Shown: one piece after another, positions 1 to 64,000 of the stretch | Layout of the letters: the number at the start of each line of letters is the position of its first letter | How positions within the stretch are numbered: the first letter of the stretch is position 1 | Source of the DNA: Candidatus Komeilibacteria bacterium | Lineage (GTDB): Bacteria > Patescibacteriota > Patescibacteriia > UBA1558 | Reading direction: 5' to 3' | Length of the DNA: 64,000 nt | NCBI GenBank assembly: GCA_048538235.1 | Contig: JBLYPX010000001.1 | Span: 264,013-328,012, forward strand | Translations under genes and position numbers: made by a program | Notes under the pieces: generated by a model | The model's database searches: none | The model's input: the letters and a program-made list of their open reading frames with translations, nothing else | Told to the model about the DNA's origin: nothing

Positions 1-26
1 GAGGCAGAAGAAGAGGAGCAGGATAG

Positions 27-962
27 TTAATATTTTTTTAATATATTTTGTATATCTTTAAGAGTTGAAACTGCAACCAACTGTTTTTTTAATTCTTTAG
101 CTTGTTTATGGCCTTTAACATACCATAGTAAATGTTTGCGTAATTCAATTAAATTATCTTTATCTTTAACAGATAATTTAGCATGTTTAATAATAGCTTT
201 CTTCATTTGCTGCCAACTTAATTCTTTGTATGTATTTGTTTTTAAATATGATTTAATTTGCTTAAAAAGCCAAGGTTTACCCCAAGCGCCTTGAGCAATA
301 CCAATACCATCTACTTGTGTTTCTTCTAAAACTTTTTTAGCATCCTCTGGTGTATATATACCTCCATTGGCAAGTAATATTCCTTTATATATTTTTCTAA
401 CCTTTTTGACTTCTTCCCAATCAGGATCACCATTAAAGGCTTGTTCAAAACTGCGTCCATGAATCATAATAGCTTGAACAGGCAAATCTTTAATTCTTTC
501 AACCAGCATAGAGGCAGTAGTTTTACCTTTACTTTTCCTCATTTTAATAGAAACAGGTAAAGAAGTAGCCTCGCAAGTAGCTTTAATTATTTCATAAGCA
601 TTGTCTAAATTATCCATTAAAGTACAACCAGAATTATTTTGTACTACCTTCTTAGCTGGACAACCAAAATTAATATCTATGCCAGAAAAGCCTGCTTTCT
701 CTACGATCTTAGCTGCTTGAGCAAACTGTTTAGGATCAGAGCCAAATAATTGTAATACAACTGGTTTTTCTTTAGCTTTGAATTTAAGATAGCTTAAGGT
801 TTTTTTACCTTCATAACACAGACCTGCTGCAGATACCATTTCTGTATAAAGAACATCTGCGCCATATCTTTTACATATAATACGAAAACTGGAATCTGTG
901 ATTCCAGCCATTGGAGCTAAGGCTATTATTGGTTTATTTAATTTATTCCAAAAATTAGTCAT
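27..962 (-). CDS. dus: tRNA-dihydrouridine synthase (Dus family, TIM-barrel flavoprotein)
   Basis: N-terminal 'IALAPMAGITD' motif and overall Dus-like sequence. Its start overlaps the cysS stop by a few nt. Confidence 0.85.
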   Translation of the reverse strand: MTNFWNKLNKPIIALAPMAGITDSSFRIICKRYGADVLYTEMVSAAGLCYEGKKTLSYLKFKAKEKPVVLQLFGSDPKQFAQAAKIVEKAGFSGIDINFGCPAKKVVQNNSGCTLMDNLDNAYEIIKATCEATSLPVSIKMRKSKGKTTASMLVERIKDLPVQAIMIHGRSFEQAFNGDPDWEEVKKVRKIYKGILLANGGIYTPEDAKKVLEETQVDGIGIAQGAWGKPWLFKQIKSYLKTNTYKELSWQQMKKAIIKHAKLSVKDKDNLIELRKHLLWYVKGHKQAKELKKQLVAVSTLKDIQNILKKY

Positions 963-2328
963 GTTTAATTAATGTATATGATTCATTTGAATCATTAACA
1001 GTATATCCTTTATTTTCAATTTCATTTCTTAATTCATCTGCACGTGCCCAGTCTTTATTATTCTTTGCTTCTAAACGCATATCTGCTAATTTAATAATCT
1101 CTGCAGGAATTTTTACAGCTTTAGCACTTTTTAAATTAAGACCAAGCACTTCATCCATTTTAAGGATAGTGGCTTTTTTATCTTTATCTTCAATATTATC
1201 TTTTAATAAATCCCAAACAAGAGCTAAGGCCTTAGGAATATTTAAATCATTATTAATACTATCTGTAAACTTATCTATATATTCTTTATTAACCTTTCCT
1301 TTACCTTTAATACTAGCAATACGGTTTGTTAATTTATTTAAAGCAGATTGTGCAGCATTTAAAGCATCCCAAGAAAATTCTAAATGTTTAGAATAATGTG
1401 TTTGTAATGTTAAATATCTAAAGGCTAGGGGATTAATATTCTTTTTAATTAAATCATCTACAGTAATTGTTTCACCCGCTGACTTGGACATTTTACCTTC
1501 ACGCATAATTAAATGCTCAAAGTGTATCCAGTAATTTGCCATTTTTTTATCGTGTGCTGCTTCAGATTGAGCAATTTCATTAGTGTGATGTATTGGAATA
1601 TGCTCAATACCACCAGTATGAATGTCAAAAGGTTGTCCTAGTAAATCTGTTGAGATGACCGAACATTCTAAATGCCAACCAGGAAAGCCCATGCCCCAAG
1701 GTGAATTCCATTCCATGTCCCTTTGTTTGTCCTGTGGAGAGAATTTCCAAACAGCAAAGTCTGTAGAATTTTTCTTATCTGCCATTTCAATCCTAGCGCC
1801 AGCTTTTAACCCTGTGAGATCTTGTCCAGTTAGCTTGCCATAGTCTTTAAGTTTAGAAGTATCAAAATACAAACCATCTTTAGTTTTGTAAATATATCCT
1901 TTTTTTTCTAATTCCTTAACTAAATCTATTTGCTCCTTTATACAAGATGTTGCTCTTACATATTTATTCGGTGGTAATATATTTAATTTATCGCTATACC
2001 TTTTAAATATATCTGTATAAAATTTTGCAATATCCCAAGCAGATTTATTTTCTTTATCCTTAGCTTTTTCTAATTTATCTTCGCCAGTATCTCCGTCAGA
2101 TGTTAAATGACCAACATCTGTAATATTCATAATATGTTTAACTTTATACCCATTAAAGATAAACATGCGTTTAAGTAAGTCATTCATAATATATGATCGC
2201 ATATTGCCAATATGTGGGTAATCGTAAACTGTTGGACCACAAGAATAAAAGCCAACCCTATTTTTTTTAACAGGCTTAAACTCTTCTTTTTTCTTAGATA
2301 ATGTATTATTTAAATATATTTTATCCAT
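955..2328 (-). CDS. cysS: cysteinyl-tRNA synthetase
   Basis: Class I aaRS with the HIGH-region 'CGPTVYDYPHIGN' and a KMSKS motif. Length is about 457 aa. Confidence 0.93.
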   Translation of the reverse strand: MDKIYLNNTLSKKKEEFKPVKKNRVGFYSCGPTVYDYPHIGNMRSYIMNDLLKRMFIFNGYKVKHIMNITDVGHLTSDGDTGEDKLEKAKDKENKSAWDIAKFYTDIFKRYSDKLNILPPNKYVRATSCIKEQIDLVKELEKKGYIYKTKDGLYFDTSKLKDYGKLTGQDLTGLKAGARIEMADKKNSTDFAVWKFSPQDKQRDMEWNSPWGMGFPGWHLECSVISTDLLGQPFDIHTGGIEHIPIHHTNEIAQSEAAHDKKMANYWIHFEHLIMREGKMSKSAGETITVDDLIKKNINPLAFRYLTLQTHYSKHLEFSWDALNAAQSALNKLTNRIASIKGKGKVNKEYIDKFTDSINNDLNIPKALALVWDLLKDNIEDKDKKATILKMDEVLGLNLKSAKAVKIPAEIIKLADMRLEAKNNKDWARADELRNEIENKGYTVNDSNESYTLIKHD

Positions 2329-2390
2329 ATGTATATTCTATACTAAAAAAGCCTCTATTTAAAGAGGCGAGTATTATTTAAGTTTTAAAA

Positions 2391-3317
2391 TTAAAGCCAT
2401 CTTTTACGTTTAAAATAATAGGCAAGAATTAGCATAAAGGTTGCCATAGCCCCTATTAATATCCAAAAACCATAAGGATGTTTAACAAGAGGCATGAATA
2501 CGGAATTCATTCCAAAGATTGAAGCCATAAGGTTAGCAGGAACAATAATAACAGAAATAACTGTTAATATTTTCATAATATCGTTTAACCTGAAAGATAT
2601 TAATGATTCATTGGTACTGTGTAAAGCTTCAATCGTTTCTCTGTGGTTATTCAATATATCCCAAATATCTTTTGTTTGTTCAAGTATATTTGCATAGTAA
2701 GTATCTATACTAGTTGGAATAAAGTATTTAGTATTTTTAGACATCAACTTCTTAATAACATTTTTATGGGCCTGCATTATCTTTCTGAAGTTTACAATAT
2801 TTCTTCTAACGATTAATATCTTTTCTACCATTTCTCTTTCATAACCCTCAAAGATACCTTTTTCTAGGAAGTCAATATCATCGCTGATGTGATCTAGCAT
2901 TGGAAAACAATACTCTTGTAGTCTGTTCAGTATCTCATAAAGCAATTTAGTAGGATTACCTTGCATGAATTTCTCACGCATTGTGTCATTTAGCTGACAT
3001 TGTTCAAAAAACTTTGTTAAAGGAGATAATTTATCTTTATTAACAGTTATTAAATACTCTGGACCAATAAAAAAGTTTACCTCTGCTGAAACAATTTCTT
3101 TTTTCTCCGGTACATAAATAGGGAAGGTGAGAATTAAAAATATATAGCTATGGTACTCATCTAGCTTTGGTCTTTGTGAAGGAGATAAACAATCTTCAAT
3201 GTCCAATGGATGAAAATCGTAATTCTCTCTTAAGTATTCAGCTTCAGAAGCCTCAAACTTATTGAAGTGTATCCAAGTAAGTCTGTTTGTTTTTATTTTA
3301 TTAACTGCGTTTAACAT
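2391..3317 (-). CDS. corA: CorA-family Mg2+/Co2+ transporter
   Basis: C-terminal two-TM region containing the signature 'GMN' motif ('IFGMNSVFMP'). Confidence 0.85.
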   Translation of the reverse strand: MLNAVNKIKTNRLTWIHFNKFEASEAEYLRENYDFHPLDIEDCLSPSQRPKLDEYHSYIFLILTFPIYVPEKKEIVSAEVNFFIGPEYLITVNKDKLSPLTKFFEQCQLNDTMREKFMQGNPTKLLYEILNRLQEYCFPMLDHISDDIDFLEKGIFEGYEREMVEKILIVRRNIVNFRKIMQAHKNVIKKLMSKNTKYFIPTSIDTYYANILEQTKDIWDILNNHRETIEALHSTNESLISFRLNDIMKILTVISVIIVPANLMASIFGMNSVFMPLVKHPYGFWILIGAMATFMLILAYYFKRKRWL

Positions 3318-3382
3318 AGCAATATTATACCATAATTTTACAAAGTCTTAAAAAAGTTGTGTTTTTTTGGTATAATATATGC

Positions 3383-3838
3383 ATGGAAAAAGAATTTATT
3401 AAATTTGAACAACCCGTATCTCCAGATAAGGTAAATGAGACAAAGGTTGAGGCAAAACCTGAAAAAGTTACTGAAAAAATTAGTGAACAGAGTAGTAATA
3501 CACCTGTTTCTGCTAAAAAGGTGGAACCTAAAGCAAAACCTGTAGCAAAACCCATTGCTAAAGATCCTCAAGTTCAAGAAATTGAGAATATATTAGCAGC
3601 TGGATTAGGTGATTACTATACTTCTCTTAATCCAGTTGAGCAGAAGAAATTTAAAGAATCTGGGGAAGAAGTAGCTAAAGAAGTAAATAGTATATTACAG
3701 AGAGCCGTTATTAAGGTTGAGGAAATAATTGGCGTTATTAGAAAGTGGCTCGGATCTGTGCCTGGTCTTAATAAATTTTTTGTTGAACAGTCTGCTAAAA
3801 TTAAAGCAGATAAAATATTAATTTCACGTAGGAAATAA
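3383..3838 (+). CDS. hypothetical Lys/Glu-rich protein; first gene of an operon with the downstream ATPase
   Basis: The ORF track starts at GTG 3359. ATG 3383 lies 6 nt after a TATAAT box (3371-3376), which suggests a leaderless start. Its stop overlaps the next ATG (taATG). Low-complexity K/E/P-rich N-terminus, no recognisable domain. Confidence 0.5.
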   Translation: MEKEFIKFEQPVSPDKVNETKVEAKPEKVTEKISEQSSNTPVSAKKVEPKAKPVAKPIAKDPQVQEIENILAAGLGDYYTSLNPVEQKKFKESGEEVAKEVNSILQRAVIKVEEIIGVIRKWLGSVPGLNKFFVEQSAKIKADKILISRRK

Positions 3839-6375
3839 TGAACCCAATTGAAGTACCAGAGAGTCAATATAATGTGGAAGTAGATACAAACTATTTCTTG
3901 TTTTTAATTATAGCTTTAGTAGTTCTAGCTATACTTTGGATTATTTTTAAACAAGTAATTAAATATATTAGAAAAAATAATAAATTCCCAGAGGAATGGC
4001 GACCAGTCGTTCTTTCTTTATCTGTACCTAAGATAAAAACAGAAGGAGAAGAAACAATACAAAAGAACCACGAAGCTATATCTATGGCAGAGAACTTGTT
4101 TTCTACCTTGGGTGGTTTAGAGGCGCAGCGTGGATTTAAAGCCTGGCTTTACGGTAGAACAGATGTCTTTTCTATGGAAATGGTTGCCAATAAAGGAATG
4201 ATTGAATTCTATTTAGCAGTACCACAGATTAATAAAGATTTTGTTGTTCAGCAATTACATGCAATCTATCCACATATTAATATAGATGTAATAGAGGACT
4301 ATAATATTTTTCAACCACAGAGTCATGTAGTGGCTGCGGCTTTAAAGTTTTCACGTGAATTCATTTTTCCAATAAAAACATATACAAAGTTAGAGAATGA
4401 TCCATTGAATATTATTACTACATCACTTGGTAAGATTGATGAAACAGAAGGTGCAGCAGTACAGCTTGTTATGCGTTCTGCATATAAGAAGTGGCACTAT
4501 ATGGGTAATAAAGTAGCTTCTACCATGCAGCAGGGTAAAAGTTTAGAAGAAGCTTTAGCATCTGTTGGTATGGGATCTAAATCCGGTAAGATTTTTAATT
4601 TTATTTTTAAATTAATAAAGGCAGCTAGTAATTCAGCTACTAGTGATGGTATGAACACTCCTCCTGTTAGACAAATATCTCCAATGGAACAGGAGCTTAT
4701 TAAAAATATTGAAGAAAAGTCAGCTAAGGCTGGGCTAGATGTTAATTTAAGAGTTATTGTTTCTGCAAATTCAGAACAGGTTGCAAATGCCAAGCTAAAT
4801 GACATGCTTAATTCTTTTGGACAGTTTAGTATGTTCCAACAAGGAAATAGTTTTAAGATTTGGCAACCAAAGAAACAAGTTAAGAGAGATAAAATAGTCC
4901 ATGACTATATTTACCGTAACTTTGATGAGAAGTATAAAATGATAATGAATACAGAAGAGGCGGTTTCATTGTGGCACATGCCATTACCAAATAATGCTAC
5001 GCCTAATATTCGTTGGCTTGGTGCTAAGAAAGCTGCTCCACCAGTTAACTTGCCAACTGAGGGTGTTATTTTAGGTAAGAGCGAGTATAGGGGGATAACA
5101 AGACAAATTAGATTAAAACGTGCAGATAGAAGACGTCATGTATATATTATTGGACAAACTGGTGTGGGTAAGTCTACTGTTATGAAGAATATGATGATAC
5201 AGGATATGCAGAATGGTGAGGGTTGTTGTGTTATTGATCCTCATGGAGATTTTGCAATGGACATGTTAAAAAATGTTCCTAAGGAAAGAGCTGAAGATGT
5301 AATCTACTTTAACCCAACAGATACAGAAAGACCATTAGCTCTTAATATGCTTGAGTATAATAGTCCGGAGCAAAAAACATTTGTTGTGAATGAGCTTTTG
5401 TCTATCTTTGACAAACTTTATGATTTAAAGGCTACTGGCGGTCCTATGTTTGAGCAATATATGCGTAATGCATTATTACTTATCATGGATGACCCAGAAT
5501 CTGGCATGACTTTGATGGAAATACCACGTGTGCTTGCAGATGAAGATTTTAGAGCATTAAAATTAAGTAAGTGTAAAAACCAGAGTGTTAAGGATTTTTG
5601 GGAGAAAGAAGCACAAAAGGCTGGTGGTGAAGCATCACTTGCTAATATGGTTCCATATATTACTAGTAAATTAACACCATTTATTGCTAATGATCTTATG
5701 AGACCTATTATTGCTCAACAAAAGAGTAGTATAGATTTTAGACAAGTAATGGATAATAACAAAATATTAATTGTTAATCTTACCAAAGGTAAATTAGGAG
5801 ACATTAATTCATCATTACTTGGTATGATTATTGTGGGTAAGATTTTACTTGCGTCTTTATCTAGAGTAGATATGGATGAAGACAAGAGAAAAGATTTCTA
5901 TCTTTACATTGATGAGTTCCAAAACTTTACAACAGATAGTATTGCTGTAATTTTATCTGAAGCTAGAAAGTATAAATTGAACTTAGTAATAGCTCATCAA
6001 TATATTGGTCAGCTGGTTAAGAATAATGACACAGCTATTCGTGATGCTGTCTTTGGTAATGTTGGCACAACTATTGCTTACAGGGTTGGCGTAGATGATG
6101 CAGAGATTTTAGCTAAGCAATTTGCTCCTGTATTTAATGAATATGATGTGGTTAATGTTCCAAAATATACAGCTTATGCAAAGATTTTAATAGATAATGC
6201 TAATCCACCAGCATTTAATATTTCTTTTGACAGAGAGCCAGAGGGTAAAAAAGAAATGGCAGATGCTGTTATTGAGCTATCTAGATTAAGATATGGTAGG
6301 GCAAAAGAAGAGATTGAAGCAGAAATTAAGCAAAGAGCTTCAGCAGCTGTAAATGTTTTGAAAAAAGAAGAGTAG
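3838..6375 (+). CDS. membrane-anchored P-loop ATPase, TraD/VirD4/HerA(DUF87)-like
   Basis: N-terminal TM helix; Walker A 'GQTGVGKST'; 'VIDPHGDF' block; Walker B 'LYIDEFQNF'. 845 aa. Confidence 0.7.
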   Translation: MNPIEVPESQYNVEVDTNYFLFLIIALVVLAILWIIFKQVIKYIRKNNKFPEEWRPVVLSLSVPKIKTEGEETIQKNHEAISMAENLFSTLGGLEAQRGFKAWLYGRTDVFSMEMVANKGMIEFYLAVPQINKDFVVQQLHAIYPHINIDVIEDYNIFQPQSHVVAAALKFSREFIFPIKTYTKLENDPLNIITTSLGKIDETEGAAVQLVMRSAYKKWHYMGNKVASTMQQGKSLEEALASVGMGSKSGKIFNFIFKLIKAASNSATSDGMNTPPVRQISPMEQELIKNIEEKSAKAGLDVNLRVIVSANSEQVANAKLNDMLNSFGQFSMFQQGNSFKIWQPKKQVKRDKIVHDYIYRNFDEKYKMIMNTEEAVSLWHMPLPNNATPNIRWLGAKKAAPPVNLPTEGVILGKSEYRGITRQIRLKRADRRRHVYIIGQTGVGKSTVMKNMMIQDMQNGEGCCVIDPHGDFAMDMLKNVPKERAEDVIYFNPTDTERPLALNMLEYNSPEQKTFVVNELLSIFDKLYDLKATGGPMFEQYMRNALLLIMDDPESGMTLMEIPRVLADEDFRALKLSKCKNQSVKDFWEKEAQKAGGEASLANMVPYITSKLTPFIANDLMRPIIAQQKSSIDFRQVMDNNKILIVNLTKGKLGDINSSLLGMIIVGKILLASLSRVDMDEDKRKDFYLYIDEFQNFTTDSIAVILSEARKYKLNLVIAHQYIGQLVKNNDTAIRDAVFGNVGTTIAYRVGVDDAEILAKQFAPVFNEYDVVNVPKYTAYAKILIDNANPPAFNISFDREPEGKKEMADAVIELSRLRYGRAKEEIEAEIKQRASAAVNVLKKEE

Positions 6376-6415
6376 TGCATTATTTGTGCATAAATACTTA
6401 ATTAGTCTGTATATA

Positions 6416-6450
6416 ATGTGGGTAAATTTATCCACATTTTTTATTTATTT
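6416..6450 (+). terminator. rho-independent terminator after the ATPase gene
   Basis: ATGTGG/CCACAT stem with a 10-nt loop, followed by a long T-run. Confidence 0.7.
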
Positions 6451-6596
6451 TTTTAACTTAATTAAAAATATTAATAATATGCATTTTTTAGGCATAAATA
6501 GGGCTTTTGTTTATTTGACAAAATAAGATATAATAATGGTGAAAGTTAGAAAAACAAAACAAAAATAAACTAAAACTAAAATAAAACAATAAAATT

Positions 6597-7175
6597 ATGG
6601 AAGATGAAATAAAACAAAACAATCAGGATCAAGACATTGATCAAGAAGCAGTAAATGGAATCCAGTTAACTTTAGATAAAATTGAGTCTGAATTACAGAG
6701 AATAAAGTTAGAGTTATCTAAAGCAGGATTAACAACAGGCAGGAGTCCAGATTTTTCACCTAAGTTAAAGGAGTTAAGTGAAGAGATTACAGAGGATGAA
6801 AAGATAGTAGAGGGTGTATTTGATGGACAACAGATGATAGGGCCAGACGGTAAGAGATATTCCATACCTGCAAACTATATTTCTAAATCTAAATTAGTTG
6901 AGGGAGATATTTTAAAATTAAGAATTAGCGGCGATGGGTCGTTTATATACAAACAAATCGGACCAGTAGATAGGGATAGAAAAGTTGGTAAGCTGATCAA
7001 GGATGAAGAAGGTAATTATGGTGTAATGGTGGGTAATAAGTTGTATAAAGTGATAGTAGCAGCTGTAACATATTTCCATGGCTCAGAAGGTGAAGAAGCA
7101 GTTATTTTGGTACCAAAAGATACTGAAAGTCAGTGGGCTGCTATTGAGAATGTTATTAAATCTTCAAGCTCATAA
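6597..7175 (+). CDS. hypothetical protein (acidic N-terminus, KOW-like C-terminal segment)
   Basis: 192-aa ORF preceded by an AT-rich intergenic region. No confident family assignment. Confidence 0.5.
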   Translation: MEDEIKQNNQDQDIDQEAVNGIQLTLDKIESELQRIKLELSKAGLTTGRSPDFSPKLKELSEEITEDEKIVEGVFDGQQMIGPDGKRYSIPANYISKSKLVEGDILKLRISGDGSFIYKQIGPVDRDRKVGKLIKDEEGNYGVMVGNKLYKVIVAAVTYFHGSEGEEAVILVPKDTESQWAAIENVIKSSSS

Positions 7176-7196
7176 TTTTTACAATATTTATATATT

Positions 7197-7225
7197 AAAA
7201 GTCGGGAATGTCCCGACTTTTAATT
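7197..7225 (+). terminator. rho-independent terminator
   Basis: Perfect hairpin AAAAGTCGGGA-atg-TCCCGACTTTT followed by T-rich sequence. Confidence 0.75.
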
Positions 7226-7266
7226 TTATAAAATATTTGCTACAATACGAATGCTAATTTCAATAT

Positions 7267-8880
7267 ATGCAGTCAAAAGAAACACTATATAATAAGTACA
7301 GACCTTCAACATTTGCTGATGTGGTTAACCAAAATCACATTAAGATTACGCTGCAAAATGAGGTGTCTAATAATAAGCTAGCTCACGCCTATATTTTTAA
7401 TGGACCAAGAGGTATTGGTAAAACAACCATTGCTAGACTACTTGCTAAAGTTGTTAACTGTGAAAATAGAAAAGAAGGGGAGTCAGAACCTTGTAACAAA
7501 TGCGAAGCGTGTAAAGAAGTAGATAGTGGAAAATCTTTATCTATGGTTGAAATAGATGCTGCTTCACAGACTAAGGTTGATCAAACAAGGGAAAATATTA
7601 TTGCTGCCTCTAGAATTTCTGCAAGCTCAGGTAAGACAAAGGTGTTTATTATAGATGAAGTACATATGTTATCTACAGCTTCATTTAATGCCTTACTTAA
7701 AACACTAGAAGAACCACCAGCTAAGGTTCTTTTTATTTTAGCTACTACTGAAATACATAAGGTACCAGAAACAATTATTTCACGTTGCCAGAGATTTGAT
7801 TACCATCGTTTATCTGTTACAGATCTTACTTCCTGGATGGAAGATATTTGTAAACAAGAAAAACGTGAAGTAAGTAAAGATGTTTTGCAAGCAATTGCTA
7901 AACAAGCAGATGGTGGTGCTAGAGATGCTTTAAGTATATTAGGCCAGGTTTTAACTTTATCTGAAGAAAAAATTAACTTTGATCATGCTTCACTAGTATT
8001 ACCAAGATCAGATATAAGGATAGTTTCAGATTTAACAGATTTTGTTATTAAAAGATCAGCAGCTGATGGTATTAATCTATTAAACAAATCTCTAATGGAA
8101 GGAGTTGATCTAAATCAATTAACAATGGATTGGATAGATTATCTACGTCAGTTATTATTATTTAAACTAGCCGCAGATAATAAGATACTACAGAATAATT
8201 TTGACAAAGAAGTGCAGAAAAAAATGACTTCTCAAACAGAACTTGTCTCTTCAGATCGTATAGTATTTATGTTAGATACATTATTACTTAAGTTTCAGCA
8301 GATTAAATTATCTTCTATACCACATCTGCCAATTGAATTAGCTATTGTAATAATGTGTGGAGAAGGGTTAGATATACCCCAGCCTCCTAAACAGGAAAAA
8401 CCAAAACAAGATAATATAGATCAACCAAAACAAGAAAAGCCTAAACAGGAAATACCTGAGATTAAGAGTGAAAAAGTGCCTGATCCGCCACCAGCTGTTA
8501 AGTCTAATTTAAAGCTAGACGATATCCAGCCGAAATGGCTGGACATTTTAATTGCATTGAAGGAATATAACCATTCTTTATCTGCTTTAATGAAAGTAGC
8601 AAGACCAGTTAGTTTTGAAAACAATATTTTAACATTTGGTTTTGAATATTCTTTTCATAGTGAAGTTTTAGCAGATGCTAATAAAAGACACGCCTTAGAA
8701 GAAATTATTAGTAAGCATTTAGGTGAAAAAATATCTATTGAAGGTATAGTTGATGAAGATTATAATAAAAGAAATGTTTGGCAAGTATTTATTGAAGAAG
8801 AAGCACCTATTGAAGAAAAACAAGAAGAAAAGCCAATTGAGCAAGACGTAGAGGTTGACGTCGCGGCTGCTTTTGGTTAA
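7267..8880 (+). CDS. dnaX: DNA polymerase III subunit gamma/tau
   Basis: N-terminal 'YRPSTFADVVNQ...', P-loop 'GPRGIGKTT', clamp-loader AAA+ boxes. Low-complexity PKQEKPKQ repeats in the linker. Confidence 0.92.
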   Translation: MQSKETLYNKYRPSTFADVVNQNHIKITLQNEVSNNKLAHAYIFNGPRGIGKTTIARLLAKVVNCENRKEGESEPCNKCEACKEVDSGKSLSMVEIDAASQTKVDQTRENIIAASRISASSGKTKVFIIDEVHMLSTASFNALLKTLEEPPAKVLFILATTEIHKVPETIISRCQRFDYHRLSVTDLTSWMEDICKQEKREVSKDVLQAIAKQADGGARDALSILGQVLTLSEEKINFDHASLVLPRSDIRIVSDLTDFVIKRSAADGINLLNKSLMEGVDLNQLTMDWIDYLRQLLLFKLAADNKILQNNFDKEVQKKMTSQTELVSSDRIVFMLDTLLLKFQQIKLSSIPHLPIELAIVIMCGEGLDIPQPPKQEKPKQDNIDQPKQEKPKQEIPEIKSEKVPDPPPAVKSNLKLDDIQPKWLDILIALKEYNHSLSALMKVARPVSFENNILTFGFEYSFHSEVLADANKRHALEEIISKHLGEKISIEGIVDEDYNKRNVWQVFIEEEAPIEEKQEEKPIEQDVEVDVAAAFG

Positions 8881-8892
8881 TATATTTGTTGA

Positions 8893-8966
8893 TCGGAGGT
8901 CGTCTAATGGTAGGACAGCTGGTTCTGGTCCAGCCAATTGGGGTTCGAATCCCTGCCTCCGAACCA
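8893..8966 (+). tRNA. tRNA-Gln (anticodon CTG), CCA encoded
   Basis: 7-bp acceptor TCGGAGG/CCTCCGA; anticodon stem GCTGG/CCAGC with loop TTCTGGT; T-arm GGGGTTCGAATCCC; 3' ACCA. Confidence 0.85.
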
Positions 8967-9059
8967 ACACAGTGTACAGTTAGTGTGACCTGTTCGTATT
9001 AGATATACGTAACGCTTTGCAAAAAAGCATCTTGATTTTGAGATGTTTTTTATTTAGTA

Positions 9060-9088
9060 TTGACACAATTTAGAAAATAGTGTAGTAT
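9060..9088 (+). promoter_or_regulatory. sigma70-like promoter upstream of the J-domain gene
   Basis: TTGACA, 17-nt spacer, TAGTAT. An SD (AAGGGG) precedes ATG 9135. Confidence 0.5.
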
Positions 9089-9134
9089 TATTTGATATCA
9101 TTTTTGAACTTTAACAGAAAGAAGGGGTGATAAT

Positions 9135-9623
9135 ATGTCTACTTATTATGAAATACTAGGTGTCAATCATACTGCCTCTTCTAAAGAAATAAAACAAGCA
9201 TTTAGGAGAAAGGCACACAAGTGTCATCCAGACAAGCCTGATGGAAGTGATGAGAAGTTTCGGATACTTAACGAAGCCTATCAGACACTTTTTGATAATG
9301 CAAAGAGAAAGGCATACGATGAGATGTTGCATACCTCTTCTGCATCAAAAGGTCGTAGAGTAAAAGAAGAGAGGAAAGAAAAAGAGGGCAGAGATAAAAC
9401 TTCTTGGCAACACGGCTCACCTAATAAAGAACATGGAAGTAGTGGCAAACAAAGACGAGCCAAATCATGGCATGAGCCTGAGGTTGATACTAATCAAAAG
9501 GTAAATCTTCCCCATGGACGTGAGTATTGTCATGAATGTAATGGATTTGGATTCAATATGGTAGCTGGCAATGTTCACTTTGGTTGCATGAGGTGCGAAA
9601 GTACCGGGCTAGAACCCATTTAA
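9135..9623 (+). CDS. small J-domain (DnaJ-like) protein with a C-terminal Cys-rich zinc-finger-like tail
   Basis: 'YYEILGV...HPDKP' J-domain with HPD motif; C-terminal 'CHECNGFGF...GCMRCESTG'. Confidence 0.85.
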   Translation: MSTYYEILGVNHTASSKEIKQAFRRKAHKCHPDKPDGSDEKFRILNEAYQTLFDNAKRKAYDEMLHTSSASKGRRVKEERKEKEGRDKTSWQHGSPNKEHGSSGKQRRAKSWHEPEVDTNQKVNLPHGREYCHECNGFGFNMVAGNVHFGCMRCESTGLEPI

Positions 9624-9643
9624 CAAAAGGTCTATAAATAAAT

Positions 9644-9669
9644 AAAAGAGTTTGACCAGCTCTTTTTTG
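9644..9669 (+). terminator. rho-independent terminator
   Basis: AAAAGAG/CTCTTTT stem with T-run. Confidence 0.6.
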
Positions 9670-9840
9670 TTTATGAATATGTGCTATTGATGATAATTTG
9701 AATTATTAAGCAATTGTTTGTAAAAATAATAGAGCAGTAAAAATAAATTGGAGGGTGTATTGGTGGGTGGGGTTATTTTATATTTTTTAATTTGTTTGTT
9801 TTTATATAAGGTTATAATATCGTTAACTTTGTGTGAGTAG

Positions 9841-9866
9841 AAAAATCCCATATGGGATTTTTTTAT
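9841..9866. terminator. palindromic hairpin with flanking A/T runs (bidirectional terminator-like)
   Basis: Perfect palindrome AAATCCCATATGGGATTT followed by TTTTTTATTTT. Confidence 0.55.
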
Positions 9867-9977
9867 TTTCACCCGTTACATTTGACAAGAAATAGAAGTG
9901 GTGCTAAGTTGCTCTATTAAGCCGTCGTGAATATTAGCGCCGTCGCTTAATACTAAAAAGGGTACAATTTCATAAAA

Positions 9978-10895
9978 ATGGCTAAGAATAGGGTATTAAT
10001 AATTTACTTAGATGTAAGAAATAGCCTTAAACAGGCTGATTTAATAGCCTCAAAAATGCCAGAATTGGACTTACTTGCAGAGATAGTTACATTGCCATTA
10101 AAAGTTACGGAAGATTGTAGTCAGTTAGAATCGTGGCAAGCTATTAACGAAACAATCTATACTAATTATGACAGATATGACGGATTCGTAGTTGTGAGCA
10201 AGGCAGATAATTTAATTTATTCAGCCGTTGCTACAGACACTGCTTTTGAGAAGAATTATAAGCCAATTATATTTACCACCGCCTTACTTTCAGGCGGTGG
10301 TTTTAAATTTAAGAAATTATCTGATCTTTCTTTAAAAACTAATTTAATTAATGCCTTGCAGATAATTAATAGTAATATTAGCGATGTAATGATTGTCTAT
10401 GGTCAGAAAGCTATTCTAGCAACACTGGCTAGAAAGGTAAGTGTTTCTCATTTAAACTCATATGATAGTTTAACAGGTGAATATATTGCTACGGTAGATT
10501 TTAGTTTAGAGCTATTTGCTAAGCCTAATAAAAAGAATCATGACGTTATATTTAAAAATGATTTTGATGATAGAATAGCTTTGCTATATTTGCACCCAGG
10601 TTTTGTTTGGTCAAAATACAAAGAGGTGTTAAAGAAATCTAAAGCCTTAATTATTAAGAGTACGCACAGCGATGGATTATTAGATAAAGATATTAAATGG
10701 TTAAAGGATAATTTTGGTAATAAGCCAATAATCATATATAACAGATTAGGTATTGTTAGGGAGCAGCCATTGCCTGCTAATTACATTACGACTGACAGAA
10801 TGTCGTGGGAGACTATGATTATTCGAACTATGTGGTGTTTGGCTGCTAGTAAGTCTACAACAACATTTAAGAAAATATTTTTTCCAAAACAATGA
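9978..10895 (+). CDS. hypothetical protein with a weak asparaginase/glutaminase-like pattern; catalytic Thr motifs absent
   Basis: 'YDGFVVVSKADNLIYSA' resembles the asparaginase 'DG(I/V)V(I/V)THGTDT(M/L)EET(A)' block with the catalytic Thr residues replaced. Confidence 0.4.
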   Translation: MAKNRVLIIYLDVRNSLKQADLIASKMPELDLLAEIVTLPLKVTEDCSQLESWQAINETIYTNYDRYDGFVVVSKADNLIYSAVATDTAFEKNYKPIIFTTALLSGGGFKFKKLSDLSLKTNLINALQIINSNISDVMIVYGQKAILATLARKVSVSHLNSYDSLTGEYIATVDFSLELFAKPNKKNHDVIFKNDFDDRIALLYLHPGFVWSKYKEVLKKSKALIIKSTHSDGLLDKDIKWLKDNFGNKPIIIYNRLGIVREQPLPANYITTDRMSWETMIIRTMWCLAASKSTTTFKKIFFPKQ

Positions 10896-11458
10896 AACTA
10901 TTCTTAAGCATACAAGAGAATAGCTCAACTCAAGCTAAGATTTTTGACATTGATCGTGTATTAACAGATCTTGGCGTTATTGTTTTTACGCCAAAAGATA
11001 AAAGTAATATTTCTAACAATATTTCCTTTTCAAGGCTAGATGGTTTAGTAATAGCTGGGGGAGAGAATAACCAGGATGCAGGATATTTAATAGCGCTGGC
11101 TATCTCGCAAAAGAAGCCAATATTGTATTTACTAGAAAAAGGTCAAGCTCTGCCGGATGAATTGTTATATATTAAAAATAATAATGATGTTTCAAAATAT
11201 TTAATTGTTAAATATTATAACGATTGCAACATTAAAACTAAGATTACAGAGTTTCTAGATTTAATAGAAAACGGAGACTGCAGATGGGACGCACCTTCGG
11301 TTAAATTCACTTGGCGCATAACACCAAGAATAGAAAGATATTTAAGGTGGAAAACATCTGTTTCTGGTAAAACAAAGGCTACTTGGTTAAGAAACCATAT
11401 AGTCAAGGAGATCATAATGAAAGATGTAGAATACCAGAGATTTTTGCAATCAGATTAA
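10892..11458 (+). CDS. hypothetical protein
   Basis: 188-aa ORF overlapping the previous stop. Basic C-terminal tail. Confidence 0.45.
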   Translation: MKLFLSIQENSSTQAKIFDIDRVLTDLGVIVFTPKDKSNISNNISFSRLDGLVIAGGENNQDAGYLIALAISQKKPILYLLEKGQALPDELLYIKNNNDVSKYLIVKYYNDCNIKTKITEFLDLIENGDCRWDAPSVKFTWRITPRIERYLRWKTSVSGKTKATWLRNHIVKEIIMKDVEYQRFLQSD

Positions 11459-11459
11459 A

Positions 11460-11488
11460 TTTACAATATGTGTCTTTTTTAGTATAAT
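11460..11488 (+). promoter_or_regulatory. sigma70-like promoter of the hydrogenase/glycolysis gene string
   Basis: TTTACA, 17-nt spacer, TATAAT. The first ATG (11490) is only 2 nt downstream; a second in-frame ATG at 11499 would give a near-leaderless start. Confidence 0.55.
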
Positions 11489-11489
11489 A

Positions 11490-12482
11490 ATGCTACTTAT
11501 GCTAAAAAAAGATATAGATAAATTAGCAACTTTTATTGCTAAACAATACGCTATTTATGCACCCGTACCTGAAGATAATGATTTAATTGTTAAACGTGTA
11601 AATGACGTTTCAGAAATAGACTATTCTGCAAGGATTCCCAACAATACTTTTAAGCAGCTTTTCTTACCTTATGAAGAAGAGCTTTTTTCTTTTAAGAAGG
11701 GCAAGATTGAAAAGAATAATACTAAAGTTGAGCCAAAAGCAGCCTTTGGTATGAGTGTGTTAGATTTAAAAGCCTTAGGTCTATTTGATTTAGTATTCTC
11801 TAAAGATCCATATTATTTAGCGAAAAGAGAAAATAATATAGTTATTGGAATATCTTCAGGAGCTCCAGCAGATTATGAGGAGTATAAAGTATTTTCAATG
11901 AATAAAGAGGAGAATATTTTAGAGCACATTCCTTTTGATATCTTTCTTGAAAGAAACAATGAGAATGAGTTTAAAATATATTCTGGGTCAGTTAAAGGAA
12001 GAAAGATTTTAAAAGCAGCCGGTGTAAATGTATTTGAAAATATTCAATTTGCTGGACTTATTCAAGAAGAAGGACCTGATGAAAGAATGTTAAAATTAAT
12101 GCCCGTTGTTAAAGGATCAGAAGATAATCCTGTATGGGATGAGATAGCTAAAATATGTACAGCTTGTGGTAAATGTTCAACTGCTTGCCCAACTTGTTTT
12201 TGTTTTGATCTATTAGATGAATCACAAGAAAATGATAGGGTGAGTAAGAAAAGAGTTTGGGGTAATTGTTTTTATCCAGAGTTTTCACAAGTGGCTGGTA
12301 ATAAGAAATTCGTAGAAACTGTTAAACAAAGATTATTTTTTTGGTATGAGCATAAGTTTAGTAGAACCCCAACAGATTACAAAGTGCCGGGTTGTGTGAG
12401 TTGTATGCGATGTTTTAAGGCCTGTCCGGTTGGCATAAACATTATTGAGGTTTTAAGAAAATTAGAAAACAAAAATGATTGA
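11490..12482 (+). CDS. hydB: [NiFe]-hydrogenase (group 3b-like) beta subunit, 4Fe-4S ferredoxin-domain protein
   Basis: Two Cys clusters, 'CTACGKCSTACPTCFC' and 'CVSCMRCFKACP'. Adjacent to hydG/hydD/hydA homologs. The real start may be ATG 11499. Confidence 0.8.
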   Translation: MLLMLKKDIDKLATFIAKQYAIYAPVPEDNDLIVKRVNDVSEIDYSARIPNNTFKQLFLPYEEELFSFKKGKIEKNNTKVEPKAAFGMSVLDLKALGLFDLVFSKDPYYLAKRENNIVIGISSGAPADYEEYKVFSMNKEENILEHIPFDIFLERNNENEFKIYSGSVKGRKILKAAGVNVFENIQFAGLIQEEGPDERMLKLMPVVKGSEDNPVWDEIAKICTACGKCSTACPTCFCFDLLDESQENDRVSKKRVWGNCFYPEFSQVAGNKKFVETVKQRLFFWYEHKFSRTPTDYKVPGCVSCMRCFKACPVGINIIEVLRKLENKND

Positions 12483-13320
12483 TCCATATTTACCACAAAG
12501 AGTTAAGATTACTAAAATAAAAGCTGTAGCTGGAGACGCTGCATTATTTACTACTGAGTTTGTTGATTCGTCTGTACAAAAAAAGTTTGCTTTTATACAA
12601 GGTCAGTTTGCAATGGTGGGAATACCTGGTGTAGGTGAGTGTGCGCTAGATATTTGCTCTCCTTCTGAAAAGTCTACAAAGTATTTACAGTTTACAGTTA
12701 AACAGGTTGGTTTCTTAACAAAGAAACTAGTAGATTCTAAGGTTGGAGACATATTAACCTTTAGAGGTCCTTTTGGTAATGGTTGGCCTAATTTAGAAAA
12801 GCTCGCAAAACCAAACATATTATTAATTGCTGGCGGTTCGGGTGTAGCACCAATCAGAGGTGTAGTTGAACATATTTTAGCTAGTAAACATCAAAAGGAA
12901 AATTTAGTAAAGGTTTTGTGTGGTAGTAATGAAATAGATTATCTAATGTATCAGGATGAAATGCCTAATTGGATAAATAATGATATTAAATTGGGTATTG
13001 CTATAGATAGGCTAAGTAAAGCAACATCTATCGCTAATACTAAGGTTACAAAGGGGTTTGTTACAAATTTACTTAATGCTGACGATATAGACAAAGACTC
13101 AACAGTATTTATGGTTGGACCACCAGCTATGTATAAACCAGTAATAAAAAAATTACAGGAATTAGGGTTTGCAGATGAAGATATATTCTATTCCCTAGAA
13201 AGACGTATGCATTGTGGGGTAGGTGTTTGTCAACATTGTGCAGTAAATGATGTATATGTTTGTAAGGATGGTCCGGTTTTCAATGTAAATGATTTAATTA
13301 ATAACCCAGATTTAATATGA
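12475..13320 (+). CDS. hydG: hydrogenase gamma subunit, FAD/NAD(P)-binding oxidoreductase with C-terminal [2Fe-2S] motif (PyrK/HydG-like)
   Basis: Flavoprotein-reductase fold signatures; C-terminal 'CGVGVCQHC...C'. Confidence 0.8.
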   Translation: MIDPYLPQRVKITKIKAVAGDAALFTTEFVDSSVQKKFAFIQGQFAMVGIPGVGECALDICSPSEKSTKYLQFTVKQVGFLTKKLVDSKVGDILTFRGPFGNGWPNLEKLAKPNILLIAGGSGVAPIRGVVEHILASKHQKENLVKVLCGSNEIDYLMYQDEMPNWINNDIKLGIAIDRLSKATSIANTKVTKGFVTNLLNADDIDKDSTVFMVGPPAMYKPVIKKLQELGFADEDIFYSLERRMHCGVGVCQHCAVNDVYVCKDGPVFNVNDLINNPDLI

Positions 13321-14228
13321 TAAATAATAAAAGAAGAAAAGGTTTTCTATTTGTATTAGCAACAGCTGGTATATCTGGTTTTTCTATCTTTTTAAATAAG
13401 TTTGGGGTTGCTATGAATGACCCCTATGTATTTGCCGGGTTGAAGAATGTATTAGTTGGAATATTTTTTGTTGGAATAGTAATGCTAATTAATAAATATC
13501 CACTTAAGGAAATCTCTAAGAAGCAGTGGGTGTTATTAATCACTGTTGGATTAATTGGTGGAGCTATTCCATTTCTCATGTTCTTTAAAGGTTTGAGTTT
13601 AACCTTAGCAGTAAAAGCTGGATTTATTCATAAGAGTATGTTTTTAATAGTTGCTATGCTATCTGCATTATTTTTGAAGCAAGCACAAAATAAATATGTA
13701 TGGATTGGAATTGTTTCATTACTAATTGGCAATGTGTTGTTTTTAAATATTAAACCTCAGGTTTTAAATTTTGGTGATTTATTAGTATTGGGTGCTGTAT
13801 TGCTATGGTCTGTTGAAATTATTTTATCTAAGAAACTATTAGTAAATTTACCAACAAGTGTAGTGGCGGGTTCAAGAATGTTTTTTGGCAGTATATTTAT
13901 TTGGTTATTCTTAATATTATCTGGTAAGGCAATGTTGGTAAGTAATTTAAACCTAGAGCAGTGGGGTTGGGTTGGAATAACAGCAGTCTTGTTAATTGGT
14001 TATGTAGGTACGTTTTATTCAGGTTTGAAATATGTTTCTGCTGTAGAAGCTACGTCTGTATTAGCACTAGGTGCTCCTATTACCGCAATATTAACAATGA
14101 TATTTTTAGATAAAACTATTTCTGGTTTGGCAGTAATTGGCATATTGTTTATTACATTGGGATTGTTTGTTTTGTATAGAGCACAGAAGATTAGTTTAGG
14201 ACAATGGTCTTTAGTAAAAAACAAATAG
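13317..14228 (+). CDS. EamA/DMT-family transporter (10 TM)
   Basis: Two EamA-like five-TM halves. Entirely hydrophobic 303-aa protein. Confidence 0.75.
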   Translation: MINNKRRKGFLFVLATAGISGFSIFLNKFGVAMNDPYVFAGLKNVLVGIFFVGIVMLINKYPLKEISKKQWVLLITVGLIGGAIPFLMFFKGLSLTLAVKAGFIHKSMFLIVAMLSALFLKQAQNKYVWIGIVSLLIGNVLFLNIKPQVLNFGDLLVLGAVLLWSVEIILSKKLLVNLPTSVVAGSRMFFGSIFIWLFLILSGKAMLVSNLNLEQWGWVGITAVLLIGYVGTFYSGLKYVSAVEATSVLALGAPITAILTMIFLDKTISGLAVIGILFITLGLFVLYRAQKISLGQWSLVKNK

Positions 14229-14986
14229 AGCTGGTTGAAAAAACTAGAAGATTAAGTTTTAAGAACTTTGATAGCATTAAAATATCTGGAGATGGTGTAA
14301 GGATTATATCTAATATATTTTTAAACCCAGATTGTTTAATAGATATAAACTTAGATGAATATATAGATAAAGATGTATTATTGGCAGATCTTTCAAAACA
14401 TATAGTAACAGCAGCCCCAGCAACACTAGCACAGTATGCCCAAGATCATAAGAAGGAATACCTTTCTAGGGATGATGTTATTAAATGTTTTGCTCTTGAT
14501 CATTTAAATACAATTGAAAACAATGACATTATTAAATTAAAGGGTGCTAGTTATGCTTTAGCTCATGCTTTATCTGTAGCTAGGGTAGAAAATATTTATC
14601 ATAATAAAGGAGTTGTTGTGGCAGAGTTAGTGGCAGATAATATTAAGTATATAAATGTAATTATCCCAAATAATTTAAAGGTAGAAGTGGAAGATAGTGT
14701 TTGGCAACATTTTGGGGTGGTTATAGATAAGGTAAATGAAAAAGATAAGGAAATTATTTCTGAACAAGCACAACACCCAGAATGGCAAAGGATATTAAAT
14801 GAAGTTAAAGATACTATAATAGATTATATGGATGAAAAGGTTTTTGAAAAGAATGTTTATAAAAATATTATTAGTGAAATAGAGAATAGACAGAGTGGTG
14901 ATTATAAACAAGGAGCTGGTCAAAATGAAATTGATCAAGCTGTTAAAAATAATAGTAAGGTTAATAAAATAAAATTTACAAATTAA
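14204..14986 (+). CDS. hypothetical protein
   Basis: 260-aa ORF, no recognisable motif. Lies inside the hydrogenase gene string. Confidence 0.5.
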   Translation: MVFSKKQIELVEKTRRLSFKNFDSIKISGDGVRIISNIFLNPDCLIDINLDEYIDKDVLLADLSKHIVTAAPATLAQYAQDHKKEYLSRDDVIKCFALDHLNTIENNDIIKLKGASYALAHALSVARVENIYHNKGVVVAELVADNIKYINVIIPNNLKVEVEDSVWQHFGVVIDKVNEKDKEIISEQAQHPEWQRILNEVKDTIIDYMDEKVFEKNVYKNIISEIENRQSGDYKQGAGQNEIDQAVKNNSKVNKIKFTN

Positions 14987-15459
14987 TGAATAATATTTAC
15001 GAAGAAAAACAAAGATCAAGTATTATGACCATAGTTATATTTTTAGTTGTAGCTTTTGTTTTTGCAGTGACTTTAATAAGTAATTGGTTTGAATACGGAG
15101 AAGTTGCTTTTAGACAAGGCGATGAAGCTGCTTTTTTGGCCATGGCTGTAATTTTTGTATTGATGTTCATATTTTTCTACAATCTAAAGATTGTTATTAC
15201 AGAAGATCGTTTGGAATTCGGTTTTGGTATATTTAAGAAAAAGATTAATAAGGGTGAAATTAAATTAGTTACTGTTAAAAAGTTTGAATTTAAAAATTAC
15301 TGGGGTTATGGCATAAGACTTGGTAGATTAGATAAGTCTTGGGGATATATTGCAGGTAATGATAAAGGAGTATATTTAGAACTTGAGAATAAGAAGTTTT
15401 TCTTTACTACAGACAATCCAGAACAAGTTGTAGATTTAATTAAAAAAACTTTAATGTAA
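14986..15459 (+). CDS. small membrane protein with bacterial PH-like domain (DUF304-like)
   Basis: Two N-terminal TM helices followed by a beta-rich 'GYGIRLG...GVYLELENKKFFFTTDNPEQV' segment. Confidence 0.45.
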   Translation: MNNIYEEKQRSSIMTIVIFLVVAFVFAVTLISNWFEYGEVAFRQGDEAAFLAMAVIFVLMFIFFYNLKIVITEDRLEFGFGIFKKKINKGEIKLVTVKKFEFKNYWGYGIRLGRLDKSWGYIAGNDKGVYLELENKKFFFTTDNPEQVVDLIKKTLM

Positions 15460-16212
15460 ATGATTAAGCGTAAGTTAAAAATAGCAATTATTGGTTTAAC
15501 GTCCTGTGAAGGATGTGAATTTGCACTGCTGGATACTGGTAAAGAATTTTTAGATTTTCTAAAACAAGTAGATTTAGCAGAGTTTAGATTATTAGAAGAG
15601 GAGTTTGATAGAAATGAGTATTATGATATTTGTTTTATTGAAGGTTCACCAATAACAAAAGAGAATGTTAAAACTTTGAAAGAAGCTAGAGAAAAGTCAA
15701 AGTATTTAGTAGCACTCGGTAACTGTGCAGCTATGGGCGGAGTTCACGAGATAAAGAATTATCATAACAAAAAAAAGATAAAAGAATATATTTATGGTCA
15801 AAATTCAACTGTGGCTAATCCAGATATTAAAGAAATAGATAATATTGTTAAAGTAGATTATAAAGTTTCCGGATGTCCTATTAATGCAAATGAATTCTAT
15901 AAAATAGTATATGCTTTAATGAGAAATGAGAGGGTAAGTATTTTACAAAGACCTGTTTGTTTTGAGTGTCAAGCTAGAGGTTATGAATGCTTATTACAAA
16001 AAGGTGAGCCTTGTTTAGGACCTATTATCCTTGGTGGTTGTGAAGCAGTTTGTTTAAAGAGTAAAATGGCTTGTCAGGGTTGTCGGGGTTTATTTGAAGG
16101 AGCTCAAGTTAAAACTATGATGAAAAAATTAATTAAAGAACACGGCCAAGAGAAAGTTAATAGAATAACAGAAATTTTTGGCTTAAGAGATGAAATAGAA
16201 GAAAAATTATGA
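15460..16212 (+). CDS. hydD: [NiFe]-hydrogenase small (delta) subunit
   Basis: N-terminal 'IAIIGLTSCEGCEFALLD' FeS-binding motif and further Cys clusters ('CFECQARGYECLL', 'CQGCRG'). Confidence 0.8.
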   Translation: MIKRKLKIAIIGLTSCEGCEFALLDTGKEFLDFLKQVDLAEFRLLEEEFDRNEYYDICFIEGSPITKENVKTLKEAREKSKYLVALGNCAAMGGVHEIKNYHNKKKIKEYIYGQNSTVANPDIKEIDNIVKVDYKVSGCPINANEFYKIVYALMRNERVSILQRPVCFECQARGYECLLQKGEPCLGPIILGGCEAVCLKSKMACQGCRGLFEGAQVKTMMKKLIKEHGQEKVNRITEIFGLRDEIEEKL

Positions 16213-17459
16213 AAATACAAATAAATCATTTAGCAAAAATGGAAGGTCATGCTGGTTTTGTAGGACATATCTTAGATGGTAATGTCGGTAAAGCTAAGAT
16301 AGAAACACAAGAAGGCGCTAGACTTATTGAGGGAATGCTACTAGGGCGTCATTATATGGATGCACCTATTATCACTTCCCGCATTTGCGGTATTTGTCCA
16401 GTAGTACACAACTTAACAGCCATTGAATCTTTAGAAAAAGGATTAGGTGTAAAAGTTTCAAAGCAAACAAAAACTTTAAGAAAGTTAATGCAGTACTCAC
16501 AAATTATTCATAGTCATGGTTTACATTTATTCTTTTTATCTTTACCTGACTTCTATGGCATTTTAAATGATTTGCAGATGATAAAAAAGCAACCACAAGA
16601 AGCAGATATGGCTATTGCTATACGAAGGTGGGCAACAGATTTAATTAGACTAGTGGGCGGCAGGACTGTTCACCCTATTACTTCTGAGGTTGGTGGCTTT
16701 AAGACATTGCCAGCTCAAGCAGATTTAGATGCACTTAAGGATAGATTGCCAGATTTAATAGATAAGGCCACAAAGCTAGTAAAGCTATTTATTAAATTAA
16801 ACTATCCTGAGCTAGATAGAAAAACAGAATATATTTGCCTATACAATGAAGAAGAGTATGCAATATATAACGGAGATATTAAATCTTCAGAAGGGGAGAT
16901 AATTAGCAGTGCTAAGTTTAGTAAAAAGATTACAGAAATTAAAAAACAGTATGAGGCTGTAAAGAAAGCTAAATTATCTGGCAATTCATTTATGGTTGGT
17001 GCTATTGCAAGACTTAATAATAATTCTAAGCAGTTGAATCCTAAGGCTAAGGAATTATTAAAAGCCTCTGGCTTAAAACTACCAACATATAATTCTTTCT
17101 ATAATATCCTTGCTCAGGCTATTGAGTTGGTACACATGTTAGAAGAATCTCAAAAGATATTAAACACTCTAAAGATTAAAGAAGAAGAACAGGTTAAGTA
17201 TGAAGTAAGGGCTTGCTCAGCAGTAGCTGCTATGGAAGCACCAAGAGGAACATTATTTCACTATTATAGATTAGATAAAGATGGAATAATCCAAGATTGT
17301 AATATTATTACTCCAACAGCACAGTTTCTATATAACCTTGAAGATGATTTAGCAAAATACTTACCAGATATTAAGAATATGACTGCTAAGGAAAGAAGGC
17401 AGAAGATAAGATTATTAATACGCGCTTACGATCCTTGTATCAGCTGCGCAACACATTAA
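16209..17459 (+). CDS. hydA: [NiFe]-hydrogenase large (alpha) subunit
   Basis: L1 motif 'RICGICPVVH' near the N-terminus and L2 motif 'DPCISCATH' at the extreme C-terminus. The protein ends at the His, with no C-terminal extension. Confidence 0.9.
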   Translation: MKIQINHLAKMEGHAGFVGHILDGNVGKAKIETQEGARLIEGMLLGRHYMDAPIITSRICGICPVVHNLTAIESLEKGLGVKVSKQTKTLRKLMQYSQIIHSHGLHLFFLSLPDFYGILNDLQMIKKQPQEADMAIAIRRWATDLIRLVGGRTVHPITSEVGGFKTLPAQADLDALKDRLPDLIDKATKLVKLFIKLNYPELDRKTEYICLYNEEEYAIYNGDIKSSEGEIISSAKFSKKITEIKKQYEAVKKAKLSGNSFMVGAIARLNNNSKQLNPKAKELLKASGLKLPTYNSFYNILAQAIELVHMLEESQKILNTLKIKEEEQVKYEVRACSAVAAMEAPRGTLFHYYRLDKDGIIQDCNIITPTAQFLYNLEDDLAKYLPDIKNMTAKERRQKIRLLIRAYDPCISCATH

Positions 17460-17463
17460 ACAT

Positions 17464-17718
17464 ATGCATGATTTACACGAAGCAGATAGAATTCTAAAAC
17501 TAGTTTTAGAAAAAGCTGTAGAAAATAGATTAAAGCTTGTTAAAGAAATAGATATCAGACTTGGTCAAATAGAAGAGCATGGTGAAATTATTAATCCAGA
17601 TAATTTAAGATTTAATATGCTTAATTTAGCTAAAGGCACAATTGCTGAAAATGCTTTAATAAACATCTCAGTTATTGAAGGAGATAGTTGGGAATTAGTA
17701 TCTATTGACGGTAATTAA
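17464..17718 (+). CDS. hypA: HypA-like nickel metallochaperone N-domain, zinc-finger domain absent
   Basis: Starts 'MHDLHEA' (MHE-type Ni site). The pattern 'V.EIDIRLGQ...NLRFNM.NLAKGTIAENALINI' matches the HypA N-domain. No Cys residues anywhere. Confidence 0.6.
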   Translation: MHDLHEADRILKLVLEKAVENRLKLVKEIDIRLGQIEEHGEIINPDNLRFNMLNLAKGTIAENALINISVIEGDSWELVSIDGN

Positions 17719-17719
17719 T

Positions 17720-17923
17720 ATGTGCATGACTGTTCCGTACAAAGTAAAAAGCATTCAAGACAATACTGTTATTGGTATTGTAGCTGATCAAGTAAAAGAA
17801 TTTAAAACAGATGTTTTAGAAGAGGATATTAAAGTGGGAGATTATTTCTTAGCGCAGAATGGTTATGTGTTACAAATAATACCTAAGCAAGATGCAGATA
17901 ATTTAATGAATTTATTTAATTAA
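17720..17923 (+). CDS. hypC: hydrogenase maturation factor HypC
   Basis: Starts 'MCMTVPYKV...', the MC(L/I)xxP HypC signature with the essential Cys2. The ORF track's TTG start 17705 is replaced by ATG 17720. Confidence 0.8.
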   Translation: MCMTVPYKVKSIQDNTVIGIVADQVKEFKTDVLEEDIKVGDYFLAQNGYVLQIIPKQDADNLMNLFN

Positions 17924-19033
17924 ATGAAAAAGCTCAATCAATTAAAAAATATAAAAGATAAAAATATAATAGTACGTGTAGATTTTAATGTACCCATGAA
18001 AGGTAAAAAGATCATAGATGATTTTAAAATCTATGAAGTAATACCAACTATTAAACATTTACTTAAAAATAATGCTAGAGTTATATTAATTTCTCATCTA
18101 GGGCGCCCTAAGGGAAAAGAATTAAAATATAGTTTAAAACCAGTCGCTAAACATTTAGAAAATATATTGAAAAGAAAAGTAGAGTTTATTACAGACTATT
18201 CAAAGGTTAAAGATAATAAAGCAAAGTTAATACTACTTGAGAATATTCGTTTTGATAGTAGAGAACAAAAAGGTTCAAAGGTGTTTGCTAAAGAACTTGC
18301 TGAACTTGGAGATTATTTAATATTTGAATCATTTGCATCAAGCCACAGAAAAGATTCTTCAGTATATTATTTACCAGATTATTTAGAAACATATGCTGGT
18401 TATAGATTTGAATATGAACTGCAAAATTTAAATCTAAAGAAAGCAAAGGGTATGGTTGCTGTTATGGGTGGTGCTAAAATATCTACTAAAGTACAACTTA
18501 TTAATAAATTATTACCACAAGTAGATTATTTAATTGTGGGGGGAGCGCTAGCTAATAATTTTCTAAAAGCTTTAGACTTGCCAATTGGTAAATCTATGTA
18601 TGAGCCAGAGATGGTTAATATTTGTAAGAAATTGATTAATAGAAAGATATTATTACCAATAGATGTGGCAGTTGAATCAAGAAATAAAAGGCAAATAAAA
18701 CCAGTGTCTGAAGTTAAAAACTATGATAGAATACTAGATATTGGACCAGCTACTATTGAATATTATATAGATATAATAAAACAAGCTAAGTCTGTTATTT
18801 GGAATGGTCCAATGGGTATGTTTGAAAAAACAGGTTATGAAAAGGGAAGTTATGAAATAGCAATGGCTATTGCTAGCACTAAAGGTAAGACAATAGTAGG
18901 TGGTGGAGAAACATTAGCAATAATTGAACACCTAAAACTACACCAGTACTATAATTTCATTTCAACTGGTGGCGGGGCAATGCTAAAATATTTGGAAAGT
19001 AAAAATTTACCAATACTTAAAAAATTAAAATAA
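17924..19033 (+). CDS. pgk: phosphoglycerate kinase
   Basis: 'IIVRVDFNVPM' N-terminus; C-terminal 'GGGA' and 'STGGGA' nucleotide motifs. Confidence 0.93.
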   Translation: MKKLNQLKNIKDKNIIVRVDFNVPMKGKKIIDDFKIYEVIPTIKHLLKNNARVILISHLGRPKGKELKYSLKPVAKHLENILKRKVEFITDYSKVKDNKAKLILLENIRFDSREQKGSKVFAKELAELGDYLIFESFASSHRKDSSVYYLPDYLETYAGYRFEYELQNLNLKKAKGMVAVMGGAKISTKVQLINKLLPQVDYLIVGGALANNFLKALDLPIGKSMYEPEMVNICKKLINRKILLPIDVAVESRNKRQIKPVSEVKNYDRILDIGPATIEYYIDIIKQAKSVIWNGPMGMFEKTGYEKGSYEIAMAIASTKGKTIVGGGETLAIIEHLKLHQYYNFISTGGGAMLKYLESKNLPILKKLK

Positions 19034-19037
19034 TAAT

Positions 19038-20306
19038 ATGGCTAAAATACAAAATATAAAAGCAATTGAGATTTTAGACTCTAGAGGTAATCCAACTGTA
19101 CAGGTTACTGTAGAATTAGATAATGGTTTAAAGTCTAAAGCCTCAGTTCCGTCTGGTGCATCAACCGGTGTGCATGAAGCTTTGGAATTAAGAGATGGAG
19201 ATAAGAAAAGATTTGGTGGTAAAGGGGTTTTAAAGGCAGTTAAGAATGTTAATACAACTATTAATAAATTATTAGTAGGTGAAGATATTAATGATCTGTT
19301 GAAAATAGATAGTTTAATGTTAAAACAGGATGGTACAGAGAATAAAAGTAAATTAGGTGCAAATGCAATTTTGGGAGTGTCTCTTGCCTGTGCTAGAGTT
19401 GGAGCTCTTGCTAATAATAAACCATTATTTAAACATTTAAGAGATGTATATAAATTAAATAAGAAAGGCTACAGCCTACCAACACCACTTTCTAATATTG
19501 TTAATGGTGGAGAACATGCAGATAATAATCTAGACTGGCAAGAGTTTTGGATTATACCAGTTGGTATAAAAGAATATCCTGAGGCTTTAAGAGCTTGTGC
19601 AGAAGTATTTCATACTTTAGCAAAGGAATTAAAGGCAGCTGGTCACGCTACTAATGTTGGTGATGAAGGTGGCTATGCACCACAGTTAAATAATGCTAAA
19701 GAAGTTTGGGAAGCTATTCAAAAGGCTATAAAGGATAGTGGTTATAAACCAGGTAAACATATATTCATGGGAATGGATGCAGGTTCTTCAGAGTTTTTTA
19801 ATAATGATTCAGGTATGTATGAGCTTAAAGGTGAAGGTATAACAGCTTCTAGAGAAGAGATGATTGCTATGTTTGAATCCTGGGTTAAAGATTATCCTAT
19901 TCTTGCATTAGAAGATCTGTTTGATCAAGATGATTGGGAGAGTTGGGAAAATATAACAGCAAACAAAAAGTTTGAAAATATTTCTTTAATTGGAGATGAT
20001 TTATTTGTAACTAATGTAAAAAGATTACAAAAAGGGATTGATCAAAAAGTAGCAAATGCTATTTTAATTAAAGTTAATCAAATTGGGTCTGTATCTGAAA
20101 CAATGGCAGCTATAAAACTTGCACAAGATAATAAATATAAGATAGCTATATCTCATAGAAGTGGTGAAACAACAGATGATTTTATTGCAGATTTGGCTGT
20201 AGCAGTTAATGCTGAATATATTAAAACAGGTGCAACCTCAAGAGGGGAAAGGGTTGCTAAGTATAATAGATTATTAGAAATATATAACGAAATTAATGAA
20301 AAATAA
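19038..20306 (+). CDS. eno: enolase
   Basis: 'IKAIEILDSRGNPTV' N-terminus; 'SHRSGETED' active-site block. Confidence 0.95.
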   Translation: MAKIQNIKAIEILDSRGNPTVQVTVELDNGLKSKASVPSGASTGVHEALELRDGDKKRFGGKGVLKAVKNVNTTINKLLVGEDINDLLKIDSLMLKQDGTENKSKLGANAILGVSLACARVGALANNKPLFKHLRDVYKLNKKGYSLPTPLSNIVNGGEHADNNLDWQEFWIIPVGIKEYPEALRACAEVFHTLAKELKAAGHATNVGDEGGYAPQLNNAKEVWEAIQKAIKDSGYKPGKHIFMGMDAGSSEFFNNDSGMYELKGEGITASREEMIAMFESWVKDYPILALEDLFDQDDWESWENITANKKFENISLIGDDLFVTNVKRLQKGIDQKVANAILIKVNQIGSVSETMAAIKLAQDNKYKIAISHRSGETTDDFIADLAVAVNAEYIKTGATSRGERVAKYNRLLEIYNEINEK

Positions 20307-21855
20307 TAAATATAAACCAGTAGTATTAGCTATTCTGGATGGCTGGGGTTTAACAAAACCCAGTAAAGGTAATGCCATAGCAATAGGTAATACTCCTAAT
20401 ATAGATAACTTCTGGGATAATTATCCCCATACTACGCTGCAAGCTTCTGGTAAGTATGTGGGCTTGCCACGTAATCAATTTGGTAATTCTGAAGCCGGTC
20501 ATCTTAATTTAGGTGCAGGACGTATTGTTAAACAAGATTCTGTAATTATTAACGATGCAATTAAAAGTGGAAGATTCTTTAAGAACCCAGCCTTTTTAGA
20601 TGCGCTTAAGCATGTTGAAAAAAATAAATCGAGCGTCCATGTTATGGGGCTATTATCTGGTCAAGAATCCGCACACGCTGAGAGAGGACATTTGTTAAAA
20701 CTATTAGAACTCATTGAACAACATCATGTATCTAATATTTATTTACACTTGTTTACAGATGGACGCGATGCTCCACAACACGCTGCTTTAACATTTATAC
20801 GTGAAGTACAAAAAGGATTTAAGAATGGCGAGAAGATAGTTTCTATCATGGGTAGATATTATGCAATGGATAGGAATAAGACTTGGAGTAGAACAAAGAA
20901 AGCCTATGATTTATTAACCAGTGGCGTTGGTACTGTAGTATCCAGTCCTGAAGAGGCAATTTTGCAGGCATATAATAGAAATGAAACAGATGAATATATT
21001 AGGCCAACTATTATTGCTAAGGATAATAAGTCTAAAGTAACTATTAAAGATAATGACTCAGTTTTCTTCTTTAACTTAAGATCAGACAGGGCTAGACAAT
21101 TAGCAAAGGCTTTTGTACAAAAAGATTTTGCTAAAATGAATCCTGGTTCATTTCATAGACAAAGAATTCCAAAGAATTTAAAGTTTGTTGCTATGACAGA
21201 TTTTGGCCCAGACTTGGGTGAAATATTGGTAGCTTTTCCTAGTGAAGACGTTAAAGACACCTTACCAGTTGCTTTAAAAGATTATACTCAACTATATATT
21301 TCTGAGAGTGAAAAGTTTGCACACGTTACATACTTTTTTAATGGTGGTTATGCAGACCCAGTAAATGGTGAGGCTCGTATTAAAGTACCATCACCAAAAG
21401 TAAAGTCATATGCTATGAGACCTGAAATGTCTAGTAAAGAGTTAACAGATATTGTCGTGAACAGTATTAAGGAAAAGCAATATGATTTTATTTGTATAAA
21501 TTTTCCTAATCCAGACATGATTGGTCATACTGGTAATTTATTAGCTGGTGTAAAAGCTGTTGAAGCAGTAGATAAAGCAGTTGGTAAAATATATAAAGAA
21601 ATTGCTAAGCATAAGGGTAGTTTAGTTATAGTTGCAGATCATGGTAATGCTGAAGAAATGATCAATCTTAAAACAGGTGAAGTTCATACAGAACATACTA
21701 GCAATTTAGTACCGTTTATTATTGTTAATCATAATAAATATAAATTAAAGAAGGGGAGTTTATGTAATGTAGCCCCTACCATATTAGATATGCTAGATAT
21801 TAAAAAACCAAAGTTAATGGCAGCTAATTCATTAATTACAAGTAAGCATGTTTGA
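20296..21855 (+). CDS. gpmI: 2,3-bisphosphoglycerate-independent phosphoglycerate mutase (copy 1)
   Basis: 'PVVLAILDGWG', 'GNSEAGHLNLGAGR', 'FTDGRD' and C-terminal 'ADHGN' motifs. Confidence 0.92.
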   Translation: MKNNKYKPVVLAILDGWGLTKPSKGNAIAIGNTPNIDNFWDNYPHTTLQASGKYVGLPRNQFGNSEAGHLNLGAGRIVKQDSVIINDAIKSGRFFKNPAFLDALKHVEKNKSSVHVMGLLSGQESAHAERGHLLKLLELIEQHHVSNIYLHLFTDGRDAPQHAALTFIREVQKGFKNGEKIVSIMGRYYAMDRNKTWSRTKKAYDLLTSGVGTVVSSPEEAILQAYNRNETDEYIRPTIIAKDNKSKVTIKDNDSVFFFNLRSDRARQLAKAFVQKDFAKMNPGSFHRQRIPKNLKFVAMTDFGPDLGEILVAFPSEDVKDTLPVALKDYTQLYISESEKFAHVTYFFNGGYADPVNGEARIKVPSPKVKSYAMRPEMSSKELTDIVVNSIKEKQYDFICINFPNPDMIGHTGNLLAGVKAVEAVDKAVGKIYKEIAKHKGSLVIVADHGNAEEMINLKTGEVHTEHTSNLVPFIIVNHNKYKLKKGSLCNVAPTILDMLDIKKPKLMAANSLITSKHV

Positions 21856-23425
21856 AGATAGACCAAAGCCAGTTGTTTTAATGATTCTAGATGGTTGGGG
21901 AGCAGCACCGGCTGCTAAAGCTAATGCCATAGAACTTGCTAAAACGCCTAATTTGGACAGTTATGTCCTAAAATACCCAGTTGTAACCCTTCAAGCCTCT
22001 GGTGAGTCTGTAGGCCTTTCTTGGGGCGAAATGGGCAATTCAGAGGTGGGACATTTATCTTTAGGCAGTGGTACTATTATTTACCAGAGCTTACCTCGTA
22101 TAACTAGATCTATTGCTGATGGTTCATTTTATTCTAATGAGGAATTTTTAGCAGCTTGTAAGCATGCTAAAGATAATAATAGTTCATTACATTTAGTTGG
22201 ATTATTATCTGACGGAAGTGTTCATAGCTATAATGAGCACTTGTATGCATTATTAGAAGTCGCTAAACAACAAGATGTAGATAATGTATTTATTCATGTA
22301 ATTTTAGACGGTAGAGATACTTCATACAATTCTGGTGAAAAGTTTATTGCTAAATTGGAAGATAAGATAAATACAATTGGTGTTGGAAAAATTGCAACCA
22401 TTTCTGGTAGATATTATGCCATGGATAGAGATAATCATTGGGAAAGAATTAGTAAAACATATGCTGCAATGACAAAAGGCGAGGGAAGTACTGTTAAGAC
22501 AGCTAGTGAGGCAATTGCCGCGTCATATGCTAAAGGTGTTTATGATGAGGAGTTTGTGCCAGTAGTTATTGCAGATGGTCAGGCAAATATTGTTAAAGAT
22601 AAAGATTCGATAATATTTTTTAATTATAGAGCAGATAGAGCCAGAGAATTAAGCAAGGCTTTTGTTTTACCAAGTTTTGATAAACTTGATTGTGAAAGAG
22701 AGTATTTCCCAGATCTATATTTTGTTGCTATGACAGAGTATGAAAAAGATTTACCTATTAAGGTTGCTTTTCCACCTATCGCTATTGAAGAGCCACTAGC
22801 TAAGGTTATATCTCAAGCCGGTTTAAAACAATTGCATATTGCAGAAACAGAAAAATATGCTCACGTTACATTCTTTTTTAATGGTGGTAAAGAGGAAGAG
22901 TATGAAGGTGAAGATAGGGTTTTAATACCATCACCAAGAATACCTTCATATGATCAACAACCTAAGATGAGTGCAGATAAAGTAACAGAGAGTGTAATTA
23001 AGGAAATTAAAGCAGATAAGTATGATTTTATTGTACTTAACTTTGCCAACGGAGATATGGTCGGTCATACAGGTAATATTAAAGCAACAATTGAAGCGGT
23101 TGAGTATATAGATGCATCAGTTTCTAAGATAGTTGATGTTATTTTGGAAAAAGACGGCGTAGCTTTAATTACGGCTGATCATGGTAATGCTGAAGAGTTA
23201 TTTAATTTACAAACGGGTGAGATGGTAAAAGAACATTCAGTAAACCCTGTACCGTTATATATAATTGCTAATCAATTAGAGGGTAAAGCAATTCTGCCAG
23301 GCGTAACTCCTCAGAATTTAGCAAGTCAAGTACCGACTGGAATTTTATCCGACGTAGCACCAACAATAATTAAAATAATGAAATTAAAAAAGCCCGACCA
23401 AATGACTGGTACGAGCTTAATATAG
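21848..23425 (+). CDS. gpmI: 2,3-bisphosphoglycerate-independent phosphoglycerate mutase (copy 2, tandem paralog)
   Basis: 'PVVLMILDGWG', 'GNSEVGHLSLGSG', 'LDGRDT' and 'ADHGN'. Full length and diverged from copy 1. Confidence 0.9.
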   Translation: MFEDRPKPVVLMILDGWGAAPAAKANAIELAKTPNLDSYVLKYPVVTLQASGESVGLSWGEMGNSEVGHLSLGSGTIIYQSLPRITRSIADGSFYSNEEFLAACKHAKDNNSSLHLVGLLSDGSVHSYNEHLYALLEVAKQQDVDNVFIHVILDGRDTSYNSGEKFIAKLEDKINTIGVGKIATISGRYYAMDRDNHWERISKTYAAMTKGEGSTVKTASEAIAASYAKGVYDEEFVPVVIADGQANIVKDKDSIIFFNYRADRARELSKAFVLPSFDKLDCEREYFPDLYFVAMTEYEKDLPIKVAFPPIAIEEPLAKVISQAGLKQLHIAETEKYAHVTFFFNGGKEEEYEGEDRVLIPSPRIPSYDQQPKMSADKVTESVIKEIKADKYDFIVLNFANGDMVGHTGNIKATIEAVEYIDASVSKIVDVILEKDGVALITADHGNAEELFNLQTGEMVKEHSVNPVPLYIIANQLEGKAILPGVTPQNLASQVPTGILSDVAPTIIKIMKLKKPDQMTGTSLI

Positions 23426-23437
23426 TTTAAGGTTTGT

Positions 23438-23851
23438 TTAGAACAATAGCCAAGTAAGACCAATACCGATAATAATTCCAACTATAACTTCACTTAGACT
23501 ATGACCAGTTCTTTCATTAAGTAAAGGATATTTATATTCTTGTTTATCTGGCAATTCTTTAATAAGTTTATTTAAGATATTACCTTGGAAACCAATTTGA
23601 TGCCTAGTTGTAAAAGCATCCCAGATAACTATCATAGCAATAGCTAATGCTAATACAAAGATAGGGGATTCTGGGCCAGCTGTTAAATAGATTACTGTAG
23701 CAGCAGAAGAGGCAAAGGATGAATGAGATGAAGGCATACCACCATTACTAGTTAGGTGATTCCAAGAGAAATTTCCTTTAATAGTTTCAATAATTAGTTT
23801 TAATAATTGATTTGCAACTAAAACAATAATAGGTATTAAGTAAATTGGCAT
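23438..23851 (-). CDS. divergent PAP2-superfamily membrane protein (DUF212-like)
   Basis: 4-TM protein with 'MPSSHSSF' resembling the PAP2 PSGH motif. Confidence 0.6.
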   Translation of the reverse strand: MPIYLIPIIVLVANQLLKLIIETIKGNFSWNHLTSNGGMPSSHSSFASSAATVIYLTAGPESPIFVLALAIAMIVIWDAFTTRHQIGFQGNILNKLIKELPDKQEYKYPLLNERTGHSLSEVIVGIIIGIGLTWLLF

Positions 23852-23869
23852 ATATTTAATTAAATATTT

Positions 23870-24679
23870 ATGAATACATTATACATTATAATCAGTGGAA
23901 TAATCCAGGCCTTAACGGAATTTTTACCAATTTCTAGCTCAGGTCATTTAGTTATTTGGCATAATATTATTTCATCACCTGTTAATGCTTTAGATTTAGA
24001 TATAATTTTACATTTAGGTTCAGTGCTAGCATTGATTGTGTTTTTTAGAAAAGATATTATTAAAATCTTAAAAGAATGGTTTATATCTTTTTCAGGAAAG
24101 GTAACAGCTTATAGTAGATTAGGTTGGTTATTAATATTATCTACTATACCAGCGGGCCTAGTTGGTTTCTTTGCAGAAGATATAATCACTAATATATTTA
24201 GGTCTATGTACTGGGTAATAGCTATGCTCATTATTGTTAGTTTTATTTTTATTATTGTTGAGAAAAAAATAAAAACCAATAATGATGTGTTTACTATTGG
24301 AATTAAGGAAGCAATATATATTGGACTCGCACAATGTTTAGCTTTAATACCAGGAACTTCTAGATCTGGTATTACAATTGTTACGGGAATGCTCTGTAAA
24401 CTAAAACGAGCAGAAGCTGCTCGTTATTCTTTTCTCTTAGCTATCCCAATTATATTGGGTGCTAGTATTCGTGGTTTAATGATGATTGCTAGCCAGGGCA
24501 CGACAAGTAGTAGCATGATAATGCTGGGTACTGGATTGTTCATAAGTTTTATTTTTAGTTTTTTTGTTATTAAATTTTTATTACAGTTTTTGAATAATCA
24601 TTCGCTTAAGGTTTTTGCCTATTACCGTTTAGCTTTAGCGCTTGTTCTAATTATTCTATTAACTGTAGGAGTGATTTAG
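23870..24679 (+). CDS. uppP: undecaprenyl-diphosphatase
   Basis: 'FLPISSSGHL' signature near the N-terminus; 8 TM; 'PGTSRSG' second motif. Confidence 0.9.
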   Translation: MNTLYIIISGIIQALTEFLPISSSGHLVIWHNIISSPVNALDLDIILHLGSVLALIVFFRKDIIKILKEWFISFSGKVTAYSRLGWLLILSTIPAGLVGFFAEDIITNIFRSMYWVIAMLIIVSFIFIIVEKKIKTNNDVFTIGIKEAIYIGLAQCLALIPGTSRSGITIVTGMLCKLKRAEAARYSFLLAIPIILGASIRGLMMIASQGTTSSSMIMLGTGLFISFIFSFFVIKFLLQFLNNHSLKVFAYYRLALALVLIILLTVGVI

Positions 24680-25246
24680 TAATATGGTATTGCTTTGAAT
24701 GAATTCACTAAATCCTTCAGATAATCTTAGTACTGGTTGAGCTCCAAATATTTGTACAATTATTGTTTCAAGATTACCATCAATATCTCCCTGCATTACA
24801 ACGAGTCCTATCTCGTTGTATTTTTCATTTAAAATATTTTCTTTATGCTTAGGTGAATCCATCCAAGCTTTCATAACATCTTTATTAGTAGCAAAACCGA
24901 TAGCTAGATTCTCACCAATTATTTGGAAATTATATCCAGATTCAATTATCCATTCAGAGAACTGTTTACCAGCTGGTGAATTATGTGAGAAGTAATCATG
25001 TTGAATTAAATGTTTAGCCTTACTAGTAGCAGCGTTTGTTAATTTATTATTAACTGTTAATGGATTCAAGCCTTTAATATCTCTAATCTCATTTGTTAAT
25101 ATAATTAAATCCTGACTATTAATTTCTGTTTCTAATATGCTAGGGGATTGAGATCTACCAGGAGTAACAAAAAACAGTAAGCAAATAGCACTTACTGTGA
25201 CAGCAATACTTACAATAAAGCTTGTTTTATTATTTAAAATATTCAT
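24659..25246 (-). CDS. secreted CAP/SCP (PR-1-like) domain protein
   Basis: Signal-peptide-like N-terminus and a CAP block 'HNSPAGKQFSEWI...GENLAIGF'. The ORF track extends to 25342, but the start is placed at the Met preceding the signal peptide because a hairpin (25293-25317) lies in the extension. Confidence 0.7.
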   Translation of the reverse strand: MNILNNKTSFIVSIAVTVSAICLLFFVTPGRSQSPSILETEINSQDLIILTNEIRDIKGLNPLTVNNKLTNAATSKAKHLIQHDYFSHNSPAGKQFSEWIIESGYNFQIIGENLAIGFATNKDVMKAWMDSPKHKENILNEKYNEIGLVVMQGDIDGNLETIIVQIFGAQPVLRLSEGFSEFIQSNTILLNHSYS

Positions 25247-25422
25247 TTGTTTTTTGTTTTTGTTTTTTTGCGCTAATTTTCTACGCAACATAAAAAGCCC
25301 GCTTTGAGGGCTTTTATACATACATCTTAGCACATATTTCATAAAAAGTCAAGTGAATTATTACTATAAGATGTTATCTAATCATATAGCGCAAATCATG
25401 TCAATTGCGGTATAATATATTC

Positions 25423-26058
25423 ATGGAGGATATATCTCAAGACAATTTAATAAATTATTTAAAAGGTAAGGGTGTTTTAAATTCTGAAAGGATTGAAAGT
25501 GCTATTAGAAAAGTGAAGAGAGAAGATTTTGTTAATGTTAATAGTAGAACTGAAGCATATATTGATCATCCTTTAAGTATTGGTTTTGGACAGACCATTT
25601 CTCAACCAAGTACGGTTGTGTTTATGCTTGAGCAATTAAAAATTGAAATAGGAGATAATGTTTTAGATGTTGGCTGTGGTTCTGGTTGGCAATTAGCTTT
25701 ATTGGCTGACCTGGTTGGAGATGGTGGTAGAGTAACTGGTATTGAGATTATTAAAGATTTAGCAATTAAGGCAAGGAATAATATTGCTAAGTATAATTTT
25801 AATAATATACAAATAGTTAATGGTGATGGTAATAATGGTTTTTCAATTAATGCACCTTTTGATAAAATTGTTTGTGCTTGCGCTACTAAAGGTGAAATAC
25901 CAAAAGCGTTACTTGAACAATTGCGCCTAGGTGGCATGCTAATGATACCAGTGGGTGATGGAATTCAAGATTTACTACTGATCAAAAAAATTGGTCATGA
26001 TAGATTTGAGAAAAAAAGATTTCCAGGGTTTATGTTTGTACCCTTTGTTAAAAAATAA
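25423..26058 (+). CDS. pcm: protein-L-isoaspartate O-methyltransferase
   Basis: SAM-binding 'VLDVGCGSGW'. ATG 25423 lies 6 nt after TATAAT (25411-25416). The ORF track's TTG 25405 is probably not the start. Confidence 0.85.
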   Translation: MEDISQDNLINYLKGKGVLNSERIESAIRKVKREDFVNVNSRTEAYIDHPLSIGFGQTISQPSTVVFMLEQLKIEIGDNVLDVGCGSGWQLALLADLVGDGGRVTGIEIIKDLAIKARNNIAKYNFNNIQIVNGDGNNGFSINAPFDKIVCACATKGEIPKALLEQLRLGGMLMIPVGDGIQDLLLIKKIGHDRFEKKRFPGFMFVPFVKK

Positions 26059-26067
26059 TATATATAA

Positions 26068-27084
26068 ATGATAACAGAATACAAAAAGAAAAAGTTTGAA
26101 TTAAATAAATTTCTATTAATTCTTTTTTTAATTATACTTGTTTGGTTTTTTGGCTCAGCACTTTTTAATAATAATGAGTCTGGTGAAATGGAATTATTTG
26201 TTATACAACCAGGTGAATCTGTTTCCAGCATTGCTAATAGATTGCAAGAAAAAGATTTAATAGATTCAGAGTTTGGTTTTAAAGCATATTTGCAATTAAC
26301 AGATAAGGGTTCTGAATTAAAAGCGGGCGAGCACTATTTATCTACAAAGATGAGTGTGAAGGAAATTGTAGAGACTTTAATGATTGCTTCGTCGCAACCA
26401 GACACGCAGATAACTATTATTGAGGGTTGGAGTAATTTAGATATAGCGGAATATTTAAATGTAAATTTAGGTATTAAGGTGAATGATTTTATTGCAGCCA
26501 CTACTAGAGATTATTCAGATTATACTTTTTTACCAAGTAGAAATATTGAAGATTATTTACAAGGATATTTATTTCCAGATACCTATCGCATATTACCAGA
26601 TGCAAGTTCTGAGGATATTGTTGGTAAAATGTTAGATACATTTGAAACTAAAGTTTATGTGCCAAATTTATCTATCATACAAAAGAGTTCTATGGATTTG
26701 CATGATATTTTAACATTAGCGTCTATTGTAGAAATGGAAGTAAGTTCAGAAGCAGATAGAAAATTAGTGGCAGATATATTTTTAAGAAGATTAGCTGACA
26801 ATTATCCACTACAGTCTGATGCTACAGTAAATTATGTGACAAAATCTGGCAGAGCTCAATCTACTATTAATGATACAAAGATAGATTCACCATATAATAC
26901 ATATAAATATTCTGGTTTACCACCAGGACCAATAGGAAATCCAAGTATTTCATCAATTAAAGCTGTTCTAAACCCAGTAACTAATACATATTATTTCTTT
27001 TTAACTACCAAGGATGACGGTAGGGTAATATATAGTAGAACATATGATGAACATCTACAAAATAAAGCTAAGTATTTAGACTAA
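26068..27084 (+). CDS. mltG: endolytic murein transglycosylase MltG (YceG-like)
   Basis: N-terminal TM; 'LQSDATVNY' and 'SPYNTYKYSGLPPGPIGNPS' YceG signatures. Confidence 0.85.
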   Translation: MITEYKKKKFELNKFLLILFLIILVWFFGSALFNNNESGEMELFVIQPGESVSSIANRLQEKDLIDSEFGFKAYLQLTDKGSELKAGEHYLSTKMSVKEIVETLMIASSQPDTQITIIEGWSNLDIAEYLNVNLGIKVNDFIAATTRDYSDYTFLPSRNIEDYLQGYLFPDTYRILPDASSEDIVGKMLDTFETKVYVPNLSIIQKSSMDLHDILTLASIVEMEVSSEADRKLVADIFLRRLADNYPLQSDATVNYVTKSGRAQSTINDTKIDSPYNTYKYSGLPPGPIGNPSISSIKAVLNPVTNTYYFFLTTKDDGRVIYSRTYDEHLQNKAKYLD

Positions 27085-27089
27085 TATAT

Positions 27090-27440
27090 ATGAAAAAGTT
27101 TTTTACAATTCTTTTCGTAACATTTGGCGTTTTATTCTTAATTGAGATTATTATTGTTGCTTATTTATTTTTAGCAGACCCTTTTGGTATAAAGGAAATG
27201 TTACCAAGTATGGATACGACAGCTAATAATCAGGCGGTAGATCAACACCCTTTACTTGATGCATCTCAAGAAAAGATTTTATCTACTTTGGGTGTAGATG
27301 TAGCTAATTTACCAACAGAAATGACACCAGAACTGCAAAGTTGTTTAACAGAAGCAGTTGGTGCAGATAGAGCTAAAGAAATTATGGAAGGTGCGACACC
27401 TGGTGTAATGGATGTTATAAAAGCAAAATCCTGTTTATAA
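27090..27440 (+). CDS. hypothetical small membrane-anchored protein
   Basis: N-terminal TM; two Cys near the C-terminus. No family assigned. Confidence 0.45.
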   Translation: MKKFFTILFVTFGVLFLIEIIIVAYLFLADPFGIKEMLPSMDTTANNQAVDQHPLLDASQEKILSTLGVDVANLPTEMTPELQSCLTEAVGADRAKEIMEGATPGVMDVIKAKSCL

Positions 27441-27460
27441 TTTAAAATAAAATTAAATTC

Positions 27461-27493
27461 AAAACCCCGCCAAGTTTCTTGGCGGGGTTTTTC
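27461..27493. terminator. bidirectional rho-independent terminator
   Basis: CCCCGCC/GGCGGGG stem flanked by an A-run and a T-run. Confidence 0.8.
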
Positions 27494-27507
27494 CATGTTT
27501 TGGACTG

Positions 27508-27897
27508 TTAAGTGAATGTTGCGCGATTCTTGTTGGCGTATTCACGGGTAGAGACGGTTTGAACGTAGGATGAAGCGATGTAGGAAATTTCGATGGCCGA
27601 TATGGCACATTCACCTCCATTTCCTGAGTACGCCAGCAGAGGGATCATCATGGTATTGTTGCCAGGATACAGGCTTGTAACATTTTCAAAAGATGACAGG
27701 CTGGAGACAATTTGAACGGCCGGAATGGCACTGACCTCCTGAGAAATTTTCTCCGCATTGCTGGTTTCCGCGACAACGATGTCTTGCTTTACAAAGCTCG
27801 CTGCAGACTCCGCAGGTGACGCTTTGTTATTACCGAAAAGACTTCCGGTAATCAGAAGCAAGGGTAGAACAAGAGCTGTGATTAATTTCTTAATCAT
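27508..27897 (-). CDS. secreted hypothetical protein in a GC-elevated islet
   Basis: Start placed at the second ATG, preceded by GGAGG plus 6 nt. Signal peptide 'MIKKLITALVLPLLLITGSLFG'. Visibly higher G+C than the flanks. Confidence 0.55.
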   Translation of the reverse strand: MIKKLITALVLPLLLITGSLFGNNKASPAESAASFVKQDIVVAETSNAEKISQEVSAIPAVQIVSSLSSFENVTSLYPGNNTMMIPLLAYSGNGGECAISAIEISYIASSYVQTVSTREYANKNRATFT

Positions 27898-28040
27898 TTT
27901 GACCTCCATTTCTACGGTTAAAGAACAAAAAACGGTATCAATTCCGTTGTATATAGTCTAACATTATATATATTATTTTTGAAGTGGATAAATTAAAAAC
28001 CCTCTCAATATTATATTAAAAGGGTTTTTAAGTTTGAGGG

Positions 28041-28250
28041 TTAGGTTGCATGTTCATATTTTTCCTCTTTTATTTTGCAGAAAGGACAGGGGATAGGTTG
28101 GGCTTTTATATACCCAACTCCTTTGCAGTGATTACAGAGTCTATTGTTAATAGCTCTATAACCACAACACTTTGGACAGCGCGATTGGTCAGTATATATG
28201 CCAGTATTTCGGCACATATCGCAGTATAGGGGTTTTGCTATTTTATGCAT
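28041..28250 (-). CDS. small Cys-rich (multi-CxxC) zinc-ribbon-like protein
   Basis: 'MHKIAKPLYCDMC...CPKCCGY...CNHCKG...CPFCK'. Start chosen at the ATG preceded by AAGGAGG plus 5 nt. Confidence 0.5.
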   Translation of the reverse strand: MHKIAKPLYCDMCRNTGIYTDQSRCPKCCGYRAINNRLCNHCKGVGYIKAQPIPCPFCKIKEEKYEHAT

Positions 28251-28320
28251 TTTAACCTCCTTTCTAGCAATACCATCTGCTAATTTGAAGATAGCACTTA
28301 AATAGTATCCGGTCAAAGTG

Positions 28321-28349
28321 TTGACAGATATTAGTAAATAATATATACT
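28321..28349 (+). promoter_or_regulatory. sigma70-like promoter of the rplJ-rplL leader
   Basis: TTGACA, 17-nt spacer, TATACT. Confidence 0.5.
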
Positions 28350-28437
28350 ATTTTTACCGTAGAAAGTGAGTGGTCGCCAAAGGCCTTAAATATCTCATTT
28401 AGGTAAATAAATAGCTACTTTAAGCTATGTTTATATC

Positions 28438-28460
28438 TACGGTTTATCCGTAGTTTTTTA
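28438..28460 (+). promoter_or_regulatory. leader terminator/attenuator hairpin upstream of rplJ
   Basis: CTACGG-tttat-CCGTAG followed by TTTTTT. The upstream ACCGTAG (28360-28366) could pair alternatively with CTACGGT. Confidence 0.4.
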
Positions 28461-28616
28461 ATTATATTTATGGATCAACAGGAAAAAATTATATTTAGCT
28501 CAATTTTAATTAGCTATACACTAATAGTTATTGGTGTTTGGGAGTATATTATTCAGCCAGTAGTAAGTTTTGCTAAAGAGATTATTTCACTTTATTAATT
28601 ATATATATAAAATAAT

Positions 28617-29150
28617 ATGCCAAAAACAAGAGAACAAAAGAAAGTAGCTATTGATGAATTAGCAGATAAAATAGTAAGAGCAAAGAGTATTATATTTACT
28701 TCATATGCTGGACTAGATGTTCCTGGTATTGAAGAATTAAGAGCAAAATTTCGTGAACAAGGTGTTGAGTATAAAGCTGGTAATAAGAATTTAATAAACA
28801 TTGCTCTAGATAATGCTAAGATTGAACATGAAGATATTACTAAATTAGAAGGAAGTATTGCAGCTGCATTTAGTACTGAAGATGAAGTTTCAGCAGCTAA
28901 GCTAGCTAAAGACTTTTCTAAAACTAATAAGAATTTAGGAATCAGAGCTGGTATTTTAAAGATCGGAGATGATTGGAAGTATTTATCTGAAGCAGAGGTT
29001 ATGAATTTAGCAAATCTACCTAGCCGTGAAGAATTATTAGCTAAGGTAGTTGGATCTATTAAGGCTCCTGTAACTGGCTTTGTAAATGTATTAGCTGGTA
29101 ATATGAGAGGCTTGGTAAACGTATTAAATGCGATTAAAGATACAAAGTAA
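28617..29150 (+). CDS. rplJ: 50S ribosomal protein L10
   Basis: L10 fold sequence; conserved position immediately upstream of rplL. Confidence 0.9.
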   Translation: MPKTREQKKVAIDELADKIVRAKSIIFTSYAGLDVPGIEELRAKFREQGVEYKAGNKNLINIALDNAKIEHEDITKLEGSIAAAFSTEDEVSAAKLAKDFSKTNKNLGIRAGILKIGDDWKYLSEAEVMNLANLPSREELLAKVVGSIKAPVTGFVNVLAGNMRGLVNVLNAIKDTK

Positions 29151-29191
29151 TTTGTATATTAATATATTAATAAATATTTAAGAAAAATATT

Positions 29192-29641
29192 ATGGCAGAC
29201 GAAGAAAAAAAAGTAGCTGATGCTAAAGCTGAAGAAGCTACTGAAGAAAAAAAGGACGTAGAAGTTCCTGCAAAGTTTAAGAGCTTAGTTGAAGAGATTG
29301 AAAAAATGTCAGTTCTAGATTTATCTGAATTGGTATCAATCTTAGAAGATAAGTTCGGCGTATCTAGTGCTGCACCTGTAATGGCTATGGCTGCTGGAGC
29401 CGCTGCTGGCGGTGAAGCTGCTGAAGAAAAGAGTGAATTCAATGTTGAATTGACTGGAGCAGGTGAGGCTAAGATTAATGTAATTAAAGCTATTCGTGAA
29501 ATTACAGAACTTGGTCTTAAAGAAGCAAAAGATATGGTAGATGGTGCACCAACTATGATTAAAGAAGGTGTTAAGAAAGAAGAGGCTGAAGAGATGAAGA
29601 AGAAGATTGAAGAAGCTGGTGGTACTGTTACATTGAAATAA
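29192..29641 (+). CDS. rplL: 50S ribosomal protein L7/L12 (with about 28-aa acidic/Lys-rich N-terminal extension)
   Basis: C-terminal '[27 protein letters not shown]...' and Ala/Gly hinge '[16 protein letters not shown]'. Confidence 0.9.
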
Positions 29642-29656
29642 ATTTATTTCATAAAT

Positions 29657-29690
29657 AAAAACACCTCAGTTTGTACTGAGGTGTTTTTTG
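29657..29690 (+). terminator. rho-independent terminator after rplL
   Basis: CACCTCAG/CTGAGGTG stem and TTTTTTG. Confidence 0.8.
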
Positions 29691-29700
29691 TTATCTATTT

Positions 29701-31869
29701 TTATAGAGGAATAATATATAGTTGTCCGTCAGCTACAATTAGCATCCTTTTAGCTTCTTCTTGAACTGCAAAGTCTACTATATTATTGAACGAGTCAGAA
29801 TGAAATTGCTTTACCAGTTTACCACCTTTGTCAAAAACAAGTGCACGTTTATTATCTGGCTCTAGAATATATATGTCATTAGCATTTAAGTCTGTATATA
29901 GTTTGGTTGGGTTTGTAACTTCAGGGTATATGCTAATACTTGGGAATGATTCTTGTCTGCCATTAATATATTTATCTATACTAGTGCCATTCAATATATA
30001 TACATAACCATCAATAGAGATATCTTTTGTATTGGCAAGGTCATTATTTTCTTTAAGCCAGGTGTCTGGTGATAAATATGTTGTCCCAGATAATCTGTGT
30101 CTATATATTTGATCTGTAGCTGCATCTAGAATATATAGTCTGTTATAGAAACTGGTCATAGCAGTTATATCTTGTAAACCAGCTGCTAAAGATATTAGAA
30201 CGGGTTGCAAGCCTTCTGTGGTAGCTATGAAGAATTGTTTATTATTATCTACAACTAGTATATCTTGAGCTGGTGAAATAGCAGTTTTATCTAAACCAGC
30301 AAAATTACTTGGATAATCTACTGTTTGGTAACCTTTATCTGTTAAGTCAAAGATGTAGTATTGATTACTGTCTGTAAATATATATGCTTTATCTCCTTCC
30401 ATAGCTATATCTAGGATATTAGCATTATTGTTTATTTCTTTAATATTAAATAAAGAAACTGGAGCATCTATTTCCATGATATTCCAAATACGTTCAGTTA
30501 ATATATTTGCTCTTTGATTAAGGGCATCTATTTCAGCTTGGTATTTCTTACTTTCAGCTGGTAATGGTTCTAATAGATCTAAGATCTCTGTTAATATTCC
30601 TTGTGCTTTAATTCTATCTCCATATATTAAAGAAGCTTCAATTGTTTCTTCACGATTCTTTAATTCAAGATCAATATTAGTTAATTGTTCTTCTGTCAAA
30701 TTACTAGTATCACCCTTAGGCACTATTATTAAAAGTAGAATAATAATTAAAGCAATAATTGCAGATAATATTATCTTAGATTTTTTATTTAATTTAATAT
30801 CTTTTATCTTATTAGGTATTTTTATCTTAGGTAGCTGCTTATTAGGTTTAACAAGGGCCATTATTAATATATACAGTCTTTTTACTAGATAAACTAAGAT
30901 TTGGAATATGAATTTTATTCCTAACCATATATATGTAAACAGTAAACCTATATATTTAAATATCTTACTTAAAATACCAGCCTCTTTTAAACTAGTTGTT
31001 AAATTATCCATACCAGCTTTAATTGTTTGCCAAGAAGAGGGGACAGTTAATACTCTTTGTGTTTCACTTTGTGTATTTATTAATCTATCTATAGATTCTC
31101 GTGAATGTCTAACAGCTTCTCTTGGTATTTTGGTAGTTTGAGCTACATTTTCAACTTCTTGCTGCCTTTCTTTATGGGCAATAAAGGCTGGCACTGGTTG
31201 TTCTGAGTCTACTTCACTGTTTTTTATTATTAAACTAGCAAAAGTAACATGTGTTGGAACTTCTGCAACCATATTTTTTATTTGCTCTGCTGCAGACTTA
31301 GCTGGAATAGTAGATAATATCTTTCTAATCTTATCTAAAGCTAAATAATCTAGTAATGATGGATTGGTTAAGATAAAACTTAAGCCATGGTCTAGATTAC
31401 CAGTAATAACATTTTCAAAAAGTTTAATAGGGTTAATTGGTGGGGGAGTTTTACCTAAAACATCTATCGCTTTTGTCTTGTGCATCAAAAATCCTCTCCA
31501 CTCTCCGATATAAGCTATATTTAAAACATTATCTTTAAGATTACCAACTATAATATTTAATTGACCTAATATCTTTTTCTGTTCTGGTAAATTTTCTGGT
31601 AACCATTTATTTAAATCATTCAGAGTGTGTTCTAAAAGTTTTGTTGAATCTTCAAGATGTGATTCATAATATGTATGTTTAGCTCTGTCTATAAAGGCTC
31701 CTAAAAATCTTTCATAATCTGGCTTAGGATTTTGCATATTAGCCAAGATAAAAAAATGACCCTTTTGCTCTACTGAAGATTGGTCATCTACAATGTACAC
31801 ATCGCCTAAGGCGTGAGCATGAATAGGGTCTTGTATGAATATGCTAGATAATTGTATATTTTTGGTCAT
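29701..31869 (-). CDS. large hypothetical membrane protein: cytoplasmic N-domain, two TM, coiled coil, C-terminal repeat/beta-rich domain
   Basis: 722-aa ORF. Hydrophobic segments at about residues 305-340 and 360-385. Heptad-rich region, then a Tyr/Asp-rich C-terminal domain. Confidence 0.6.
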   Translation of the reverse strand: MTKNIQLSSIFIQDPIHAHALGDVYIVDDQSSVEQKGHFFILANMQNPKPDYERFLGAFIDRAKHTYYESHLEDSTKLLEHTLNDLNKWLPENLPEQKKILGQLNIIVGNLKDNVLNIAYIGEWRGFLMHKTKAIDVLGKTPPPINPIKLFENVITGNLDHGLSFILTNPSLLDYLALDKIRKILSTIPAKSAAEQIKNMVAEVPTHVTFASLIIKNSEVDSEQPVPAFIAHKERQQEVENVAQTTKIPREAVRHSRESIDRLINTQSETQRVLTVPSSWQTIKAGMDNLTTSLKEAGILSKIFKYIGLLFTYIWLGIKFIFQILVYLVKRLYILIMALVKPNKQLPKIKIPNKIKDIKLNKKSKIILSAIIALIIILLLIIVPKGDTSNLTEEQLTNIDLELKNREETIEASLIYGDRIKAQGILTEILDLLEPLPAESKKYQAEIDALNQRANILTERIWNIMEIDAPVSLFNIKEINNNANILDIAMEGDKAYIFTDSNQYYIFDLTDKGYQTVDYPSNFAGLDKTAISPAQDILVVDNNKQFFIATTEGLQPVLISLAAGLQDITAMTSFYNRLYILDAATDQIYRHRLSGTTYLSPDTWLKENNDLANTKDISIDGYVYILNGTSIDKYINGRQESFPSISIYPEVTNPTKLYTDLNANDIYILEPDNKRALVFDKGGKLVKQFHSDSFNNIVDFAVQEEAKRMLIVADGQLYIIPL

Positions 31870-31939
31870 TGATTTGCAAAATTAGCCAAACTTATTATAC
31901 TATATTTGGTAATGATAAGTAAAACCTATTTTTTATTGT

Positions 31940-32500
31940 ATGCTAGAACAATTATTTAGTTCAAGAACTAGAGAAAAATTATTGAATTTATTCCTTTTTA
32001 ACCAAGAAAAGAGGTTTTATGTTAGGGAAATTACAAGAGTTATTGGAGAAAGATTAAACTCAGTTAGAAGAGAGTTGGCTAATTTAGAGAGATTTAACCT
32101 AATTATTTCAGAAGAAGAGGATAGAAGAAAGTATTATTATTTAAACCAGGAGTTTATTTTATTACCAGAGATGACTAGTTTGTTTGTTAAAGCAAGACTT
32201 CTCTGGGAGAATAAGATATTGGAATCAACTAAAAAGTATGACGGTATTCGTTATTTATCTTTAGTTGGTTTTTTTGTAGATGATGAAGAAGCTAAGACAG
32301 ATATTGTAATTGTGGGTAGAATTAACAAAACAGACTTAGCTAGCTTTATTAGAGAAATAGAAAAGATAACTAATCAACCATTAAGGTATACACATTTTAC
32401 AACTAAGGAATATAATTATAGACACAGCATGACAGATAGATTTTTATATGACTTATTAGAGAGAAAGTCTATTGTATTAATTAATAGGTTAAATAAATGA
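31940..32500 (+). CDS. hypothetical protein, possible winged-helix regulator
   Basis: N-terminal 'REITRVIGERLNSVRRELANLERFNLI', HTH-like. Low confidence. Confidence 0.4.
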   Translation: MLEQLFSSRTREKLLNLFLFNQEKRFYVREITRVIGERLNSVRRELANLERFNLIISEEEDRRKYYYLNQEFILLPEMTSLFVKARLLWENKILESTKKYDGIRYLSLVGFFVDDEEAKTDIVIVGRINKTDLASFIREIEKITNQPLRYTHFTTKEYNYRHSMTDRFLYDLLERKSIVLINRLNK

Positions 32501-32886
32501 TATTAATATTTAAAGTTAATACAGAAGGTGTAGATTTAAAACTAGTTAAACCAACTAGTGTTATTACCAAGTCTGTTAAAGCAGATAAGAATGTATTACT
32601 TAATCACGTTGTTGAGTGGTTAGAACAAGAAGGTGTAAAACTAACTCAATTACAAGCCTTAGCTGTTTTTTATAGCCCTGCTTCTTTTTCATTATTAAGA
32701 GCTGTTACTAGTATTGCTAATACTTTAGCTTGGAGTTTAGGAATAGCTGTTTATAAGATAAAAGGTAAGGATGCGTCAGATGTTGAACTTGCTAAAGCTT
32801 TAAAAACTAAGATTAAGGGTAAGTCATCCCCATCATTTATTATTCCAGAGTATTATAAAGATCCCAATATAACTAGTAGTAAATAA
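32497..32886 (+). CDS. hypothetical protein
   Basis: 129-aa ORF overlapping the previous stop. Confidence 0.45.
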   Translation: MILIFKVNTEGVDLKLVKPTSVITKSVKADKNVLLNHVVEWLEQEGVKLTQLQALAVFYSPASFSLLRAVTSIANTLAWSLGIAVYKIKGKDASDVELAKALKTKIKGKSSPSFIIPEYYKDPNITSSK

Positions 32887-33066
32887 AAATAGCTTAAAAT
32901 ATTAAATAGCCAAATCCTTGGCTATTTTTTGTTTTTATGTCCTAGTATTGAAATGGTTGAACATATCTACAATGTGGTGTATAATAGTTATAGAGAGGTG
33001 AAAAGTGGGAAAATGTGGGGATAACCCCATTAAACTGTTAATAACTATATAAAAAAGAAACAAAAT

Positions 33067-33498
33067 ATGTTAATTGGTGAATATTATCACAGTGTAGACA
33101 CTAAAGGCAGAATGGCACTTCCTGCTAAGTTTCGTCAGGTTTTCAAATCAGGAGCAGTTATCACAAGAGGTTTAGATAACTGCCTTTTTATTTACCCTAA
33201 AAAAGATTGGCAAAAGCTGGCAGATAAGTTAGCAGCTTTACCAATTAGTCAGGCTAAAACAAGAGCTTTTGCACGTTTAATGTTAGCTGGGGCTATGGAT
33301 GTGTCTTTAGATAAGCAGGGAAGAGTTAACTTGCCAGATTATCTAACCACATATGCTAAGTTGGGTAAGAAGGTTGTTATTACAGGTTTGTATGACAGAT
33401 TAGAAATTTGGGATGAAAAGGAATGGAGTAAGTATAGTAAACAAACTGAAGCAAACAGTTCAGACATAGCTGAAGCATTAAGTGAGTTGGGTGTCTAA
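33067..33498 (+). CDS. mraZ: transcriptional regulator MraZ
   Basis: 'YYHSVDTKGRMALPAKFR' and a second 'DKQGRVNLP' repeat. Confidence 0.92.
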   Translation: MLIGEYYHSVDTKGRMALPAKFRQVFKSGAVITRGLDNCLFIYPKKDWQKLADKLAALPISQAKTRAFARLMLAGAMDVSLDKQGRVNLPDYLTTYAKLGKKVVITGLYDRLEIWDEKEWSKYSKQTEANSSDIAEALSELGV

Positions 33499-33503
33499 AA
33501 CAT

Positions 33504-34439
33504 ATGGAAGAACACACCCCTGTACTATTATCTGAGTTAATTGCTGGCCTCTCAATAGAGCCTGGTAAAGATTATATAGATTGCACATTAGGTGCTGGCG
33601 GTCATGCTAAGAGAGTTCTAGATTTAAATAGTCCAAGTGGTAAAGTTTACGGGTTTGATCTAGATAAGAGAGCGATAGCGATTGCTAAGAAGAATTTGAG
33701 TGAGTATGTAGATAGAGTTATATATATAAATGAAAATTACAGCTCTTTAGAAGAAATAATAGAGGAGTATAAGATAAATAAAAAAAACATTGCTGGTATA
33801 TATGTAGACCTTGGTACTTCATCAATGCAACTAGCAGACACGAATAAGGGTTTTAGTTTTCAGATAGACGCACCACTTAATATGCAATTTGGAGATACAG
33901 ATGGTGTAACAGCAGCTGATGTATTAAATAATTGGTCAGAAGCAGAGATTGGTAAGATATTAAAAGAGTATGGTGAAGAAAAGTTTTGGAAATTAATTGC
34001 AAACAGAATTGTAAAGAGAAGAAAAACAAAACAGTTTGTAACAACAAAAGATTTAGTTGATCTTATTCAGGAAATTAAACCACGACATGCATTGGATAGA
34101 ATTCATCCAGCTACAAAAACATTCCAAGCTTTACGTATTGCAGTAAATGATGAATTAAATAATTTAAAAGATTTCTTGAAAATAGCAGTTAAAGCATTAC
34201 CAAGTAGAGGAAGATTAGCAGTTATATCCTTTCACTCATTAGAGGATAGAATTGTAAAACAGATGTTTAAAGAAATGAGTATAGATTGTATTTGCCCGCC
34301 AGAATTACCACAATGTGTTTGTAATCATAAGGCAAGTATAAAGAAAATTACTAAAAAACCTATTGTACCTAGCGAAGGCGAAATAAGTACTAATCCCCGT
34401 GCTCGCAGCGCTAAGTTAAGAATAGTAGAGAAGTTATAA
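33504..34439 (+). CDS. rsmH: 16S rRNA (cytosine1402-N4)-methyltransferase
   Basis: 'HTPVLL...DCTLGAGGHA' and 'ISFHSLEDR' motifs. Confidence 0.92.
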   Translation: MEEHTPVLLSELIAGLSIEPGKDYIDCTLGAGGHAKRVLDLNSPSGKVYGFDLDKRAIAIAKKNLSEYVDRVIYINENYSSLEEIIEEYKINKKNIAGIYVDLGTSSMQLADTNKGFSFQIDAPLNMQFGDTDGVTAADVLNNWSEAEIGKILKEYGEEKFWKLIANRIVKRRKTKQFVTTKDLVDLIQEIKPRHALDRIHPATKTFQALRIAVNDELNNLKDFLKIAVKALPSRGRLAVISFHSLEDRIVKQMFKEMSIDCICPPELPQCVCNHKASIKKITKKPIVPSEGEISTNPRARSAKLRIVEKL

Positions 34440-34481
34440 TAATTAATTTTAATAAATAGCAAAAATTAAAAAATAAAAAAT

Positions 34482-34808
34482 ATGCGAGGGCCAAAATCAA
34501 AACCACTAAGTGGTAATTTAACAAATTTTTTTAATGTTGGAAAATTACGTTCTTTATTAATTTTCAGCGCAGTTGTGTCAGTATTTATTTACATGTTTGT
34601 TGTAAATAATTCAGCCACATTAGGAATAGCTATTTCTGAACAACAAAGAAATATCTATGAATTGCAAGAGCAAAACAGAGAATTGCAATTGCAAATTACT
34701 AATCTAAGGGCAATATCTCGTATTGAGGAGATTGCAAATGATTTGAATATGGTTGAAGTTGACCACTATAGTTATGTTGGTGGTGACGCAGTTGTTGCTG
34801 TTAAATAA
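34482..34808 (+). CDS. ftsL: FtsL/DivIC-like cell-division protein (TM plus coiled coil)
   Basis: Single TM followed by the 'ELQEQNRELQLQITNLRA' coiled coil. Conserved position between rsmH and ftsI. Confidence 0.55.
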   Translation: MRGPKSKPLSGNLTNFFNVGKLRSLLIFSAVVSVFIYMFVVNNSATLGIAISEQQRNIYELQEQNRELQLQITNLRAISRIEEIANDLNMVEVDHYSYVGGDAVVAVK

Positions 34809-34890
34809 GTGACGGATCAAATATTCGTGACTCCCATGCCTGAGAAATATAAGCCCTCTTAAAGTTTTTGAGGGCTTTAAGTTTATTCTT

Positions 34891-36636
34891 ATGCACCGTA
34901 TTAGAAAAAAAGACAACTACATAGATAATCGTTTAGCTGTTTTAATGACAGTTATTTTAGCTTTTGTAATACTTTTAACTGGTAAGTTAGCTATTATACA
35001 AATTTTTCAACATAGTAAGTATCAAGCACTAGCTGAAAGTCAGTATAAAATTGATGCAGAGATATCTCCTAATAGAGGTGAAATATATTTGCAAGACTAT
35101 AAAGATAGTTCAAAGATTTACCCTTATGCTACTAATCGCAAATATTATTTAGCCTATGCTAATACAACAGAGGTTAAATATCCAAAAGATATATTAGATA
35201 AACTAATTGAAGTATTAAAAATAGAGGATGAGGATCAGCAAGATATTATTTTAGATAGACTTTTAAAAGAAGATGATATCTATGAGCCATTACATAGAAA
35301 AGTAACAGATGAGCAGAAAAAGGCATTGGAAGAGTATGAATTGCCAGGTATACATTTTATTGAAGAGGTTTGGAGATATTATCCTGAAAACGCAATCGGT
35401 GGACATCTACTTGGTTTTGTCGGTTATACAGATAATGGTTATCAGGGGCAATATGGTTTAGAGGGTTATTACAATGAGGAATTATCTGGTCAAATTGGAC
35501 GCATGCAATACCATAGAGATGTTTTGGGTAGAATTATTCCAACTGGAGATAGAGTTTATGAAAGGGCAGAGGATGGTTTTGATTTAATTTTAACTATAGA
35601 TAGATCTCTACAGTTTCAAACTTGTTCATTATTAGAAAAGCATGCAGTTAAGTATGGCGCTGAAATTGGCACTGTAATTATTATGGAACCTAATACTGGA
35701 GCTATTATGGCTATGTGTTCTTATCCAGATTTTAATCCCAATGAATACAATATGGTGGAGAGTATAGATATATATAATAATCCAGCTATATTTACAGCCT
35801 ATGAACCGGGATCTGTTTTTAAAGCAATAACTGTGGCTGCTGCTATTGATCAAGGAAAAGTAGATCCAAACAGTACATATAATGATACTGGTTCTGTTGA
35901 AATAGGTAAGTATACAATTAAAAATGCTGAGGAAAAATCATATGGCGAGCAAACAGTTACACAAATTTTAGAAAAGAGTATTAATACTGGTGCAATCTGG
36001 GTAGCACAACAAGTTGGTATGAATAAATTTAGAGACTATGTTGAGAATTTTGGATTTGGTTCATTAACTGGCATATCTTTAAATAAAGAAGTGGCTGGTA
36101 ATATTAGTTCATTAGACAAGAAGAGCGACATTTTTTTAGCTACTGCTTCCTATGGACAGGGTATAACCGCAACGCCTATTCAATTAATAACTGCTTTTGC
36201 AGCACTAGCTAATGGTGGTAAATTAATGAAGCCATATGTAGTAGATAAAATTGTTTTTTCATCTGGTGTTGAGGAAGAAAACAAACCAGTAGTTGTTAGA
36301 CAAGTAATATCACCAAAGACTAGTATGACAGTATCTGCAATGCTTGCTAGCGTGGTTGAATCTGGTCACGCAAAATTAGCAGGTGTTGATGGTTACTATA
36401 TTGGTGGTAAAACAGGCACAGCTCAAGTGGCTAACTCAAACACTGGTGAGTATGATAAGGACCAAACAATACATACCTTTATTGGTTTTGCTCCGATAGA
36501 TAATCCTAAATTCGTTATGCTTACTAAGTTTGACCACCCAACCAATGTTCAGTTTGCAGCTTCGTCAGCCGCCCCATTATTTAGTGAATTAGCACAGTTT
36601 ATCTTACAATATTTACAAGTACCTACAGAAAAGTAA
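34891..36636 (+). CDS. ftsI: penicillin-binding protein (FtsI/PBP2-type transpeptidase)
   Basis: N-terminal TM; SxxK ('GSVFK'), SxN ('SINTG') and KTGT ('GKTGTAQ') motifs. Confidence 0.88.
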   Translation: MHRIRKKDNYIDNRLAVLMTVILAFVILLTGKLAIIQIFQHSKYQALAESQYKIDAEISPNRGEIYLQDYKDSSKIYPYATNRKYYLAYANTTEVKYPKDILDKLIEVLKIEDEDQQDIILDRLLKEDDIYEPLHRKVTDEQKKALEEYELPGIHFIEEVWRYYPENAIGGHLLGFVGYTDNGYQGQYGLEGYYNEELSGQIGRMQYHRDVLGRIIPTGDRVYERAEDGFDLILTIDRSLQFQTCSLLEKHAVKYGAEIGTVIIMEPNTGAIMAMCSYPDFNPNEYNMVESIDIYNNPAIFTAYEPGSVFKAITVAAAIDQGKVDPNSTYNDTGSVEIGKYTIKNAEEKSYGEQTVTQILEKSINTGAIWVAQQVGMNKFRDYVENFGFGSLTGISLNKEVAGNISSLDKKSDIFLATASYGQGITATPIQLITAFAALANGGKLMKPYVVDKIVFSSGVEEENKPVVVRQVISPKTSMTVSAMLASVVESGHAKLAGVDGYYIGGKTGTAQVANSNTGEYDKDQTIHTFIGFAPIDNPKFVMLTKFDHPTNVQFAASSAAPLFSELAQFILQYLQVPTEK

Positions 36637-36658
36637 GATATTAAGATATAATACAAAT

Positions 36659-37939
36659 ATGCAGAAAATATTACATTTCATACTTAAAATTTTAGCAGCC
36701 GGAATACTAAAAAAATATAATCCAGATATTATTGGTATTACGGGTAGTGTTGGTAAAACAAGTTGTAAAGAAGCAGTTTTTGCCGTCTTGTCTGCTAATT
36801 TTAATGTTAGAAAAAATATTAAGAACTACAATAATGAAATAGGTGTACCCTTAACAATTATTGGTGAGTACTCGGGTAATAGATCTGTATTTAAATGGTT
36901 AAAGGTAATATTTAAAGGATTAAAATTAATTTTTAAGAAAGATTATTCTTATCCAGAAATATTAATACTTGAAATGGGTGCAGATAAACCAGGAGATATT
37001 CAGTACTTACTTTCTTTCATAAAGTGTAAGATTGGAATCTTAACAGCTGTTTCAGACGCACATATAGAATTCTTTGGTACTCAAAATAAGATAGCTGCAG
37101 AAAAGAGATTAATCATTAGTGAGCTTTCAAAAGATGGTTGGGCAATAATAAATAAAGATAATGAATTAGCATGGGCTCAAAAAGCCCACACCAAAGCTAA
37201 TGTTATGAGTTTTGGCATACATAATGAATCAGCAGTTCACGCTGATGACATCATCCTCCTAAGTAGAGGTAATGAACTAGGACTTAATTTTAAATTAAAA
37301 AATGAGGGAACAGTTGTGCCAGTATTTTTACCAAATATTGTTTCTCATCAACATGTATATGCCATTTTAGCAGGAGTTGCTGTTGGAATTATATATAATT
37401 TAAATTTAGTAGCTATTTCAGAATTAGTACAAAAGTATAAAGGAATAGCTGGCAGAACTAGACTTATACCAGGCATTAAGCATACGCAGTTAATAGATGA
37501 TACATATAATTCTTCACCGATTGCTGTAAAGGCAGCTGTTGATCTATTATTAACACTACCTAAGGAAGATGAAGCTAGAACATATGTAGTACTGGGAGAT
37601 ATGCTTGAGCTTGGTAAGAAAACAGAAACAGAACATAGATCAGTTGGAGAATATATTGCAAAGCATAATGTAGATAGATTAATAACAGTCGGTGAAATTG
37701 CTAGAGATATAGCCAGAGGTGCGAAAGAAGCTGGTATGTTGGAAGAGCATGTATATTCATTTACTAAACATGATGAAGCTGGTCATTTTATTCAAAATAG
37801 AATTAAAGAAGGAGATATTATTCTTATTAAGGGATCACAAGGCGCTAGAATGGAACGTATTACTAAAGAAATTATGGCTGAGCCAAATAGGGCAGCCGAG
37901 TTATTAGTTAGACAAGAAGATAGTTGGCTTAATAGATAG
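36659..37939 (+). CDS. murF: Mur ligase, MurF-like (UDP-MurNAc-tripeptide--D-Ala-D-Ala ligase)
   Basis: 'IGITGSVGKTSCKE' P-loop; 'DDTYNSSPIAVKAA' MurF-like C-domain block. MurE cannot be fully excluded. Confidence 0.65.
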   Translation: MQKILHFILKILAAGILKKYNPDIIGITGSVGKTSCKEAVFAVLSANFNVRKNIKNYNNEIGVPLTIIGEYSGNRSVFKWLKVIFKGLKLIFKKDYSYPEILILEMGADKPGDIQYLLSFIKCKIGILTAVSDAHIEFFGTQNKIAAEKRLIISELSKDGWAIINKDNELAWAQKAHTKANVMSFGIHNESAVHADDIILLSRGNELGLNFKLKNEGTVVPVFLPNIVSHQHVYAILAGVAVGIIYNLNLVAISELVQKYKGIAGRTRLIPGIKHTQLIDDTYNSSPIAVKAAVDLLLTLPKEDEARTYVVLGDMLELGKKTETEHRSVGEYIAKHNVDRLITVGEIARDIARGAKEAGMLEEHVYSFTKHDEAGHFIQNRIKEGDIILIKGSQGARMERITKEIMAEPNRAAELLVRQEDSWLNR

Positions 37940-37984
37940 ACTTGATTATTTAATATATATTTGTTAATATATCTGCACAATTTT

Positions 37985-38059
37985 GCCGCTATCGTCTAAC
38001 GGTTAGGACGTCAGATTCTCAATCTGGTAATCGGGGTTCGATTCCCCGTAGCGGTACCA
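37985..38059 (+). tRNA. tRNA, probably Glu (anticodon CTC), CCA encoded
   Basis: Acceptor GCCGCTA/TAGCGGT (G1-U72); D-arm GTC..GAC; anticodon stem TCAGA/TCTGG with loop TTCTCAA; T-arm CGGGGTTCGATTCCCCG; ACCA. Confidence 0.7.
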
Positions 38060-38106
38060 AAAGATACTCATCATTTGATGGGTATTTTTTATGATATAAT
38101 TAAATT

Positions 38107-38589
38107 ATGAAAAACAAAGGATTTACTTTAATTGAAATATTAGTTGTCATTGGTATTATTGGTATTTTATCTACAATGGTTATTGTTTCTCTTGGTAGCG
38201 TTAGGTATAAAGCAAGAGACACAAAGCGAATAAATGATTTATCTCAAATTGGTAGATTTTTATCCTTTGGCTGTTTAGTTCCAGCAGACGGTGTAGGGGA
38301 ATATGATCTTAATGATTTAATTGCTGAGTATAAAGCTAAGTATCCTCAACAAGCACATTTAATACCAAGTAGTTTAAAAGATCCCAAGACAGGTAATTCA
38401 AATACATCAAATTATACTTATATAATTAATGAAGAAAATGATTGTGCTTTGTATGCTAATTTAGAAAACACTGAGGCTGAGGTTAATTTAACACAAATTA
38501 ATGAAGCTACTCCAAAAGGAGGCATAGGTATCTTTAAAGGAGTAGTAGGTGTTAATGGTTCAAATAAATATTATCAAGTAAGTAATTAA
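38107..38589 (+). CDS. type IV pilin / pseudopilin with prepilin N-terminal methylation motif
   Basis: 'KGFTLIEILVVIGIIGIL' class III signal peptide. Confidence 0.8.
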   Translation: MKNKGFTLIEILVVIGIIGILSTMVIVSLGSVRYKARDTKRINDLSQIGRFLSFGCLVPADGVGEYDLNDLIAEYKAKYPQQAHLIPSSLKDPKTGNSNTSNYTYIINEENDCALYANLENTEAEVNLTQINEATPKGGIGIFKGVVGVNGSNKYYQVSN

Positions 38590-38590
38590 T

Positions 38591-39100
38591 ATGTATAAAA
38601 GAATAGTATATATACTAGCAGTAATGATTGTAATAACAGGCTGTAGTTCTACAAGGATTAATATAAACAGTTTTGATGAATGTATAGCTGCTGGATTTCC
38701 AGTAATGGAAAGTTATCCTAGACAATGCAATGATGGTCAAAATTCATATACTGAATATATTGGTAATGAATTAGATAAGCTAGATTTAATTCAGATAGAT
38801 TATCCTAGACCTAATGCTATTATATCTAGCCCACTAAATATTACTGGTCAAGCAGTAGGTTATTGGTATTTTGAAGCAGATTTTCCAGTAGAATTATATG
38901 ATGCTGGTGGTAATTTATTAGGACAAGGTATAGCTACAGCTCAATCAGATTGGATGACTGAAGACTTTGTACCATTTGAGGTTATTTTAGACTTTGAAAA
39001 ACCAGAAGATAAATATGGTTTATTAATTTTAAGAAAAGACAATCCTTCTGGAGATCCACGATTTAATGACTCTCTAGAGGTGCCGGTTATATTTGAATAG
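38591..39100 (+). CDS. hypothetical lipoprotein
   Basis: Lipobox 'VITGCSS' after the signal peptide. Translationally coupled to the pilin gene. Confidence 0.5.
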   Translation: MYKRIVYILAVMIVITGCSSTRININSFDECIAAGFPVMESYPRQCNDGQNSYTEYIGNELDKLDLIQIDYPRPNAIISSPLNITGQAVGYWYFEADFPVELYDAGGNLLGQGIATAQSDWMTEDFVPFEVILDFEKPEDKYGLLILRKDNPSGDPRFNDSLEVPVIFE

Positions 39101-39116
39101 GTATGTATAAAATATA

Positions 39117-39141
39117 GCACTTTTATTTAAAGTGCTTTTAT
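39117..39141 (+). terminator. rho-independent terminator
   Basis: AGCACTTT-tattt-AAAGTGCT followed by TTTTATT. Confidence 0.7.
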
Positions 39142-39162
39142 TATTGACAATATATAAATTAT
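39134..39162 (+). promoter_or_regulatory. sigma70-like promoter of the GC-elevated orphan gene
   Basis: TTGACA, 17-nt spacer, TAATTT. A strong SD AAGGGAGG precedes ATG 39211. Confidence 0.45.
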
Positions 39163-39210
39163 CTGTTAATTTAATATATTCATTGTTATTTAAAAAAAGG
39201 GAGGATAAAA

Positions 39211-40452
39211 ATGGAATGTGGTTTATCTTTATCGCAGGAGATTAAGCAAGAGCTGTCTCCAGAGCAGGCGCTGGAATTGAAGCTCTCTTTATCTCAGGAA
39301 TTAAGCCTGGACATGATAGAGCTTTTGGATGAATCAGATGACAATCCAGAGGCTACATTAGATATTGTTTTGCAGCAAGTTTGTAAAGCAATAGATAGTG
39401 AAGAGTTGCGAGAGGCTTTTCAGACAGTTTTTGGTCTCAATCTTCTTAGGGAGATTTTAATCAAAGATCATTTGGAATTATCTGTTTATTCAGAGAGTTC
39501 TATTCGTAGTACTGTTGTCAATTTTTTTGCGAAGATGTATAAGGATGGTTTTCCAGACTTATCGTCTTCAGGGAATAAATTGCACGATAAAGTACCTGAA
39601 GGTCTTGTCATCAAAGTGTTTAGTCAAGGCAGGGAGCAGAGTGAGAGAGATCTTAATTTTCTTAAAGAAACATTGAAATCTCAAACCGATTACAGAGGCA
39701 CGATGGAGGCATTTAATGAGTTATCTAACGCCATAAAGATTTTTGATCAGTATTCTGTTCAGGTAGATAATATGTGCAATATCATATTACATGCCTGTCA
39801 GGTTCATAATCAAATCTTAATCAGCTTCTTTCGTGACTTGGTGATGATCAAGCAACTGAATTTTCTGTTCGCAGAAAAGATCCAGAAGAGATTTGTTAAG
39901 AAATTTCGTCAGATCAGAAGATTTGACAGTACAGATTCTCTGGCAAATCATATGCTTAACACTATCAGTGAATATGTCCTAGTGGGCATGGGCATTGTTA
40001 GTCCCAAACTGTTTAGCTTAAGAGTCTTCCAGCAGGATCCTCAATATTTAAAAGATATTGATGAGAAGTTGGAAAAATCTGGTTTAACAGCAAAGCAATT
40101 GCTTCAGCATTACAACCTGCAAACTACTGGTACGGTTTTCTTTCACCGCTGGCATGTACTTGGTCATAAACTGACGCGCATAACAGATAATCTTATACGT
40201 TTGTTTATGACAAAGACTGTTCGTCAATGTGCCGATGAATTATTAACAGCGCTTGACTTCGAATCTTTGATTGAAGAAATTAAAGATTTGCAAGGGCAGA
40301 AATTAAAACCGACAGATTTGGATGTTGGTATTCGTGAGTTATTGGTTAAGTCTTTTACTAAGAAAAGCTTTCTTAGGTTAATAAAAGGTAAGATCAAGAC
40401 TGACTGGTACAGACATCTAGTCATATTCCTCAGAGAAGCTCCTACAAGTTAG
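39211..40452 (+). CDS. hypothetical protein in a GC-elevated orphan gene; N-terminus resembles sigma-54 region I
   Basis: 'LSLSQEIKQELSPEQALELKLSLSQELSLDMIELLDESDDNP' resembles the RpoN region I Leu/Gln heptads. No RpoN box or HTH. Codon usage (CAG/CTG/GAG) differs from neighbours. Confidence 0.6.
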   Translation: MECGLSLSQEIKQELSPEQALELKLSLSQELSLDMIELLDESDDNPEATLDIVLQQVCKAIDSEELREAFQTVFGLNLLREILIKDHLELSVYSESSIRSTVVNFFAKMYKDGFPDLSSSGNKLHDKVPEGLVIKVFSQGREQSERDLNFLKETLKSQTDYRGTMEAFNELSNAIKIFDQYSVQVDNMCNIILHACQVHNQILISFFRDLVMIKQLNFLFAEKIQKRFVKKFRQIRRFDSTDSLANHMLNTISEYVLVGMGIVSPKLFSLRVFQQDPQYLKDIDEKLEKSGLTAKQLLQHYNLQTTGTVFFHRWHVLGHKLTRITDNLIRLFMTKTVRQCADELLTALDFESLIEEIKDLQGQKLKPTDLDVGIRELLVKSFTKKSFLRLIKGKIKTDWYRHLVIFLREAPTS

Positions 40453-40494
40453 GGGCTTCTTTTTTTTACAGTGATTTGGTAAAATATATAAACT

Positions 40495-41751
40495 ATGAAA
40501 GTACAGACAGTTTGGAAACAAAGAAAGCTAAATTCATATAAAGGATATGTAAAAATAGCTGCAATTGGATCAGTTGTAGTTGTTTTTTTGCTAGCCGTAA
40601 TATTTATTCCTAAACTATTTAAGAGTAGTAGTGATGTTGTTGAGCAAGTAGAAGCAAGAGTGGTAGATAAAAAGGTTGAAGTTGAGATAAATACAGGGGA
40701 CACTTATGGAATAATTATGGAGAATAATTCTGTACCAGCTTCTATTGCTACTGAAATATATAATAAGTCACTAGAATATTACGATTTAGCAACAATTAGA
40801 GCTGGTAAGAAATTAGATTTCTATTATGATGGCAAAACAGATGAATTTATAAGGCTTGAGTACAAATTAGATTCAGAAGAGGAGCTTATAGTTGCTAAGA
40901 ATTTATCTACTACCGGAGAGGGTGAGTGGATGGTTACCAGACAATTAATTCCTTATGATGTTAAGGAAAAAGCTGTTGCTGGTGAAGTTAAATCATCTAT
41001 GTATCAAGCTGCATTAGATAATGATATTGATGAGAGAGCTATTATTGAGCTTGCTAATGCTTTCCAGTGGTCAATAGATTTTGCAATGGATCCAAGAGTA
41101 GGTGATACATTTAAATTTGTATTTGAAGAAAGATACTTAGATGGAGAATATATAATGCCGGGCAAAGTATTAGCTGGTCAATATATAAATGCTGGAACTA
41201 AGTATGAGTTATTCTACTTTGAGGAGAGTGAAGATAATAAAGGATATTTTGACACAGATGGTAATTCAGTTCAAAAGATGTTCTTAAAAGCACCGGTTGA
41301 GTTTAGATATATTTCATCTGGGTTTACAACTGGTAGTCGCTATGTAGCTGCTTTTAATGTTTCTACTGGCCATAGAGCTATAGATTATGCAACACCATAT
41401 GGTACTCCAATTAGATCTGTAGGTGATGGTACAGTTGTTTTTGCTGGTTGGAGTAGTGTTGGTTACGGCAATTTAGTAAGTATTAGGCATAATAGTACCT
41501 ATTCGACAAATTATGCTCACCAATCTAGAATAATAGTAAGGTATGGTCAAAAAGTTAAACAGGGTGAGGTTATTGGTTATGTTGGTTCAACAGGATTTTC
41601 AACTGGTCCGCATTTACATTATGAGATGGTAAAGAATGGTGTAAAGATAAATCCAATGTATGAGGTATTACCACCGGGTAAACCAATTTTAGATGAGAAT
41701 AGAGACAGATTTGAAGAAGTTATTAATAAATACAGGGAAGTGTTAGAATAG
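40495..41751 (+). CDS. membrane-anchored M23 (LytM) family peptidase
   Basis: N-terminal TM; 'HRAIDYATPYGTPIRSVGDGTV...GPHLHYEM' with HxxxD and HxH zinc ligands. Confidence 0.88.
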   Translation: MKVQTVWKQRKLNSYKGYVKIAAIGSVVVVFLLAVIFIPKLFKSSSDVVEQVEARVVDKKVEVEINTGDTYGIIMENNSVPASIATEIYNKSLEYYDLATIRAGKKLDFYYDGKTDEFIRLEYKLDSEEELIVAKNLSTTGEGEWMVTRQLIPYDVKEKAVAGEVKSSMYQAALDNDIDERAIIELANAFQWSIDFAMDPRVGDTFKFVFEERYLDGEYIMPGKVLAGQYINAGTKYELFYFEESEDNKGYFDTDGNSVQKMFLKAPVEFRYISSGFTTGSRYVAAFNVSTGHRAIDYATPYGTPIRSVGDGTVVFAGWSSVGYGNLVSIRHNSTYSTNYAHQSRIIVRYGQKVKQGEVIGYVGSTGFSTGPHLHYEMVKNGVKINPMYEVLPPGKPILDENRDRFEEVINKYREVLE

Positions 41752-41758
41752 AATTATA

Positions 41759-42337
41759 ATGAATATCATTAATACAATTTTAAAAGCAGGTAAGCTAGTA
41801 TTTAAAAATACAAGATATATTATTACTGGAATAATATTTGCCTTTTTGGTTTATATGCTATCTGTCATAACAAACAAGTCTGGATTTATTAATTTTACTA
41901 TAAAGTCAGACATGTTTAACTTTTTTACCAGAATAAAATTAATTACATCCTCGTTGTTTTCAATTGAGACTAATTTTACTTCTTCCTTATCTTTTTGGGT
42001 GATTGTATTGGTTGCTATTGTAGCTGGTATTAATATTGCTATGCTCGTATATTTATTAAGAAGGCAAGCAAAGGCTACTAAAGAAGCGGGTGCTAGTTTT
42101 TTTGGAATAGTTGCTGGTATGATAGGAATAGGTTGTGCAGCGTGCGGTTCAGTCATTCTAACTACACTGTTTGGTTTAGGTTTTACAGCTTCCCTTATTT
42201 CTTTTCTACCTCTTGATGGTGCAGAGTTTATGATCTTAGCTTTGCTAGCTATGATTATCTCTGTATATTATGTAAGTAAAAAAATAGTTAATCCAATGGT
42301 TTGTAAGCCTAAAAGAGCGTCAGAAATGATTGAATAG
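41759..42337 (+). CDS. hypothetical polytopic membrane protein with intramembrane 'GCAACG' motif
   Basis: Several TM helices; 'GIGCAACGS'. Confidence 0.5.
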   Translation: MNIINTILKAGKLVFKNTRYIITGIIFAFLVYMLSVITNKSGFINFTIKSDMFNFFTRIKLITSSLFSIETNFTSSLSFWVIVLVAIVAGINIAMLVYLLRRQAKATKEAGASFFGIVAGMIGIGCAACGSVILTTLFGLGFTASLISFLPLDGAEFMILALLAMIISVYYVSKKIVNPMVCKPKRASEMIE

Positions 42338-42460
42338 GTATAAATGTATAGATTTTACGTAAACGAGCTAAATAGCTCGTTTTTTTTGCTAAAAAGTGGT
42401 AAAATATATACAGAAGTGGTAATATATTATACCTATATTATTTAAGATATTTAAAATTAT

Positions 42461-44116
42461 ATGACAAAGAAGAAGATTATTTGGATTTCCATTATTGCCA
42501 TTATTTTGGTAATAATTTTAGGATCTGTTTTTGGAGGGGGAGATAAACAAGAACAATATGTAACAGAAGAGGCTGGTATTAAAGATTTAGTTAAAACTGT
42601 TTCAGCTACAGGTTCAGTAGAGTCTGCAGATGAGATAGACTTAAGTTTTTCTAATAGTGGAAGAATTAGTCGTATTAATGTTACCGTTGGTGATGAAGTT
42701 AAAGTTGGACAAACATTAGCTCAGCTTAACACTGCATCTGTTAGCGCAGATGTTGCTAATGCTAATGCAAGTGTAGCAGCAGCTCAGGCAGATTTAGATC
42801 AAGTACTTGCTGGTGCATCATCTGAAGATGTAGCAGTTACCGAGCAGCAATTAGTTCAAGCTCAAGTTAGTTTAACTCAAGCTAAAACTAGTTTGGATAA
42901 TTTGATTAAAGAAAGAGATGATAAACTATCTACTTACAGAGAAACAGCTCTTAATGCTATTGCTACTAAGAATTTTTATTCAAGAGCAGCATTAGATATT
43001 GTAAATACAATATTATCTGACACAGATGCTAAACCACTATTGTCTGTTATTAATCCGCAGTTTAAAAATCTTTGTGAGGGTAGTTATCCCTCATTAGACA
43101 ATAGATATTCAACAGTGCAAGCAGAATTAAATAGTATTACAAGTTTGTCATCCAATGACGAGATTTTAAATGGATTAGCAAACTTAATAACCTACCAGTC
43201 AGACATTGCTGGATTATTAGTTAATTCATATTTAATGCTAGAGAATAGTTTAACTGGTTCACAATTTACACAAACAGAATTAGATACATACAAAGCTAGT
43301 ATTAGAACACAGCAAACAAATCTAGACACAGCTTTAACAAGTCTGCAAACTGCTAAATCTAATTTAAGTAGTAATATTGTATATTATGAAAACCAAGTAA
43401 GAATAGCAGAAGACAATATTAATACTAAGGAAGAAGCTGTACAATTAGCTGAAGCTCAACTAGCTTTAAAGGAAGCTGGACCACGAGACTTTGAGGTGTC
43501 AATTTACCAAGCTAGATTGCAACAAGCACAAGCTACATTACAAACAGCACTAGCTAGACTTTCAGATTATATAATTAGAGCACCAATAGATGGAACTATT
43601 GTTAAAGTAGATAAAAAAGTAGGTGAACAAGCTTCACTTGCAGATACAATTATTACAATCATTGGTAAATCTAGTTATGAGATTGAAGTAGATATACCAG
43701 AGTCAGATATAGCGGATGTTAAAGTTTCAGATGAAGCAGAGATAACTTTAGATGCTTATGGTAGTTCATTGGTTTTTAATGGACATATAAGCTTCATTGA
43801 ACCAGCAGAGACTACAATATCTGATGTTGTTTACTATAAAGTAAGGGTAGCTTTTGACCTACCAGATCAGGCTATTAAACCAGGTATGACAGCTAATGTA
43901 GATGTTCTAATTGATCAGAAAGAAGGAGTTTTAGCTGTTCCAGCTAGAGCTGTATTTGAAGTAAACAATAAACAACAGATTAAAGTGCTTATAGATAATG
44001 AAGCTGTTACCAAGGAGGTGGTAACTGGTCTTAAAGACGATACAGGATATATTGAAATAATATCTGGTATAGAATTAGGAGATACTATTATTATTAGTCA
44101 GAGCAATGGACAATAA
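42461..44116 (+). CDS. efflux periplasmic adaptor (HlyD/MacA-like) with very long coiled coil
   Basis: N-terminal TM; beta-barrel/lipoyl motifs at both ends; central A/Q/L-rich coiled coil of about 250 aa. Confidence 0.75.
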   Translation: MTKKKIIWISIIAIILVIILGSVFGGGDKQEQYVTEEAGIKDLVKTVSATGSVESADEIDLSFSNSGRISRINVTVGDEVKVGQTLAQLNTASVSADVANANASVAAAQADLDQVLAGASSEDVAVTEQQLVQAQVSLTQAKTSLDNLIKERDDKLSTYRETALNAIATKNFYSRAALDIVNTILSDTDAKPLLSVINPQFKNLCEGSYPSLDNRYSTVQAELNSITSLSSNDEILNGLANLITYQSDIAGLLVNSYLMLENSLTGSQFTQTELDTYKASIRTQQTNLDTALTSLQTAKSNLSSNIVYYENQVRIAEDNINTKEEAVQLAEAQLALKEAGPRDFEVSIYQARLQQAQATLQTALARLSDYIIRAPIDGTIVKVDKKVGEQASLADTIITIIGKSSYEIEVDIPESDIADVKVSDEAEITLDAYGSSLVFNGHISFIEPAETTISDVVYYKVRVAFDLPDQAIKPGMTANVDVLIDQKEGVLAVPARAVFEVNNKQQIKVLIDNEAVTKEVVTGLKDDTGYIEIISGIELGDTIIISQSNGQ

Positions 44117-44825
44117 ATTAATTGAAGTTCAAGACTTAAAAAAAGAGTTTGTAAATGAAGAGGTTGTAACAAAGGTTTTACATGGTTTAAACTTTTCAAT
44201 TGCTAAGGGTGAGTATTTAGCCATTATGGGGCCATCTGGTTCTGGTAAATCTACTCTAATGCATATTTTAGGATTTCTAGATAAATTAACAGGCGGTAAA
44301 TATATTTTTGACGGTCAAGATGTCACTTCCTTTAATGAAGATAAATTAGCAGCTATTCGTAATGAGGAAGTTGGCTTTGTTTTTCAACAATTTAACTTAC
44401 TGCCAAAAACTACAGTTTATGAAAATGTTAAATTACCTTTAACATATTCCACTAGACTTGATCAAGATAAATTAGCAGTAGAAGCAATTAGAGCAGTTGG
44501 TCTTGATCATCGATCAGATTTTTTATCTAATCAATTATCTGGTGGTGAAAAACAAAGAGTGGCTATAGCTAGAGCTATTGTTAATCAACCAAAGATAATA
44601 TTTGCGGATGAACCTACTGGTAATTTAGATACGAAGTCTGGTACACAGATTATGGAAATATTTGAGAAGTTGAACGATAAAGGTCATACAATTATATTAG
44701 TTACTCATGAACAAGATACAGCTAATCATGCTGACAGAATAATTAAAATACGTGATGGTCTTATTGAAAGTGATGAGAAAGTAGAAAAGAGACGTTCTGT
44801 TAAAGAAGGTGAACTTGTTAAATAA
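44106..44825 (+). CDS. ABC transporter ATP-binding protein (MacB/LolD/FtsE-like)
   Basis: Walker A 'GPSGSGKST', signature 'LSGGEKQRVAIARA', Walker B 'IIFADEPTGNLD'. Confidence 0.92.
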   Translation: MDNKLIEVQDLKKEFVNEEVVTKVLHGLNFSIAKGEYLAIMGPSGSGKSTLMHILGFLDKLTGGKYIFDGQDVTSFNEDKLAAIRNEEVGFVFQQFNLLPKTTVYENVKLPLTYSTRLDQDKLAVEAIRAVGLDHRSDFLSNQLSGGEKQRVAIARAIVNQPKIIFADEPTGNLDTKSGTQIMEIFEKLNDKGHTIILVTHEQDTANHADRIIKIRDGLIESDEKVEKRRSVKEGELVK

Positions 44826-46066
44826 TGGTTATACTAAGTTTATTCAAATCTGCTTTTAAAAGTCTGAATATCAACCGATGGCGGGCTTTTTTAACAATGC
44901 TTGGAATAATTATTGGTGTTGCTGGCGTTATTATGATTTTATCTGTTGGTGCTGGTGCGCAGAGTTTAATTTTCAATCAAATTGAAAGCGCGGGTTCTAA
45001 TTTAGTATCCATATTACCAGGAGCTTCAGATGATGAAGGTCCACCAGCTTCTGCTATGGGTATTACAGTTACAACTCTTCATCTAGATGATTTAGAGGCT
45101 GTTTTAAATGATCCAAGTATGAATAATATAGTAGCTGGTGCTGGTTATGTTCAAGGAGTTGCTAATATTATTTACCAGAATCAAAAAGTAGATACAACTT
45201 TTGTCGGTACTTCTTCAACCTATCCAGAGGTAGAAAATACCGTATTAGAATCTGGTCGTTGGTATACAGATGTTGAAGACAGAAGTTTAAGCAGAGTTGT
45301 TGTTTTAGGACATCAGGTTGCAATAGATACATTTGGAGATATTGATCCTTTAAACCAGAAAATTAAAATAAAGAAAGAGATATTTAGAGTTATTGGCGTT
45401 GTTGAAGAAAGAGGAACAACTTTTTTTGGAGATTTAGATAACCAGGTATATATACCATTAAGAACTGCTCAAAAAATAATGCTGGGTATTAACCATATTA
45501 GTTCAGCTCGTTTTCAAGTAGATAAAGATGAAAATGTACCTTCAGTTATTGAAGGTGTTAAAAGAATTATTAGAGAACAGCATAATATAGATAATAGTGG
45601 GGTGGACGATTTTTCTGTTAGATCACAAGCTCAAGCTTTGGATGTTTTAGGCAGCGTAACTGGTGCTTTAAACTTTTTCTTAGCTGCCATTGCTGCTATT
45701 GCTTTATTGGTTGGCGGTGTTGGTATTATGAATATAATGCTTGTATCTGTGACAGAAAGAACAGCTGAGATAGGACTAAGAAAGGCAGTTGGTGCAAAAC
45801 CAAGAGTAATAATTATACAGTTTCTTGTTGAGGCTATTACCATCACATTCTTAGGCGGAGCTATTGGTATTATTGTTGGAGCTTTTGTTGCCGGTCTTAT
45901 TGCCATTGTGGCTAATTACTTAGGTTATTATTGGGAATATATTGTCAGTTTTACTTCAATTATTTTAAGTGTTGGTATAGCTGTTGCTATTGGAATATTT
46001 TTTGGGCTTTATCCAGCCATTAAAGCAGCCAAACTAAATCCGGTTGAAGCATTAAGATATGAATAA
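44825..46066 (+). CDS. ABC transporter permease, FtsX/MacB type (copy 1)
   Basis: TM1, large periplasmic domain, and three C-terminal TM helices typical of the FtsX fold. Confidence 0.85.
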   Translation: MVILSLFKSAFKSLNINRWRAFLTMLGIIIGVAGVIMILSVGAGAQSLIFNQIESAGSNLVSILPGASDDEGPPASAMGITVTTLHLDDLEAVLNDPSMNNIVAGAGYVQGVANIIYQNQKVDTTFVGTSSTYPEVENTVLESGRWYTDVEDRSLSRVVVLGHQVAIDTFGDIDPLNQKIKIKKEIFRVIGVVEERGTTFFGDLDNQVYIPLRTAQKIMLGINHISSARFQVDKDENVPSVIEGVKRIIREQHNIDNSGVDDFSVRSQAQALDVLGSVTGALNFFLAAIAAIALLVGGVGIMNIMLVSVTERTAEIGLRKAVGAKPRVIIIQFLVEAITITFLGGAIGIIVGAFVAGLIAIVANYLGYYWEYIVSFTSIILSVGIAVAIGIFFGLYPAIKAAKLNPVEALRYE

Positions 46067-47320
46067 ATGAACATAATTTTTCCTGTTAAAACTGCATACT
46101 TGGCATTAAGTAAACATAAAGTAAGAACAGCTTTAACTGTTCTTGGTATGGTTATTGGTATTGGAGCAGTAATTATGGTGATGGCAGCAGGTGAGGGAAT
46201 TAAGAATTATGTTACAGATCAAATCTCTAGTTTTGGAACGAATATTATTCAAGTTGAAGTTAAAACACCAAATGTTGGTAAAACATCTGTTCAGAATGCA
46301 ACTTCAATGGCTCAGGGTTTAACCATAACTACTTTAACAATGGAAGACGCGGAGGCTTTATCTAAATTATCTTATGTAGAAAAAGTAAACGTTGGATTAA
46401 TTGGTCAAGAAGTATTTAATTATGAAGGTAATACTAAAACAGCATTAATATTTGGTACTGATCAGAACTTTCTAGATGTATACAATATGTCTATTGCTAA
46501 GGGGTATTTTATTGATGAGTCACAAGTAGATAGTCAGGCTAGGGTAGTTGTGCTAGGAATAAAGATGAAAGAAAAACTATTTGGTGAATCTGAAGCAGTT
46601 GGTAAAAACGTAAAGATACGTAATAAGAACTATAGGGTAATAGGTGTTTTACAAGAAAAAGGAATATATTTTGGCATGGATATGGATACCATTACTATTA
46701 TTCCAGTAACTACTATTCAAAAGCAATTAATGGGAGTAGACCATATTTCATATGCTATGAGCTGGCTAAAGGATGATTCATACATTGAAAGAGGTATAGA
46801 TGAGTTTACAGAGATTCTAAGATCACGTCATAATATTGAAGAGCGTAATCCAGATAAATATGACTTTTCTGTAACTTCTATGCAAGAAGCTATGAGTATG
46901 ATGGATTCAATCTTGGGAGGTATTAGTTTGCTATTGATTGCTATTGCGAGTATTTCTTTAATAGTTGGTGGTGTTGGTATTATGAATATTATGTATGTGT
47001 CTGTTTCAGAAAGAACATATGAAATAGGTTTAAGAAAAGCAGTTGGTGCTACCAGTAAAAATATTATGAACCAATTTTTAATTGAGTCAGCTTTAATAAC
47101 TTTTGGAGGGGCCATTGTCGGTGTTGGTATAGGCGCCTTGCTTGCTTATCTAACAGCTATCATTGCTCAATCACAGGGCATAGCTTGGAGATTTAGCCTG
47201 CCACCAGAATCCATATTAATATCTGTAGGTGTAGCTGTAGCTATTGGTTTAGTCTTTGGATTGTATCCTGCTAAGCAGGCTGCTAAATTAGATCCAATAG
47301 AAGCTCTTAGACAAAATTAG
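46067..47320 (+). CDS. ABC transporter permease, FtsX/MacB type (copy 2)
   Basis: Same architecture as copy 1. Conserved C-terminal 'LYPA(I/K)(K/Q)AAKL(N/D)P(V/I)EALR'. Confidence 0.85.
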   Translation: MNIIFPVKTAYLALSKHKVRTALTVLGMVIGIGAVIMVMAAGEGIKNYVTDQISSFGTNIIQVEVKTPNVGKTSVQNATSMAQGLTITTLTMEDAEALSKLSYVEKVNVGLIGQEVFNYEGNTKTALIFGTDQNFLDVYNMSIAKGYFIDESQVDSQARVVVLGIKMKEKLFGESEAVGKNVKIRNKNYRVIGVLQEKGIYFGMDMDTITIIPVTTIQKQLMGVDHISYAMSWLKDDSYIERGIDEFTEILRSRHNIEERNPDKYDFSVTSMQEAMSMMDSILGGISLLLIAIASISLIVGGVGIMNIMYVSVSERTYEIGLRKAVGATSKNIMNQFLIESALITFGGAIVGVGIGALLAYLTAIIAQSQGIAWRFSLPPESILISVGVAVAIGLVFGLYPAKQAAKLDPIEALRQN

Positions 47321-47358
47321 TTGCTAGATACATAATTTGAATATATAATGTTGCTGTT

Positions 47359-47898
47359 ATGCAATTAGAAATAGAAATGAAAGCTAAGATTAAAAACAAG
47401 AAGCGCTTACTAAATAAGTTTGCGCTTTTAGGAATACATAATAAAAATAAGAAGCATTTTGTAGATATATATTTCTCTCCAAAGAATGGCAAAAGATTTA
47501 TTAGTTTTAAATCTCCACGTTTAAGAGTTAGAAAAGATTTAACTTCGGGCACAGCTAGTTTTGAGTACCATTTACCATCAGGTATATATGGTGGCAGAGA
47601 AAGTGAAGTTCAAATATCTGATGGAGATATGATGGATGTAATTTTAAAACATTTAGATTTTATTGAAGAGGTGAGAGTAGATAAAGTTAGAAGCTATTAT
47701 GAGTACAGACATTTCAATATTTTTATTGATGAGGTGAAAGATCTGGGTAGTTTTATTGAAGTCGAGATTATGAATGCTGCAAATAGAAAAACAGCAACTA
47801 AACAGATTAAACAATTAATGGGAGATCTGGGTGTAAGAAGAGATATTATACAAGACTGGTATTGGCGGATGATGCTGAAGAAAAAGAAATTAATATAA
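47359..47898 (+). CDS. CYTH-domain protein (CyaB/thiamine-triphosphatase-like)
   Basis: N-terminal 'LEIEMKAK' ExExK motif; later 'EVEIM' acidic strand. Confidence 0.65.
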   Translation: MQLEIEMKAKIKNKKRLLNKFALLGIHNKNKKHFVDIYFSPKNGKRFISFKSPRLRVRKDLTSGTASFEYHLPSGIYGGRESEVQISDGDMMDVILKHLDFIEEVRVDKVRSYYEYRHFNIFIDEVKDLGSFIEVEIMNAANRKTATKQIKQLMGDLGVRRDIIQDWYWRMMLKKKKLI

Positions 47899-47900
47899 TT

Positions 47901-47933
47901 TAAAACCCCTGTTAAGTTTTAACAGGGGTTTTG
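47901..47933. terminator. bidirectional terminator hairpin
   Basis: AAAACCCCTGTT-aagtttt-AACAGGGGTTTT. Confidence 0.8.
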
Positions 47934-48265
47934 CTTAAATAGGCGTTTAATTTGGCTGTGTTTTTTTCAGATAGTCTTTGAACGATAACACCACCGCATT
48001 GCTCATTACCTTCGATAAATGAGCCTACTTCTTCAAAAGCATTAAGGATACTGCGTGCATCCTCAGGAGTTGTTCCAAAGCTCTCAAAGTGTTCAATGTG
48101 AGCTGTTGAACCCTTAAGAAGAGAATTTAGTATGCGAGCACTAACTTTTTCTTGAAGTGTAGTTTCGCTCTCAAATTTCTTCAGCAGCTCTTGATAGGGA
48201 ACAGCATGTTCTCCGGTTGGTGTGAAAAATATCATAATGTTAAAGGCAGCTCGTTTTACAGACAT
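47912..48265 (-). CDS. hypothetical protein (GC-elevated islet, gene 4)
   Basis: AAGGAG plus 5 nt before the ATG. No recognisable family. Confidence 0.5.
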   Translation of the reverse strand: MSVKRAAFNIMIFFTPTGEHAVPYQELLKKFESETTLQEKVSARILNSLLKGSTAHIEHFESFGTTPEDARSILNAFEEVGSFIEGNEQCGGVIVQRLSEKNTAKLNAYLSKTPVKT

Positions 48266-48367
48266 ATTATCTCCTTGTTTCTAATGTGCTAGTTGTTTAG
48301 AGCATCTTATACTGTATTGCTAATTGTGTCAATTTTAAACCCCACTATTTCTAGCGGGGTTATTTGT

Positions 48368-48694
48368 TTACGCATTATGCGTTTCTGGTAATCCGGTAAG
48401 GATTGAGTTTGGAGCAATTGTTTTCAGCGTGATTGCAATCTCGTTCCATGCTTGAATTGTTTGATTACGCAAAACAGATTGTTCTGTATTGTCGTGAATA
48501 AACTCATTAGCCTTTACACCAGGGAAGCCTTCTTTCATTTTCCGGTTGTCAATCAAGGCCATAAGGATATTTGATTGTAAACCAGCTATCGGATTAGCTT
48601 TGGATGTAAGCGCGTACAACAAAGCTTGTAATTGCAAAATATCTTTAGATTTTGCATCAGCCTTCAACATAATAAAATCAGTTCGAACAGTCAT
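48368..48694 (-). CDS. hypothetical protein (GC-elevated islet, gene 3)
   Basis: AAGGAGA plus 4 nt before the ATG. No recognisable family. Confidence 0.5.
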   Translation of the reverse strand: MTVRTDFIMLKADAKSKDILQLQALLYALTSKANPIAGLQSNILMALIDNRKMKEGFPGVKANEFIHDNTEQSVLRNQTIQAWNEIAITLKTIAPNSILTGLPETHNA

Positions 48695-48777
48695 TTATTC
48701 TCCTTTTTTGAAATGAACAATAATTTGGGTTGACTCAGTATACATTAATTATTGTTAAGTGTCAATGGTAAATGAAA

Positions 48778-48804
48778 GTCCCCAGCTACTTTCGTAGTGG
48801 GGAC
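48778..48804 (-). terminator. terminator-like hairpin downstream of the Zn-ribbon gene
   Basis: GTCCCCAGCTAC-ttt-CGTAGTGGGGAC imperfect palindrome. Confidence 0.45.
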
Positions 48805-48815
48805 TTGAGTTTTCA

Positions 48816-49058
48816 TCACATTATGTGATGACAGTGTGGACACTCATCATCTTTTTGGAACTGAGTGTTGTCCTCATTGGCAATGCCACAGTTCGGACAA
48901 TGAACACCATAAGTGGTGGGATGTACATGGGTTCTGTTTGCAGCCATACGGAGATCGAGTTCAGTTATTGAATGGCCATTCAGACAGACATCGCCAACCT
49001 GAAATGATGAACCACCTTTTTTAGCAACACCGCAACCGGTGCGTGGACAATGAAGCAT
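48816..49058 (-). CDS. small Cys/His-rich zinc-ribbon protein (two CPxCG motifs) (GC-elevated islet, gene 2)
   Basis: 'HCPRTGCG' ... 'HCPNCG' ... 'CPHCHH'. AAGGAGG plus 4 nt before the ATG. Confidence 0.55.
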   Translation of the reverse strand: MLHCPRTGCGVAKKGGSSFQVGDVCLNGHSITELDLRMAANRTHVHPTTYGVHCPNCGIANEDNTQFQKDDECPHCHHIM

Positions 49059-49231
49059 ATAGCCTCCTTGGTTTGTGATTTTATTTATAGATGTTAATTT
49101 ACGTTTAATACTTACTATGATAGCATACTTTTAGTATTTTGTCAAGAGGTAAAATATGGTAACAAAAAACCCCTTAACTGTGGTATAAAACCAGTTAAGG
49201 GGCAATGATTCCATGTTTCAATTTATGTCTC

Positions 49232-49597
49232 CTAGCTTAGCATTATTCTTAATGCTGCTTCTGGGTCTAGAAATAACATTAGCTCTGCAACAGCTGACTG
49301 TTGACGCTCTAATGTAACTCCTGGTTGCCTTTCATTAAATAGTTCAGTAAATGAAATAGTATTGTGTTGTGAAATATTTCCATTTATACTGAAACTTTGA
49401 TACGGTGTAGCGGACTTACATAATGCAGACTGGAATGATTCCCAGCCAGATTGAGCAGTTGTATCCAAATCAGCAATCAATACAAAACCAGCAGATTTTA
49501 GTATAGCTGACTGAAATAAATTCCAGCCATCTATAGCTTGTCCATCAAGTTCATGTATCGGTAAAAGAAATGGATCAGAGCCTACCAATTGTAACAT
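49232..49597 (-). CDS. hypothetical protein (GC-elevated islet, gene 1)
   Basis: GGAGGTG plus 5 nt before the ATG. No recognisable family. Confidence 0.5.
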   Translation of the reverse strand: MLQLVGSDPFLLPIHELDGQAIDGWNLFQSAILKSAGFVLIADLDTTAQSGWESFQSALCKSATPYQSFSINGNISQHNTISFTELFNERQPGVTLERQQSAVAELMLFLDPEAALRIMLS

Positions 49598-49682
49598 GAT
49601 TACACCTCCATTTATTAAGGTTCATTACCTCCTAATATAATTATAGTACTTTTTTTATGTTTGTGCTACGATAATTAAAGAT

Positions 49683-50924
49683 ATGGATTTATTTGATAAA
49701 AACCTATTAAAAGCAAGACCTCTTGCAGATAGAATGCGCGCAACAGATTGGACGCAGTTTTTTGGTCAAAAAGATATTGTAGATAAAGATAAGATATTAA
49801 GACAGGCAATTGCTAAGGATCAATTACCATCTATGATCTTTTGGGGACCACCAGGAACCGGTAAAACAACCTTAGCTAGTATTATTGCCAACAAGACAAA
49901 TTCAGAGTTTGTACAATTATCTGCTGTAACATCTGGCAAGAAAGATTTACAAGCTGTTATACAAAAAGCAGAAGATAATTTAAAGCACAGTCAGAAAAGA
50001 ACTATTCTTTTTATTGATGAAATACATAGGTGGAATAAAGCACAACAAGATGCACTATTACCACATGTAGAAAAAGGAATTATTACTCTAATTGGTGCAA
50101 CTACAGAAAACCCTTCCTTTGAAGTAATATCTGCATTGTTATCTAGATGTAGAGTCTTTGTACTAGAATCATTAAAGGTTGAGGATATTGTTAAGATATT
50201 GAAAAAAGCATTAAAGGATAAAGAAAACGGTTTAGGTTCTTATGATGTTATTATTCAACCAAAAGATTTAAAATACTTAGCTAGTCTAGCTGCTGGAGAT
50301 GCCCGGGTTGCCTTAAATGCACTCGAATTTGCTGTTTTAACTAAGTCTAAGGTAAAAGGGAAGCATGAGATAAAAAAGAGCGATTTTGAGCAAGCTATAC
50401 AGAATAGTAATCTCTATTACGATAAAGCGGGTGAGGAACATTATAATATTATATCTGCTCTGCATAAGAGTATGCGTGGTTCAGATGCTAATGCTGCTTT
50501 GTATTGGCTAGCTAGAATGTTAGAAGGTGGTGAAAATCCACTATATGTTGCTAGAAGATTAATTAGATTTGCTTCGGAAGATATAGGACTAGCTAATTCA
50601 CAGGCACTTGTACAAGCAGTTACGGCTTATGAGGCTTGTCATAATATTGGTATGCCTGAATGTGAACTAGCTCTTGCTCAAGCAGTGGTATATATGGCAA
50701 AATGTAAGAAGAGTAATGAATTGTATAGAGCTTATGGTGAAGTTAAGAAAGATGTTAAAGAAACAATGCACTTACCAGTACCATTGCATATACGGAATGC
50801 GGAAACTAAATTAATGAAAGATTTAGGTTATGGTAAAGGTTATAAATATTCTCCAGAGCATGATTACAAAGAAGATCAAACATATATGCCTGAGAAGTTA
50901 AAGAATAAGAAGTATTTAGATTAA
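49683..50924 (+). CDS. rarA: replication-associated recombination protein A (AAA+ ATPase)
   Basis: 'MIFWGPPGTGKTTLA' Walker A; 'LFIDEIHRWNKAQQD' Walker B and sensor region; MgsA C-terminal domain. Confidence 0.9.
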   Translation: MDLFDKNLLKARPLADRMRATDWTQFFGQKDIVDKDKILRQAIAKDQLPSMIFWGPPGTGKTTLASIIANKTNSEFVQLSAVTSGKKDLQAVIQKAEDNLKHSQKRTILFIDEIHRWNKAQQDALLPHVEKGIITLIGATTENPSFEVISALLSRCRVFVLESLKVEDIVKILKKALKDKENGLGSYDVIIQPKDLKYLASLAAGDARVALNALEFAVLTKSKVKGKHEIKKSDFEQAIQNSNLYYDKAGEEHYNIISALHKSMRGSDANAALYWLARMLEGGENPLYVARRLIRFASEDIGLANSQALVQAVTAYEACHNIGMPECELALAQAVVYMAKCKKSNELYRAYGEVKKDVKETMHLPVPLHIRNAETKLMKDLGYGKGYKYSPEHDYKEDQTYMPEKLKNKKYLD

Positions 50925-50929
50925 TAATA

Positions 50930-51487
50930 ATGACTAAAGTTTTTATAATTCATGGAACAGGTGGTAATCCAAATGGTAATTGGTTTCCTTGGCTTAAGAG
51001 TGAATTGGAAAAAATTGGTTGCGAAGTAATAGTGCCTAAATTTCCTACACCTGAAGGGCAGAGCCTAGATGCTTGGAATGGGGAGTTTAGAAAATACATT
51101 AATAAAATTGATAAAAATACAATTGTAGTTGGTCATAGTATGGGAGTAGGTTTTTTATTAAGCGTTTTAGAACAAATCAACGTAAAAGTTAAAGGGGCTT
51201 TTTTTGTATCCGGGTTTCTTGAACTTTTAGGTAATGATTTTTTTGATAATTTAAATAAAACATTTGTGCAGAAAGAGTTTAATTGGGATAAAATACAAGG
51301 TGCCTGTGATAAATTTTATTTATATCATGGTAGTAACGATCCCTATGTACCAGTTAAGTACGCTCAAGATGTTGCTAATAAGCTAGGGGTAAAGTTAAAT
51401 ATTATAGATAATGGAGGACACCTTAACACTGAGTCTGGTTACACTGAATTTCCTACACTTTTAAATGATATTAAGAAAACAATATGA
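50930..51487 (+). CDS. RBBP9/YdeN-like alpha/beta serine hydrolase
   Basis: 'VFIIHGTGGNP' and nucleophile elbow 'GHSMG'. Confidence 0.75.
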   Translation: MTKVFIIHGTGGNPNGNWFPWLKSELEKIGCEVIVPKFPTPEGQSLDAWNGEFRKYINKIDKNTIVVGHSMGVGFLLSVLEQINVKVKGAFFVSGFLELLGNDFFDNLNKTFVQKEFNWDKIQGACDKFYLYHGSNDPYVPVKYAQDVANKLGVKLNIIDNGGHLNTESGYTEFPTLLNDIKKTI

Positions 51488-51801
51488 AACCAATAAAGAA
51501 AGATGCAACAATGAAAGATTATCAGGAATATGTGAAAGAAATGGAAGTTGAAAGAGGATTTTCTGAACAAAATGTTTTAGACAAATGTTTAATTTTAGGT
51601 GAAGAAGTGGGTGAGCTATTCAAAGCAGTTCGTAAAGATGAAAAAATTAAAGTTGATCACAATTCTAAATTTGGTTCTGTTGATGAAGAAATAGCAGATA
51701 TAATTATAATGCTTTGTGCTGTTGCTAATAGATATGGAATAGATATGGAAGAAGCATTTAGAAATAAAGAAGAAATTAATGGCAAAAGAGAATGGAAATA
51801 G
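51484..51801 (+). CDS. MazG-like nucleotide pyrophosphohydrolase domain protein
   Basis: 'LGEEVGELFKAVRK' and 'EEIADIIIML' EExxE-type helices. Confidence 0.75.
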   Translation: MKPIKKDATMKDYQEYVKEMEVERGFSEQNVLDKCLILGEEVGELFKAVRKDEKIKVDHNSKFGSVDEEIADIIIMLCAVANRYGIDMEEAFRNKEEINGKREWK

Positions 51802-52049
51802 AACAGGAAATAATTAAAATAAAAGAACGTAATGCTAGAGTAGAGGCAGATAAAGCTTGGGAAACAAGCTATTTTAGAAAGATAATTATAGCAATATTAA
51901 CATATATTGTTATAGTAATATTTTTTTACTTTGCAGGATTGTCTAAACCATTTTTAAACGCAATAGTGCCTACAACTGGTTTTGTGTTATCTACTTTGTC
52001 AGTACCGATATTTAAGAAATTTTGGATTAAGAAAATATATAAGAAATAG
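51792..52049 (+). CDS. hypothetical small membrane protein
   Basis: Two predicted TM helices; 85 aa. Confidence 0.4.
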   Translation: MEIEQEIIKIKERNARVEADKAWETSYFRKIIIAILTYIVIVIFFYFAGLSKPFLNAIVPTTGFVLSTLSVPIFKKFWIKKIYKK

Positions 52050-52050
52050 T

Positions 52051-52503
52051 ATGGATAGACACAAGGTTACAATAGGTGCGTTTGCAATTATTACCAATAG
52101 TCAAAAAGAGGTTTTGCTTTGTTATAGAAATGATTTAAAAAAGTGGAATTTACCAGGCGGAAGAATGGAAAACGGTGAATCACCTTGGGAGGCTGTGGTA
52201 AGAGAAGTAAAAGAGGAAGTTGGTTTAGAAGTAAAGGTTGTGAGATTGGTTAATATATTCTCTAAGGCAGACATGAAGGATATAAGTTTTCAATTTGAGT
52301 GTGAGGTTGTGGGTGGAGACTTAACTATTTCAGATGAATCAGCAGATAATAAATATTTTTCACTAGATCAGATTCCTAAAAATATAGTATTGAATCACGG
52401 TATTGGCGTTAAACAATATTACGATGGTGTAAATGAAGTTATACTTAAGTCTCAATTACAACGTTTATTTATAAATTTAAATGGAGAAGAGATAAAATAT
52501 TAG
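52051..52503 (+). CDS. NUDIX hydrolase
   Basis: Nudix box 'GGRMENGESPWEAVVREVKEEVGL'. Start moved to ATG 52051 ('MDRHKVTIGA'). Confidence 0.85.
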   Translation: MDRHKVTIGAFAIITNSQKEVLLCYRNDLKKWNLPGGRMENGESPWEAVVREVKEEVGLEVKVVRLVNIFSKADMKDISFQFECEVVGGDLTISDESADNKYFSLDQIPKNIVLNHGIGVKQYYDGVNEVILKSQLQRLFINLNGEEIKY

Positions 52504-52507
52504 AATT

Positions 52508-52909
52508 ATGAAAATTGCAATTTGTAGTAGCATGTCATTTGCTAAAGAAATGATAAAAGCTAAAGAAGAGATGATTGAATTAGGCCATGAAGTAATTATT
52601 CAGGATGATGTAGAATTACACGCATCAGGAGAGATTGGAGACGAAGATAAGTGGAGAAAGATGGAAATAGATCCATTCAAAGTATATTTTGAAGAAATTA
52701 AAAATGCGGATGCTATTTTAGTTATAAATTTAGATAAGCATGGTGTAGAAAATTATGTAGGCGGTAATACTTTAATTGAAATGGCTTTTGCATATGTTTT
52801 AGATAAGAAAATATTTATGATGAATCCAGTTCCTAAATTAGGTTATTCAGACGAAATAGAAGCTATGAGGCCAGTTATATTAAATGGAGATTTAAATAAA
52901 ATAATATGA
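52508..52909 (+). CDS. hypothetical protein
   Basis: 133-aa ORF, alpha/beta-like pattern. No family assigned. Confidence 0.45.
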   Translation: MKIAICSSMSFAKEMIKAKEEMIELGHEVIIQDDVELHASGEIGDEDKWRKMEIDPFKVYFEEIKNADAILVINLDKHGVENYVGGNTLIEMAFAYVLDKKIFMMNPVPKLGYSDEIEAMRPVILNGDLNKII

Positions 52910-53379
52910 GTGAACATATAAAAAAAGGATTTAGTTTTGGATTAGCATCCGGTGTAATAACAACCTTGGGCTTAATTGTTGGTCTAGAAGCGGGTACTGG
53001 ATCAAGATTGGTTGTTATTGGAGGCATACTTGTTATTGCTATAGCAGATGCTATGTCTGATGCACTAGGAATACATTTATCTGAAGAATCAAGTGGTTTG
53101 CAGTCACATAAGAATGTGTGGAGAGTAACAATTGCAACATTTTTATCTAAATTCTTTTTTGCTTTAACTTTTGTAATTCCAATTATATTATTTGAATTAC
53201 AAACAGCTATAATTGTAAGTGTTATTTATGGACTAGCTTTAATTGGTGCTTTTAGCTTTTATATGGGTAAGCAGCAGGATAATAAGCCATGGCATACAAC
53301 ATTTGAACATTTATTTATTGCTATTGTTGTAATTGTTATTACTCACTACGTTGGTCATTGGGTTGCCTTACTTGGTTAA
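52906..53379 (+). CDS. hypothetical polytopic membrane protein
   Basis: Four to five TM helices. Confidence 0.5.
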   Translation: MSEHIKKGFSFGLASGVITTLGLIVGLEAGTGSRLVVIGGILVIAIADAMSDALGIHLSEESSGLQSHKNVWRVTIATFLSKFFFALTFVIPIILFELQTAIIVSVIYGLALIGAFSFYMGKQQDNKPWHTTFEHLFIAIVVIVITHYVGHWVALLG

Positions 53380-53395
53380 TATATTGTTAAAAAGA

Positions 53396-53428
53396 AAAAC
53401 CGCTGATGTTAATCAACGGTTTTTTTAA
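53396..53428. terminator. bidirectional terminator hairpin
   Basis: AAAAACCG-ctgatgttaatcaa-CGGTTTTTTT. Confidence 0.75.
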
Positions 53429-53432
53429 ATCT

Positions 53433-53699
53433 TTACTTTCTCCCCTCAATATCCAAGATGAGTTTCTTGATATATTTCAGAGGAGTGCCAGCGCTCAACC
53501 GCTTTTCAAAAGCAGATTCCATTTCACCTAGCTTTATTAAGATCGGCTTGGTGGCTTGTTTGGGTATGCGTGATTCTAATAAAATATCACACAGCAAGCT
53601 GAGCTCCTTTTCAAATTCTGGCAAATGAAGCACAGATTTTGTTGCTCTTTCAATCTTTAGTAAAATCACCTCATGTATACTGGGTCTTGTGTCTGGCAT
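53433..53699 (-). CDS. hypothetical small helical protein (pair member B, GC-elevated)
   Basis: AGGAGGA plus 4 nt before the ATG. 'MPDTRP...'. Confidence 0.5.
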   Translation of the reverse strand: MPDTRPSIHEVILLKIERATKSVLHLPEFEKELSLLCDILLESRIPKQATKPILIKLGEMESAFEKRLSAGTPLKYIKKLILDIEGRK

Positions 53700-53700
53700 T

Positions 53701-53928
53701 TTATCCTCCTATTTTGACTATTAAGTCTTTTAGGTGTTTTTTAATATCTTCATTGCTACAATTCTCAGTAAGCTTTTCTAATAAAGATAGCACCTTTGTT
53801 TTTTCACTGCTTGTCATTTTTTCTCTTTTGAGAATATTACTCAAGGCTTCGACTTGAACAATAGATAAGCCGTGCGTGATCTGTGTATCAATAAGGTCAA
53901 CTATGGCCTCACAAAACATTTTAGGCAT
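53701..53928 (-). CDS. hypothetical small helical protein (pair member A)
   Basis: AAGGAGG plus 5 nt before the ATG. 'MPKMF...'. Its stop is adjacent to the next start. Confidence 0.5.
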   Translation of the reverse strand: MPKMFCEAIVDLIDTQITHGLSIVQVEALSNILKREKMTSSEKTKVLSLLEKLTENCSNEDIKKHLKDLIVKIGG

Positions 53929-54043
53929 ATTAACCTCCTTAAGTTTTTAATGTCCAGCACTCAATTTAACCATGTAGAAGTTTTGTTGTCAATAAATAGG
54001 TAAAAGTGGTATAATAATCGTACTAAATCTTTATGAAAAGCCT

Positions 54044-54367
54044 ATGAATTTAGAAAAATGGGAACAGATTAAGGCAATGGCTAAAGATAAGTTTGATATC
54101 ACCCGTGAACACGAAGAAGAAGGAGTGGATGGTATTGGTAAAGTAGAGATTCTTGAGTTCAATGGACCTTTGGGTCGTATGAAATTAGAATTTATTACTA
54201 AACCTAGAATTTTAGATAAAAAGACGTCTTATAGTAATAGGATTGGTTCAGATGTTAAGGTGGATTATGTTTACTCAGAAGATGAGGAAACCTGTCAGCT
54301 TGTGGCATATAAATGGGATGAAGGTGCTGAAGCATGGGAAAGTATAGATGCTAGTGCCTTTACTTAA
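54044..54367 (+). CDS. hypothetical protein
   Basis: Preceded by an extended -10 (TGGTATAAT, 54007-54015). Confidence 0.5.
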   Translation: MNLEKWEQIKAMAKDKFDITREHEEEGVDGIGKVEILEFNGPLGRMKLEFITKPRILDKKTSYSNRIGSDVKVDYVYSEDEETCQLVAYKWDEGAEAWESIDASAFT

Positions 54368-54384
54368 ATATTAATAATAAAACT

Positions 54385-55122
54385 ATGTATTACACTATTG
54401 GAATTATAGTATTTATTCTTCTGATTAGTATTCGTCAGATTAATCAATACGAAAGAGGAGTTAAATTTACACTTGGTAAATATACTGGAACAATGCAGCC
54501 AGGTTGGAGAATTGTTTTACCAATTATTCAATCTATGAAAAAGGTTGATGTTCGTGTTAAGGCTGTAGATGTGCCTGATCAAGAAACGATTACTAAAGAT
54601 AATATTTCAGCGTCTATTAACGCTGTTATTTATTATAAGGTGTCAGATGCTGCTAAAGCTGTTATTGAAGTAGAGAACTTCTATTATGCTATTACTCAGC
54701 TTGCACAAACAACAATGAGAAATACAGTTGGTGAGGTAGATTTAGATGAACTTTTATCTAATAGAGATGAGATATCTAATAGAATTAAAACCGTAGTTGA
54801 TGCAGCTACTGATCCATGGGGTATTAAAGTAGATAATGTAGATTTAAAAGATATTTCTTTGCCAGAAGATATGAAGAGAACTATTGCTAAACAAGCAGAA
54901 GCGGAAAGAGAAAAAAGAGCGGTTATCATTAAAGCTGAAGGTGAAAAGATAGCTGCAGATAATATGTCACAAGCTGCAGATGTGCTTGCTAAATCTCCAG
55001 GGGCATTACATTTAAGGACATTACAGTCTATTAATGATTTGTCATCAGATCAATCTAATACAGTTATATTTGCTTTACCATTGGAAGTTCTAAGAGCTTT
55101 AGAAGGTTTAACTAAGAAATAA
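54385..55122 (+). CDS. SPFH/band-7 (stomatin/prohibitin-like) membrane protein
   Basis: N-terminal TM; 'YERGVKFTLGKY'; SPFH core and C-terminal coiled coil 'AEAEREKRAVIIKAEGEK'. Confidence 0.85.
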   Translation: MYYTIGIIVFILLISIRQINQYERGVKFTLGKYTGTMQPGWRIVLPIIQSMKKVDVRVKAVDVPDQETITKDNISASINAVIYYKVSDAAKAVIEVENFYYAITQLAQTTMRNTVGEVDLDELLSNRDEISNRIKTVVDAATDPWGIKVDNVDLKDISLPEDMKRTIAKQAEAEREKRAVIIKAEGEKIAADNMSQAADVLAKSPGALHLRTLQSINDLSSDQSNTVIFALPLEVLRALEGLTKK

Positions 55123-55127
55123 TAATT

Positions 55128-55562
55128 ATGAGACATACAAAGTTTACGTTCTTCATTATTTTAGTAGTACTCACAGCAGTATTAGTTTTTATTATTATCG
55201 GTGAAGATGATTCATATAATGATCCTGCTAATATGTCTGTAAGCCTACCAGAGGATAAAGTTGTTTTATCTAGTGAAGAAATGGTTGCAGCTTACCAAAA
55301 TGAGTTGAGCGATATTTTGTATGAGTATCAGCAAGAAATATTACAACAGTCATTGACTAGAGAAGATGCTGTTAAAGAAATGAGAGAAAAGGTTTTAAGT
55401 ATTGCGCAAATTCCAAAGGACATGCAGGATTTACATTTAAAATTAGTTCTAGCATTTAGTAGAGATTTAAATGGTTATTTAGATGAAGCTGTGTCAGTTT
55501 ATAAGGAATTACAAAGTGAGTACACTTGGTTATTTAGTAGATTTAACTTTTTATTAGAATAG
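55128..55562 (+). CDS. hypothetical membrane-anchored protein
   Basis: Single N-terminal TM. Confidence 0.45.
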   Translation: MRHTKFTFFIILVVLTAVLVFIIIGEDDSYNDPANMSVSLPEDKVVLSSEEMVAAYQNELSDILYEYQQEILQQSLTREDAVKEMREKVLSIAQIPKDMQDLHLKLVLAFSRDLNGYLDEAVSVYKELQSEYTWLFSRFNFLLE

Positions 55563-55565
55563 AGA

Positions 55566-56276
55566 ATGGTATTACTTAGTCGTATATCTACATATCTTGT
55601 ACCTTTAATATATTTTATAACTGCTTTAAGTTGGTTAATTCATCCTAATTGGGTGTATTACGGTAGTGTCTTAGTTATATTATTTTTAGCTCTTAGTATT
55701 TATTCTATTACTAAACAATCTGAAAATATTAAGATGTTTTTGTCTGAGATGATTTATCCATTATTTGTTCAAGTTATTAGTTTAAGTTTTATTGTTTTTT
55801 TACCTAAAGGTTGGCTATATGTATTGATGATAATATTCTTTTCTTTCATGCTTTATTTAATATTAAACGAAGCATTTAATAGACATCATCCGTTCTTAGG
55901 CAAGACATTCGAGTTTACTACAAAATTACAAATGGTATTAATTGTTTCTTTAGTGTTTTTTATGGCAGTTATTGGCTATAACTTAGTATTGTATTTAGGT
56001 TGGCAGTTGTGGGTTGTATCTCTAGTTATGATTTTCTTAATAGCTTTACTTTTATTAAGACTGCAAGGAATAAGTAATAAATTAGATTATTTATTTGTGG
56101 ATACGGCTATTACTATATTAACAATGGAAATATTCTTTATCCTACATTATCTACCAATAGATATATACTTTAAAGGATTAATAGTTGCTGCTAATATATT
56201 TATACTATTTAACTATATTATTAATAAACAATTTTATAATATTAAAAAACAATATGACTTTAAAGAGAAAGCCTAA
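55566..56276 (+). CDS. hypothetical polytopic membrane protein
   Basis: Six to seven TM helices. Confidence 0.5.
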   Translation: MVLLSRISTYLVPLIYFITALSWLIHPNWVYYGSVLVILFLALSIYSITKQSENIKMFLSEMIYPLFVQVISLSFIVFLPKGWLYVLMIIFFSFMLYLILNEAFNRHHPFLGKTFEFTTKLQMVLIVSLVFFMAVIGYNLVLYLGWQLWVVSLVMIFLIALLLLRLQGISNKLDYLFVDTAITILTMEIFFILHYLPIDIYFKGLIVAANIFILFNYIINKQFYNIKKQYDFKEKA

Positions 56277-57516
56277 GAAAAAAGCTGCTCAAAAGACAGC
56301 AGAGGAAAATTCTAGAGCAGAAACAATTAAAGAAATTTATTTACAAGACGATGAGATTCGTTTACCACAACAAGCTTTGAATTGGACAGCTGTTGTTATT
56401 GTTTCTCTGTTATTTGGACTGGTTGCAGGATTTTTTGGATCTTGGTGGCAAATTAGAATGAGACCAGGTTGGCTTTATACAGATACTAAAACAGGACCAG
56501 AGATTAGCGAGATATTAGATTTGGCAGCTAAGCAGAACGATAATATTAAGAATAGTTTTGACAATATTACTACTCAGAATTTAAGCAATCAGGTGGTTCT
56601 GATATATGCAAACAATTATAGTGCTAAAGCAGATGAGTGGGATTTGTTATATACTGACGATAATCTAAAAGGTAATGGTTTAATAATTACTTCAGATGGT
56701 TGGATTGTAACAAGTAAGGCAGTTATTGATGATGTTAATGATGATTTCTTAATTATCACAAATGATAGACAAGGTTATGAACCAATAGATTTTGTAGTAG
56801 ATAGCTATAATGATTTAGTTTTTGTGAAAATAGATAAGGGAGATTTAAGTCCAATTACTATTAAGTCTGCAGATAATACTAAGTTTAGTGATGATTTATT
56901 AGTTTTAAGAAATACCTTAAAATTTAATCAACCTTTGCAATTACATACAAAGTTAATTGCTAAAGATTATGCTGTAGTTGAAGATGGAACTGACTTTTTA
57001 CATAGCACAGATTATAATGACACATATTTAGTTATAAAAGATGTGCTATTAGATAGTTTTGTCGGTGCACCACTTGCTAATAGTAATGGTGATGTTATTG
57101 GTATGGTTATTGGTGAAGATAAGGCTATTAATGGCTTTAATTTACAAGTAACAGTTAGAAATTTCTTAAGTAGTGAAGCAATGGTTAATCATAATAGTTT
57201 AGGAATACACTATATAGATTTAGCAGAAGTGGTAGGACTGACTGCAGATTTACATCAAGGATATAACAAGGGAGCACTTGTTTATGGTAATGAAGATTTA
57301 GATAAAGCAGCGGTTATGGAGGATAGCACAGCAGCTGGAGCAAAGCTTGTTAGCGGAGATATTATTTTAAAGGTTAATGATCAGGCCATAGAATCTGGTA
57401 CAAGTTTAAATAAAGTATTACAAGAATATCCACTTGGTAGTACAGTCACATTGTCTGTATTAAGAGCTGGTGGTGAAACAGAAGATATAATATTAACATT
57501 GGATATTAATCCATAA
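56254..57516 (+). CDS. membrane-anchored HtrA/DegP-like trypsin-fold protein with C-terminal PDZ domain; catalytic His not apparent
   Basis: Start moved to ATG 56254 ('MTLKRKPKK'). Trypsin-fold blocks 'LIITSDGWIVTSKAV', 'DLVFVKI' and 'DSFVGAPL'. PDZ 'GALVYG...GDIILKVNDQAI'. Confidence 0.65.
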   Translation: MTLKRKPKKKAAQKTAEENSRAETIKEIYLQDDEIRLPQQALNWTAVVIVSLLFGLVAGFFGSWWQIRMRPGWLYTDTKTGPEISEILDLAAKQNDNIKNSFDNITTQNLSNQVVLIYANNYSAKADEWDLLYTDDNLKGNGLIITSDGWIVTSKAVIDDVNDDFLIITNDRQGYEPIDFVVDSYNDLVFVKIDKGDLSPITIKSADNTKFSDDLLVLRNTLKFNQPLQLHTKLIAKDYAVVEDGTDFLHSTDYNDTYLVIKDVLLDSFVGAPLANSNGDVIGMVIGEDKAINGFNLQVTVRNFLSSEAMVNHNSLGIHYIDLAEVVGLTADLHQGYNKGALVYGNEDLDKAAVMEDSTAAGAKLVSGDIILKVNDQAIESGTSLNKVLQEYPLGSTVTLSVLRAGGETEDIILTLDINP

Positions 57517-57517
57517 G

Positions 57518-60061
57518 ATGGTTAGAAAAGCAAAAAAAGAAGATAAAAAAAATAAACTAGATCTAAATTTAGAGCATTTTAGTATTGGTGATGAAGAGAT
57601 AGCCGCTGAGCTATCTGCCAGTGCCAAGAAAAAGGTACTTGCTAGTTATGAACTTGATCGTCTGATTGAACAATCTGATGATGCTTTTTTTGTTAACCAT
57701 CGTAAGAAACTAATCTTTACTCATTCTCCGCATTTATTAAATTTACAGGATAAGAAATTAAAAAAGAAGGAACAGGAAGAAGTAGTACCGCTAGAGGTTA
57801 AAAGTAAAAAACCTATACTTGATTCAATGAAGCCTGTTAATCTTCTTGTTAAAATGCAAAGATTGGCAGCTTGGCAAAGACCAAAGTTTTCATTTGAATT
57901 TCCAAATATATATAGATTATCTGTTATACAGATTATATATAGTGTATATAGATTATTCATACTACTACTTGTAGCTATTAAATATTCGTTTAAGCAAAGT
58001 GGTAAAGCTGTTGTTAAATCTGCTCAGGGAATAGGTAGGGGAGTTAAACATAGTAGGAATGCTTTTACAGATTCAATGATACTTAAATATAGTCGTAGCT
58101 TACTTGTGTTTATAATAGTAGCCGTAATGTTAATGCTACCTTACTTTGGTTTTGGTTTATACAGTAATGCGAAAACTGTTCAAGGTAGGGTAATGGGAGT
58201 TAGTCAGGAAGCAGCTCGTACTTGGCAAATGGGACTAGACAATATGATGCAGGGTAATTGGACAGAAGCTGAAACTAATTTTAATGAAGCTTCAATAAAC
58301 TTTGCTAATGCTCAAAGCATGCTTAGATCATATACTGAAGCATTAGATAAAGTTCCAGATTGGTTATCACTAGATAGTACTGAGGTTGGAACTGGTTTAA
58401 ACCTTGTTGAAATTGGAGCAGTTATGTCAGAGGTAAGTTTGAAATTGAATACAATAGCAGCTTTAAGTAATAAAGAAGGAATGTCACTATCTGATAAACT
58501 AATAGTGTTATCTGTTAATTTAAATGAGATATATGATTTATACTCAACAGTGGCAGTTAAAGTTAACAAGATTAACTTAAAGGTTATACCCGAAGAATAT
58601 AGATCAATTTTTGCTATTTGGCAGTCTCAAAGTAATGAACTATATAGTTATTTAGGTGAGGTTACAGATAATATTAATTGGATCCTATCCTTAACCGGAA
58701 CTTTAGAACCAAAAAGGTATTTACTTGTATTTCAAAATAGTAATGAGTTAAGAGCAACGGGTGGTTTTATGGGTAGTTTTGCACTTCTAGATATGGCAAA
58801 AGGTGAGATTCAAGATTTAAGTATACCTGGCGGCGGATTATATGATTTAGAATCTCAAGTAAGAGAAATGGTAGTAGCACCATACCCACATCAATTACTG
58901 GGTGCACGTTGGCAGATATGGGATGCAAACTGGTGGTCAGATTGGCCAACTACAGCGCGTAAGATAGCTTGGTTTTATGAGAGCGCCAATGGTCCAAGTG
59001 TTGATGGTGTGATAGCTATTAATAGTCAATTAATAATTGATCTGGTTGGATATTTTGAACCAATTGTAATGCCTGAATATGATAAAGAATTAACAAGCTC
59101 TAATGTGGTAACAGCCCTGCAACATGCTGTTGAATTTGAATATGATAAAACAGAGAATAAGCCAAAACAAATCTTAGCTGACCTTGCCCCAATTTTAATA
59201 GACGATATTTATAGTTTGCCACCGATTGAATTATTTGGTGTAGCTTCAATGCTTTATGATCATTTGGATAGGAGCGATATCCAGATTTATCTTTTTGATG
59301 AAGAGATGCAGTCTACTGTAGAAAATAAATCATGGTCTGGTAAAGTACCAGATATAACAGGGGATTATCTTCAGGTTGTAGTACATAATATTGGCGGAGG
59401 TAAATCAGACGAAGCTATTAAACAAACAGTAGATTATGATTTAGTTGTTGGACCAGATAATTACTTGATCGGTAAAGCTACAATCAAACGTGAACATCAA
59501 GGTGATATTAATGATGTATTTACTGGTCATAGAAATGTATCATTTATCCGCGTACTTGTTCCAAAGGGAAGTGAGCTTATTGCTGTAGAAGGAGCAATTG
59601 AACCAGACGAGAAATTATTTAAAGAAGTTCCAGATTACTTAGAAGCAGATAAGGATTTAATACAACTTGATGGAATAAATTATTATAATAAATTTAATAA
59701 ATATTATTCTGCAACCCAATTTAATAAACAAGTATTTGGTCAGTGGTTAATGGTAGATCCTGGTGAAGCAAAGGAGATTACTTTTATTTATAGATTACCA
59801 TTTAAAATAGACAAGGATGAACAAAAATCTAAAATAGCATCATGGCTTCTACCAGAACAATATAAATTAAACTATACATTCTATTATGATAAACAATCTG
59901 GAATGGATAACCAGACATTTAAGTTTAATTTTGTTATACCTAAAGCACTAGATAGTAAGTGGTTTTCAGATAGTTTAAATTCTATGTATAAAATAGGGAA
60001 GACACTATCTACAGAAGCTATAATTAATGAAGATTACCAACTAGGGTTTATTTTAAGGTAG
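57518..60061 (+). CDS. large membrane-anchored envelope protein, DUF4012-like
   Basis: Hallmark block 'YLLVFQNSNELRATGGFMGSFALLD'. TM near residues 190-215. 847 aa. Confidence 0.6.
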   Translation: MVRKAKKEDKKNKLDLNLEHFSIGDEEIAAELSASAKKKVLASYELDRLIEQSDDAFFVNHRKKLIFTHSPHLLNLQDKKLKKKEQEEVVPLEVKSKKPILDSMKPVNLLVKMQRLAAWQRPKFSFEFPNIYRLSVIQIIYSVYRLFILLLVAIKYSFKQSGKAVVKSAQGIGRGVKHSRNAFTDSMILKYSRSLLVFIIVAVMLMLPYFGFGLYSNAKTVQGRVMGVSQEAARTWQMGLDNMMQGNWTEAETNFNEASINFANAQSMLRSYTEALDKVPDWLSLDSTEVGTGLNLVEIGAVMSEVSLKLNTIAALSNKEGMSLSDKLIVLSVNLNEIYDLYSTVAVKVNKINLKVIPEEYRSIFAIWQSQSNELYSYLGEVTDNINWILSLTGTLEPKRYLLVFQNSNELRATGGFMGSFALLDMAKGEIQDLSIPGGGLYDLESQVREMVVAPYPHQLLGARWQIWDANWWSDWPTTARKIAWFYESANGPSVDGVIAINSQLIIDLVGYFEPIVMPEYDKELTSSNVVTALQHAVEFEYDKTENKPKQILADLAPILIDDIYSLPPIELFGVASMLYDHLDRSDIQIYLFDEEMQSTVENKSWSGKVPDITGDYLQVVVHNIGGGKSDEAIKQTVDYDLVVGPDNYLIGKATIKREHQGDINDVFTGHRNVSFIRVLVPKGSELIAVEGAIEPDEKLFKEVPDYLEADKDLIQLDGINYYNKFNKYYSATQFNKQVFGQWLMVDPGEAKEITFIYRLPFKIDKDEQKSKIASWLLPEQYKLNYTFYYDKQSGMDNQTFKFNFVIPKALDSKWFSDSLNSMYKIGKTLSTEAIINEDYQLGFILR

Positions 60062-60131
60062 TGGATATTATAGAAAAACCATTAAAATAGCTAATCTTAG
60101 CTATTTTTTTATTAATAAGGGGATAAATGAC

Positions 60132-60160
60132 TTGACAAATATATAAATATGGTGTATAGT
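60132..60160 (+). promoter_or_regulatory. near-consensus sigma70 promoter
   Basis: TTGACA, 17-nt spacer, TATAGT. Confidence 0.6.
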
Positions 60161-60166
60161 ACTATA

Positions 60167-60285
60167 TTAAACGATATTTACATCTAAATAACATATCCTT
60201 GGAGAGAGGGATAATATACAAAACATAAACAGATTTATTTATGAAAAGCAACTGTCAGAACCTCTCTCCAGTTGCTTTTCTTTTG
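60167..60285 (+). ncRNA. candidate structured sRNA or attenuator with mutually exclusive helices
   Basis: Terminator AAAGCAACTG (60245-60254) / CAGTTGCTTT (60269-60278) plus a T-run. Alternative helix TGGAGAGAGG (60200-60209) / CCTCTCTCCA (60261-60270). A 25-codon mini-ORF (ATG 60241) spans the terminator. Confidence 0.4.
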
Positions 60286-60506
60286 CCAAAATTAGTTGTT
60301 TTAAGAGGGGAGAGTTAATCTAGGTACTATCTCGCATAATTATCTAGATCGTGGAGATATGTTTAAGTAAATTCTGGTCTGACTAGAAATTACCTATTAC
60401 TATCTTCTTTGTCTAAGAGGCTTCGGCCATAACTTAGACCTAACTCTCTTGCCTTAAGATAGTTAATAATAACTATTAGAACCTTAAACTGAATTGGAGA
60501 GAAATC

Positions 60507-60728
60507 ATGAATATGAACAAGGCAGCTTGGAGTTGCATAATGATCGTTATTGGTCTCGTGGTAATTGACGGAAGTTTTGGTCAGTACGTAACTGAACTGT
60601 TCGGTCAATCGATTGGCCAATTGATTCGTCTTGCTCTCGTTGGAATTATGGGAATATCTTGCTGGTTTCTGTTCAGAAACTATTCAAAATTTCTCAAAGA
60701 CCAACCAAAACCCTTCCCGAAGAATTAA
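60507..60728 (+). CDS. small two-TM peptide P1 (73 aa)
   Basis: SD GGAGAG plus 5 nt before the ATG. Two hydrophobic helices and a basic C-terminus. A 9-bp hairpin overlaps the stop. Confidence 0.55.
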   Translation: MNMNKAAWSCIMIVIGLVVIDGSFGQYVTELFGQSIGQLIRLALVGIMGISCWFLFRNYSKFLKDQPKPFPKN

Positions 60729-60737
60729 CTTCGGGAA
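60714..60737 (+). other. stem-loop without U-tract (TTCCCGAAG-aattaa-CTTCGGGAA)
   Basis: Perfect 9-bp hairpin overlapping the P1 stop, immediately followed by the 51-bp repeat. Confidence 0.7.
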
Positions 60738-60740
60738 CCT

Positions 60741-60791
60741 CCCAAGTCTAGTACTTAGGTAATAGATTTAGGAAGTAATTTGTACATTGAA
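60741..60791 (+). repeat. 51-bp direct repeat, copy 1 (leader of P2)
   Basis: Identical to 61080-61130: cccaagtctagtacttaggtaatagatttaggaagtaatttgtacattgaa. Confidence 0.9.
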
Positions 60792-60812
60792 CGTAAATAG
60801 AAAGGATTTGTT

Positions 60813-61037
60813 ATGAAAACAAATTTGCAAGTAGCACTTGTTGGCTGCATAGCAGTAATTATCGGCTGTGTTATTGCCACAGTTAATGGTATCAAGTATT
60901 TGGAGGATAGTTCCTGGAAAATGCCATCAGGTGATGCAGGTGTTGTCACGATAGCAATGTTGTTGGGATTGATCATGATCTTCTATGGAATATTTAAACA
61001 GCTTCGTGAGGAGAATAAAACTCACGACATTAACTAG
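60813..61037 (+). CDS. small two-TM peptide P2 (74 aa)
   Basis: SD AAAGGA 8 nt before the ATG; start about 21 nt after the repeat. Two TM helices and a charged C-terminus. Confidence 0.55.
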   Translation: MKTNLQVALVGCIAVIIGCVIATVNGIKYLEDSSWKMPSGDAGVVTIAMLLGLIMIFYGIFKQLREENKTHDIN

Positions 61038-61048
61038 TTCCTGTTCTT

Positions 61049-61075
61049 CCCAGAAACAGATAATCGTATTCTGGG
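61049..61075 (+). other. stem-loop without U-tract (CCCAGAA...TTCTGGG)
   Basis: 7-bp stem with 13-nt loop, directly followed by repeat copy 2. Confidence 0.6.
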
Positions 61076-61079
61076 ACTC

Positions 61080-61130
61080 CCCAAGTCTAGTACTTAGGTA
61101 ATAGATTTAGGAAGTAATTTGTACATTGAA
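61080..61130 (+). repeat. 51-bp direct repeat, copy 2 (leader of P3)
   Basis: Identical to 60741-60791. Confidence 0.9.
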
Positions 61131-61150
61131 TTTAAATATAAGAGGTAAGA

Positions 61151-61315
61151 GATGAAACGTTTAATGATTTTTTTGATGATTTTGGCAATTGGTGCTCTGT
61201 ATGTCGGTTATGACCATTTAATGGGTCAGTTAACGAAAGAAATGCTTTTCATTGATGTTTTAGCAAGCTTGATTGCTGCGACAGTAATATCTCTTACCGC
61301 AAAGGTAGAAAAGTA
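61151..61315 (+). CDS. small two-TM peptide P3 (54 aa; below the ORF-track cutoff)
   Basis: ATG 61151 preceded by AAGAGG. Translates to MKRLMIFLMILAIGALYVGYDHLMGQLTKEMLFIDVLASLIAATVISLTAKVEK. A 9-bp hairpin (61322-61349) follows. Confidence 0.45.
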
Positions 61316-61503
61316 ATCTATCCCTAGCTGGTTATCATAACAGCTAGGGGAACATCTTAAATATATTAAATGTTTAGTATATTTAAAATGTTTTTTGAAA
61401 ATAGATGTAGACTTTGTAAATTTGGAGATTGGAGTCGGATATAATTTAAAACATATAAATATTCATATCCATCGCTCTAGTCTCCAGTTTTACAAAGTTT
61501 AAC

Positions 61504-61602
61504 TTAATTCTAATTGTAGTAGGGTTATAATAATAATGAATTCGGTATAGTCCTCGTGGCGAAAATTGAGTTTGTGCATAGCCCTATTACAATTAGAATT
61601 AA
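61504..61602 (+). repeat. 21-bp inverted repeat flanking a 57-nt loop
   Basis: Arms TTAATTCTAATTGTAGTAGGG (61504-61524) and CCCTATTACAATTAGAATTAA (61582-61602). A perfect RNA duplex with one G-U pair. MITE-like or processing hairpin. Confidence 0.8.
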
Positions 61603-61607
61603 TATAT

Positions 61608-61688
61608 GGCAGTGCAGTCTGAAAGAATGCCAGGGGCAGCCTGAATAAGGTTAGACTGTAGACGGAGGTTCGATTCCTTCCATTGCCG
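61608..61688 (+). ncRNA. tRNA-like element (T-arm plus acceptor-like stem) of uncertain identity; not a canonical tRNA
   Basis: T-arm GGAGG-TTCGATT-CCTTC (61664-61680). GGCAGTG (61608-61614) can pair with CATTGCC (61681-61687). No anticodon arm could be folded. A weak terminator follows at 61700-61728. Confidence 0.35.
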
Positions 61689-61699
61689 CAACAGCAAAT

Positions 61700-61728
61700 A
61701 AAGGAGAGAATAATTTCTCTCCTTTATC
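61700..61728 (+). terminator. terminator-like hairpin after the tRNA-like element
   Basis: AAAGGAGAG-aataattt-CTCTCCTTT followed by TTTATC. Confidence 0.55.
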
Positions 61729-61732
61729 TACC

Positions 61733-61761
61733 TTGACAGTAATTTGAAATATTATAAAATT
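61733..61761 (+). promoter_or_regulatory. sigma70-like promoter of the murJ leader
   Basis: TTGACA then A/T-rich -10 region (TATTATAAAAT). Confidence 0.45.
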
Positions 61762-61787
61762 ACAGTGGTAATAAAGTATTTGTTGCC

Positions 61788-61905
61788 AAAAAGCTGTGCC
61801 CTTATTGAAGGCTGAATTATAGTTTTTTTACCCACATAACTGTGCGGTAACTCTCTCCTAAAAGAAGACTATAACTCATGCAATCCTCTCAGTGGGGCAC
61901 AGCTT
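61788..61905 (+). promoter_or_regulatory. structured 5' leader of murJ with a 14-bp long-range helix ending in a U-tract (attenuator or riboswitch candidate)
   Basis: AAAAAGCTGTGCCC (61788-61801) pairs with GGGCACAGCTTTTT (61885-61898), enclosing about 83 nt, then TTTTTGTTTTATTT. About 60 nt further on is the murJ ATG. Confidence 0.4.
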
Positions 61906-61964
61906 TTTGTTTTATTTAAGTATCTAGACAAATACCTTAAAATAGCGTATAATTCTATCGTTTT

Positions 61965-63557
61965 ATGTTTAATAAAATTTGGAACAAATTAATAACAACA
62001 GTTACCGGTGGGGCAGTTTTGATTGCCTTTTTTTCTATTCTTGCAAAATTGGTTGGTTTATTAAGAGATAGAATATTAGCAAGTACATTTGGTGCTGGTA
62101 GAACTTTGGATATATATTATGCTAGTTTTCGTTTGCCAGACTTTATTTTTAACACTTTGGTGCTTGGTGCATTAGCTGCCGCTTTTATTCCAGTCTTTAT
62201 TAGACTATGGGATATAGATAAGAATAAGGCTTATGAACTAGTCAATATTGTTATAACTAAACTAGTTATTATTTTAAGTTTATTAGCTGTCATTGCAATA
62301 ATTTTTGCACCATCAATTGTTGGTGTGCTTGCACCTGGTTTTGATCTTGCTAGTCAACAACAAACAGTTACCTTAACTAGAATAATGCTGATTAGTATTA
62401 TTTTCTTTGGTATTAGTAATGTGTTTTCTGGAACATTAAATGCTTGGAGAGATTTTGTACCATATGCGATTGCTCCAATATTCTATAATGTTGGAATTAT
62501 AGTTGGTGTTTTATTGCTATACCCAAGCTTTGGTTTAAAAGGATTAGCTAGTGGTGTTGTTTTGGGATCTATATTACATCTTTTAACTCAATATCCATCA
62601 GTACGTAAGCATGGTTGGAAGTACGGGTTTACAGTTAAAAATACAGTTGAGACAACTAGAATGTTTTGGTTGATGCTTCCTAGGACAATTGGTCTAGCTG
62701 CTAACCAAATAAACCAAGTGGTTATTACTTCTATTGCTTCAACTTTAACAATTGGTAGTATTGCTGTATTTAATTTAGCTTCTAATTTACAAAGTTTTCC
62801 AATTTCAATATTTGGTCTATCCTTTGCTATTGCAGCCTTTCCAGTTATGTCCAGAGCTTGTACAAGTGAAAACAAACAAGACTTTAGAGGTAGTTTTTCT
62901 ATAACCTTCAGAAGAATACTTTTTTTCATAATTCCAATTTCTGTTTTAATCTTAGTGCTGCGTGCTCAGATTGTTCGTGTGGTATTAGGAGCTGGTGTTT
63001 TTGATTGGGAAGATACATATTTTACAGCTCAGATACTAGGTGTCTTTTCTATCTCTTTATTTGCTCAAGGAACAATACCGTTACTAGCTAGAGCTTTCTA
63101 TGCCTTTGAAAACACTGTAATACCAGTTGCAATTGGTATTGTGAGTGTAATTATTAATATTGTTTTGTCTATATATTTATCTCCTTCAATGGGGATTATT
63201 GGTTTAGGTGTAGCTTTTACAGTAGCTAATATTGTAAATATGTTAGCTCTACTTATTGTGTTAAGAGAAAGAGTTGGAGATCTGGATGATAAAACAATAA
63301 TTAAATCTGTATTTAAGATAAGTATTAATTCTATCCTAGCTGGTCTTACAACCTATGGACTATTAAACTTAATAGCGCCAGCTGTAAATATGCAAAGCTT
63401 TTTAGGTATATTTATTCAAGCATTACTAGCAGGAATTGGTGGTATGATTGTTTACTTCCTACTTTCTGCTTTTACAAATATGTCAGAGATGAAAGTTATT
63501 ACAGATTTTGTTAGGTCATATATTAAACCTTTATTAAAGAGAAATGGATCAGTCTAA
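61965..63557 (+). CDS. murJ: lipid II flippase MurJ (MviN)
   Basis: 14-TM protein; N-terminal '[20 protein letters not shown]...[13 protein letters not shown]' MurJ signature. Confidence 0.9.
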
Positions 63558-64000
63558 GATAAGAAATTTTGGTATTATTGCCCACATTGATCACGGTAAG
63601 TCTACATTGGCTGATCGTTTTTTAGAAATAACTGAAACTGTAGCAAAAAGAGATATGCAGGCTCAGCTACTGGATACTATGGATATTGAAAGAGAACGTG
63701 GTATTACTATTAAACTTCAACCCGCTACTATGATGTATAAGGGGTATCAGTTGAATTTAATAGACACTCCTGGTCATGTAGATTTTAATTATGAGGTGTC
63801 TAGATCATTAAAGGCTGTTGAAGGTGTTGTTTTAGTAGTAGATGCTACCCAAGGAATTCAAGCTCAAACCTTAGCTAATCTATACCTTGCATTAGAACAA
63901 GATTTGGTTGTAATTCCAGTTATTAATAAAATAGATTTACCAGCAGCAGATTTGGAAATGGTTAGTAATGAAATAATAAATCTTCTTGGTTGTAAAGCGG
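63544..64000 (+). CDS. lepA: elongation factor 4 (LepA), N-terminal part; continues beyond the window
   Basis: '[20 protein letters not shown]' G1 motif, 'DTPGHVDF' G3, 'NKIDL' G4. Truncated by the window end. Confidence 0.93.

Follow-up and report, generated by a model that had tools for sequence, protein, structure and literature searches.

Hydrogenase clusters related to group 3b were reportedly first noted in CPR bacteria by Wrighton and colleagues in 2012. The hyd1 type of these [NiFe]-hydrogenase clusters is presented in Jaffe et al. 2020 (BMC Biol 18:69; PMC7304191), whose main text notes that the beta and gamma genes do not always lie directly 5' of the small-subunit gene; that main text makes no mention of EamA, permease, DMT or maturation, and does not name or analyse the genes lying between the subunits. 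In the canonical maturation machinery, a histidine of HypC forms the proposed iron ligand set together with Cys2 of HypC and Cys41 of HypD, and exchange abolishes activity (PMC12134894).

Here we analysed a 64,000-nucleotide (64-kb) stretch of a Candidatus Komeilibacteria genome (Patescibacteria/CPR), called the window below. As in the hyd1 clusters of the main text of PMC7304191, beta and gamma genes are co-located, with a hypC-like family in the vicinity; named CPR sequences are the nearest to the large subunit, and the small subunit has about 250 aa. Thirteen same-strand genes are tightly packed from 11490 to 23425 (plus strand), in the order hydB-hydG-EamA-hyp260-TM157-hydD-hydA-mini-HypA-hypC-pgk-eno-gpmI-gpmI, with intergenic spacings of -25 to +4 nt. 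All the genes of the original prediction are thus present, overlapping or abutting in the order given there. The features, with two upstream genes and a promoter candidate, are the following:

9978-10895, plus strand, asparaginase-family protein, 305 aa (Pfam Asparaginase, E 1.4e-17)
10892-11458, plus strand, 188-aa protein, no family assigned
11460-11488, plus strand, sigma-70-like promoter candidate TTTACA-17-TATAAT (consensus match at 11/12 positions)
11490-12482, plus strand, hydB, beta subunit, AsrA-like, with two [4Fe-4S] motifs, CTACGKCSTACPTC and CVSCMRCFKACP
12475-13320, plus strand, hydG, gamma subunit, FAD/NAD(P)-binding with a [2Fe-2S] site, AsrB/PyrK-like
13317-14228, plus strand, EamA/DMT transporter, 303 aa (EamA, E 2e-34)
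14204-14986, plus strand, hyp260, 260 aa, no Pfam or NCBIfam match
14986-15459, plus strand, TM157, 157 aa, two predicted TM helices and a soluble C-terminal domain
15460-16212, plus strand, hydD, small (delta) subunit, 250 aa, full-length hyd1 type
16209-17459, plus strand, hydA, [NiFe] large (alpha) subunit, 416 aa (NiFeSe_Hases, E 3e-35)
17464-17718, plus strand, mini-HypA, 84 aa, nickel-binding domain only, N-terminal MHD, no CxxC zinc domain
17720-17923, plus strand, hypC, 67 aa (HupF_HypC, E 1e-10)
17924-19033, plus strand, pgk (PGK, E 1e-114)
19038-20306, plus strand, eno, enolase domain annotated in orthologous loci
20296-21855, plus strand, first gpmI, iPGM domain annotated in orthologous loci
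21848-23425, plus strand, second gpmI, iPGM domain annotated in orthologous loci

The packing of the genes and their conserved synteny make it reasonable to suppose that the string is co-transcribed. The promoter candidate, directly 5' of hydB, is the best sigma-70-like match of the region; it is weak, because the total of promoter-like sites in the region is no higher than in shuffles. The asparaginase-family and 188-aa genes (dN/dS 0.04-0.10), a pair also found immediately 5' of hydB in five related loci (L001, L004, L005, L006, L014), may or may not be part of the hydB transcription unit, from which they are separated by a 31-nt gap. Purifying selection acts on all 15 genes tested (dN/dS 0.04-0.33). 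Other genes occur inside related operons (serpin, Ldh_2, SemiSWEET, NUDIX, HIT, PAP2) and vary by locus.

The enzyme is a four-subunit hydrogenase of the CPR-specific hyd1 group-3b type, predicted to be cytoplasmic and NAD(P)-linked. The FeS and FAD motifs expected in HydB and HydG were recovered by profile searches, HydB matching Pfam Fer4_22 (E 1.7e-24) and the NCBIfam sulfhydrogenase ShyB/HydB and AsrA models (E 1e-28 to 1e-32, under the equivalog cut-offs), and HydG matching NAD_binding_1 (E 1e-10), DHODB_Fe-S_bind (E 3e-11), FAD_binding_6 (E 8e-4) and NCBIfam hydrogenase gamma (E 2e-63). HydD matches Oxidored_q6 (E 5e-26) and ShyD/HydD (E 1e-45 to 1e-46). These assignments, like those of HydA, EamA and PGK, go well past what chance would give. 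HydA carries the two predicted motifs, L1 as RICGICPVVH (aa 58-67, nt 16380-16409) and L2 as DPCISCATH (nt 17430-17456), with the stop codon right after the His. Its NCBIfam scores are 259 bits for ShyA and 249 for HydA versus 151 for VhuA and 131 for FrhA; among PDB entries it comes closest to the alpha subunit of P. furiosus sulfhydrogenase I (E 1e-66). In NCBIfam and the PDB alike, sulfhydrogenases of Pyrococcus and Thermococcus thus outrank the 3c, 3d and 3a enzymes; this ranking and the four-subunit make-up fit the group 3b type proposed at the outset. As the NCBIfam scores are far under the equivalog cut-offs, the physiological partner is left at NADPH, NADH or polysulfide. Since the enzyme is the hyd1 type described by Jaffe et al. 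2020, the core of the operon is already known.

The missing C-terminal extension of HydA and the missing zinc domain of HypA, both pointed out in the original prediction, are, to judge from the sequences compared, clade-wide traits. HydA ends on His in 120/120 of its closest homologues, and the mini-HypA family comprises 72 cluster representatives, nearly all of 79-87 aa. Mini-HypA scores 28.6 bits with Pfam HypA against a cut-off of 28.9, and its AF2 model (pLDDT 91.4) has the fold of the HypA nickel domain, with T. kodakarensis HypA as top Foldseek match (3a43_B; TMq 0.86, rmsd 1.8 A). It is present in every hyd1 locus extending past hydA, whatever the type of slot between hydG and hydD (nine read directly). 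The start of hypC is most likely the ATG at 17720 (MCMTVP...), which would give back the essential Cys2; a start at TTG 17705 was set aside, the tblastn alignment beginning at 17720. No hypD, hypE or hypF was found in the 64 kb by tblastn with CPR HypD, HypE and HypF queries, and HydE/HydG were likewise not found there by tblastn. Pfam scans of ~50 ORFs of the window found neither hypB/D/E/F, in line with the absence first reported, nor a NiCoT-type nickel permease, and no endopeptidase gene was found within the 64 kb.

Downstream of hypC the string runs without a gap into pgk-eno-gpmI-gpmI, as first described, the tandem gpmI paralogues being 44% identical. The same order follows hydA-hypA in further loci (L002, L003, L009, L023, L027, L032, L033, L036-L039, L041), and the linkage to glycolysis persists down to ~45-50% HydA identity. 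At L036 the string runs on into genes for PfkB, a PduL-type phosphotransacylase and acetate kinase. GAPDH, the NADH-producing redox step of glycolysis, is missing from the operon. Given how the genes are packed and that their synteny is conserved, a role as a fermentative H2 valve, as originally suggested, may reasonably be proposed.

The view that three unrelated genes split the hydrogenase, on the other hand, is not supported. We surveyed 27 distinct hyp260 loci. Of the 22 whose upstream flank is long enough, 21 have EamA immediately 5' of hyp260; HypC is present in 23/27 loci, and a hydrogenase subunit in 23/27, the remaining four being contigs of <2.3 kb; no other genomic context for hyp260 homologues was seen in this survey. 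The set is found beside both hyd1 and hyd2 hydrogenases, rearranged in the hyd2-type loci as hypC-EamA-hyp260. More specifically, hyp260 starts within the last 20-26 nt of EamA, both in the window (25 nt) and at L005, L009, L011, L036 and L039. The window EamA is 46-52% identical to the hydrogenase-adjoining EamA of Kerfeldbacteria (L009), of L036 and of the hyd2 locus L011, and only ~28% identical to other EamA paralogues; the hydrogenase-linked proteins form a distinct orthologous group. Both genes are under purifying selection (dN/dS 0.15 for EamA, 0.23-0.30 for hyp260). These patterns indicate that EamA and hyp260, nearly always with HypC, are a conserved module and not chance insertions, and the recurrence of the inserted genes beside hydrogenases of related CPR bacteria speaks against a recent, strain-specific rearrangement. 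TM157 had been called a two-TM, PH-like membrane protein: two TM helices are indeed predicted, but the PH-like part rests on a weak bPH_5 match (E 0.076), next to another weak match to DUF6773 (E 0.0045). Its homologues hold the same position at L001, L004, L013, L015 and as far as a Buchananbacteria locus (L039), and it is missing at L005; TM157 is thus a putative module member in some lineages.

The hydG-hydD slot has other contents elsewhere. In the three hypFEDC-type loci sampled (L007, L040, L041) it holds a C-terminal half of hypF followed by hypE-hypD-hypC, and in other CPR bacteria a HypC-HydE-HydG fusion. What is new here is that the genes splitting the hydrogenase would be a conserved accessory set, occupying the slot in which relatives keep standard enzyme-assembly genes. 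The iron-binding His of HypC co-varies with these neighbours. HypC adjoining hypD reads (I/V)HAGFAIEK in 3/3 cases; the window HypC keeps Cys2 and has the His (E. coli H51) replaced (LAQNGYV), and the His is absent from every HypC read from the other slot types, namely the fully readable hypC of hyp260 loci, the DUF6390 locus L039 and two HydE/G fusions.

Hyp260 has 23 homologues among 5.8 billion proteins, and all those with a named source are from CPR. Its AF2 model (pLDDT 89.6) has a helical domain at the N-terminus, followed by a HypC-like OB fold (~aa 124-176) and by further helices at the C-terminus, the protein being cytoplasmic; residues invariant in the alignment include C44, H66, C95, D99, H100, H121 and H169. 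In Foldseek searches HypC (2z1c, 3vyt, 2ot2) stands out by probability (0.96-0.99) and target coverage, with weak matches that all have E>=0.045 (to 0.3) and generic OB folds matched too. By hhalign, H169-F-G-V falls on the H-x-G-F of canonical HypC (E 3e-4, prob 38%). Together these comparisons point to a local and modest similarity.

We therefore favour, as the probable explanation, that 11490-23425 is one operon, in which a hyd1 hydrogenase is joined with a lineage-specific maturation set, including EamA-hyp260, and with lower glycolysis. Hyp260, with its His-bearing HypC-like OB fold and its Cys/His-rich helical domain, would act with HypC as a carrier or scaffold for the iron half of the active site, and EamA would move a small molecule for this step, either a ligand precursor or a metal chelate. 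Mini-HypA would supply nickel without a zinc domain, and HydA could mature without an endopeptidase step, unnecessary because the protein would already have its mature length when translated. Once assembled, the enzyme would most likely re-oxidise NAD(P)H from sugar fermentation and release H2, and it would be expressed together with the ATP-yielding enzymes of lower glycolysis.

An unlikely alternative assigns the module to nickel supply. EamA would import nickel or a nickel chelate, hyp260 would be a Cys/His-rich nickel chaperone replacing HypB and feeding mini-HypA, and the iron half would be made by HypC/D/E/F encoded elsewhere. Besides the HypB and NiCoT-type permease missing from the window, hypB is not listed in the gene tables of any of the five related loci checked (L007, L009, L036, L040, L041), the invariant Cys, His and Asp of hyp260 are typical of Ni/Zn sites, and, as the HypA zinc domain is lost, nickel handling is clearly altered in the clade. 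However, the hypFEDC loci also have mini-HypA without HypB, and therefore the module alternates with hypF/E/D and not with HypB. Moreover, its companion HypC is an iron-side chaperone, which has lost the iron-binding His precisely in those loci where it has no hypD next to it, and the folded core of hyp260 is like HypC, unlike HypB, SlyD and HypA.

It is still less probable that EamA, hyp260 and TM157 are unrelated to the hydrogenase, for example an amino-acid/thiol exporter with its partner, or sulfur handling linked to a sulfhydrogenase side activity, retained only because gene order is frozen in streamlined genomes. Long runs of co-directional genes are a feature of the compact CPR genomes, and further unrelated genes do sit in these operons, but those differ by locus, whereas EamA-hyp260-HypC is constant across HydA identities of 45-87%. 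A sulfur link is conceivable because beta and gamma are AsrA/AsrB-like (PMC7304191, main text), yet the module also accompanies hyd2 enzymes, which have no beta and gamma. At the close relative L004 (81% HydA identity), the hydrogenase, mini-HypA and HypC are kept and EamA and hyp260 are absent from the hydrogenase locus, where a 221-aa ORF has faint similarity to the C-terminal part of hyp260; the module may thus be dispensable or lie elsewhere in that genome. In this survey hyp260 keeps to this one context, nearly always with EamA in front; its likeness in fold to HypC, and a His pattern that complements that of HypC, point instead to maturation. Finally, a decayed or non-catalytic hydrogenase, a relic without cofactor for want of hypD/E/F or an enzyme with another redox role without H2, is very improbable, for although hypB/D/E/F were not found in the 64 kb, and the retrieved DNA of L002 and L003 showed only the large subunit and mini-HypA beside pgk, with no hydB, hydG or hydD, the four subunits are under some of the strongest purifying selection of the string (dN/dS 0.04-0.10; hydD 0.04-0.05), neither the window nor any of the 120 closest homologues has lost one of the four Ni-Fe cysteines or an Fe-S motif, and mini-HypA (dN/dS 0.04-0.12) and HypC (0.11-0.34) are constrained too.

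In conclusion, one operon carrying a hydrogenase with its own maturation set remains the preferred reading; if hypD/E/F are encoded elsewhere in the 860-kb genome, the module would be an accessory and not a replacement. The archaea P. furiosus and T. kodakarensis use a full-length HypA with its zinc domain, HypB and HypC-F. Their sulfhydrogenases, P. furiosus SH-I/SH-II (PDB 9e1j, 9e15, 9nez) and T. kodakarensis Hyh (HyhL, 5yxy), give the best sequence match for each of the four window subunits and share the alpha-beta-gamma-delta design, the AsrA/AsrB-like beta/gamma and the L1/L2 cysteine motifs. In contrast, the window alpha subunit reaches 259 bits against the 700-bit NCBIfam equivalog cut-off, and the archaeal 3b precursors are four residues longer C-terminally (428 aa, aligned to 424), whereas CPR HydA stops at the His. 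In the main text of PMC7304191 we found nothing on the EamA-hyp260 module or on what else can fill the slot, nor on the absent C-terminal extension, the HypA lacking a zinc domain or the connection to pgk-eno-gpmI. Compared with canonical HypA-F plus endopeptidase (PMC12134894), the window has a Cys2-bearing HypC and a HypA nickel domain with M-H-D/E right after the large-subunit gene, lacks hypB, hypD, hypE, hypF and an endopeptidase gene in its 64 kb, has a HypA without zinc domain and a HypC without the His51 equivalent, and adds the HypC-like-fold hyp260 and the EamA transporter. A precedent for hyp260 as an additional scaffold is given by O2-tolerant hydrogenases, in which the extra HypC-like/scaffold proteins HupF/HoxL and HupK/HoxV carry Fe(CN)2CO between HypCD and the large subunit (PMC12134894). 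No relation in sequence between hyp260 and these proteins could be detected, and hyp260 differs in domain make-up (a helical Cys/His domain and an internal OB fold); unlike them, it belongs to anaerobic CPR bacteria and has a membrane transporter as its partner.

Every gene that the original prediction had listed for the hydrogenase operon was recovered on the + strand, and the profile matches are unambiguous, in a window whose G+C content is ~32% and whose genes are almost all co-directional. The operon reads as follows:

11490-12482, + strand: hydB, beta subunit
12475-13320, + strand: hydG, gamma subunit
13317-14228, + strand: EamA (PF00892)
14204-14986, + strand: hyp260, ORF of 260 aa
14986-15459, + strand: TM157, two-TM ORF of 157 aa
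15460-16212, + strand: hydD, delta (small) subunit, 250 aa
16209-17459, + strand: hydA, alpha (large) subunit
17464-17718, + strand: HypA-like gene, 84 aa
from the ATG at 17720, + strand: hypC, then pgk, eno, gpmI and gpmI; the string ends at 23425

Intergenic gaps in the hydB-gpmI string range from -25 to +4 nt, and the gene after the string (at 23438) lies on the opposite strand. Judged from gene spacing alone, the string would form a single transcript. The one notable promoter-like site, matching at 11/12 positions, was found just 5' of hydB, in a promoter/terminator scan whose total was not above that of shuffles. We compared the window with L013, L001 and L004, three of the numbered related loci, and obtained dN/dS values of 0.05-0.07 for hydA, 0.04-0.05 for hydD, 0.15 for EamA, 0.23-0.30 for hyp260, 0.04-0.12 for hypA and 0.11-0.34 for hypC; purifying selection acts on all genes of the string. 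Directly 5' of hydB, 9978-11458 holds two genes that overlap each other by 4 nt, one of the asparaginase family (305 aa) and one of 188 aa without a family; every Komeilibacteria-like relative (at least 69% identical in HydA) has the same pair in this position.

HydA carries the Ni-Fe motifs RICGICPVVH (aa 58-67) and DPCISCATH (aa 408-416). Assignment to a group 3b type is supported, as the enzyme is nearer to characterised 3b than to 3a, 3c or 3d enzymes, both by NCBIfam scores (ShyA 259 and HydA 249 bits vs VhuA 151 and FrhA 131, all short of the equivalog thresholds, 700 and 880 bits) and by PDB scores (Pf SH-I 228.6 bits, E 1e-66, and Tk HyhL 219 vs Mvh 176, NAD-reducing Hox 135 and Frh 128). 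The four-subunit make-up fits as well: alpha, delta, an AsrA-like Fe-S beta and an AsrB/PyrK-like FAD/NAD(P) plus [2Fe-2S] gamma subunit stand in one gene string, and archaeal sulfhydrogenases are the best match for all 4. Because the scores fall far under the equivalog cut-offs, we consider this a divergent 3b-type enzyme. Every source-named protein among the 120 closest HydA homologues is from Patescibacteria/CPR, and the nearest GTDB genomes by large subunit are Patescibacteria MAGs. A previous study describes two CPR-specific 3b-related clades, hyd1 with a 250-aa small subunit plus beta/gamma and hyd2 with a truncated small subunit of ~164 aa, and mentions that the beta/gamma genes are sometimes not immediately 5' of the small-subunit gene and that members of a hypC-like family are found close by (PMC7304191). 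By its subunits the window cluster is of the hyd1 type: a HydD of 250 aa is accompanied by hydB/hydG 2.1 kb upstream; the small subunit of the hyd2 comparison locus L011 has 165 aa. The enzyme core of our finding is therefore already known, and both the enzyme and the patchy operon layout were previously known for CPR.

The three genes between hydG and hydD had been taken as unrelated insertions, a reading that did not survive comparison with other genomes. We collected the contexts of large-subunit and hyp260 homologues, added a metagenome scan with the hyp260 alignment, and ran the 13 window proteins, HypD/E/F and other locus-derived queries by tblastn on every locus. A collection of 5.8 billion proteins contains only 23 hyp260 homologues, none with a Pfam or NCBIfam family and all source-named ones from CPR. 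An NCBI entry from a Candidatus Komeilibacteria MAG (contig of 860,445 bp) is 100% identical to the window's hyp260. Across 27 distinct hyp260 loci, EamA lies directly upstream of hyp260 in 21 of the 22 whose flank is long enough, 23 have a hydrogenase subunit (the remaining four are contigs of <2.3 kb), 23 have hypC, and none has hypD/E/F or HydE/G. The usual order, hydB-hydG-EamA-hyp260-hypC-...-hydD-...-hydA-hypA-pgk-eno-gpmI-gpmI, is kept even where identity has fallen to 29-37% for hyp260 and 45-50% for HydA, as in the Kerfeldbacteria locus L009, and the hypC-EamA-hyp260 trio also adjoins hyd2-type enzymes in a different orientation (L011, L017, L019). The arrangement is thus widespread among related CPR loci and not an insertion unique to this strain.

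The EamA protein is a predicted transporter with two EamA stretches (PF00892, E 2e-34). Hydrogenase-linked EamA proteins share 46-52% identity across lineages and ~28% with other EamA paralogues of the same locus. In every case checked, the hyp260 start lies 20-26 nt inside the end of the EamA gene, an overlap that suggests the two are translated in a coupled way. L001, L004, L013 and L015 all have a TM157 homologue in the corresponding place, and so does the Buchananbacteria locus L039, where it is 30% identical; the likeness of TM157 to PH domains stays under the cut-off (bPH_5, E 0.076 over 35 residues), as does its match to DUF6773 (E 0.0045). L004, a close relative (HydA identity 81%), is without EamA and hyp260 at this place, which argues that the two genes are not indispensable in cis. 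A 221-aa ORF stands there instead (L004:8023-8688), whose likeness to a hyp260 homologue is faint and confined to the C-terminal part of the latter (30% identity, 81 aa); it may be a remnant or a replacement. Other genes can stand between hydD and hydA: Kerfeldbacteria-type loci have an Ldh_2 family dehydrogenase there (E 1e-81; L009:12691-13927, also L021, L027 and L028), and L009 has in addition a 96-aa SemiSWEET-like protein.

The slot between hydG and hydD has three kinds of content. In the first (L007, L040, L041), a C-terminal-half HypF is followed by hypE, hypD and hypC:

L007:5935-7008: C-terminal-half HypF
L040:5924-7000: C-terminal-half HypF
L041:4043-5170: C-terminal-half HypF

These HypF proteins have 357-375 aa and are without the acylphosphatase, Zn-finger and YrdC-like parts; the L007 copy spans positions 389-739 of the 741-position TIGR00143, and the L040 and L041 copies have HypF_C Pfam domains only. 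The second kind, found in the window and in most loci, is EamA-hyp260 with hypC. L039 has a variant of it, in which a DUF6390 protein (PF19927, E 6e-56) follows EamA at L039:7996-8754; the C-terminus of this protein, LEVKVGDYVSFHWNWF, resembles the VGD...H motif of HypC. The third kind is a fusion, either HypC-HydE (426 aa, L037:5175-6455, + strand) or HypC-HydE-HydG (881 aa, L038:4619-7264, + strand). The triple fusion scores 633 bits for HydG (TIGR03955, cut-off 312) and 363 bits for HydE (TIGR03956, cut-off 254.6), and its C-terminus has the CX2CX22C motif. By these profile matches, radical-SAM maturases of the [FeFe]-hydrogenase type are predicted to be fused to a [NiFe] chaperone in both loci, which are otherwise ordinary CPR hyd1 operons with the fusion between hydG and hydD, and which have no hypD/E/F, HydF or [FeFe]-hydrogenase within 10 kb. 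Since L041 shares with the window the downstream synteny pgk-eno-gpmI...DUF212-BacA-YceG, the three kinds appear to be versions of one ancestral operon. Our literature searches returned nothing relevant on DUF6390, on HydG-HypC fusions, on HydG/HydE in CPR, on hyp genes of Patescibacteria including hypD/E/F, or on hydrogenase maturation in Parcubacteria.

A confident AlphaFold2 model of hyp260 (pLDDT 89.6, pTM 0.88) begins with a domain of helices (aa 1-122), continues with a barrel of five strands (aa 124-176) and closes with C-terminal helices. Foldseek against the PDB gave no whole-protein match and weak matches throughout (E of at least 0.045), among which the stand-outs by probability and target coverage were HypC structures, from T. 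kodakarensis (2z1c, 3vyt) and E. coli (2ot2), with a probability of 0.96-0.99, a TM-score of 0.54-0.86 on the HypC side and an rmsd of 1.7-3.5 A; generic OB folds were also matched. In a profile-profile comparison the invariant H169-F-G-V of hyp260 fell on the canonical H-x-G-F of HypC (E 3e-4, probability 38%), and the family member of L036 has a weak direct match to Pfam HypC (aa 127-186, E 0.067). The residues invariant in the family alignment include C44, H66, C95, D99, H100, H121 and H169, a Cys/His/Asp pattern typical of a metal site, here putative; H121 immediately precedes the first strand of the barrel, a place taken by Cys2 in HypC. Two other identities were considered and rejected. 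Membership of DUF6390 found no support, as PF19927 matched 0/23 family members and hhalign gave a probability of 3%; the two families may nevertheless have a HypC-like C-terminal element in common. A divergent HypD was suggested by the likeness, by eye, of HPGC and SPHI to GPGCPxC and PGHVS, and the hhalign comparison of the hyp260 family alignment with a HypD alignment returned a probability of 0.25%.

The HypC proteins themselves differ between slot contents. For the window protein, the tblastn alignment with other HypC proteins opens at ATG 17720, which gives MCMTVPYKV and thus the initial Met-Cys with the essential Cys2; the protein scores 41.9 bits against the Pfam cut-off of 28.5, and the OB fold is recognised. 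The equivalent of E. coli H51, in the motif V-H-x-G-F-A, is absent, and the sequence reads LAQNGYV. Where hypC adjoins hypD (L007, L040, L041), the canonical (I/V)HAGFAIEK is present in 3/3, and every HypC read from the second and third kinds of loci is without the histidine (LAQNGYV, LSENGFA, FTQAGFI, LTNANLA, LYTTDFA). A 2025 review gives HypD C41, HypC C2 and HypC H51 as the proposed ligands of the Fe on the HypCD scaffold, and states that exchange of these residues abolishes activity (PMC12134894). Loss of the histidine where hypD is not adjacent is what would be expected if HypC there no longer works with HypD, and three canonical loci against more than 20 others lead us to infer that the partnership has probably been given up in the latter.

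What is new here is that the genes which interrupt the string make up a conserved accessory module specific to hydrogenases, a HypC-like protein with a dedicated transporter, which alternates in the slot with hypF'ED and HypC-HydE-HydG and co-varies with the loss of the HypC histidine. The surroundings agree with the original prediction in that tblastn on the 64-kb window and Pfam searches of ~50 ORFs found no hypB/D/E/F; nor did they find HydE or HydG, and the window has no NiCoT and no endopeptidase gene. Among the best 120 of 6904 HypD homologues, none lies on a contig equal in length to a module-bearing one, a comparison that does not bear on absence. HypB is also missing from the gene tables of L007, L009, L036, L040 and L041. 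The only candidate divalent-cation (Ni/Co uptake) transporter in the window is a CorA-family gene at 2391-3317 (- strand), near which an 845-aa TrwB/TraG-like type IV coupling protein is encoded (3838-6375, + strand).

With moderate confidence, we see the EamA-hyp260 module as acting in maturation, on the side of the active-site iron. That the module replaces HypD/E/F altogether seems to us rather doubtful. We would propose only tentatively, as a reading with the odds against it, that module-bearing CPR, this genome included, are devoid of hypD/E/F genome-wide and make or acquire the Fe-CN-CO half without HypD/E/F, on a hyp260-HypC scaffold and with import by EamA of a precursor that may come from the host, the HypC-HydE-HydG fusion of other CPR being a sister route. 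If this were true, the fusion in the slot would mean that radical-SAM maturases of the [FeFe] type can build a [NiFe] site. Current reviews hold six Hyp proteins to be necessary for all [NiFe]-hydrogenases (PMC12134894); where the CO ligand comes from under anaerobic conditions has yet to be established. One operon slot with three interchangeable sets (hypF'-E-D-C, the HypC-HydE-HydG fusion and the previously undescribed EamA-hyp260 module), together with the HypC histidine loss, provides concrete genes for testing alternative Fe(CN)2CO assembly.

Downstream, the string runs without a gap into pgk-eno-gpmI-gpmI, as had been predicted, and the order hydA-hypA-(hypC)-pgk-eno-gpmI-gpmI is kept in most loci reaching that far, including L002 and L003. 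In L036 the string runs on into PfkB, a PduL-type phosphotransacylase and acetate kinase. This gene order supports a link, made within the operon, between the hydrogenase and the fermentation that yields ATP, which would fit the usual reading of CPR 3b enzymes; GAPDH, the NADH-forming step, is not in the operon, and gene order is silent on which way the reaction runs. For CPR biology, it appears that in many lineages the operon itself hard-wires H2 metabolism to that half of glycolysis which yields ATP. The tandem iPGM paralogues (20296-21855 and 21848-23425) have 44% mutual identity and by eye both keep the GNSE(A/V)GH, DGRD and ADHGN motifs; because the pair follows eno in most CPR loci examined, the tandem is an old duplication of which both copies have been kept. 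Two close relatives have a giant ORF between hypC and pgk (1505 aa, L001:11718-16235; 1340 aa, L004:11755-15777), with no confident Pfam family and not present in the window or L013. Two Patescibacteria MAGs, L002 and L003, have a large subunit (51-52% identical) with all Ni-Fe cysteines intact, which together with the HypA-like gene (L002:2669-4249, L003:1059-2697) directly precedes pgk-eno-gpmI-gpmI. No hydB, hydG, hydD or hypC was found in the DNA retrieved, and L002 begins at a contig end; upstream of the large subunit lie a DNA methylase and an NYN-like gene in L002 and an unrelated 295-aa gene in L003.

The 84-aa HypA-like protein (mini-HypA) has no cysteines and hence no CxxC motifs, so the prediction of a HypA without Zn finger stands, and the family is likewise cysteine-free. 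It comprises 72 cluster representatives, nearly all of 79-87 aa, and keeps M1-H2-D/E3, with His2 in at least 90% of members; the window protein reads MHD. The Pfam HypA score of 28.6 bits lies just under the cut-off of 28.9 and covers profile positions 1-69 of 112. By Foldseek, its model fits T. kodakarensis HypA (TMq 0.86, rmsd 1.8 A) with the Zn domain cleanly skipped, and also matches HypA in the HypA-HyhL and HypA-HypB complexes. Mini-HypA is found with all three kinds of slot content.

The predicted absence of a C-terminal extension on the large subunit proved to be clade-wide: in 120/120 closest HydA homologues no residue follows the His of DPCxxCxxH, and the same is true of hyd1 proteins of every slot type. 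As hyd1 HydA thus ends at the mature His, an endopeptidase step appears unlikely. Precedents for maturation without this step are the sensory enzymes of group 2b and some of those in group 4. The hyd2 large subunit of L011 has a 7-residue C-terminal extension (...CASH-FLEVNWL). L011:10759-11133 and L011:11120-12409 (- strand) hold a 124-aa ORF with a GN...D pattern and the adjoining hyd2 large subunit; the ORF looks HybD-like by eye, and neither Pfam nor PDB sequence searches supported it as a maturation endopeptidase. With a large subunit of mature length and a HypA cut to its nickel domain, the clade is a naturally minimal system, which could ease heterologous production of [NiFe]-hydrogenases. 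For the 428-aa precursor chains of P. furiosus and T. kodakarensis the alignment stops at residue 424, which leaves 4 extra residues, whereas the CPR hyd1 proteins have none.

Follow-up and report, generated by a model that had tools for sequence, protein, structure and literature searches.

An islet of four small genes between CYTH and rarA in Candidatus Komeilibacteria as a probable ancient accessory locus

Small hypothetical proteins abound in Patescibacteria (CPR) genomes, with few criteria by which to prioritise them. In a 64,000-nucleotide stretch of a Candidatus Komeilibacteria genome, the window, four small ORFs (g1–g4) lie together on the minus strand between CYTH and rarA. A preliminary description had noted their raised G+C content and strong ribosome-binding sites and had proposed a horizontally acquired functional module, with a Firmicutes-like donor as one guess. 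The locus raises the question of whether the islet is such a recent import and a single module, or something older, and what its products might do.

Composition and predicted expression units

All four ORFs were found as described (Table 1). The G+C content of the islet is 37.5%, more than in any other segment of its size in the 64 kb (mean for the window 32.3 ± 1.8%); the rise noticed by eye is therefore real but smaller than the 40–45% against about 30% first suggested. Values for the individual genes are 36.9% (g1), 45.7% (g2), 37.6% (g3) and 38.7% (g4). In tetranucleotide distance, too, the islet exceeds every other part of the window (0.357 versus 0.225 ± 0.029; z approximately 4.6), and synonymous-codon likelihoods relative to core genes gave z scores of −1.35, −3.5, −4.0 and −3.1 for g1 to g4, so that the islet deviates in G+C, codon usage and tetranucleotides alike. 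Its composition, codon usage and ribosome-binding sites had been called foreign-looking, and each does differ from the rest of the genome.

Table 1. Coordinates of the islet genes and predicted expression signals in the window
Feature	Position	Strand	Remarks
Promoter of g1	49640..49669	-	GTAGCA-18-TATAAT; consensus prediction
SD of g1	49603..49609	-	GGAGGTG, 5 nt 5' of ATG
g1	49232..49597	-	121 aa, acidic soluble protein, pI 4.35; in 5/5 lineages
Terminator T1	49163..49203	-	predicted 12-bp stem + U-run; dG -24, z -4.8
Promoter P2	49117..49145	-	predicted TTGACA-17-TGcTATCAT, extended -10; same hexamers in 5/5 lineages
SD of g2	49063..49069	-	AAGGAGG
g2	48816..49058	-	80 aa, two predicted zinc sites (CPxxGCG...CxNGH; CxxCG...CPxC); in 4/5 lineages
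Terminator T2	48770..48806	-	predicted; dG -20.4, z -5.5
Promoter P3	48737..48765	-	predicted TTGACA-17-TATACT; kept in 5/5 lineages, TATAGT in L083
SD of g3	48700..48705	-	AAGGAG
g3	48368..48694	-	108 aa, soluble protein, invariant W83-N84, C-terminal LPETHNA motif; in 5/5 lineages
Terminator T3	48335..48361	-	predicted; dG -15.9, z -5.2
Promoter P4	48304..48332	-	TTGACA-17-TAAGAT; consensus prediction
SD of g4	48271..48276	-	AAGGAG
g4	47912..48265	-	117 aa, soluble protein, motif AF(E/Q)E(I/V)G; clear orthologue in L082 (47%)
Terminator T4	47902..47932	both	predicted perfect 14-bp hairpin; overlaps g4 stop

No integrase or transposase was found among the neighbouring genes, no tRNA within 9 kb and no flanking direct repeats or att sites at the islet borders; the first three absences had been reported before, and that of direct repeats is added here. 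The islet has no Rfam match. In all lineages the flanks are core cellular genes (MacB-type ABC transporter, CYTH and RarA), and none of the lineages has a phage gene within ±10 kb.

The islet is predicted to be four monocistronic units, each with a promoter, 5'UTR, Shine-Dalgarno sequence (SD) and ORF and ending in a hairpin terminator. Promoters were predicted from consensus matches and terminators from folding energy, and conservation backs both: the predicted promoter hexamers, SDs and terminators are retained in 5/5 lineages while the stem sequences have changed, as in T1, where base pairing is kept in relatives with a different stem. Each inter-ORF gap (102–173 nt) contains a terminator followed by a promoter, and P2–P4 (49145, 48765 and 48332) are the best three promoter matches in 10 kb, one per gap. 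The hairpins of the four genes have folding energies of −16 to −24 kcal/mol (z −4.8 to −5.5). The 85-nt intergenic region between rarA and g1 is nearly invariant across three genomes, and the predicted −10 element of the g1 promoter lies there inside a 10-bp palindrome, TATAATTATA, which also yields a plus-strand TATAAT 41 nt upstream of the rarA ATG. At the other end, T4 begins 4 nt after the CYTH stop codon and overlaps that of g4, so it probably serves both strands; its stem encodes the C-terminal KTPVKT of g4. Of the two hairpins previously thought to bracket the block, at 47901–47933 (bidirectional terminator) and 48778–48804, the second does not: it is the predicted g2 terminator, and every gene has a hairpin of its own. 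A single promoter, freedom from internal terminators and short or overlapping junctions, the marks of an operon, were not found, and the idea of a single functional module gives way to four units with their own promoters and terminators. An integron cassette array was also considered and rejected: there is no integrase nearby, every cassette comes with a promoter, and the hairpins are GC stems with U-runs, that is, terminators.

A canonical SD at 4–5 nt spacing precedes every islet gene, as had been observed, and a second conserved AGGAGGT lies upstream of g1 at 49633..49627. SD matches of at least 5 nt occur in 4/4 islet genes but in only 3/59 core genes of the 64-kb window (Fisher p = 6e-5). 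Among all small odd genes of the window 8/9 have an SD, and the corresponding counts in the related lineage L081 are 6/6 versus 1/22. Of the 59 core genes, 22 have a TATAAT 3–12 nt upstream of the ATG, compared with 12% of random positions. Within core coding sequences GGAGG is depleted (13 observed versus 34.7 expected; z −4.3), and control motifs show no depletion. By these motif counts, the islet falls into a putative genome-wide class of small orphan genes led by an SD, while the rest of the genome lacks SDs and avoids them. No 16S gene is present in the window or in any fetched locus, a search of 1.3 Mb of such loci for 16S 3' ends gave none, and the argument for SD function in the islet consists of motif conservation and the avoidance of GGAGG inside genes. 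About half of Parcubacteria reportedly lack an anti-SD (PMC9297842). Elsewhere in the genome, further SD-led small genes are scattered beside core genes.

Four small proteins outside recognised families

The four proteins had been said to match no recognisable family, and searches of Pfam, PHROGs, NCBIfam and PADLOC bear this out, with no significant match for any of them. PADLOC returned only sub-significant zinc-ribbon-like matches to g2 (E ≥ 0.012) and no known anti-phage defence system, and PDB profile searches with the islet proteins returned nothing. All four are predicted to be soluble, with no transmembrane segment.

The g1 protein has a conserved N terminus (MLQLxxSDPFLLPIHELDG) and a dN/dS of 0.39–0.41; its AF2 model is too poor for use (pLDDT 52). 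It carries an internal repeat, GWxxFQS..KS, which is duplicated only in some lineages. The repeat was considered as a sign of a RiPP precursor, a candidate that was dropped because the neighbourhood encodes no modifying enzymes and two lineages have only one copy of the repeat.

The g2 protein is predicted to be a two-site zinc-ribbon. The putative ligands C4, C9, C25 and H29 of one site and C54, C57, C73 and C76 of the other are invariant in 4 lineages, which upholds the earlier suggestion of a Cys/His-rich zinc-ribbon; the trailing CHH of the CPHCHH once counted with it is not conserved. The top Pfam match, Zn_Ribbon_1, covers residues 53–67 with 20.2 bits, below the gathering threshold of 25. 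With the small zinc-ribbon proteins (Zn_Ribbon_1 and relatives) g2 shares the CxxC...CxxC knuckle pairs; it differs in its sub-threshold score and in the unusual N-terminal C-x4-C...C-x3-H site, and no named family or function fits. Matches of g2 to designed SAKe repeat proteins in the PDB profile search contained no single significant stretch and were discarded.

For g3, AF2 gave a confident model (pLDDT 87) of a compact alpha/beta fold with the order beta-alpha-alpha-beta-alpha-beta. Foldseek comparison of this model with the PDB and BFVD produced noise only (E > 0.4, TM ≤ 0.42); AcrIIC4, Acb2 and Rsd were among the weak helical matches and are not taken as evidence. The g4 protein is very divergent in L081 and L089 and absent in L083. 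Alignment of the g3 and g4 profiles with hhalign, as a check for paralogy, gave an E value of 0.011 at a probability of 4%, and the g1 profile matched neither.

Distribution, divergence and turnover

Exhaustive phmmer comparison with 1.84 billion representative proteins recovered just 9 relatives. Eight of them are encoded in the CYTH–rarA slot, and the ninth, P0007, is on a 656-nt contig without context. A word-indexed protein search with the concatenated proteins and a cassette profile returned nothing and so missed existing relatives, being insensitive for such short proteins. No homologues were found outside the clade, and sequence searches of phages, plasmids, INPHARED and IMG/VR gave no match to the islet. 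A metagenome scan recovered only the known FLOH01 contig and L093, the latter a false positive: a high-GC, phage-like contig with its match antisense within a terminase gene.

The arrangement RarA <-> [g1 g2 g3 g4] -> CYTH-FtsX-FtsX-ABC recurs in L081, L082, L083-88, L089 and L094: at least five related Patescibacteria lineages share both slot and gene order. The genes thus do have homologues in related genomes, yet these form a syntenic, fast-evolving cassette and are not scattered core genes. Across lineages g1 and g3 are never separated. Slot 2 is variable: in L082, g2 is swapped for an unrelated 81-aa ORF placed exactly between the conserved 5'UTR and terminator, and the same replacement was independently observed in L094. 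L089 carries an extra ORF. In two distant Patescibacteria (L045 and L057), CYTH and rarA are directly adjacent and co-oriented, approximately 40 nt apart; judged from these two genomes, the islet looks like an insertion between them.

Synonymous divergence in the islet (dS 0.74–0.97) is close to that of the flanks (0.86–1.23), dS being near saturation for the more distant pairs. Between this genome and its closest relative, L082, the share of identical-amino-acid codons that differ is 0.32–0.45 in the islet and 0.37 in the flanks. Measured against the closest relative, the islet and its flanks are equally diverged at synonymous sites, so the islet was probably inherited vertically from the ancestor of the clade. 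This, with the slot and order shared by at least five lineages, contradicts the recent horizontal acquisition first proposed, and no donor, Firmicutes-like or other, was found among the 1.84 billion representatives, phages or plasmids. Nonsynonymous divergence is 6–14 times higher in the islet than in the flanks (dN 0.21–0.45 versus 0.03–0.09), with dN/dS of 0.21–0.48 versus 0.034–0.07. Since dN/dS is below 1, the ORFs are most readily read as real proteins under purifying selection that evolve approximately 10 times faster than neighbouring genes; over five lineages, dN/dS < 1 fits both positive selection at some sites and relaxed constraint. Synonymous-site conservation in the first 20 codons was not significant.

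DNA identity between this genome and L081 is 0.58 in islet coding sequences and 0.80 in core coding sequences, and 0.75 in islet intergenic regions compared with 0.72 in other intergenic regions. The notion of a hyper-conserved scaffold was abandoned on these values: it is the ORFs that diverged. In the same pair, the share of differing identical-amino-acid codons is raised in g2 (0.65, p = 0.01) and g3 (0.60, p = 0.005) compared with the flank (0.38), whereas g1 (0.33) matches the flank. The identity matrices of the islet genes are incongruent, and a recombination breakpoint falls between g1 and g2. On these comparisons, g2–g4 in L081 were probably exchanged between lineages.

That the ORFs are spurious and the transcripts non-coding RNAs is as good as refuted by dN/dS and frame conservation. 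Short transcripts with a promoter and terminator each would suit such RNAs, but ORFs of 80–121 codons in 37% G+C DNA, each after an optimally spaced SD, with frames intact in 5 lineages, would not. The dN/dS of 0.2–0.5 indicates constrained amino acid sequence, and the invariant Cys/His ligands of g2, the confidently predicted g3 fold and the lack of an Rfam match all speak against it.

Possible origin and role of the islet

With moderate confidence, we favour the reading that the islet is an ancient, clade-specific accessory locus made of autonomous units, whose rapidly evolving, exchangeable ORFs belong to a separate SD-led class and have a conflict-type role that we infer. The islet would already have occupied its place between CYTH and rarA in the ancestor shared by at least five related lineages. 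Each unit would comprise a near-consensus sigma-70-type promoter, a 30–60-nt 5'UTR, a strong SD, a small ORF and an intrinsic terminator, a regulatory scaffold probably under purifying selection at about the ordinary level for the genome. The ORFs would sometimes be exchanged between lineages or lost, or give way to unrelated ORFs within one and the same promoter/terminator socket. The core genome appears to have almost no SDs, to be largely leaderless and to avoid GGAGG within genes; therefore, the SD-led islet and similar small orphan genes may form a separate, probably high-capacity expression class. The atypical, non-optimised codons of the islet stand against high capacity, as does the fact that highly expressed proteins usually evolve slowly. 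The products appear to be small, soluble cytoplasmic proteins without enzymatic signatures and may bind or modulate partners in a rapidly changing interaction, such as a phage, host or mobile-element conflict, which would explain the fast evolution, allele exchange and cassette turnover. Small soluble binding proteins in such a fast-changing role are our best guess, drawn from evolutionary rate and turnover.

Variable accessory hotspots with conserved borders, such as anti-CRISPR/anti-defence loci and the P2/P4 defence hotspots, offer one likeness: a fixed slot, conserved flanking or regulatory sequence, and small, fast-diverging orphan cargo that is swapped, sometimes for unrelated genes. In contrast to these, the islet has no mobile element, no marker gene (aca or integrase) and no known defence or anti-defence family, and its cargo is mostly homologous across lineages, not freely shuffled. 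Phage morons offer another. In the Juhala/Hendrix concept as quoted in PMC4378225, a moron is a single coding region with its own promoter and terminator, lying between genes that are adjacent in relatives and differing from them in composition. The islet resembles them in its single small ORF per unit, with a predicted sigma-70-type promoter and factor-independent terminator, in its apparent insertion between genes adjacent in relatives (in L045 and L057), and in its deviant composition and orphan-like, variable content. It differs in lying on a cellular chromosome with core-gene flanks, not in a phage or prophage, in having four units in tandem, and in being ancient and vertically inherited instead of recently gained, with no phage homologues.

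Several other explanations were weighed. A recent island from a distant, for example Firmicutes-like, donor is largely refuted and now very improbable. It would account for the most deviant composition, tetranucleotides and codons in the window, for an SD style foreign to the core genome and for the adjacency of CYTH and rarA in two other Patescibacteria; it is at odds with the shared slot and order, the flank-like synonymous divergence from the closest relative, the confinement of the known relatives to the slot save one without context, the lack of phage or plasmid matches, and borders free of integrase, tRNA and direct repeats. Of the usual marks of a recent genomic island, only atypical composition was found; mobility genes, tRNA and repeats were absent, and the islet is neither younger than its flanks nor missing from relatives. 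A domesticated remnant, four morons left by an ancient phage or mobile element and kept by the host, is another candidate, one we regard as rather unlikely. Each unit fits the quoted definition, universal strong signals (consensus −35/−10, strong SD) are typical of mobile DNA, and phage accessory regions often contain small orphan proteins and zinc-ribbons. Against a remnant stand the phage-free ±10 kb in every lineage, the lack of INPHARED or IMG/VR sequence matches, of a BFVD structural match for g3 and of att-like repeats, and a divergence too great for origin to be inferred.

Two further explanations concern function. The four proteins could work as one system, for instance in defence or anti-defence or as a regulatory complex, kept together though separately transcribed. 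We doubt this: the gene order conserved in five lineages, the constant pairing of g1 with g3 and the similar promoters, which suggest co-regulation, are what it predicts, but vertical inheritance alone predicts conserved order, the units do not share promoters or terminators, an unrelated protein can take the place of g2 and g4 can disappear while the remainder is kept, recombination has a breakpoint between g1 and g2, and PADLOC found no match. Somewhat easier to entertain, while still improbable, is that these are ordinary lineage-specific small proteins, for example of stress or growth phase, under relaxed constraint and SD-led for the sake of leadered, regulatable mRNAs, with no conflict involved. 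Consistent with this are dN/dS below 1 throughout, the lack of any defence or phage signature, the SD-led small genes scattered next to core genes and the precedent of Bacteroidia, in which the rare SD-led gene is the housekeeping rpsU (PMC9976891). Non-homologous replacement in a conserved socket and allele exchange between lineages would not be expected of such proteins, nor would a compositional deviance that persisted over a dS of approximately 1.

In Bacteroidia, SD-exceptional rpsU and anti-SD sequestration have been described (PMC7797042, PMC9976891, PMC13000453). The likeness is that of a genome almost without SDs in which a tiny gene set keeps strong, conserved ones, which suggests a distinct translation regime for those genes. 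The Bacteroidia exception encodes a ribosomal protein and takes part in an autoregulatory loop, whereas here it would be a set of fast-evolving small orphan genes, and core genes here look leaderless, unlike the A-rich or Kozak-like starts of that comparison. A bolder and rather doubtful extension is that SDs are reserved for a class of small, fast-evolving orphan genes in conserved promoter/SD/terminator sockets whose ORFs can be exchanged by recombination. Such genes would be a separately translated regulon, served, for example, by ribosomes in a state that exposes the anti-SD, as with Bacteroidia rpsU, and would let the cell deploy rapidly changing proteins in its dealings with phages or with the host cell of the episymbiont.

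Even if the class is not general, the islet contributes four protein families that are new; for one of them, g3, the fold is predicted with confidence and is unmatched among the solved or viral structures searched. Its signature of consensus promoter, strong SD and private terminator appears to set a class of small proteins apart from the core genome, and such an SD-led class is relevant to reports that many Parcubacteria have lost the anti-SD. Should it hold generally, SD use would mark a specialised translation class in a second, independent case besides Bacteroidia rpsU, and the signature would help in practice to find the genes that uncultured episymbionts use in interaction or conflict.

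Four separately equipped genes between CYTH and rarA

The four minus-strand ORFs of the preliminary description, g1–g4, were recovered at their exact positions (table) in a window that is 32.3% G+C overall and carries nearly all of its genes on the plus strand. The windowed G+C, tetranucleotide and codon checks were run, and the islet deviates in all three. Its G+C content (37.5%) is the highest among all 1722-nt windows of the 64 kb (mean 32.3 ± 1.8%); the elevation noted earlier is therefore real, but the 40–45% estimated by eye was too high and is reached only by g2 (45.7%). The tetranucleotide distance of the islet is the largest in the window (0.357 versus 0.225 ± 0.029), and in synonymous codon choice three of its genes rank no higher than the 1st percentile among core chunks matched for size. 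No tRNA lies at the borders, as previously observed (both tRNAs of the window lie >9 kb from the islet), and no direct repeats were found bordering the block.

Coordinates of the islet genes and of other features in the window
Feature	Position	Strand	Details
g1	49597..49232	-	121-aa ORF
g2	49058..48816	-	80-aa ORF
g3	48694..48368	-	108-aa ORF
g4	48265..47912	-	117-aa ORF
69-aa protein, four CxxC motifs	28250..28041	-	8-nt SD; strong terminator hairpin
133-aa protein, signal-peptide-like N-terminus, putatively secreted	27909..27508	-	46% G+C; strong terminator hairpin
413-aa protein	39211-40452		GGGAGG SD; raised GC3 (0.37); no Pfam family
SD-led two-gene unit, 75 + 88 aa	53928..53433	-	TTGACA promoter at 53992; terminator 53424..53395
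89-nt direct repeat, 84% identical	60730-60818 and 61069-61157		Just upstream of two small genes
Membrane-like protein, 74 aa	60813-61037		Follows first repeat copy
Membrane-like protein, about 55 aa	61153-61317		Follows second repeat copy
Two long hairpins	61409-61500, 61501-61605		Within 61405-61690
tRNA-like element	61608-61688		Follows the hairpins

The block is not an operon because every inter-ORF gap holds its own terminator-like hairpin and promoter. In these gaps of 102–173 nt, a GC-rich hairpin is followed by a T-run and then directly by a near-consensus promoter. The predicted promoters 5' of g2 (TTGACA-17-TGcTATCAT), g3 (TTGACA-17-TATACT) and g4 (TTGACA-17-TAAGAT) are the top three promoter-like matches within the surrounding 10 kb. 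The four islet hairpins (-24, -20.4, -15.9 and -18.7 kcal/mol) have z scores between -4.8 and -5.5, with no equally good fold among 200 shuffles. The hairpin at 48778-48804, previously taken to bracket the block, is actually the predicted terminator of g2. The other, at 47902-47932, was correctly described as bidirectional: it overlaps the g4 stop codon, lies 4 nt past the CYTH stop and so serves both strands. Its stem also encodes the C-terminal KTPVKT of g4.

The predicted g1 promoter lies within an 85-nt region (49598-49682) common to g1 and the divergent rarA. The g1 TATAAT sits inside a 10-bp palindrome, TATAATTATA, which also supplies the TATAAT for rarA on the opposite strand, with each -10 box 41–42 nt from its ATG. 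Three genomes share this region almost unchanged, including another conserved AGGAGGT that lies farther upstream than the g1 Shine-Dalgarno (SD) site; the short upstream ORF that it would serve is unconserved, being out of frame here, in frame in the closest relative, L082, and beginning with ACG for ATG in the related locus L081. An SD of the AAGGAG(G) or GGAGGTG type precedes all four ORFs, 4–5 nt 5' of the ATG, in agreement with the first reading. Promoter hexamers, SD and terminator hairpin are kept in each slot in all five lineages, and the terminator stems change in sequence with pairing preserved. At the level of sequence, the reading of the block as four autonomous expression units is strongly supported.

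None of the four proteins matched a family in Pfam, PHROG, NCBIfam or PADLOC, just as none had been recognized at first sight; profile searches of the PDB returned nothing credible, and an Rfam search of the islet gave no family. They constitute new protein families of narrow distribution, all members of which are predicted to be soluble and to lack both signal peptides and segments resembling membrane helices. The g1 protein is acidic (pI 4.3–4.7 in four of five lineages), with a conserved N-terminal MLQLxxSDPFLLPIHELDG and a GWxxFQS..KS motif duplicated only in the window's genome, L081 and L082; its AF2 model is unreliable (pLDDT 52). The proposed zinc-ribbon identity of g2 holds insofar as zinc-ribbon is the closest match and eight ligands are invariant, but the score falls under the Pfam threshold. 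These ligands form two predicted sites: C4, C9, C25 and H29 (CPxxGCG...CxNGH) and C54, C57, C73 and C76 (CxxCG...CPxC). For g3, five sequences gave a confident predicted model (pLDDT 86.9, pTM 0.80) of beta-alpha-alpha-beta-alpha-beta topology, with no significant structural neighbors in the PDB or BFVD libraries searched. For g4, composition points to a helical protein, and the sole motif common to the lineages is AF(E/Q)E(I/V)G; profile-profile comparison gave at most a faint hint that g3 and g4 are paralogs (E 0.011, probability 4%).

Age, rate and turnover of the cassette

The best relatives of the neighboring RarA (≤68% identity) belong to Parcubacteria-group, Falkowbacteria, Kuenenbacteria and Magasanikbacteria MAGs, and no relatives of g1–g4 were found in 80 loci from these. 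This places the window in a member of the Patescibacteria (CPR) that lacks a close species representative. A word-indexed search of 5.8 billion proteins also returned none. Exhaustive phmmer against 1.84 billion cluster representatives recovered nine relatives, covering all four proteins. The genes for eight of these occupy this very slot, pointing away from rarA and toward CYTH-FtsX-FtsX-ABC; the contig that carries the ninth, P0007, is 656 nt long and gives no gene context. The cassette ORFs are 124, 105, 103 and 129 aa in L081 (GCA_900089805.1); 124, 81, 108 and 117 aa, with start codons corrected, in L082 (JGI 3300009451); the same set in L094, from an independent run; and 101, 82 and 106 aa in L083-L088. 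L089 has g1, g2, an extra half-ribbon ORF, g3 and a divergent g4. Gene order is identical in every lineage; the suggested search for co-occurrence revealed the same order and slot in related Patescibacteria. CYTH and rarA are directly adjacent (gap ~40 nt) in two distant Patescibacteria (L045 and L057), and genomes with RarA 63–68% identical carry unrelated genes upstream of rarA. Taken together, the shared slot and these alternative arrangements indicate that the cassette is an insertion specific to one narrow clade and was present already in the clade's ancestor.

Comparison with L082, in which the FtsX proteins are 94–95% identical, gave islet protein identities of 61%, 70% and 47%. Nei-Gojobori dS is 0.74–0.97 for islet genes and 0.86–1.23 for the flanks, and codons for identical amino acids differ at 32–45% and 37%, respectively. 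Islet dN (0.21–0.45 versus 0.03–0.09) and dN/dS (0.21–0.48 versus 0.034–0.07) are far from flank values. These divergences argue that the islet genes are as old as their surroundings and truly protein coding, with amino acid change 6–14 times faster. DNA identity to L081 is 58% for islet ORFs and 80% for core coding sequences; intergenic DNA is 75% identical within the islet and 72% in ordinary intergenic regions. The putative regulatory scaffold is thus about as conserved as usual, and what stands out is the divergence of the ORF bodies.

The cargo also turns over by exchange and replacement. In L082 and L094, the zinc-ribbon gene of slot 2 is swapped for an unrelated 81-aa Cys-free ORF, likewise an orphan, that fits precisely into the space flanked by the conserved 5'UTR and terminator; L083 has no g4. 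Synonymous divergence from L081 is flank-like for g1 (0.33 versus 0.38) and significantly higher for g2 (0.65, p = 0.01) and g3 (0.60, p = 0.005), consistent with g2 and g3 divergence older than that of the flanks. Identity matrices conflict with the flank tree: the window's g2 is 31% identical to that of L081, 48% to L083 and 49% to L089, and its g4 is 24% identical to that of L081, close to the 29% for L089. The flank-like g1, the older g2 and g3 and the incongruent matrices together show a putative recombination breakpoint between g1 and g2, with alleles exchanged among lineages of the clade. In the Guaymas-type lineage L089 (2749-3282), whose contig has an assembly gap (run of N) between g1 and g2, the slot-3 promoter drives an extra 63-aa ORF resembling the C-terminal half of the g2 zinc-ribbon (HMM E = 0.006). 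No terminator separates this ORF from the g3 gene after it, which has an SD of its own, so the slot is bicistronic.

Shine-Dalgarno sites in an SD-poor genome

The suspicion that the ribosome-binding style is foreign to this genome was borne out: all four islet genes are SD led, and core genes are almost SD free. Upstream matches to AAGGAGGTGA are no longer than 4 nt for 56 of the window's 59 core genes, whereas all four islet genes and four of five other small "odd" genes have 5–8 nt matches (Fisher p = 6e-5 and 2e-7). A TATAAT-like box ends 3–12 nt 5' of the start in 22 of the 59 core genes, compared with 12% of random positions, a probable signature of leaderless mRNAs. L081 has the same split (6/6 versus 1/22), and more distant Patescibacteria loci are likewise SD poor. 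Isolated genes with perfect AAGGAG SDs occur at the rarA loci of such distant, SD-poor genomes (L001, L004, L010 and L015), so an SD-led minority class may be widespread in the Patescibacteria group; the L004 example (8791-9300) is a 169-aa minus-strand ORF ~0.7 kb upstream of, and divergent from, rarA.

About half of Parcubacteria are reportedly without the anti-SD motif, overlapping with lineages that lack uL1 (Tsurumaki et al., PMC9297842). At 28617-29641, the uL10 and bL12 genes are not preceded by uL11 and uL1; YceG, a small membrane protein and orphan units are there instead. The organism may therefore belong to the uL1-lacking group, often without anti-SD, although uL1 could be elsewhere in the genome. 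No 16S gene was present in the window or in the relatives' loci. Two indirect findings favor SD reading by this organism's ribosome: the SDs are kept at optimal spacing in every slot and lineage, even where the ORF is swapped, and GGAGG (13 observed versus 34.7 expected, z -4.3) and AGGAGG (2 versus 15, z -3.6) are depleted inside core coding sequences. The control motifs GGTGG, GGGAG, GGAGA and CTCCT show no depletion. Use of the SD thus seems restricted to a small set of genes. A parallel has been documented for Bacteroidia, in which the anti-SD is sequestered and the sole strongly SD-led gene, rpsU, is translated by a specialized ribosome population (PMC7797042, PMC9976891 and PMC13000453).

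Several other small window genes share the islet signature. Two more orphan units lie directly upstream of rplJ (27508-28316, minus strand). The 69-aa protein has weak, sub-threshold DnaJ zinc-finger and anti-TRAP-like matches; the gene for the 133-aa protein has the most deviant codon usage of the window (z -8.9), and no SD match was found for its called start. The SD-led two-gene unit, the 75-aa product of which has a sub-threshold DUF5847 match, has a syntenic counterpart in L081 (81 + 90 aa) that is just 35% and 48% identical, against 77–93% for the neighbors, and is a probable second example of the fast-evolving class. Among the SD-led genes of odd composition, that for the 413-aa protein is a larger one; the protein opens with a Leu-, Ser-, Glu- and Gln-rich low-complexity repeat. 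Small membrane-protein genes at 60.5–61.3 kb follow the 89-nt repeats, which look like a duplicated 5' regulatory segment. With the Rfam tRNA model, the nearby tRNA-like element reaches 24.5 bits, short of the gathering score of 29, and ARAGORN makes no call; a degenerate tRNA, a tRNA-like element and an unrecognized structured RNA are all conceivable.

Moron-like units with changing cargo

The recently acquired horizontal module proposed at first gives way to a cassette of four moron-like units that is old, keeps its synteny and evolves fast. Like phage morons, the units have their own predicted promoter and terminator, are inserted between genes that are adjacent in relatives and deviate in composition; unlike morons, they are not in a phage genome, which leaves three of four defining features shared (PMC4378225). 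They would function as morons do, yet should not be classified with them. Nor is the block a recent genomic island: its composition is atypical, but it has no mobility genes, tRNA or direct repeats at its borders and is no younger than its flanks. It is likewise neither an operon nor an integron array, with no integrase in the neighborhood, and matches no known defense system in PADLOC.

Strong support from comparative sequence data attaches to an ancient, vertically inherited, clade-specific locus; to a conserved scaffold whose cargo evolves fast and is sometimes exchanged or replaced; and to SD-led translation in an SD-avoiding genome. This structural and evolutionary description is very probably correct. 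In a cell where other mRNAs would not compete for the anti-SD, consensus promoters and strong SDs would confer high or separately controlled expression capacity. The products may be small non-enzymatic binders; the speed at which they diverge, the exchange of alleles and the replacement of cassettes suggest a possible arms-race-type role involving phage, host or mobile elements. That role in conflict is tentative, and we would sooner doubt it than assert it; description and role combined in one statement are reasonably likely to hold. The units are members of a set of small, SD-led orphan genes in a CPR genome that is SD-less in other respects, and the SD/leaderless dichotomy, together with the "conserved socket, changing cargo" behavior, is both unusual and testable.

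Follow-up and report, generated by a model that had tools for sequence, protein, structure and literature searches.

The stretch of DNA that was analysed, called the window below, comprises 64 kb of an 860-kb CPR genome (Komeilibacteria). It includes a gap of 1.9 kb that is bordered by a DUF4012 gene and murJ, and the neighbourhood also contains an HtrA-like gene and lepA. The features that an earlier note on this DNA had pointed out make up the 5′ portion of this gap, and every one of them was found to be present. The interpretation given there held in part: an attenuator and peptide genes were retained, while a leader role of a 51-bp repeat, a mini-ORF, an antisense element and a toxin-antitoxin or holin function were not. 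RNA B (170 nt) and the conserved downstream RNAs had been overlooked. The gap, which is flanked by two cell-envelope genes, carries non-coding RNA that is folded and conserved over about 1 kb, and the order of the unit is promoter, A, B, a hypervariable slot, E1, E2, T and terminator. The features are as follows:

60132-60160, +, sigma-70-type promoter TTGACA-17-TATAGT, 11/12 consensus match
60166-60290, +, leader RNA A, putative attenuator (folding, covariation)
60200-60209, +, GA box of A, on a small local hairpin (about 60193-60214)
60241-60318, +, 25-codon mini-ORF, judged not functional
60244-60279, +, terminator of A, with a U-run reaching 60284
60261-60270, +, CU box of A, on the 3′ side of the terminator loop
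60291-60468, +, RNA B, about 170 nt, four-way junction (RNAalifold)
60507-60728, +, P1, 73 aa, two-TM, Shine-Dalgarno (SD) sequence GGAGAGA at 60496-60502
60714-60737, +, H1, 9-bp hairpin ending the P1 cassette, kept in L019
60741-60791, +, rep1, copy 1 of the 51-bp repeat, hairpin CCCAAGUCUA/UAGAUUUAGG plus tail
60813-61037, +, P2, 74 aa, two-TM (ORF, hydropathy), NCBI ACKKL6_01745
61048-61076, +, H2, 8-bp hairpin ending the P2 cassette (fold)
61080-61130, +, rep2, copy 2 of the 51-bp repeat (exact repeat, fold)
61152-61316, +, P3, 54 aa, two-TM (ORF, hydropathy)
61322-61349, +, H3, hairpin, part of the slot end
61322-61398, +, slot end: H3, AU-rich hairpin S (61351-61392) and T6, weak terminator-like site
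61408-61501, +, E1, long conserved hairpin, 23 pairs, 13 compensatory
61504-61602, +, E2, long conserved hairpin, 29 pairs, 12 compensatory
61608-61688, +, T, tRNA-like, acceptor stem and T-arm, no anticodon arm
61698-61727, +, 13-bp hairpin closing the unit, perfect inverted repeat
61733-61915, +, D, separate small-RNA gene with promoter, hairpin RNA and terminator
61733-61760, +, promoter of D, 11/12 match
61766-61915, +, D RNA, 150-nt hairpin, 39 pairs
61849-61859, +, exposed CU box of D, AACUCUCUCCU, complementary to the GA box of A

The same gap was found in all 11 related loci used for comparison (L001, L007, L008, L011-L017 and L019), where MurJ identity is 65-89%. The loci represent about six independent lineages of one clade, and their common ancestry inflates the shuffle statistics. 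In the relatives most of the elements are found again, with covariation in their helices. BLAST and nhmmer revealed a single copy each of A, B, E1, E2, T and D per locus. With the same programs P1-P3 were absent from the relatives' loci except for a P1 homologue in L019, and for the repeat one weak match in L015 and nothing else was obtained. P2 and P3 had no relatives in the searched libraries. The identity of A plus B between the window and L001 is 88.5%, compared to 80.9% for murJ DNA. A search of Rfam 15 (4227 models, including riboswitches, 6S, tmRNA, RNase P, SRP and GOLLD/ROOL/OLE) with the window and five relatives yielded no match for A, B, E1, E2 or D at or above the gathering threshold, or even at E<=1-5. 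These five RNAs have no described Rfam counterpart, and the unit is confined to a clade of Komeilibacteria at genus level.

The near-consensus promoter that opens the unit was confirmed, and its -35 and -10 boxes are kept in 10/10 relatives that cover the position. The leader A behind it contains two helices. The stem of the terminator is formed by AAAAGCAACTG (60244-60254) and CAGTTGCTTTT (60269-60279), followed by a T-run, and the terminator is the minimum free energy (MFE) fold of the initial 130 nt (-25.1 kcal/mol, z -3.35). The competing helix, which was likewise confirmed in the sequence, pairs the GA box TGGAGAGAGG (60200-60209) with the CU box CCTCTCTCCA (60261-70) at -20.6 kcal/mol in the window; an A/C-rich linker lies between the GA-box hairpin and the terminator. 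In nine loci, representing six sequence variants, the terminator has a stem of 11-14 bp plus UUUUCUUUU (-17.5 to -24.7 kcal/mol), and the GA:CU helix has 8-13 bp (-13.7 to -20.6 kcal/mol). The terminator stem covaries, and compensatory changes maintain both helices across six sequence lineages, including a register shift in L012 that is matched on both strands (GAGGAGAGAU/AUCUCUCCUC) and a G-C to A-U change in L008 that is compensated on both strands. The GA and CU boxes are of low complexity and pair readily. When the nascent RNA was taken to end at the CU box, the MFE structure was the GA:CU helix in 6/6 lineages, while for the full-length leader it was the terminator in 5/6. In L014/L016 the GA:CU helix overlaps the terminator stem completely, and in the window type by just 2-3 nt, so that mutual exclusion in the latter rests on geometry, i.e., on the absence of a linker between the helices.

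These results bear out the attenuator-type 5′ end that had been proposed, and A has both an early Rho-independent terminator and a conserved helix that excludes it. From the folds and their covariation we infer that A acts as a transcription attenuator. In the nascent RNA, the GA box would pair with the CU box in the terminator loop, abutting the terminator 3′ strand, and this helix would hinder the terminator and lead to read-through into B and the peptide genes. If the GA box were held elsewhere, the terminator would form and only an RNA of about 120 nt would be made. The GA box might be sequestered in this way by its own small hairpin, by the CU box of D, by a 30S subunit or by a GGA-binding protein. 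As a sensor, a conserved leader peptide, an Rfam aptamer and a T-box were looked for in the window and the relatives, and none was found. The 25-codon mini-ORF that runs through the terminator exists in the window but is not conserved: TTG stands in place of its ATG in L001 and L015, with a stop five codons further on (codon 6), and in L012, L014 and L011 an ATG is lacking at the aligned position.

With trp/pyr-type, T-box and PyrR/TRAP-type attenuators and riboswitch platforms, A shares an early terminator hairpin with U-run, a helix upstream of it such that each excludes the other and, as a third element, a small hairpin able to sequester the antiterminator strand; both helices of A covary. 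It differs from them in that the antiterminator strand pairs with the terminator loop and just 2-3 nt of the stem instead of with a stem strand, in that it has no conserved leader peptide, known aptamer, T-box elements or identified protein site, and in that it is followed by structured RNA and interchangeable genes instead of a fixed biosynthetic operon. A offers a clean, covariation-backed case of an antiterminator that is aimed at the terminator loop.

Downstream of the unit lies the small-RNA gene D, which was found at full strength in the window and thirteen fetched loci, and as a weak homologue at 57% MurJ identity. The 8-mer CTCTCTCC/GGAGAGAG has three sites in the 64-kb window, namely the GA box of A, the CU box of A and the CU box of D. 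Duplexes between D and A are predicted to have -13 to -22 kcal/mol, and the complementarity has been lengthened in a lineage-specific manner in L012 and L014. L007 has neither the attenuator nor the CU box of D. In the clade of the window the duplex comprises just 8-10 bp, and cognate combinations of D and A do not outperform non-cognate ones.

The strong promoter of A and the strong terminator 120 nt further on would also suit a free-standing trans-acting sRNA of about 120 nt, with the CU-rich loop as an anti-SD seed and the GA box as its lid. B and the downstream elements would then be reached by leaky read-through or would have separate functions, and the peptide genes would hitch-hike. The CU box is complementary to SD sequences of the slot, e.g., the GGAGAGA of P1, and D shows the same motif in exposed form. 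C/U-rich loop seeds are known from sRNAs of Firmicutes, e.g., RsaE/RoxS. With RsaE/RoxS-type sRNAs, A and D share CUCUCUCC-type loop or unpaired motifs complementary to GGAG-type sequences, and both are short RNAs with a promoter and a terminator of their own. They differ from these sRNAs in lacking any sequence or Rfam relationship, and the best candidate target, as judged from the sequence, would be the neighbouring GA box of A instead of distant mRNAs. Several observations disfavour a free-standing sRNA. The covarying GA:CU helix suits a cis-acting switch at least equally well, and L007 has dropped the whole sRNA-like, attenuator part and has retained the promoter and B. Furthermore, no promoter was found between the terminator of A and B, and yet B is more conserved than the neighbouring coding DNA, and therefore it must arise by read-through. 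The sRNA reading, including its assumptions about B and the peptide genes, is thus regarded as unlikely.

RNA B has a 22-bp closing stem around three hairpins, and its helix P4 is capped by UUCG. RNAalifold predicted 43 pairs, 22 of them with compensatory changes, and 95.3% of the cells are paired. The number of doubly changed pairs was 23, compared to 9.7 +/- 2.3 after shuffling (0/500) and <=6 in slid controls. Conserved G-U pairs identify the + strand as the RNA strand. With nhmmer the window and each of twelve fetched loci were seen to have a single copy. This conserved folded domain could be a sensor, or a protein-binding or stabilising 5′ domain.

Its compact multi-stem junction with conserved joining regions, which in eight loci lies directly upstream of the SD of the first ORF, could also be read as an undescribed riboswitch aptamer or protein-binding leader for the first slot gene, with A as an additional upstream checkpoint. 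A small hairpin 3′ of B shows covariation, its arms being AUAGUUA/UAACUAU (window), AUAGCU/AGCUAU (L008) and ACAGUUA/UAACUGU (L019), and in L001/L015 the 3′ end of the closing stem has a potential alternative partner downstream; both would suit this reading. A riboswitch normally tracks gene function, but the genes downstream of B are mutually unrelated, and in L014, L016 and L011 there are none. In addition, the Rfam search gave no match for B, and the terminator lies upstream of it, so that the usual expression platform is absent. This alternative is therefore judged to be improbable.

The slot lies between B and E1 and contains zero to three unrelated small envelope-protein genes (twelve loci, i.e., the window and its 11 relatives). 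In the window these are P1, P2 and P3, and the three tandem small genes proposed in the earlier note look real. Each is preceded by a correctly spaced SD sequence. Hydropathy analysis verified two hydrophobic segments and a charged tail for each of the peptides. P0122 of L019, at the same slot position, is 81% identical to P1, without indels, with frame and length kept and a dN/dS of 0.27. P2 yielded only a self-match among 5.8 billion proteins, as did P3 among 1.84 billion representatives; a 59-aa slot ORF of L017 has 31% identity to P2. The coding sequences of P2 and P3 had been called unrelated, and this is true at the DNA level, while at the protein level P1, P2 and P3 share a common architecture and a faint similarity. 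That the gap is wholly non-coding RNA and P1-P3 are not genes can practically be dismissed: P2 and P3 have no homologues and hydrophobic ORFs arise readily in AT-rich sequence, but P1 is kept in frame and length, purifying selection is also seen on other slot genes (dN/dS 0.18 for Q2 and 0.44 for R2), the G+C content of the ORFs (0.35-0.38) exceeds that of the flanking non-coding DNA, all SDs are correctly spaced, and the DNA of the ORFs, unlike the true RNA elements, has no counterpart in relatives.

The slot of L019 contains the P1-like gene, that of L001 Q2, L015 has Q1 and Q2, L008 has R2, L017 has R1 and R2, and L012 has a 78-aa ORF. In L007 it contains a 113-aa ORF, the N-terminus of which, inspected by eye, resembles a lipoprotein signal. 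The slots of L014, L016 and L011 are empty, and the upstream RNAs are still present. Because there are relatives with an ORF-free slot, A and B are not dedicated peptide regulators, and the "expression slot" may thus be incidental. Close relatives differ by entire cassettes (L001 vs L015, L008 vs L017), and R2 has a dS of about 1 within flanks that are 97% identical, which indicates allele replacement.

As had been claimed, each gene is followed by a hairpin without a U-tract of its own; H3 is then followed by the AU-rich hairpin S and T6. The H2 junction TTCTGGGACT(C/T)CC is common to L007, and the pairing of H3 is preserved through a T/A swap in L001. The H3-S region has -31 kcal/mol (z -6.6) and aligns with the repeat family. 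The hairpins of the cassettes are imperfect palindromes that share the ends CCCWAG...CTWGGG, and each slot gene is closed by one or two hairpins. These hairpins behind the cistrons are probably 3′ stabilisers or processing sites.

The copies of the repeat (60741-60791 and 61080-61130) are exactly identical over 51 bp, with 0 chance matches expected, and the similarity stretches to 89 nt at 84%. The claim that the element is under selection was judged to be supported. It had been taken for the leader of the following gene. This was refuted, since its homologues in L019, L015, L012 and L007 are located where the slot ends, and the repeat-type hairpins of L019, L012 and L007 precede E1 or E2 and no ORF; in L019, E1 is directly 3′ of the repeat. 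The repeat is a cassette-end hairpin and does not serve P2 and P3 as a control element at their 5′ side. The 51/51 identity points to recent duplication, acquisition or gene conversion, and the repeat may have been doubled by cassette stacking, via recombination between such hairpins and leaders.

The position of the repeat bears on the proposal that P1-P3 resemble type I toxins or holins and that their identical 51-nt leaders are targeted by an upstream RNA antitoxin, e.g., by an inverted fragment at about 60386-60408. The peptides are small, hydrophobic and tandemly encoded with charged tails, two of the genes are preceded by identical sequence, and the peptides vary among strains and evolve rapidly, which is a frequent pattern in conflict genes. 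With type I systems (ldr, ibs/sib, zor/orz, hok/sok) the locus shares tandem hydrophobic peptide genes, repeated flanks and structured UTRs. It differs from them in that an antisense or divergent sRNA gene is missing, that the repeat lies at the 3′ end of the cassette, that the RNAs remain without any peptide gene, as in L014, L016 and L011, and that the peptides are 54-74 aa long with two TM segments, compared to one TM segment and <60 aa in a typical type I toxin. Pfam, NCBIfam, PHROGs and PADLOC revealed no toxin, holin or defence family: Pfam gave no match for P1-P3 above threshold, and PHROGs only two weak ones (E 0.002-0.007) to families of unknown function. Two TM segments with a charged tail do occur in holins but are non-specific, and there is neither an endolysin nor a phage context, nor a match to phage or viral DNA. 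Antisense promoters were at chance level (11 sites vs 10.6 expected), the promoter-like sites on the minus strand were weak (9/12), and no sRNA antitoxin with a promoter of its own was found, either antisense or adjacent. The inverted fragment lies within a conserved helix region of B, its complementarity of only 7-8 nt was seen by reading the sequence, without a chance test, and the pairing is lost with the repeat variant of L015, which lacks GGTAATAG. A toxin-antitoxin or holin function is thus very unlikely.

The imperfect palindromes that close each ORF, the variable number of promoterless small ORFs behind one fixed promoter and the whole-cassette differences between close relatives are reminiscent of integron arrays and Acinetobacter pdif modules. 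The slot could accordingly be viewed as a site-specific recombination array, with H1, H2, H3 and the repeats as sites and the promoter as cassette promoter. In contrast to those systems, an integrase or recombinase adjoins the locus in none of the relatives, and the hairpins, as read from their sequence, have no attC R/L boxes, GTTRRRY core or dif-like 11-6-11 layout. The Q1 indel between L001 and L015 has similar SD-leader sequences on both sides, consistent with ordinary homologous recombination, and homologous recombination among relatives can explain the turnover of cassettes. An array of this kind is highly improbable.

Downstream of the slot, the two long hairpins E1 and E2 are followed by T. 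It has a 7-bp acceptor stem (7/7 pairs in 6/8 sequences) with a conserved G5:U68 and G or A as discriminator, and a canonical T-arm with compensatory changes and the loop UUCGAUU, UUCGACU or UUCAACU. The two strands of the acceptor stem, of which the 5′ strand is the upstream one, are about 60-85 nt apart and covary locally. With the Rfam tRNA model (cut-off 29), T scored 24.5 bits in the window, compared to 32 bits in L008, in an alignment from which the anticodon arm is deleted, and ARAGORN called neither a tRNA nor a tmRNA, even with relaxed settings. As in tRNA mimics (the tRNA-like domain of tmRNA, MALAT1 mascRNA, the Bacillus cereus pseudo-tRNA "tRNA-Other"), the acceptor is stacked on the T-arm, the anticodon arm is missing and the element lies at the 3′ end of a longer transcript. 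Acceptor plus T-arm is the minimal shape for recognition by RNase P, RNase Z and the CCA-adding enzyme, and T is probably a processing signal for RNase P or RNase Z. Unlike these mimics, T has a variable body with two alleles that are swapped among close relatives, and it is missing in three relatives. An identification as tmRNA was rejected: position 3:70 is C-G instead of G3:U70, the tag ORF and the pseudoknots are absent, and the Rfam tmRNA model was also negative. The hairpin at 61698-61727, which closes the unit, has a compensatory A/C-T/G change in L001. The AU-rich hairpin with T6 (61351-61398) could stop a transcript upstream of E1. That all elements form one unit is uncertain because a promoter-like TTGATT-16-TATAAT lies inside E2.

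Taken together, the probable, though by no means certain, explanation is that A gates a structured-RNA transcription unit that also serves for the expression of exchangeable small membrane proteins. Where its transcript would start and end, be read through and be processed has been deduced from the sequence. It is tempting to speculate further that the locus is a self-contained RNA circuit of a hitherto undescribed kind, in which D, as a trans-acting small RNA with an anti-Shine-Dalgarno-like box, would set the state of the loop-targeted A, A would gate B and the swapped cassettes, and T, processed by RNase P, would define the 3′ end; this extension as a whole is rather doubtful. If it were true, an episymbiont with a minimal genome would devote about 1 kb of RNA to expressing and exchanging surface or membrane peptides. 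Structured RNA outside Rfam that is better conserved than murJ DNA points to RNA functions that are still undescribed in this large, uncultured CPR lineage, and B, E1, E2, T and D are candidates for Rfam-style family building. In the slot, small membrane or envelope proteins, which usually escape annotation, are gained, lost and replaced between near-identical strains, and this turnover bears on how episymbionts vary their surface.

The window stems from a Candidatus Komeilibacteria (CPR/Patescibacteria) genome. Its 1.9-kb stretch at 60062-61964 does not contain a long open reading frame, and the rest of the window is densely coding. This gap is flanked by a DUF4012 gene (57518-60061) and by murJ (61965-63557), and P2, one of the small genes within it, corresponds to the NCBI protein ACKKL6_01745, which is encoded on an 860-kb contig. 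Relatives were reached by a MurJ homologue search and by contig look-ups. A genome scan with MurJ yielded the close relative L001 (89% amino acid identity), in which the same gap is present, and the homologue search yielded a graded series with 57-89% identity. The loci L007-L014, L020 and L021 stem from contig look-ups, L015-L018 from a metagenome scan with a pattern of the most conserved RNA, and L019 was found via the single homologue of P1. The order DUF4012, gap, murJ was kept in all loci with a MurJ identity of at least 65% that reach far enough upstream. No gap exists in the more distant L002-L005 (41-44% MurJ identity), in which murJ is immediately preceded by protein genes. BLAST analyses of window segments against the gaps, with which nhmmer profiles agreed, revealed that the following elements occur in one copy per locus.

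Elements of the gap in the window, all conserved in relatives
60166-60290, + strand: leader A, behind its promoter
60291-60468, + strand: B, a four-way-junction RNA
61408-61501, + strand: E1, a long hairpin
61504-61602, + strand: E2, a long hairpin
61608-61688, + strand: T, a tRNA-like element
61698-61727, + strand: terminator of the unit
61733-61915, + strand: D, a separate small-RNA gene

The window and L001 were found to be 88.5% identical in A and B and 80.9% identical in the murJ DNA, and for L001 and L015 the respective values were 97.2% and 93.2%. Searches of Rfam 15 with the window and the relatives, in gathering and E-value modes, gave no family match for A, B, E1, E2 or D; apart from genuine tRNAs and T, the output consisted of matches below threshold, for example to miRNA models. 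Neither the peptides nor the RNAs have paralogues elsewhere in the 64 kb of the window or at the other loci that were fetched, and a literature search on structured RNAs or variable small proteins of CPR bacteria or Komeilibacteria yielded nothing relevant. The stop codon of the DUF4012 gene is followed by a hairpin, AAAATAGCTAATCTTAGCTATTTTTTT (60085-60110), which L001 shares and other relatives retain in part. This hairpin probably serves as the terminator of the DUF4012 gene, and thus a separate unit is likely to begin at the 60132 promoter. In L011 D and murJ are separated by a 640-aa ORF (3849-5771), for which no Pfam domain was detected, and the gap therefore has a second insertion point.

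An earlier note on this DNA had proposed that the unit starts with an RNA switch. The promoter was verified at 60132-60160 (TTGACA-17-TATAGT), and the first 130 nt indeed fold into the proposed terminator, AAAAGCAACTG/CAGTTGCTTTT plus U-run (-25.1 kcal/mol, z -3.35). The competing helix, which is formed by a GA box and a CU box, TGGAGAGAGG/CCTCTCTCCA, has a value of -20.6 kcal/mol. Nine loci, which represent six sequence variants of leader A, were compared. The terminator stem was present in compensatory variants (GCAACTG/CAGTTGC, GCGACTG/CAGTCGC, GCGACTA/TAGTCGC, ACGGCT/AGGTCGT and ACGATCC/GGATCGT) with energies of -17.5 to -24.7 kcal/mol, and the GA-box/CU-box helix was also retained, with -13.7 to -20.6 kcal/mol. 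In L012 the GA box is register-shifted to GAGGAGAGAU and the CU box is the exact complement, AUCUCUCCUC, and in L008 one G-C pair of the helix is replaced by A-U. The CU box invariably occupies the 3' part of the loop of the terminator, immediately next to the 3' strand. The alternative helix of L014 and L016 spans the entire top of the terminator hairpin. When the transcript was cut at the CU box, each of the six lineages gave the GA:CU helix on folding, and the complete leader folded into the terminator and a small hairpin holding the GA box in five of the six. Both helices are thus kept by compensatory changes and the nascent and the full leader fold differently, which is the logic of an attenuator, and therefore the RNA-switch part of the earlier interpretation stands. 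A mini-ORF of 25 codons, which had been proposed for the same region, did not survive the comparison, because L001 and L015 have TTG instead of ATG and a stop five codons on. In L007 (4685-6000) the promoter and B are kept, and the GA box and the terminator of A are gone. The direction of the switch and the transcription boundaries, as well as the role of the adjacent RNA B, are inferred.

RNA B had been overlooked in the earlier note. Its 22-bp closing stem encloses three hairpins, and RNAalifold predicted 43 pairs from ten sequences, 22 of them with compensatory changes. Paired cells amounted to 95.3%, and 23 pairs were changed on both sides, compared with 9.7 +/- 2.3 in shuffles (0/500); when the partners were slid, at most six pairs were doubly changed. 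Invariant G-U pairs identify the + strand as that of the RNA. A possible antisense function had been ascribed to the fragment at about 60386-60408, which is a match of only 7-8 nt and sits in the long middle hairpin of B; this reading did not stand. Directly 3' of B, at 60459-60478, a small hairpin (AUAGUUA/UAACUAU) was observed, which has equivalents in L008, L019 and L007 and covaries (AUAGCU/AGCUAU in L008, ACAGUUA/UAACUGU in L019). In L001 and L015 the closing-stem end of B can pair downstream instead (AGAUAAC/GUUAUCU). The hairpin and the alternative pairing may form a second switch before the first ORF.

The highly conserved small RNA D has a conserved promoter (TTGACA-16-TAAAAT) and a conserved terminator of its own, and the promoter of murJ (61925-61953) follows shortly after it. 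At 57% MurJ identity (L020/L021, 3709-3862), D alone is still detectable. D forms a long hairpin of 39 pairs with an exposed CU box, AACUCUCUCCU, which is complementary to the GA box of A. Within 64 kb there are only three occurrences of the 8-mer CTCTCTCC or its complement, namely the GA box of A, the CU box of A and the CU box of D. The D:A duplexes comprise 8-12 bp, with lineage-specific matching extensions in L012 and L014, and L007 has lost the attenuator together with the CU box of D, which degenerated to CUCUAUCAUU. These matches suggest, if only thinly, that the presumed link between D and A is a titration of the GA box by D, which would favour termination. Purine boxes of the GGAGAG type and pyrimidine boxes of the CUCUCC type recur in A, B, the Shine-Dalgarno sequence of P1, E1, the unit terminator and D (60200-60209, 60261-60270, 60302-60316, 60441-60452, 60496-60502, 61424-61434, 61484-61494, 61700-61725 and 61849-61859). 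They could represent alternative pairings, the sites of one factor that binds GGA/GGAG or the descendants of a common ancestor.

Compensatory changes were found in 13 of the 23 pairs of E1 and in 12 of the 29 pairs of E2. A sequence resembling a promoter, TTGATT/TTAATT-16-TATAAT, is present in the 5' arm of E2 and is conserved in several relatives, and thus T may also be transcribed from within E2. The acceptor stem of T is 7 bp long, and the conserved G-U pair in it is G5:U68, not G3:U70. T further combines a canonical T-arm, in which compensatory changes were seen, with a body made up of a stem of 7 bp, an A-run and a pair of mini-hairpins; an anticodon arm is lacking. It is found in L001 (5648-5731), L008 (1271-1353), L012 (5618-5703), L011 (3472-3555) and L010 (164-271), and it is absent from L007, L014 and L016. 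The Rfam tRNA model gave 24.5 bits in the window, below the cut-off, and 32 bits in L008, above it, the alignment having a deletion in place of the anticodon arm, and ARAGORN misses T. With a relaxed threshold and introns allowed, ARAGORN called a tRNA-Asp, the 297-nt intron of which extended beyond the end of the test segment; this call was judged to be spurious because the acceptor stem of T is local and covarying. A split tRNA with a group I intron, an idea taken from PMC13011429, was rejected, as no intron model matches the gap and the insert of T is only about 30-70 nt long. A tmRNA, permuted forms included, was dismissed based on C3-G70, the lack of a tag ORF and the negative ARAGORN result. 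Two very different T alleles crosscut genome pairs (L015 and L017 versus L001 and L008) that are 92-97% identical in the flanking RNA; T of L015, the acceptor stem of which has two mismatches, looks like a chimera or recombinant. Conservation is confined to the acceptor/T minihelix, which RNase P, RNase Z and the CCA enzyme need in a substrate, and this points to a possible role of T in processing or 3'-end definition.

The content of the slot between B and E1 varies locus by locus. In the window the three ORFs of the earlier note, P1, P2 and P3, were confirmed (73, 74 and 54 aa). Each of them is preceded by a Shine-Dalgarno sequence and encodes a peptide with two hydrophobic segments and a tail that is charged. 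The hairpins that the note had placed behind the ORFs were also confirmed; they are perfect and 8-9 bp long (H1, H2 and H3).

Content of the slot between B and E1
Window: P1, P2 and P3
L019: one P1-like gene
L001: Q2, one 70-aa two-TM gene
L015: Q1 and Q2
L008: R2, one 45-aa gene
L017: R1 and R2
L012: a 78-aa two-TM gene
L007: a 113-aa ORF, N-terminus lipoprotein-like by eye, with a weak CarboxypepD_reg match
L014, L016 and L011: nothing

Whole-cassette differences were present between locus pairs with 97% identical A and B. The dN/dS ratio was 0.27 for P1 and its L019 homologue, without indels, 0.18 for Q2 and 0.44 for R2. The dS of R2 is about 1 despite near-identical flanks, indicating allele replacement and not in-place divergence. 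The slot genes are real genes, and their coding status can be counted as shown. P1, P2 and P3 have no counterpart in the gaps of the relatives (BLAST, nhmmer), except for P1 in L019, and no homologues were found for P2 in 5.8 billion proteins and for P3 in 1.84 billion proteins. The peptides had no Pfam match above threshold and none in NCBIfam or PADLOC, and thus the proposed toxin-antitoxin or holin-like nature was unsupported; PHROGs gave only two weak peptide matches, both to families of unknown function.

The 51-bp repeat (60741-60791 and 61080-61130), which had been regarded as a leader of P2 and P3, is exact, with none expected by chance, and the similarity reaches 89 nt at 84%. It folds as a hairpin, CCCAAGUCUA/UAGAUUUAGG, and lies directly after H1 and after H2. 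In L019 the element is preceded by the P1-like gene and H1 and passes directly into E1, with no ORF after it; related elements close the slot in L012 and L007 and lie between Q1 and Q2 in L015, and H3 is a member of the same family. BLAST of the repeat against the gaps of the relatives gave one weak match only (L015), the related elements being diverged. Because the element precedes E1 in L019 and ends the slots in L012 and L007, it is the 3' end of a cassette rather than a 5' leader belonging to the gene that follows. A function as promoter was rejected, since no acceptable -35/-10 pair was seen inside the repeat by eye and a promoter scan lists none.

The window array thus reads P1-H1-repeat, P2-H2-repeat and P3-H3-S, the latter being an AU-rich hairpin, and it looks as if it had been assembled from slot versions that are found singly in relatives. 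The identical direct repeats around P2 would fit a recent insertion, a duplication or a gene conversion via homologous recombination. The indel of Q1 between L001 and L015 is bounded by similar Shine-Dalgarno leader sequences. No recombinase was found near the locus, and the hairpins do not have attC or dif features; an integron was rejected in the absence of an integrase and attC. A phage or mobile origin was discarded, as a phage collection gave no match (blastn) and the RNA patterns of D and B were unmatched in IMG/VR. The comparison of the loci establishes the anatomy, the conservation, the covariation and the cassette turnover, and the best-supported reading is that the locus is a clade-specific structured-RNA transcription unit, which is gated by an attenuator and contains a recombination-prone slot for small envelope proteins.
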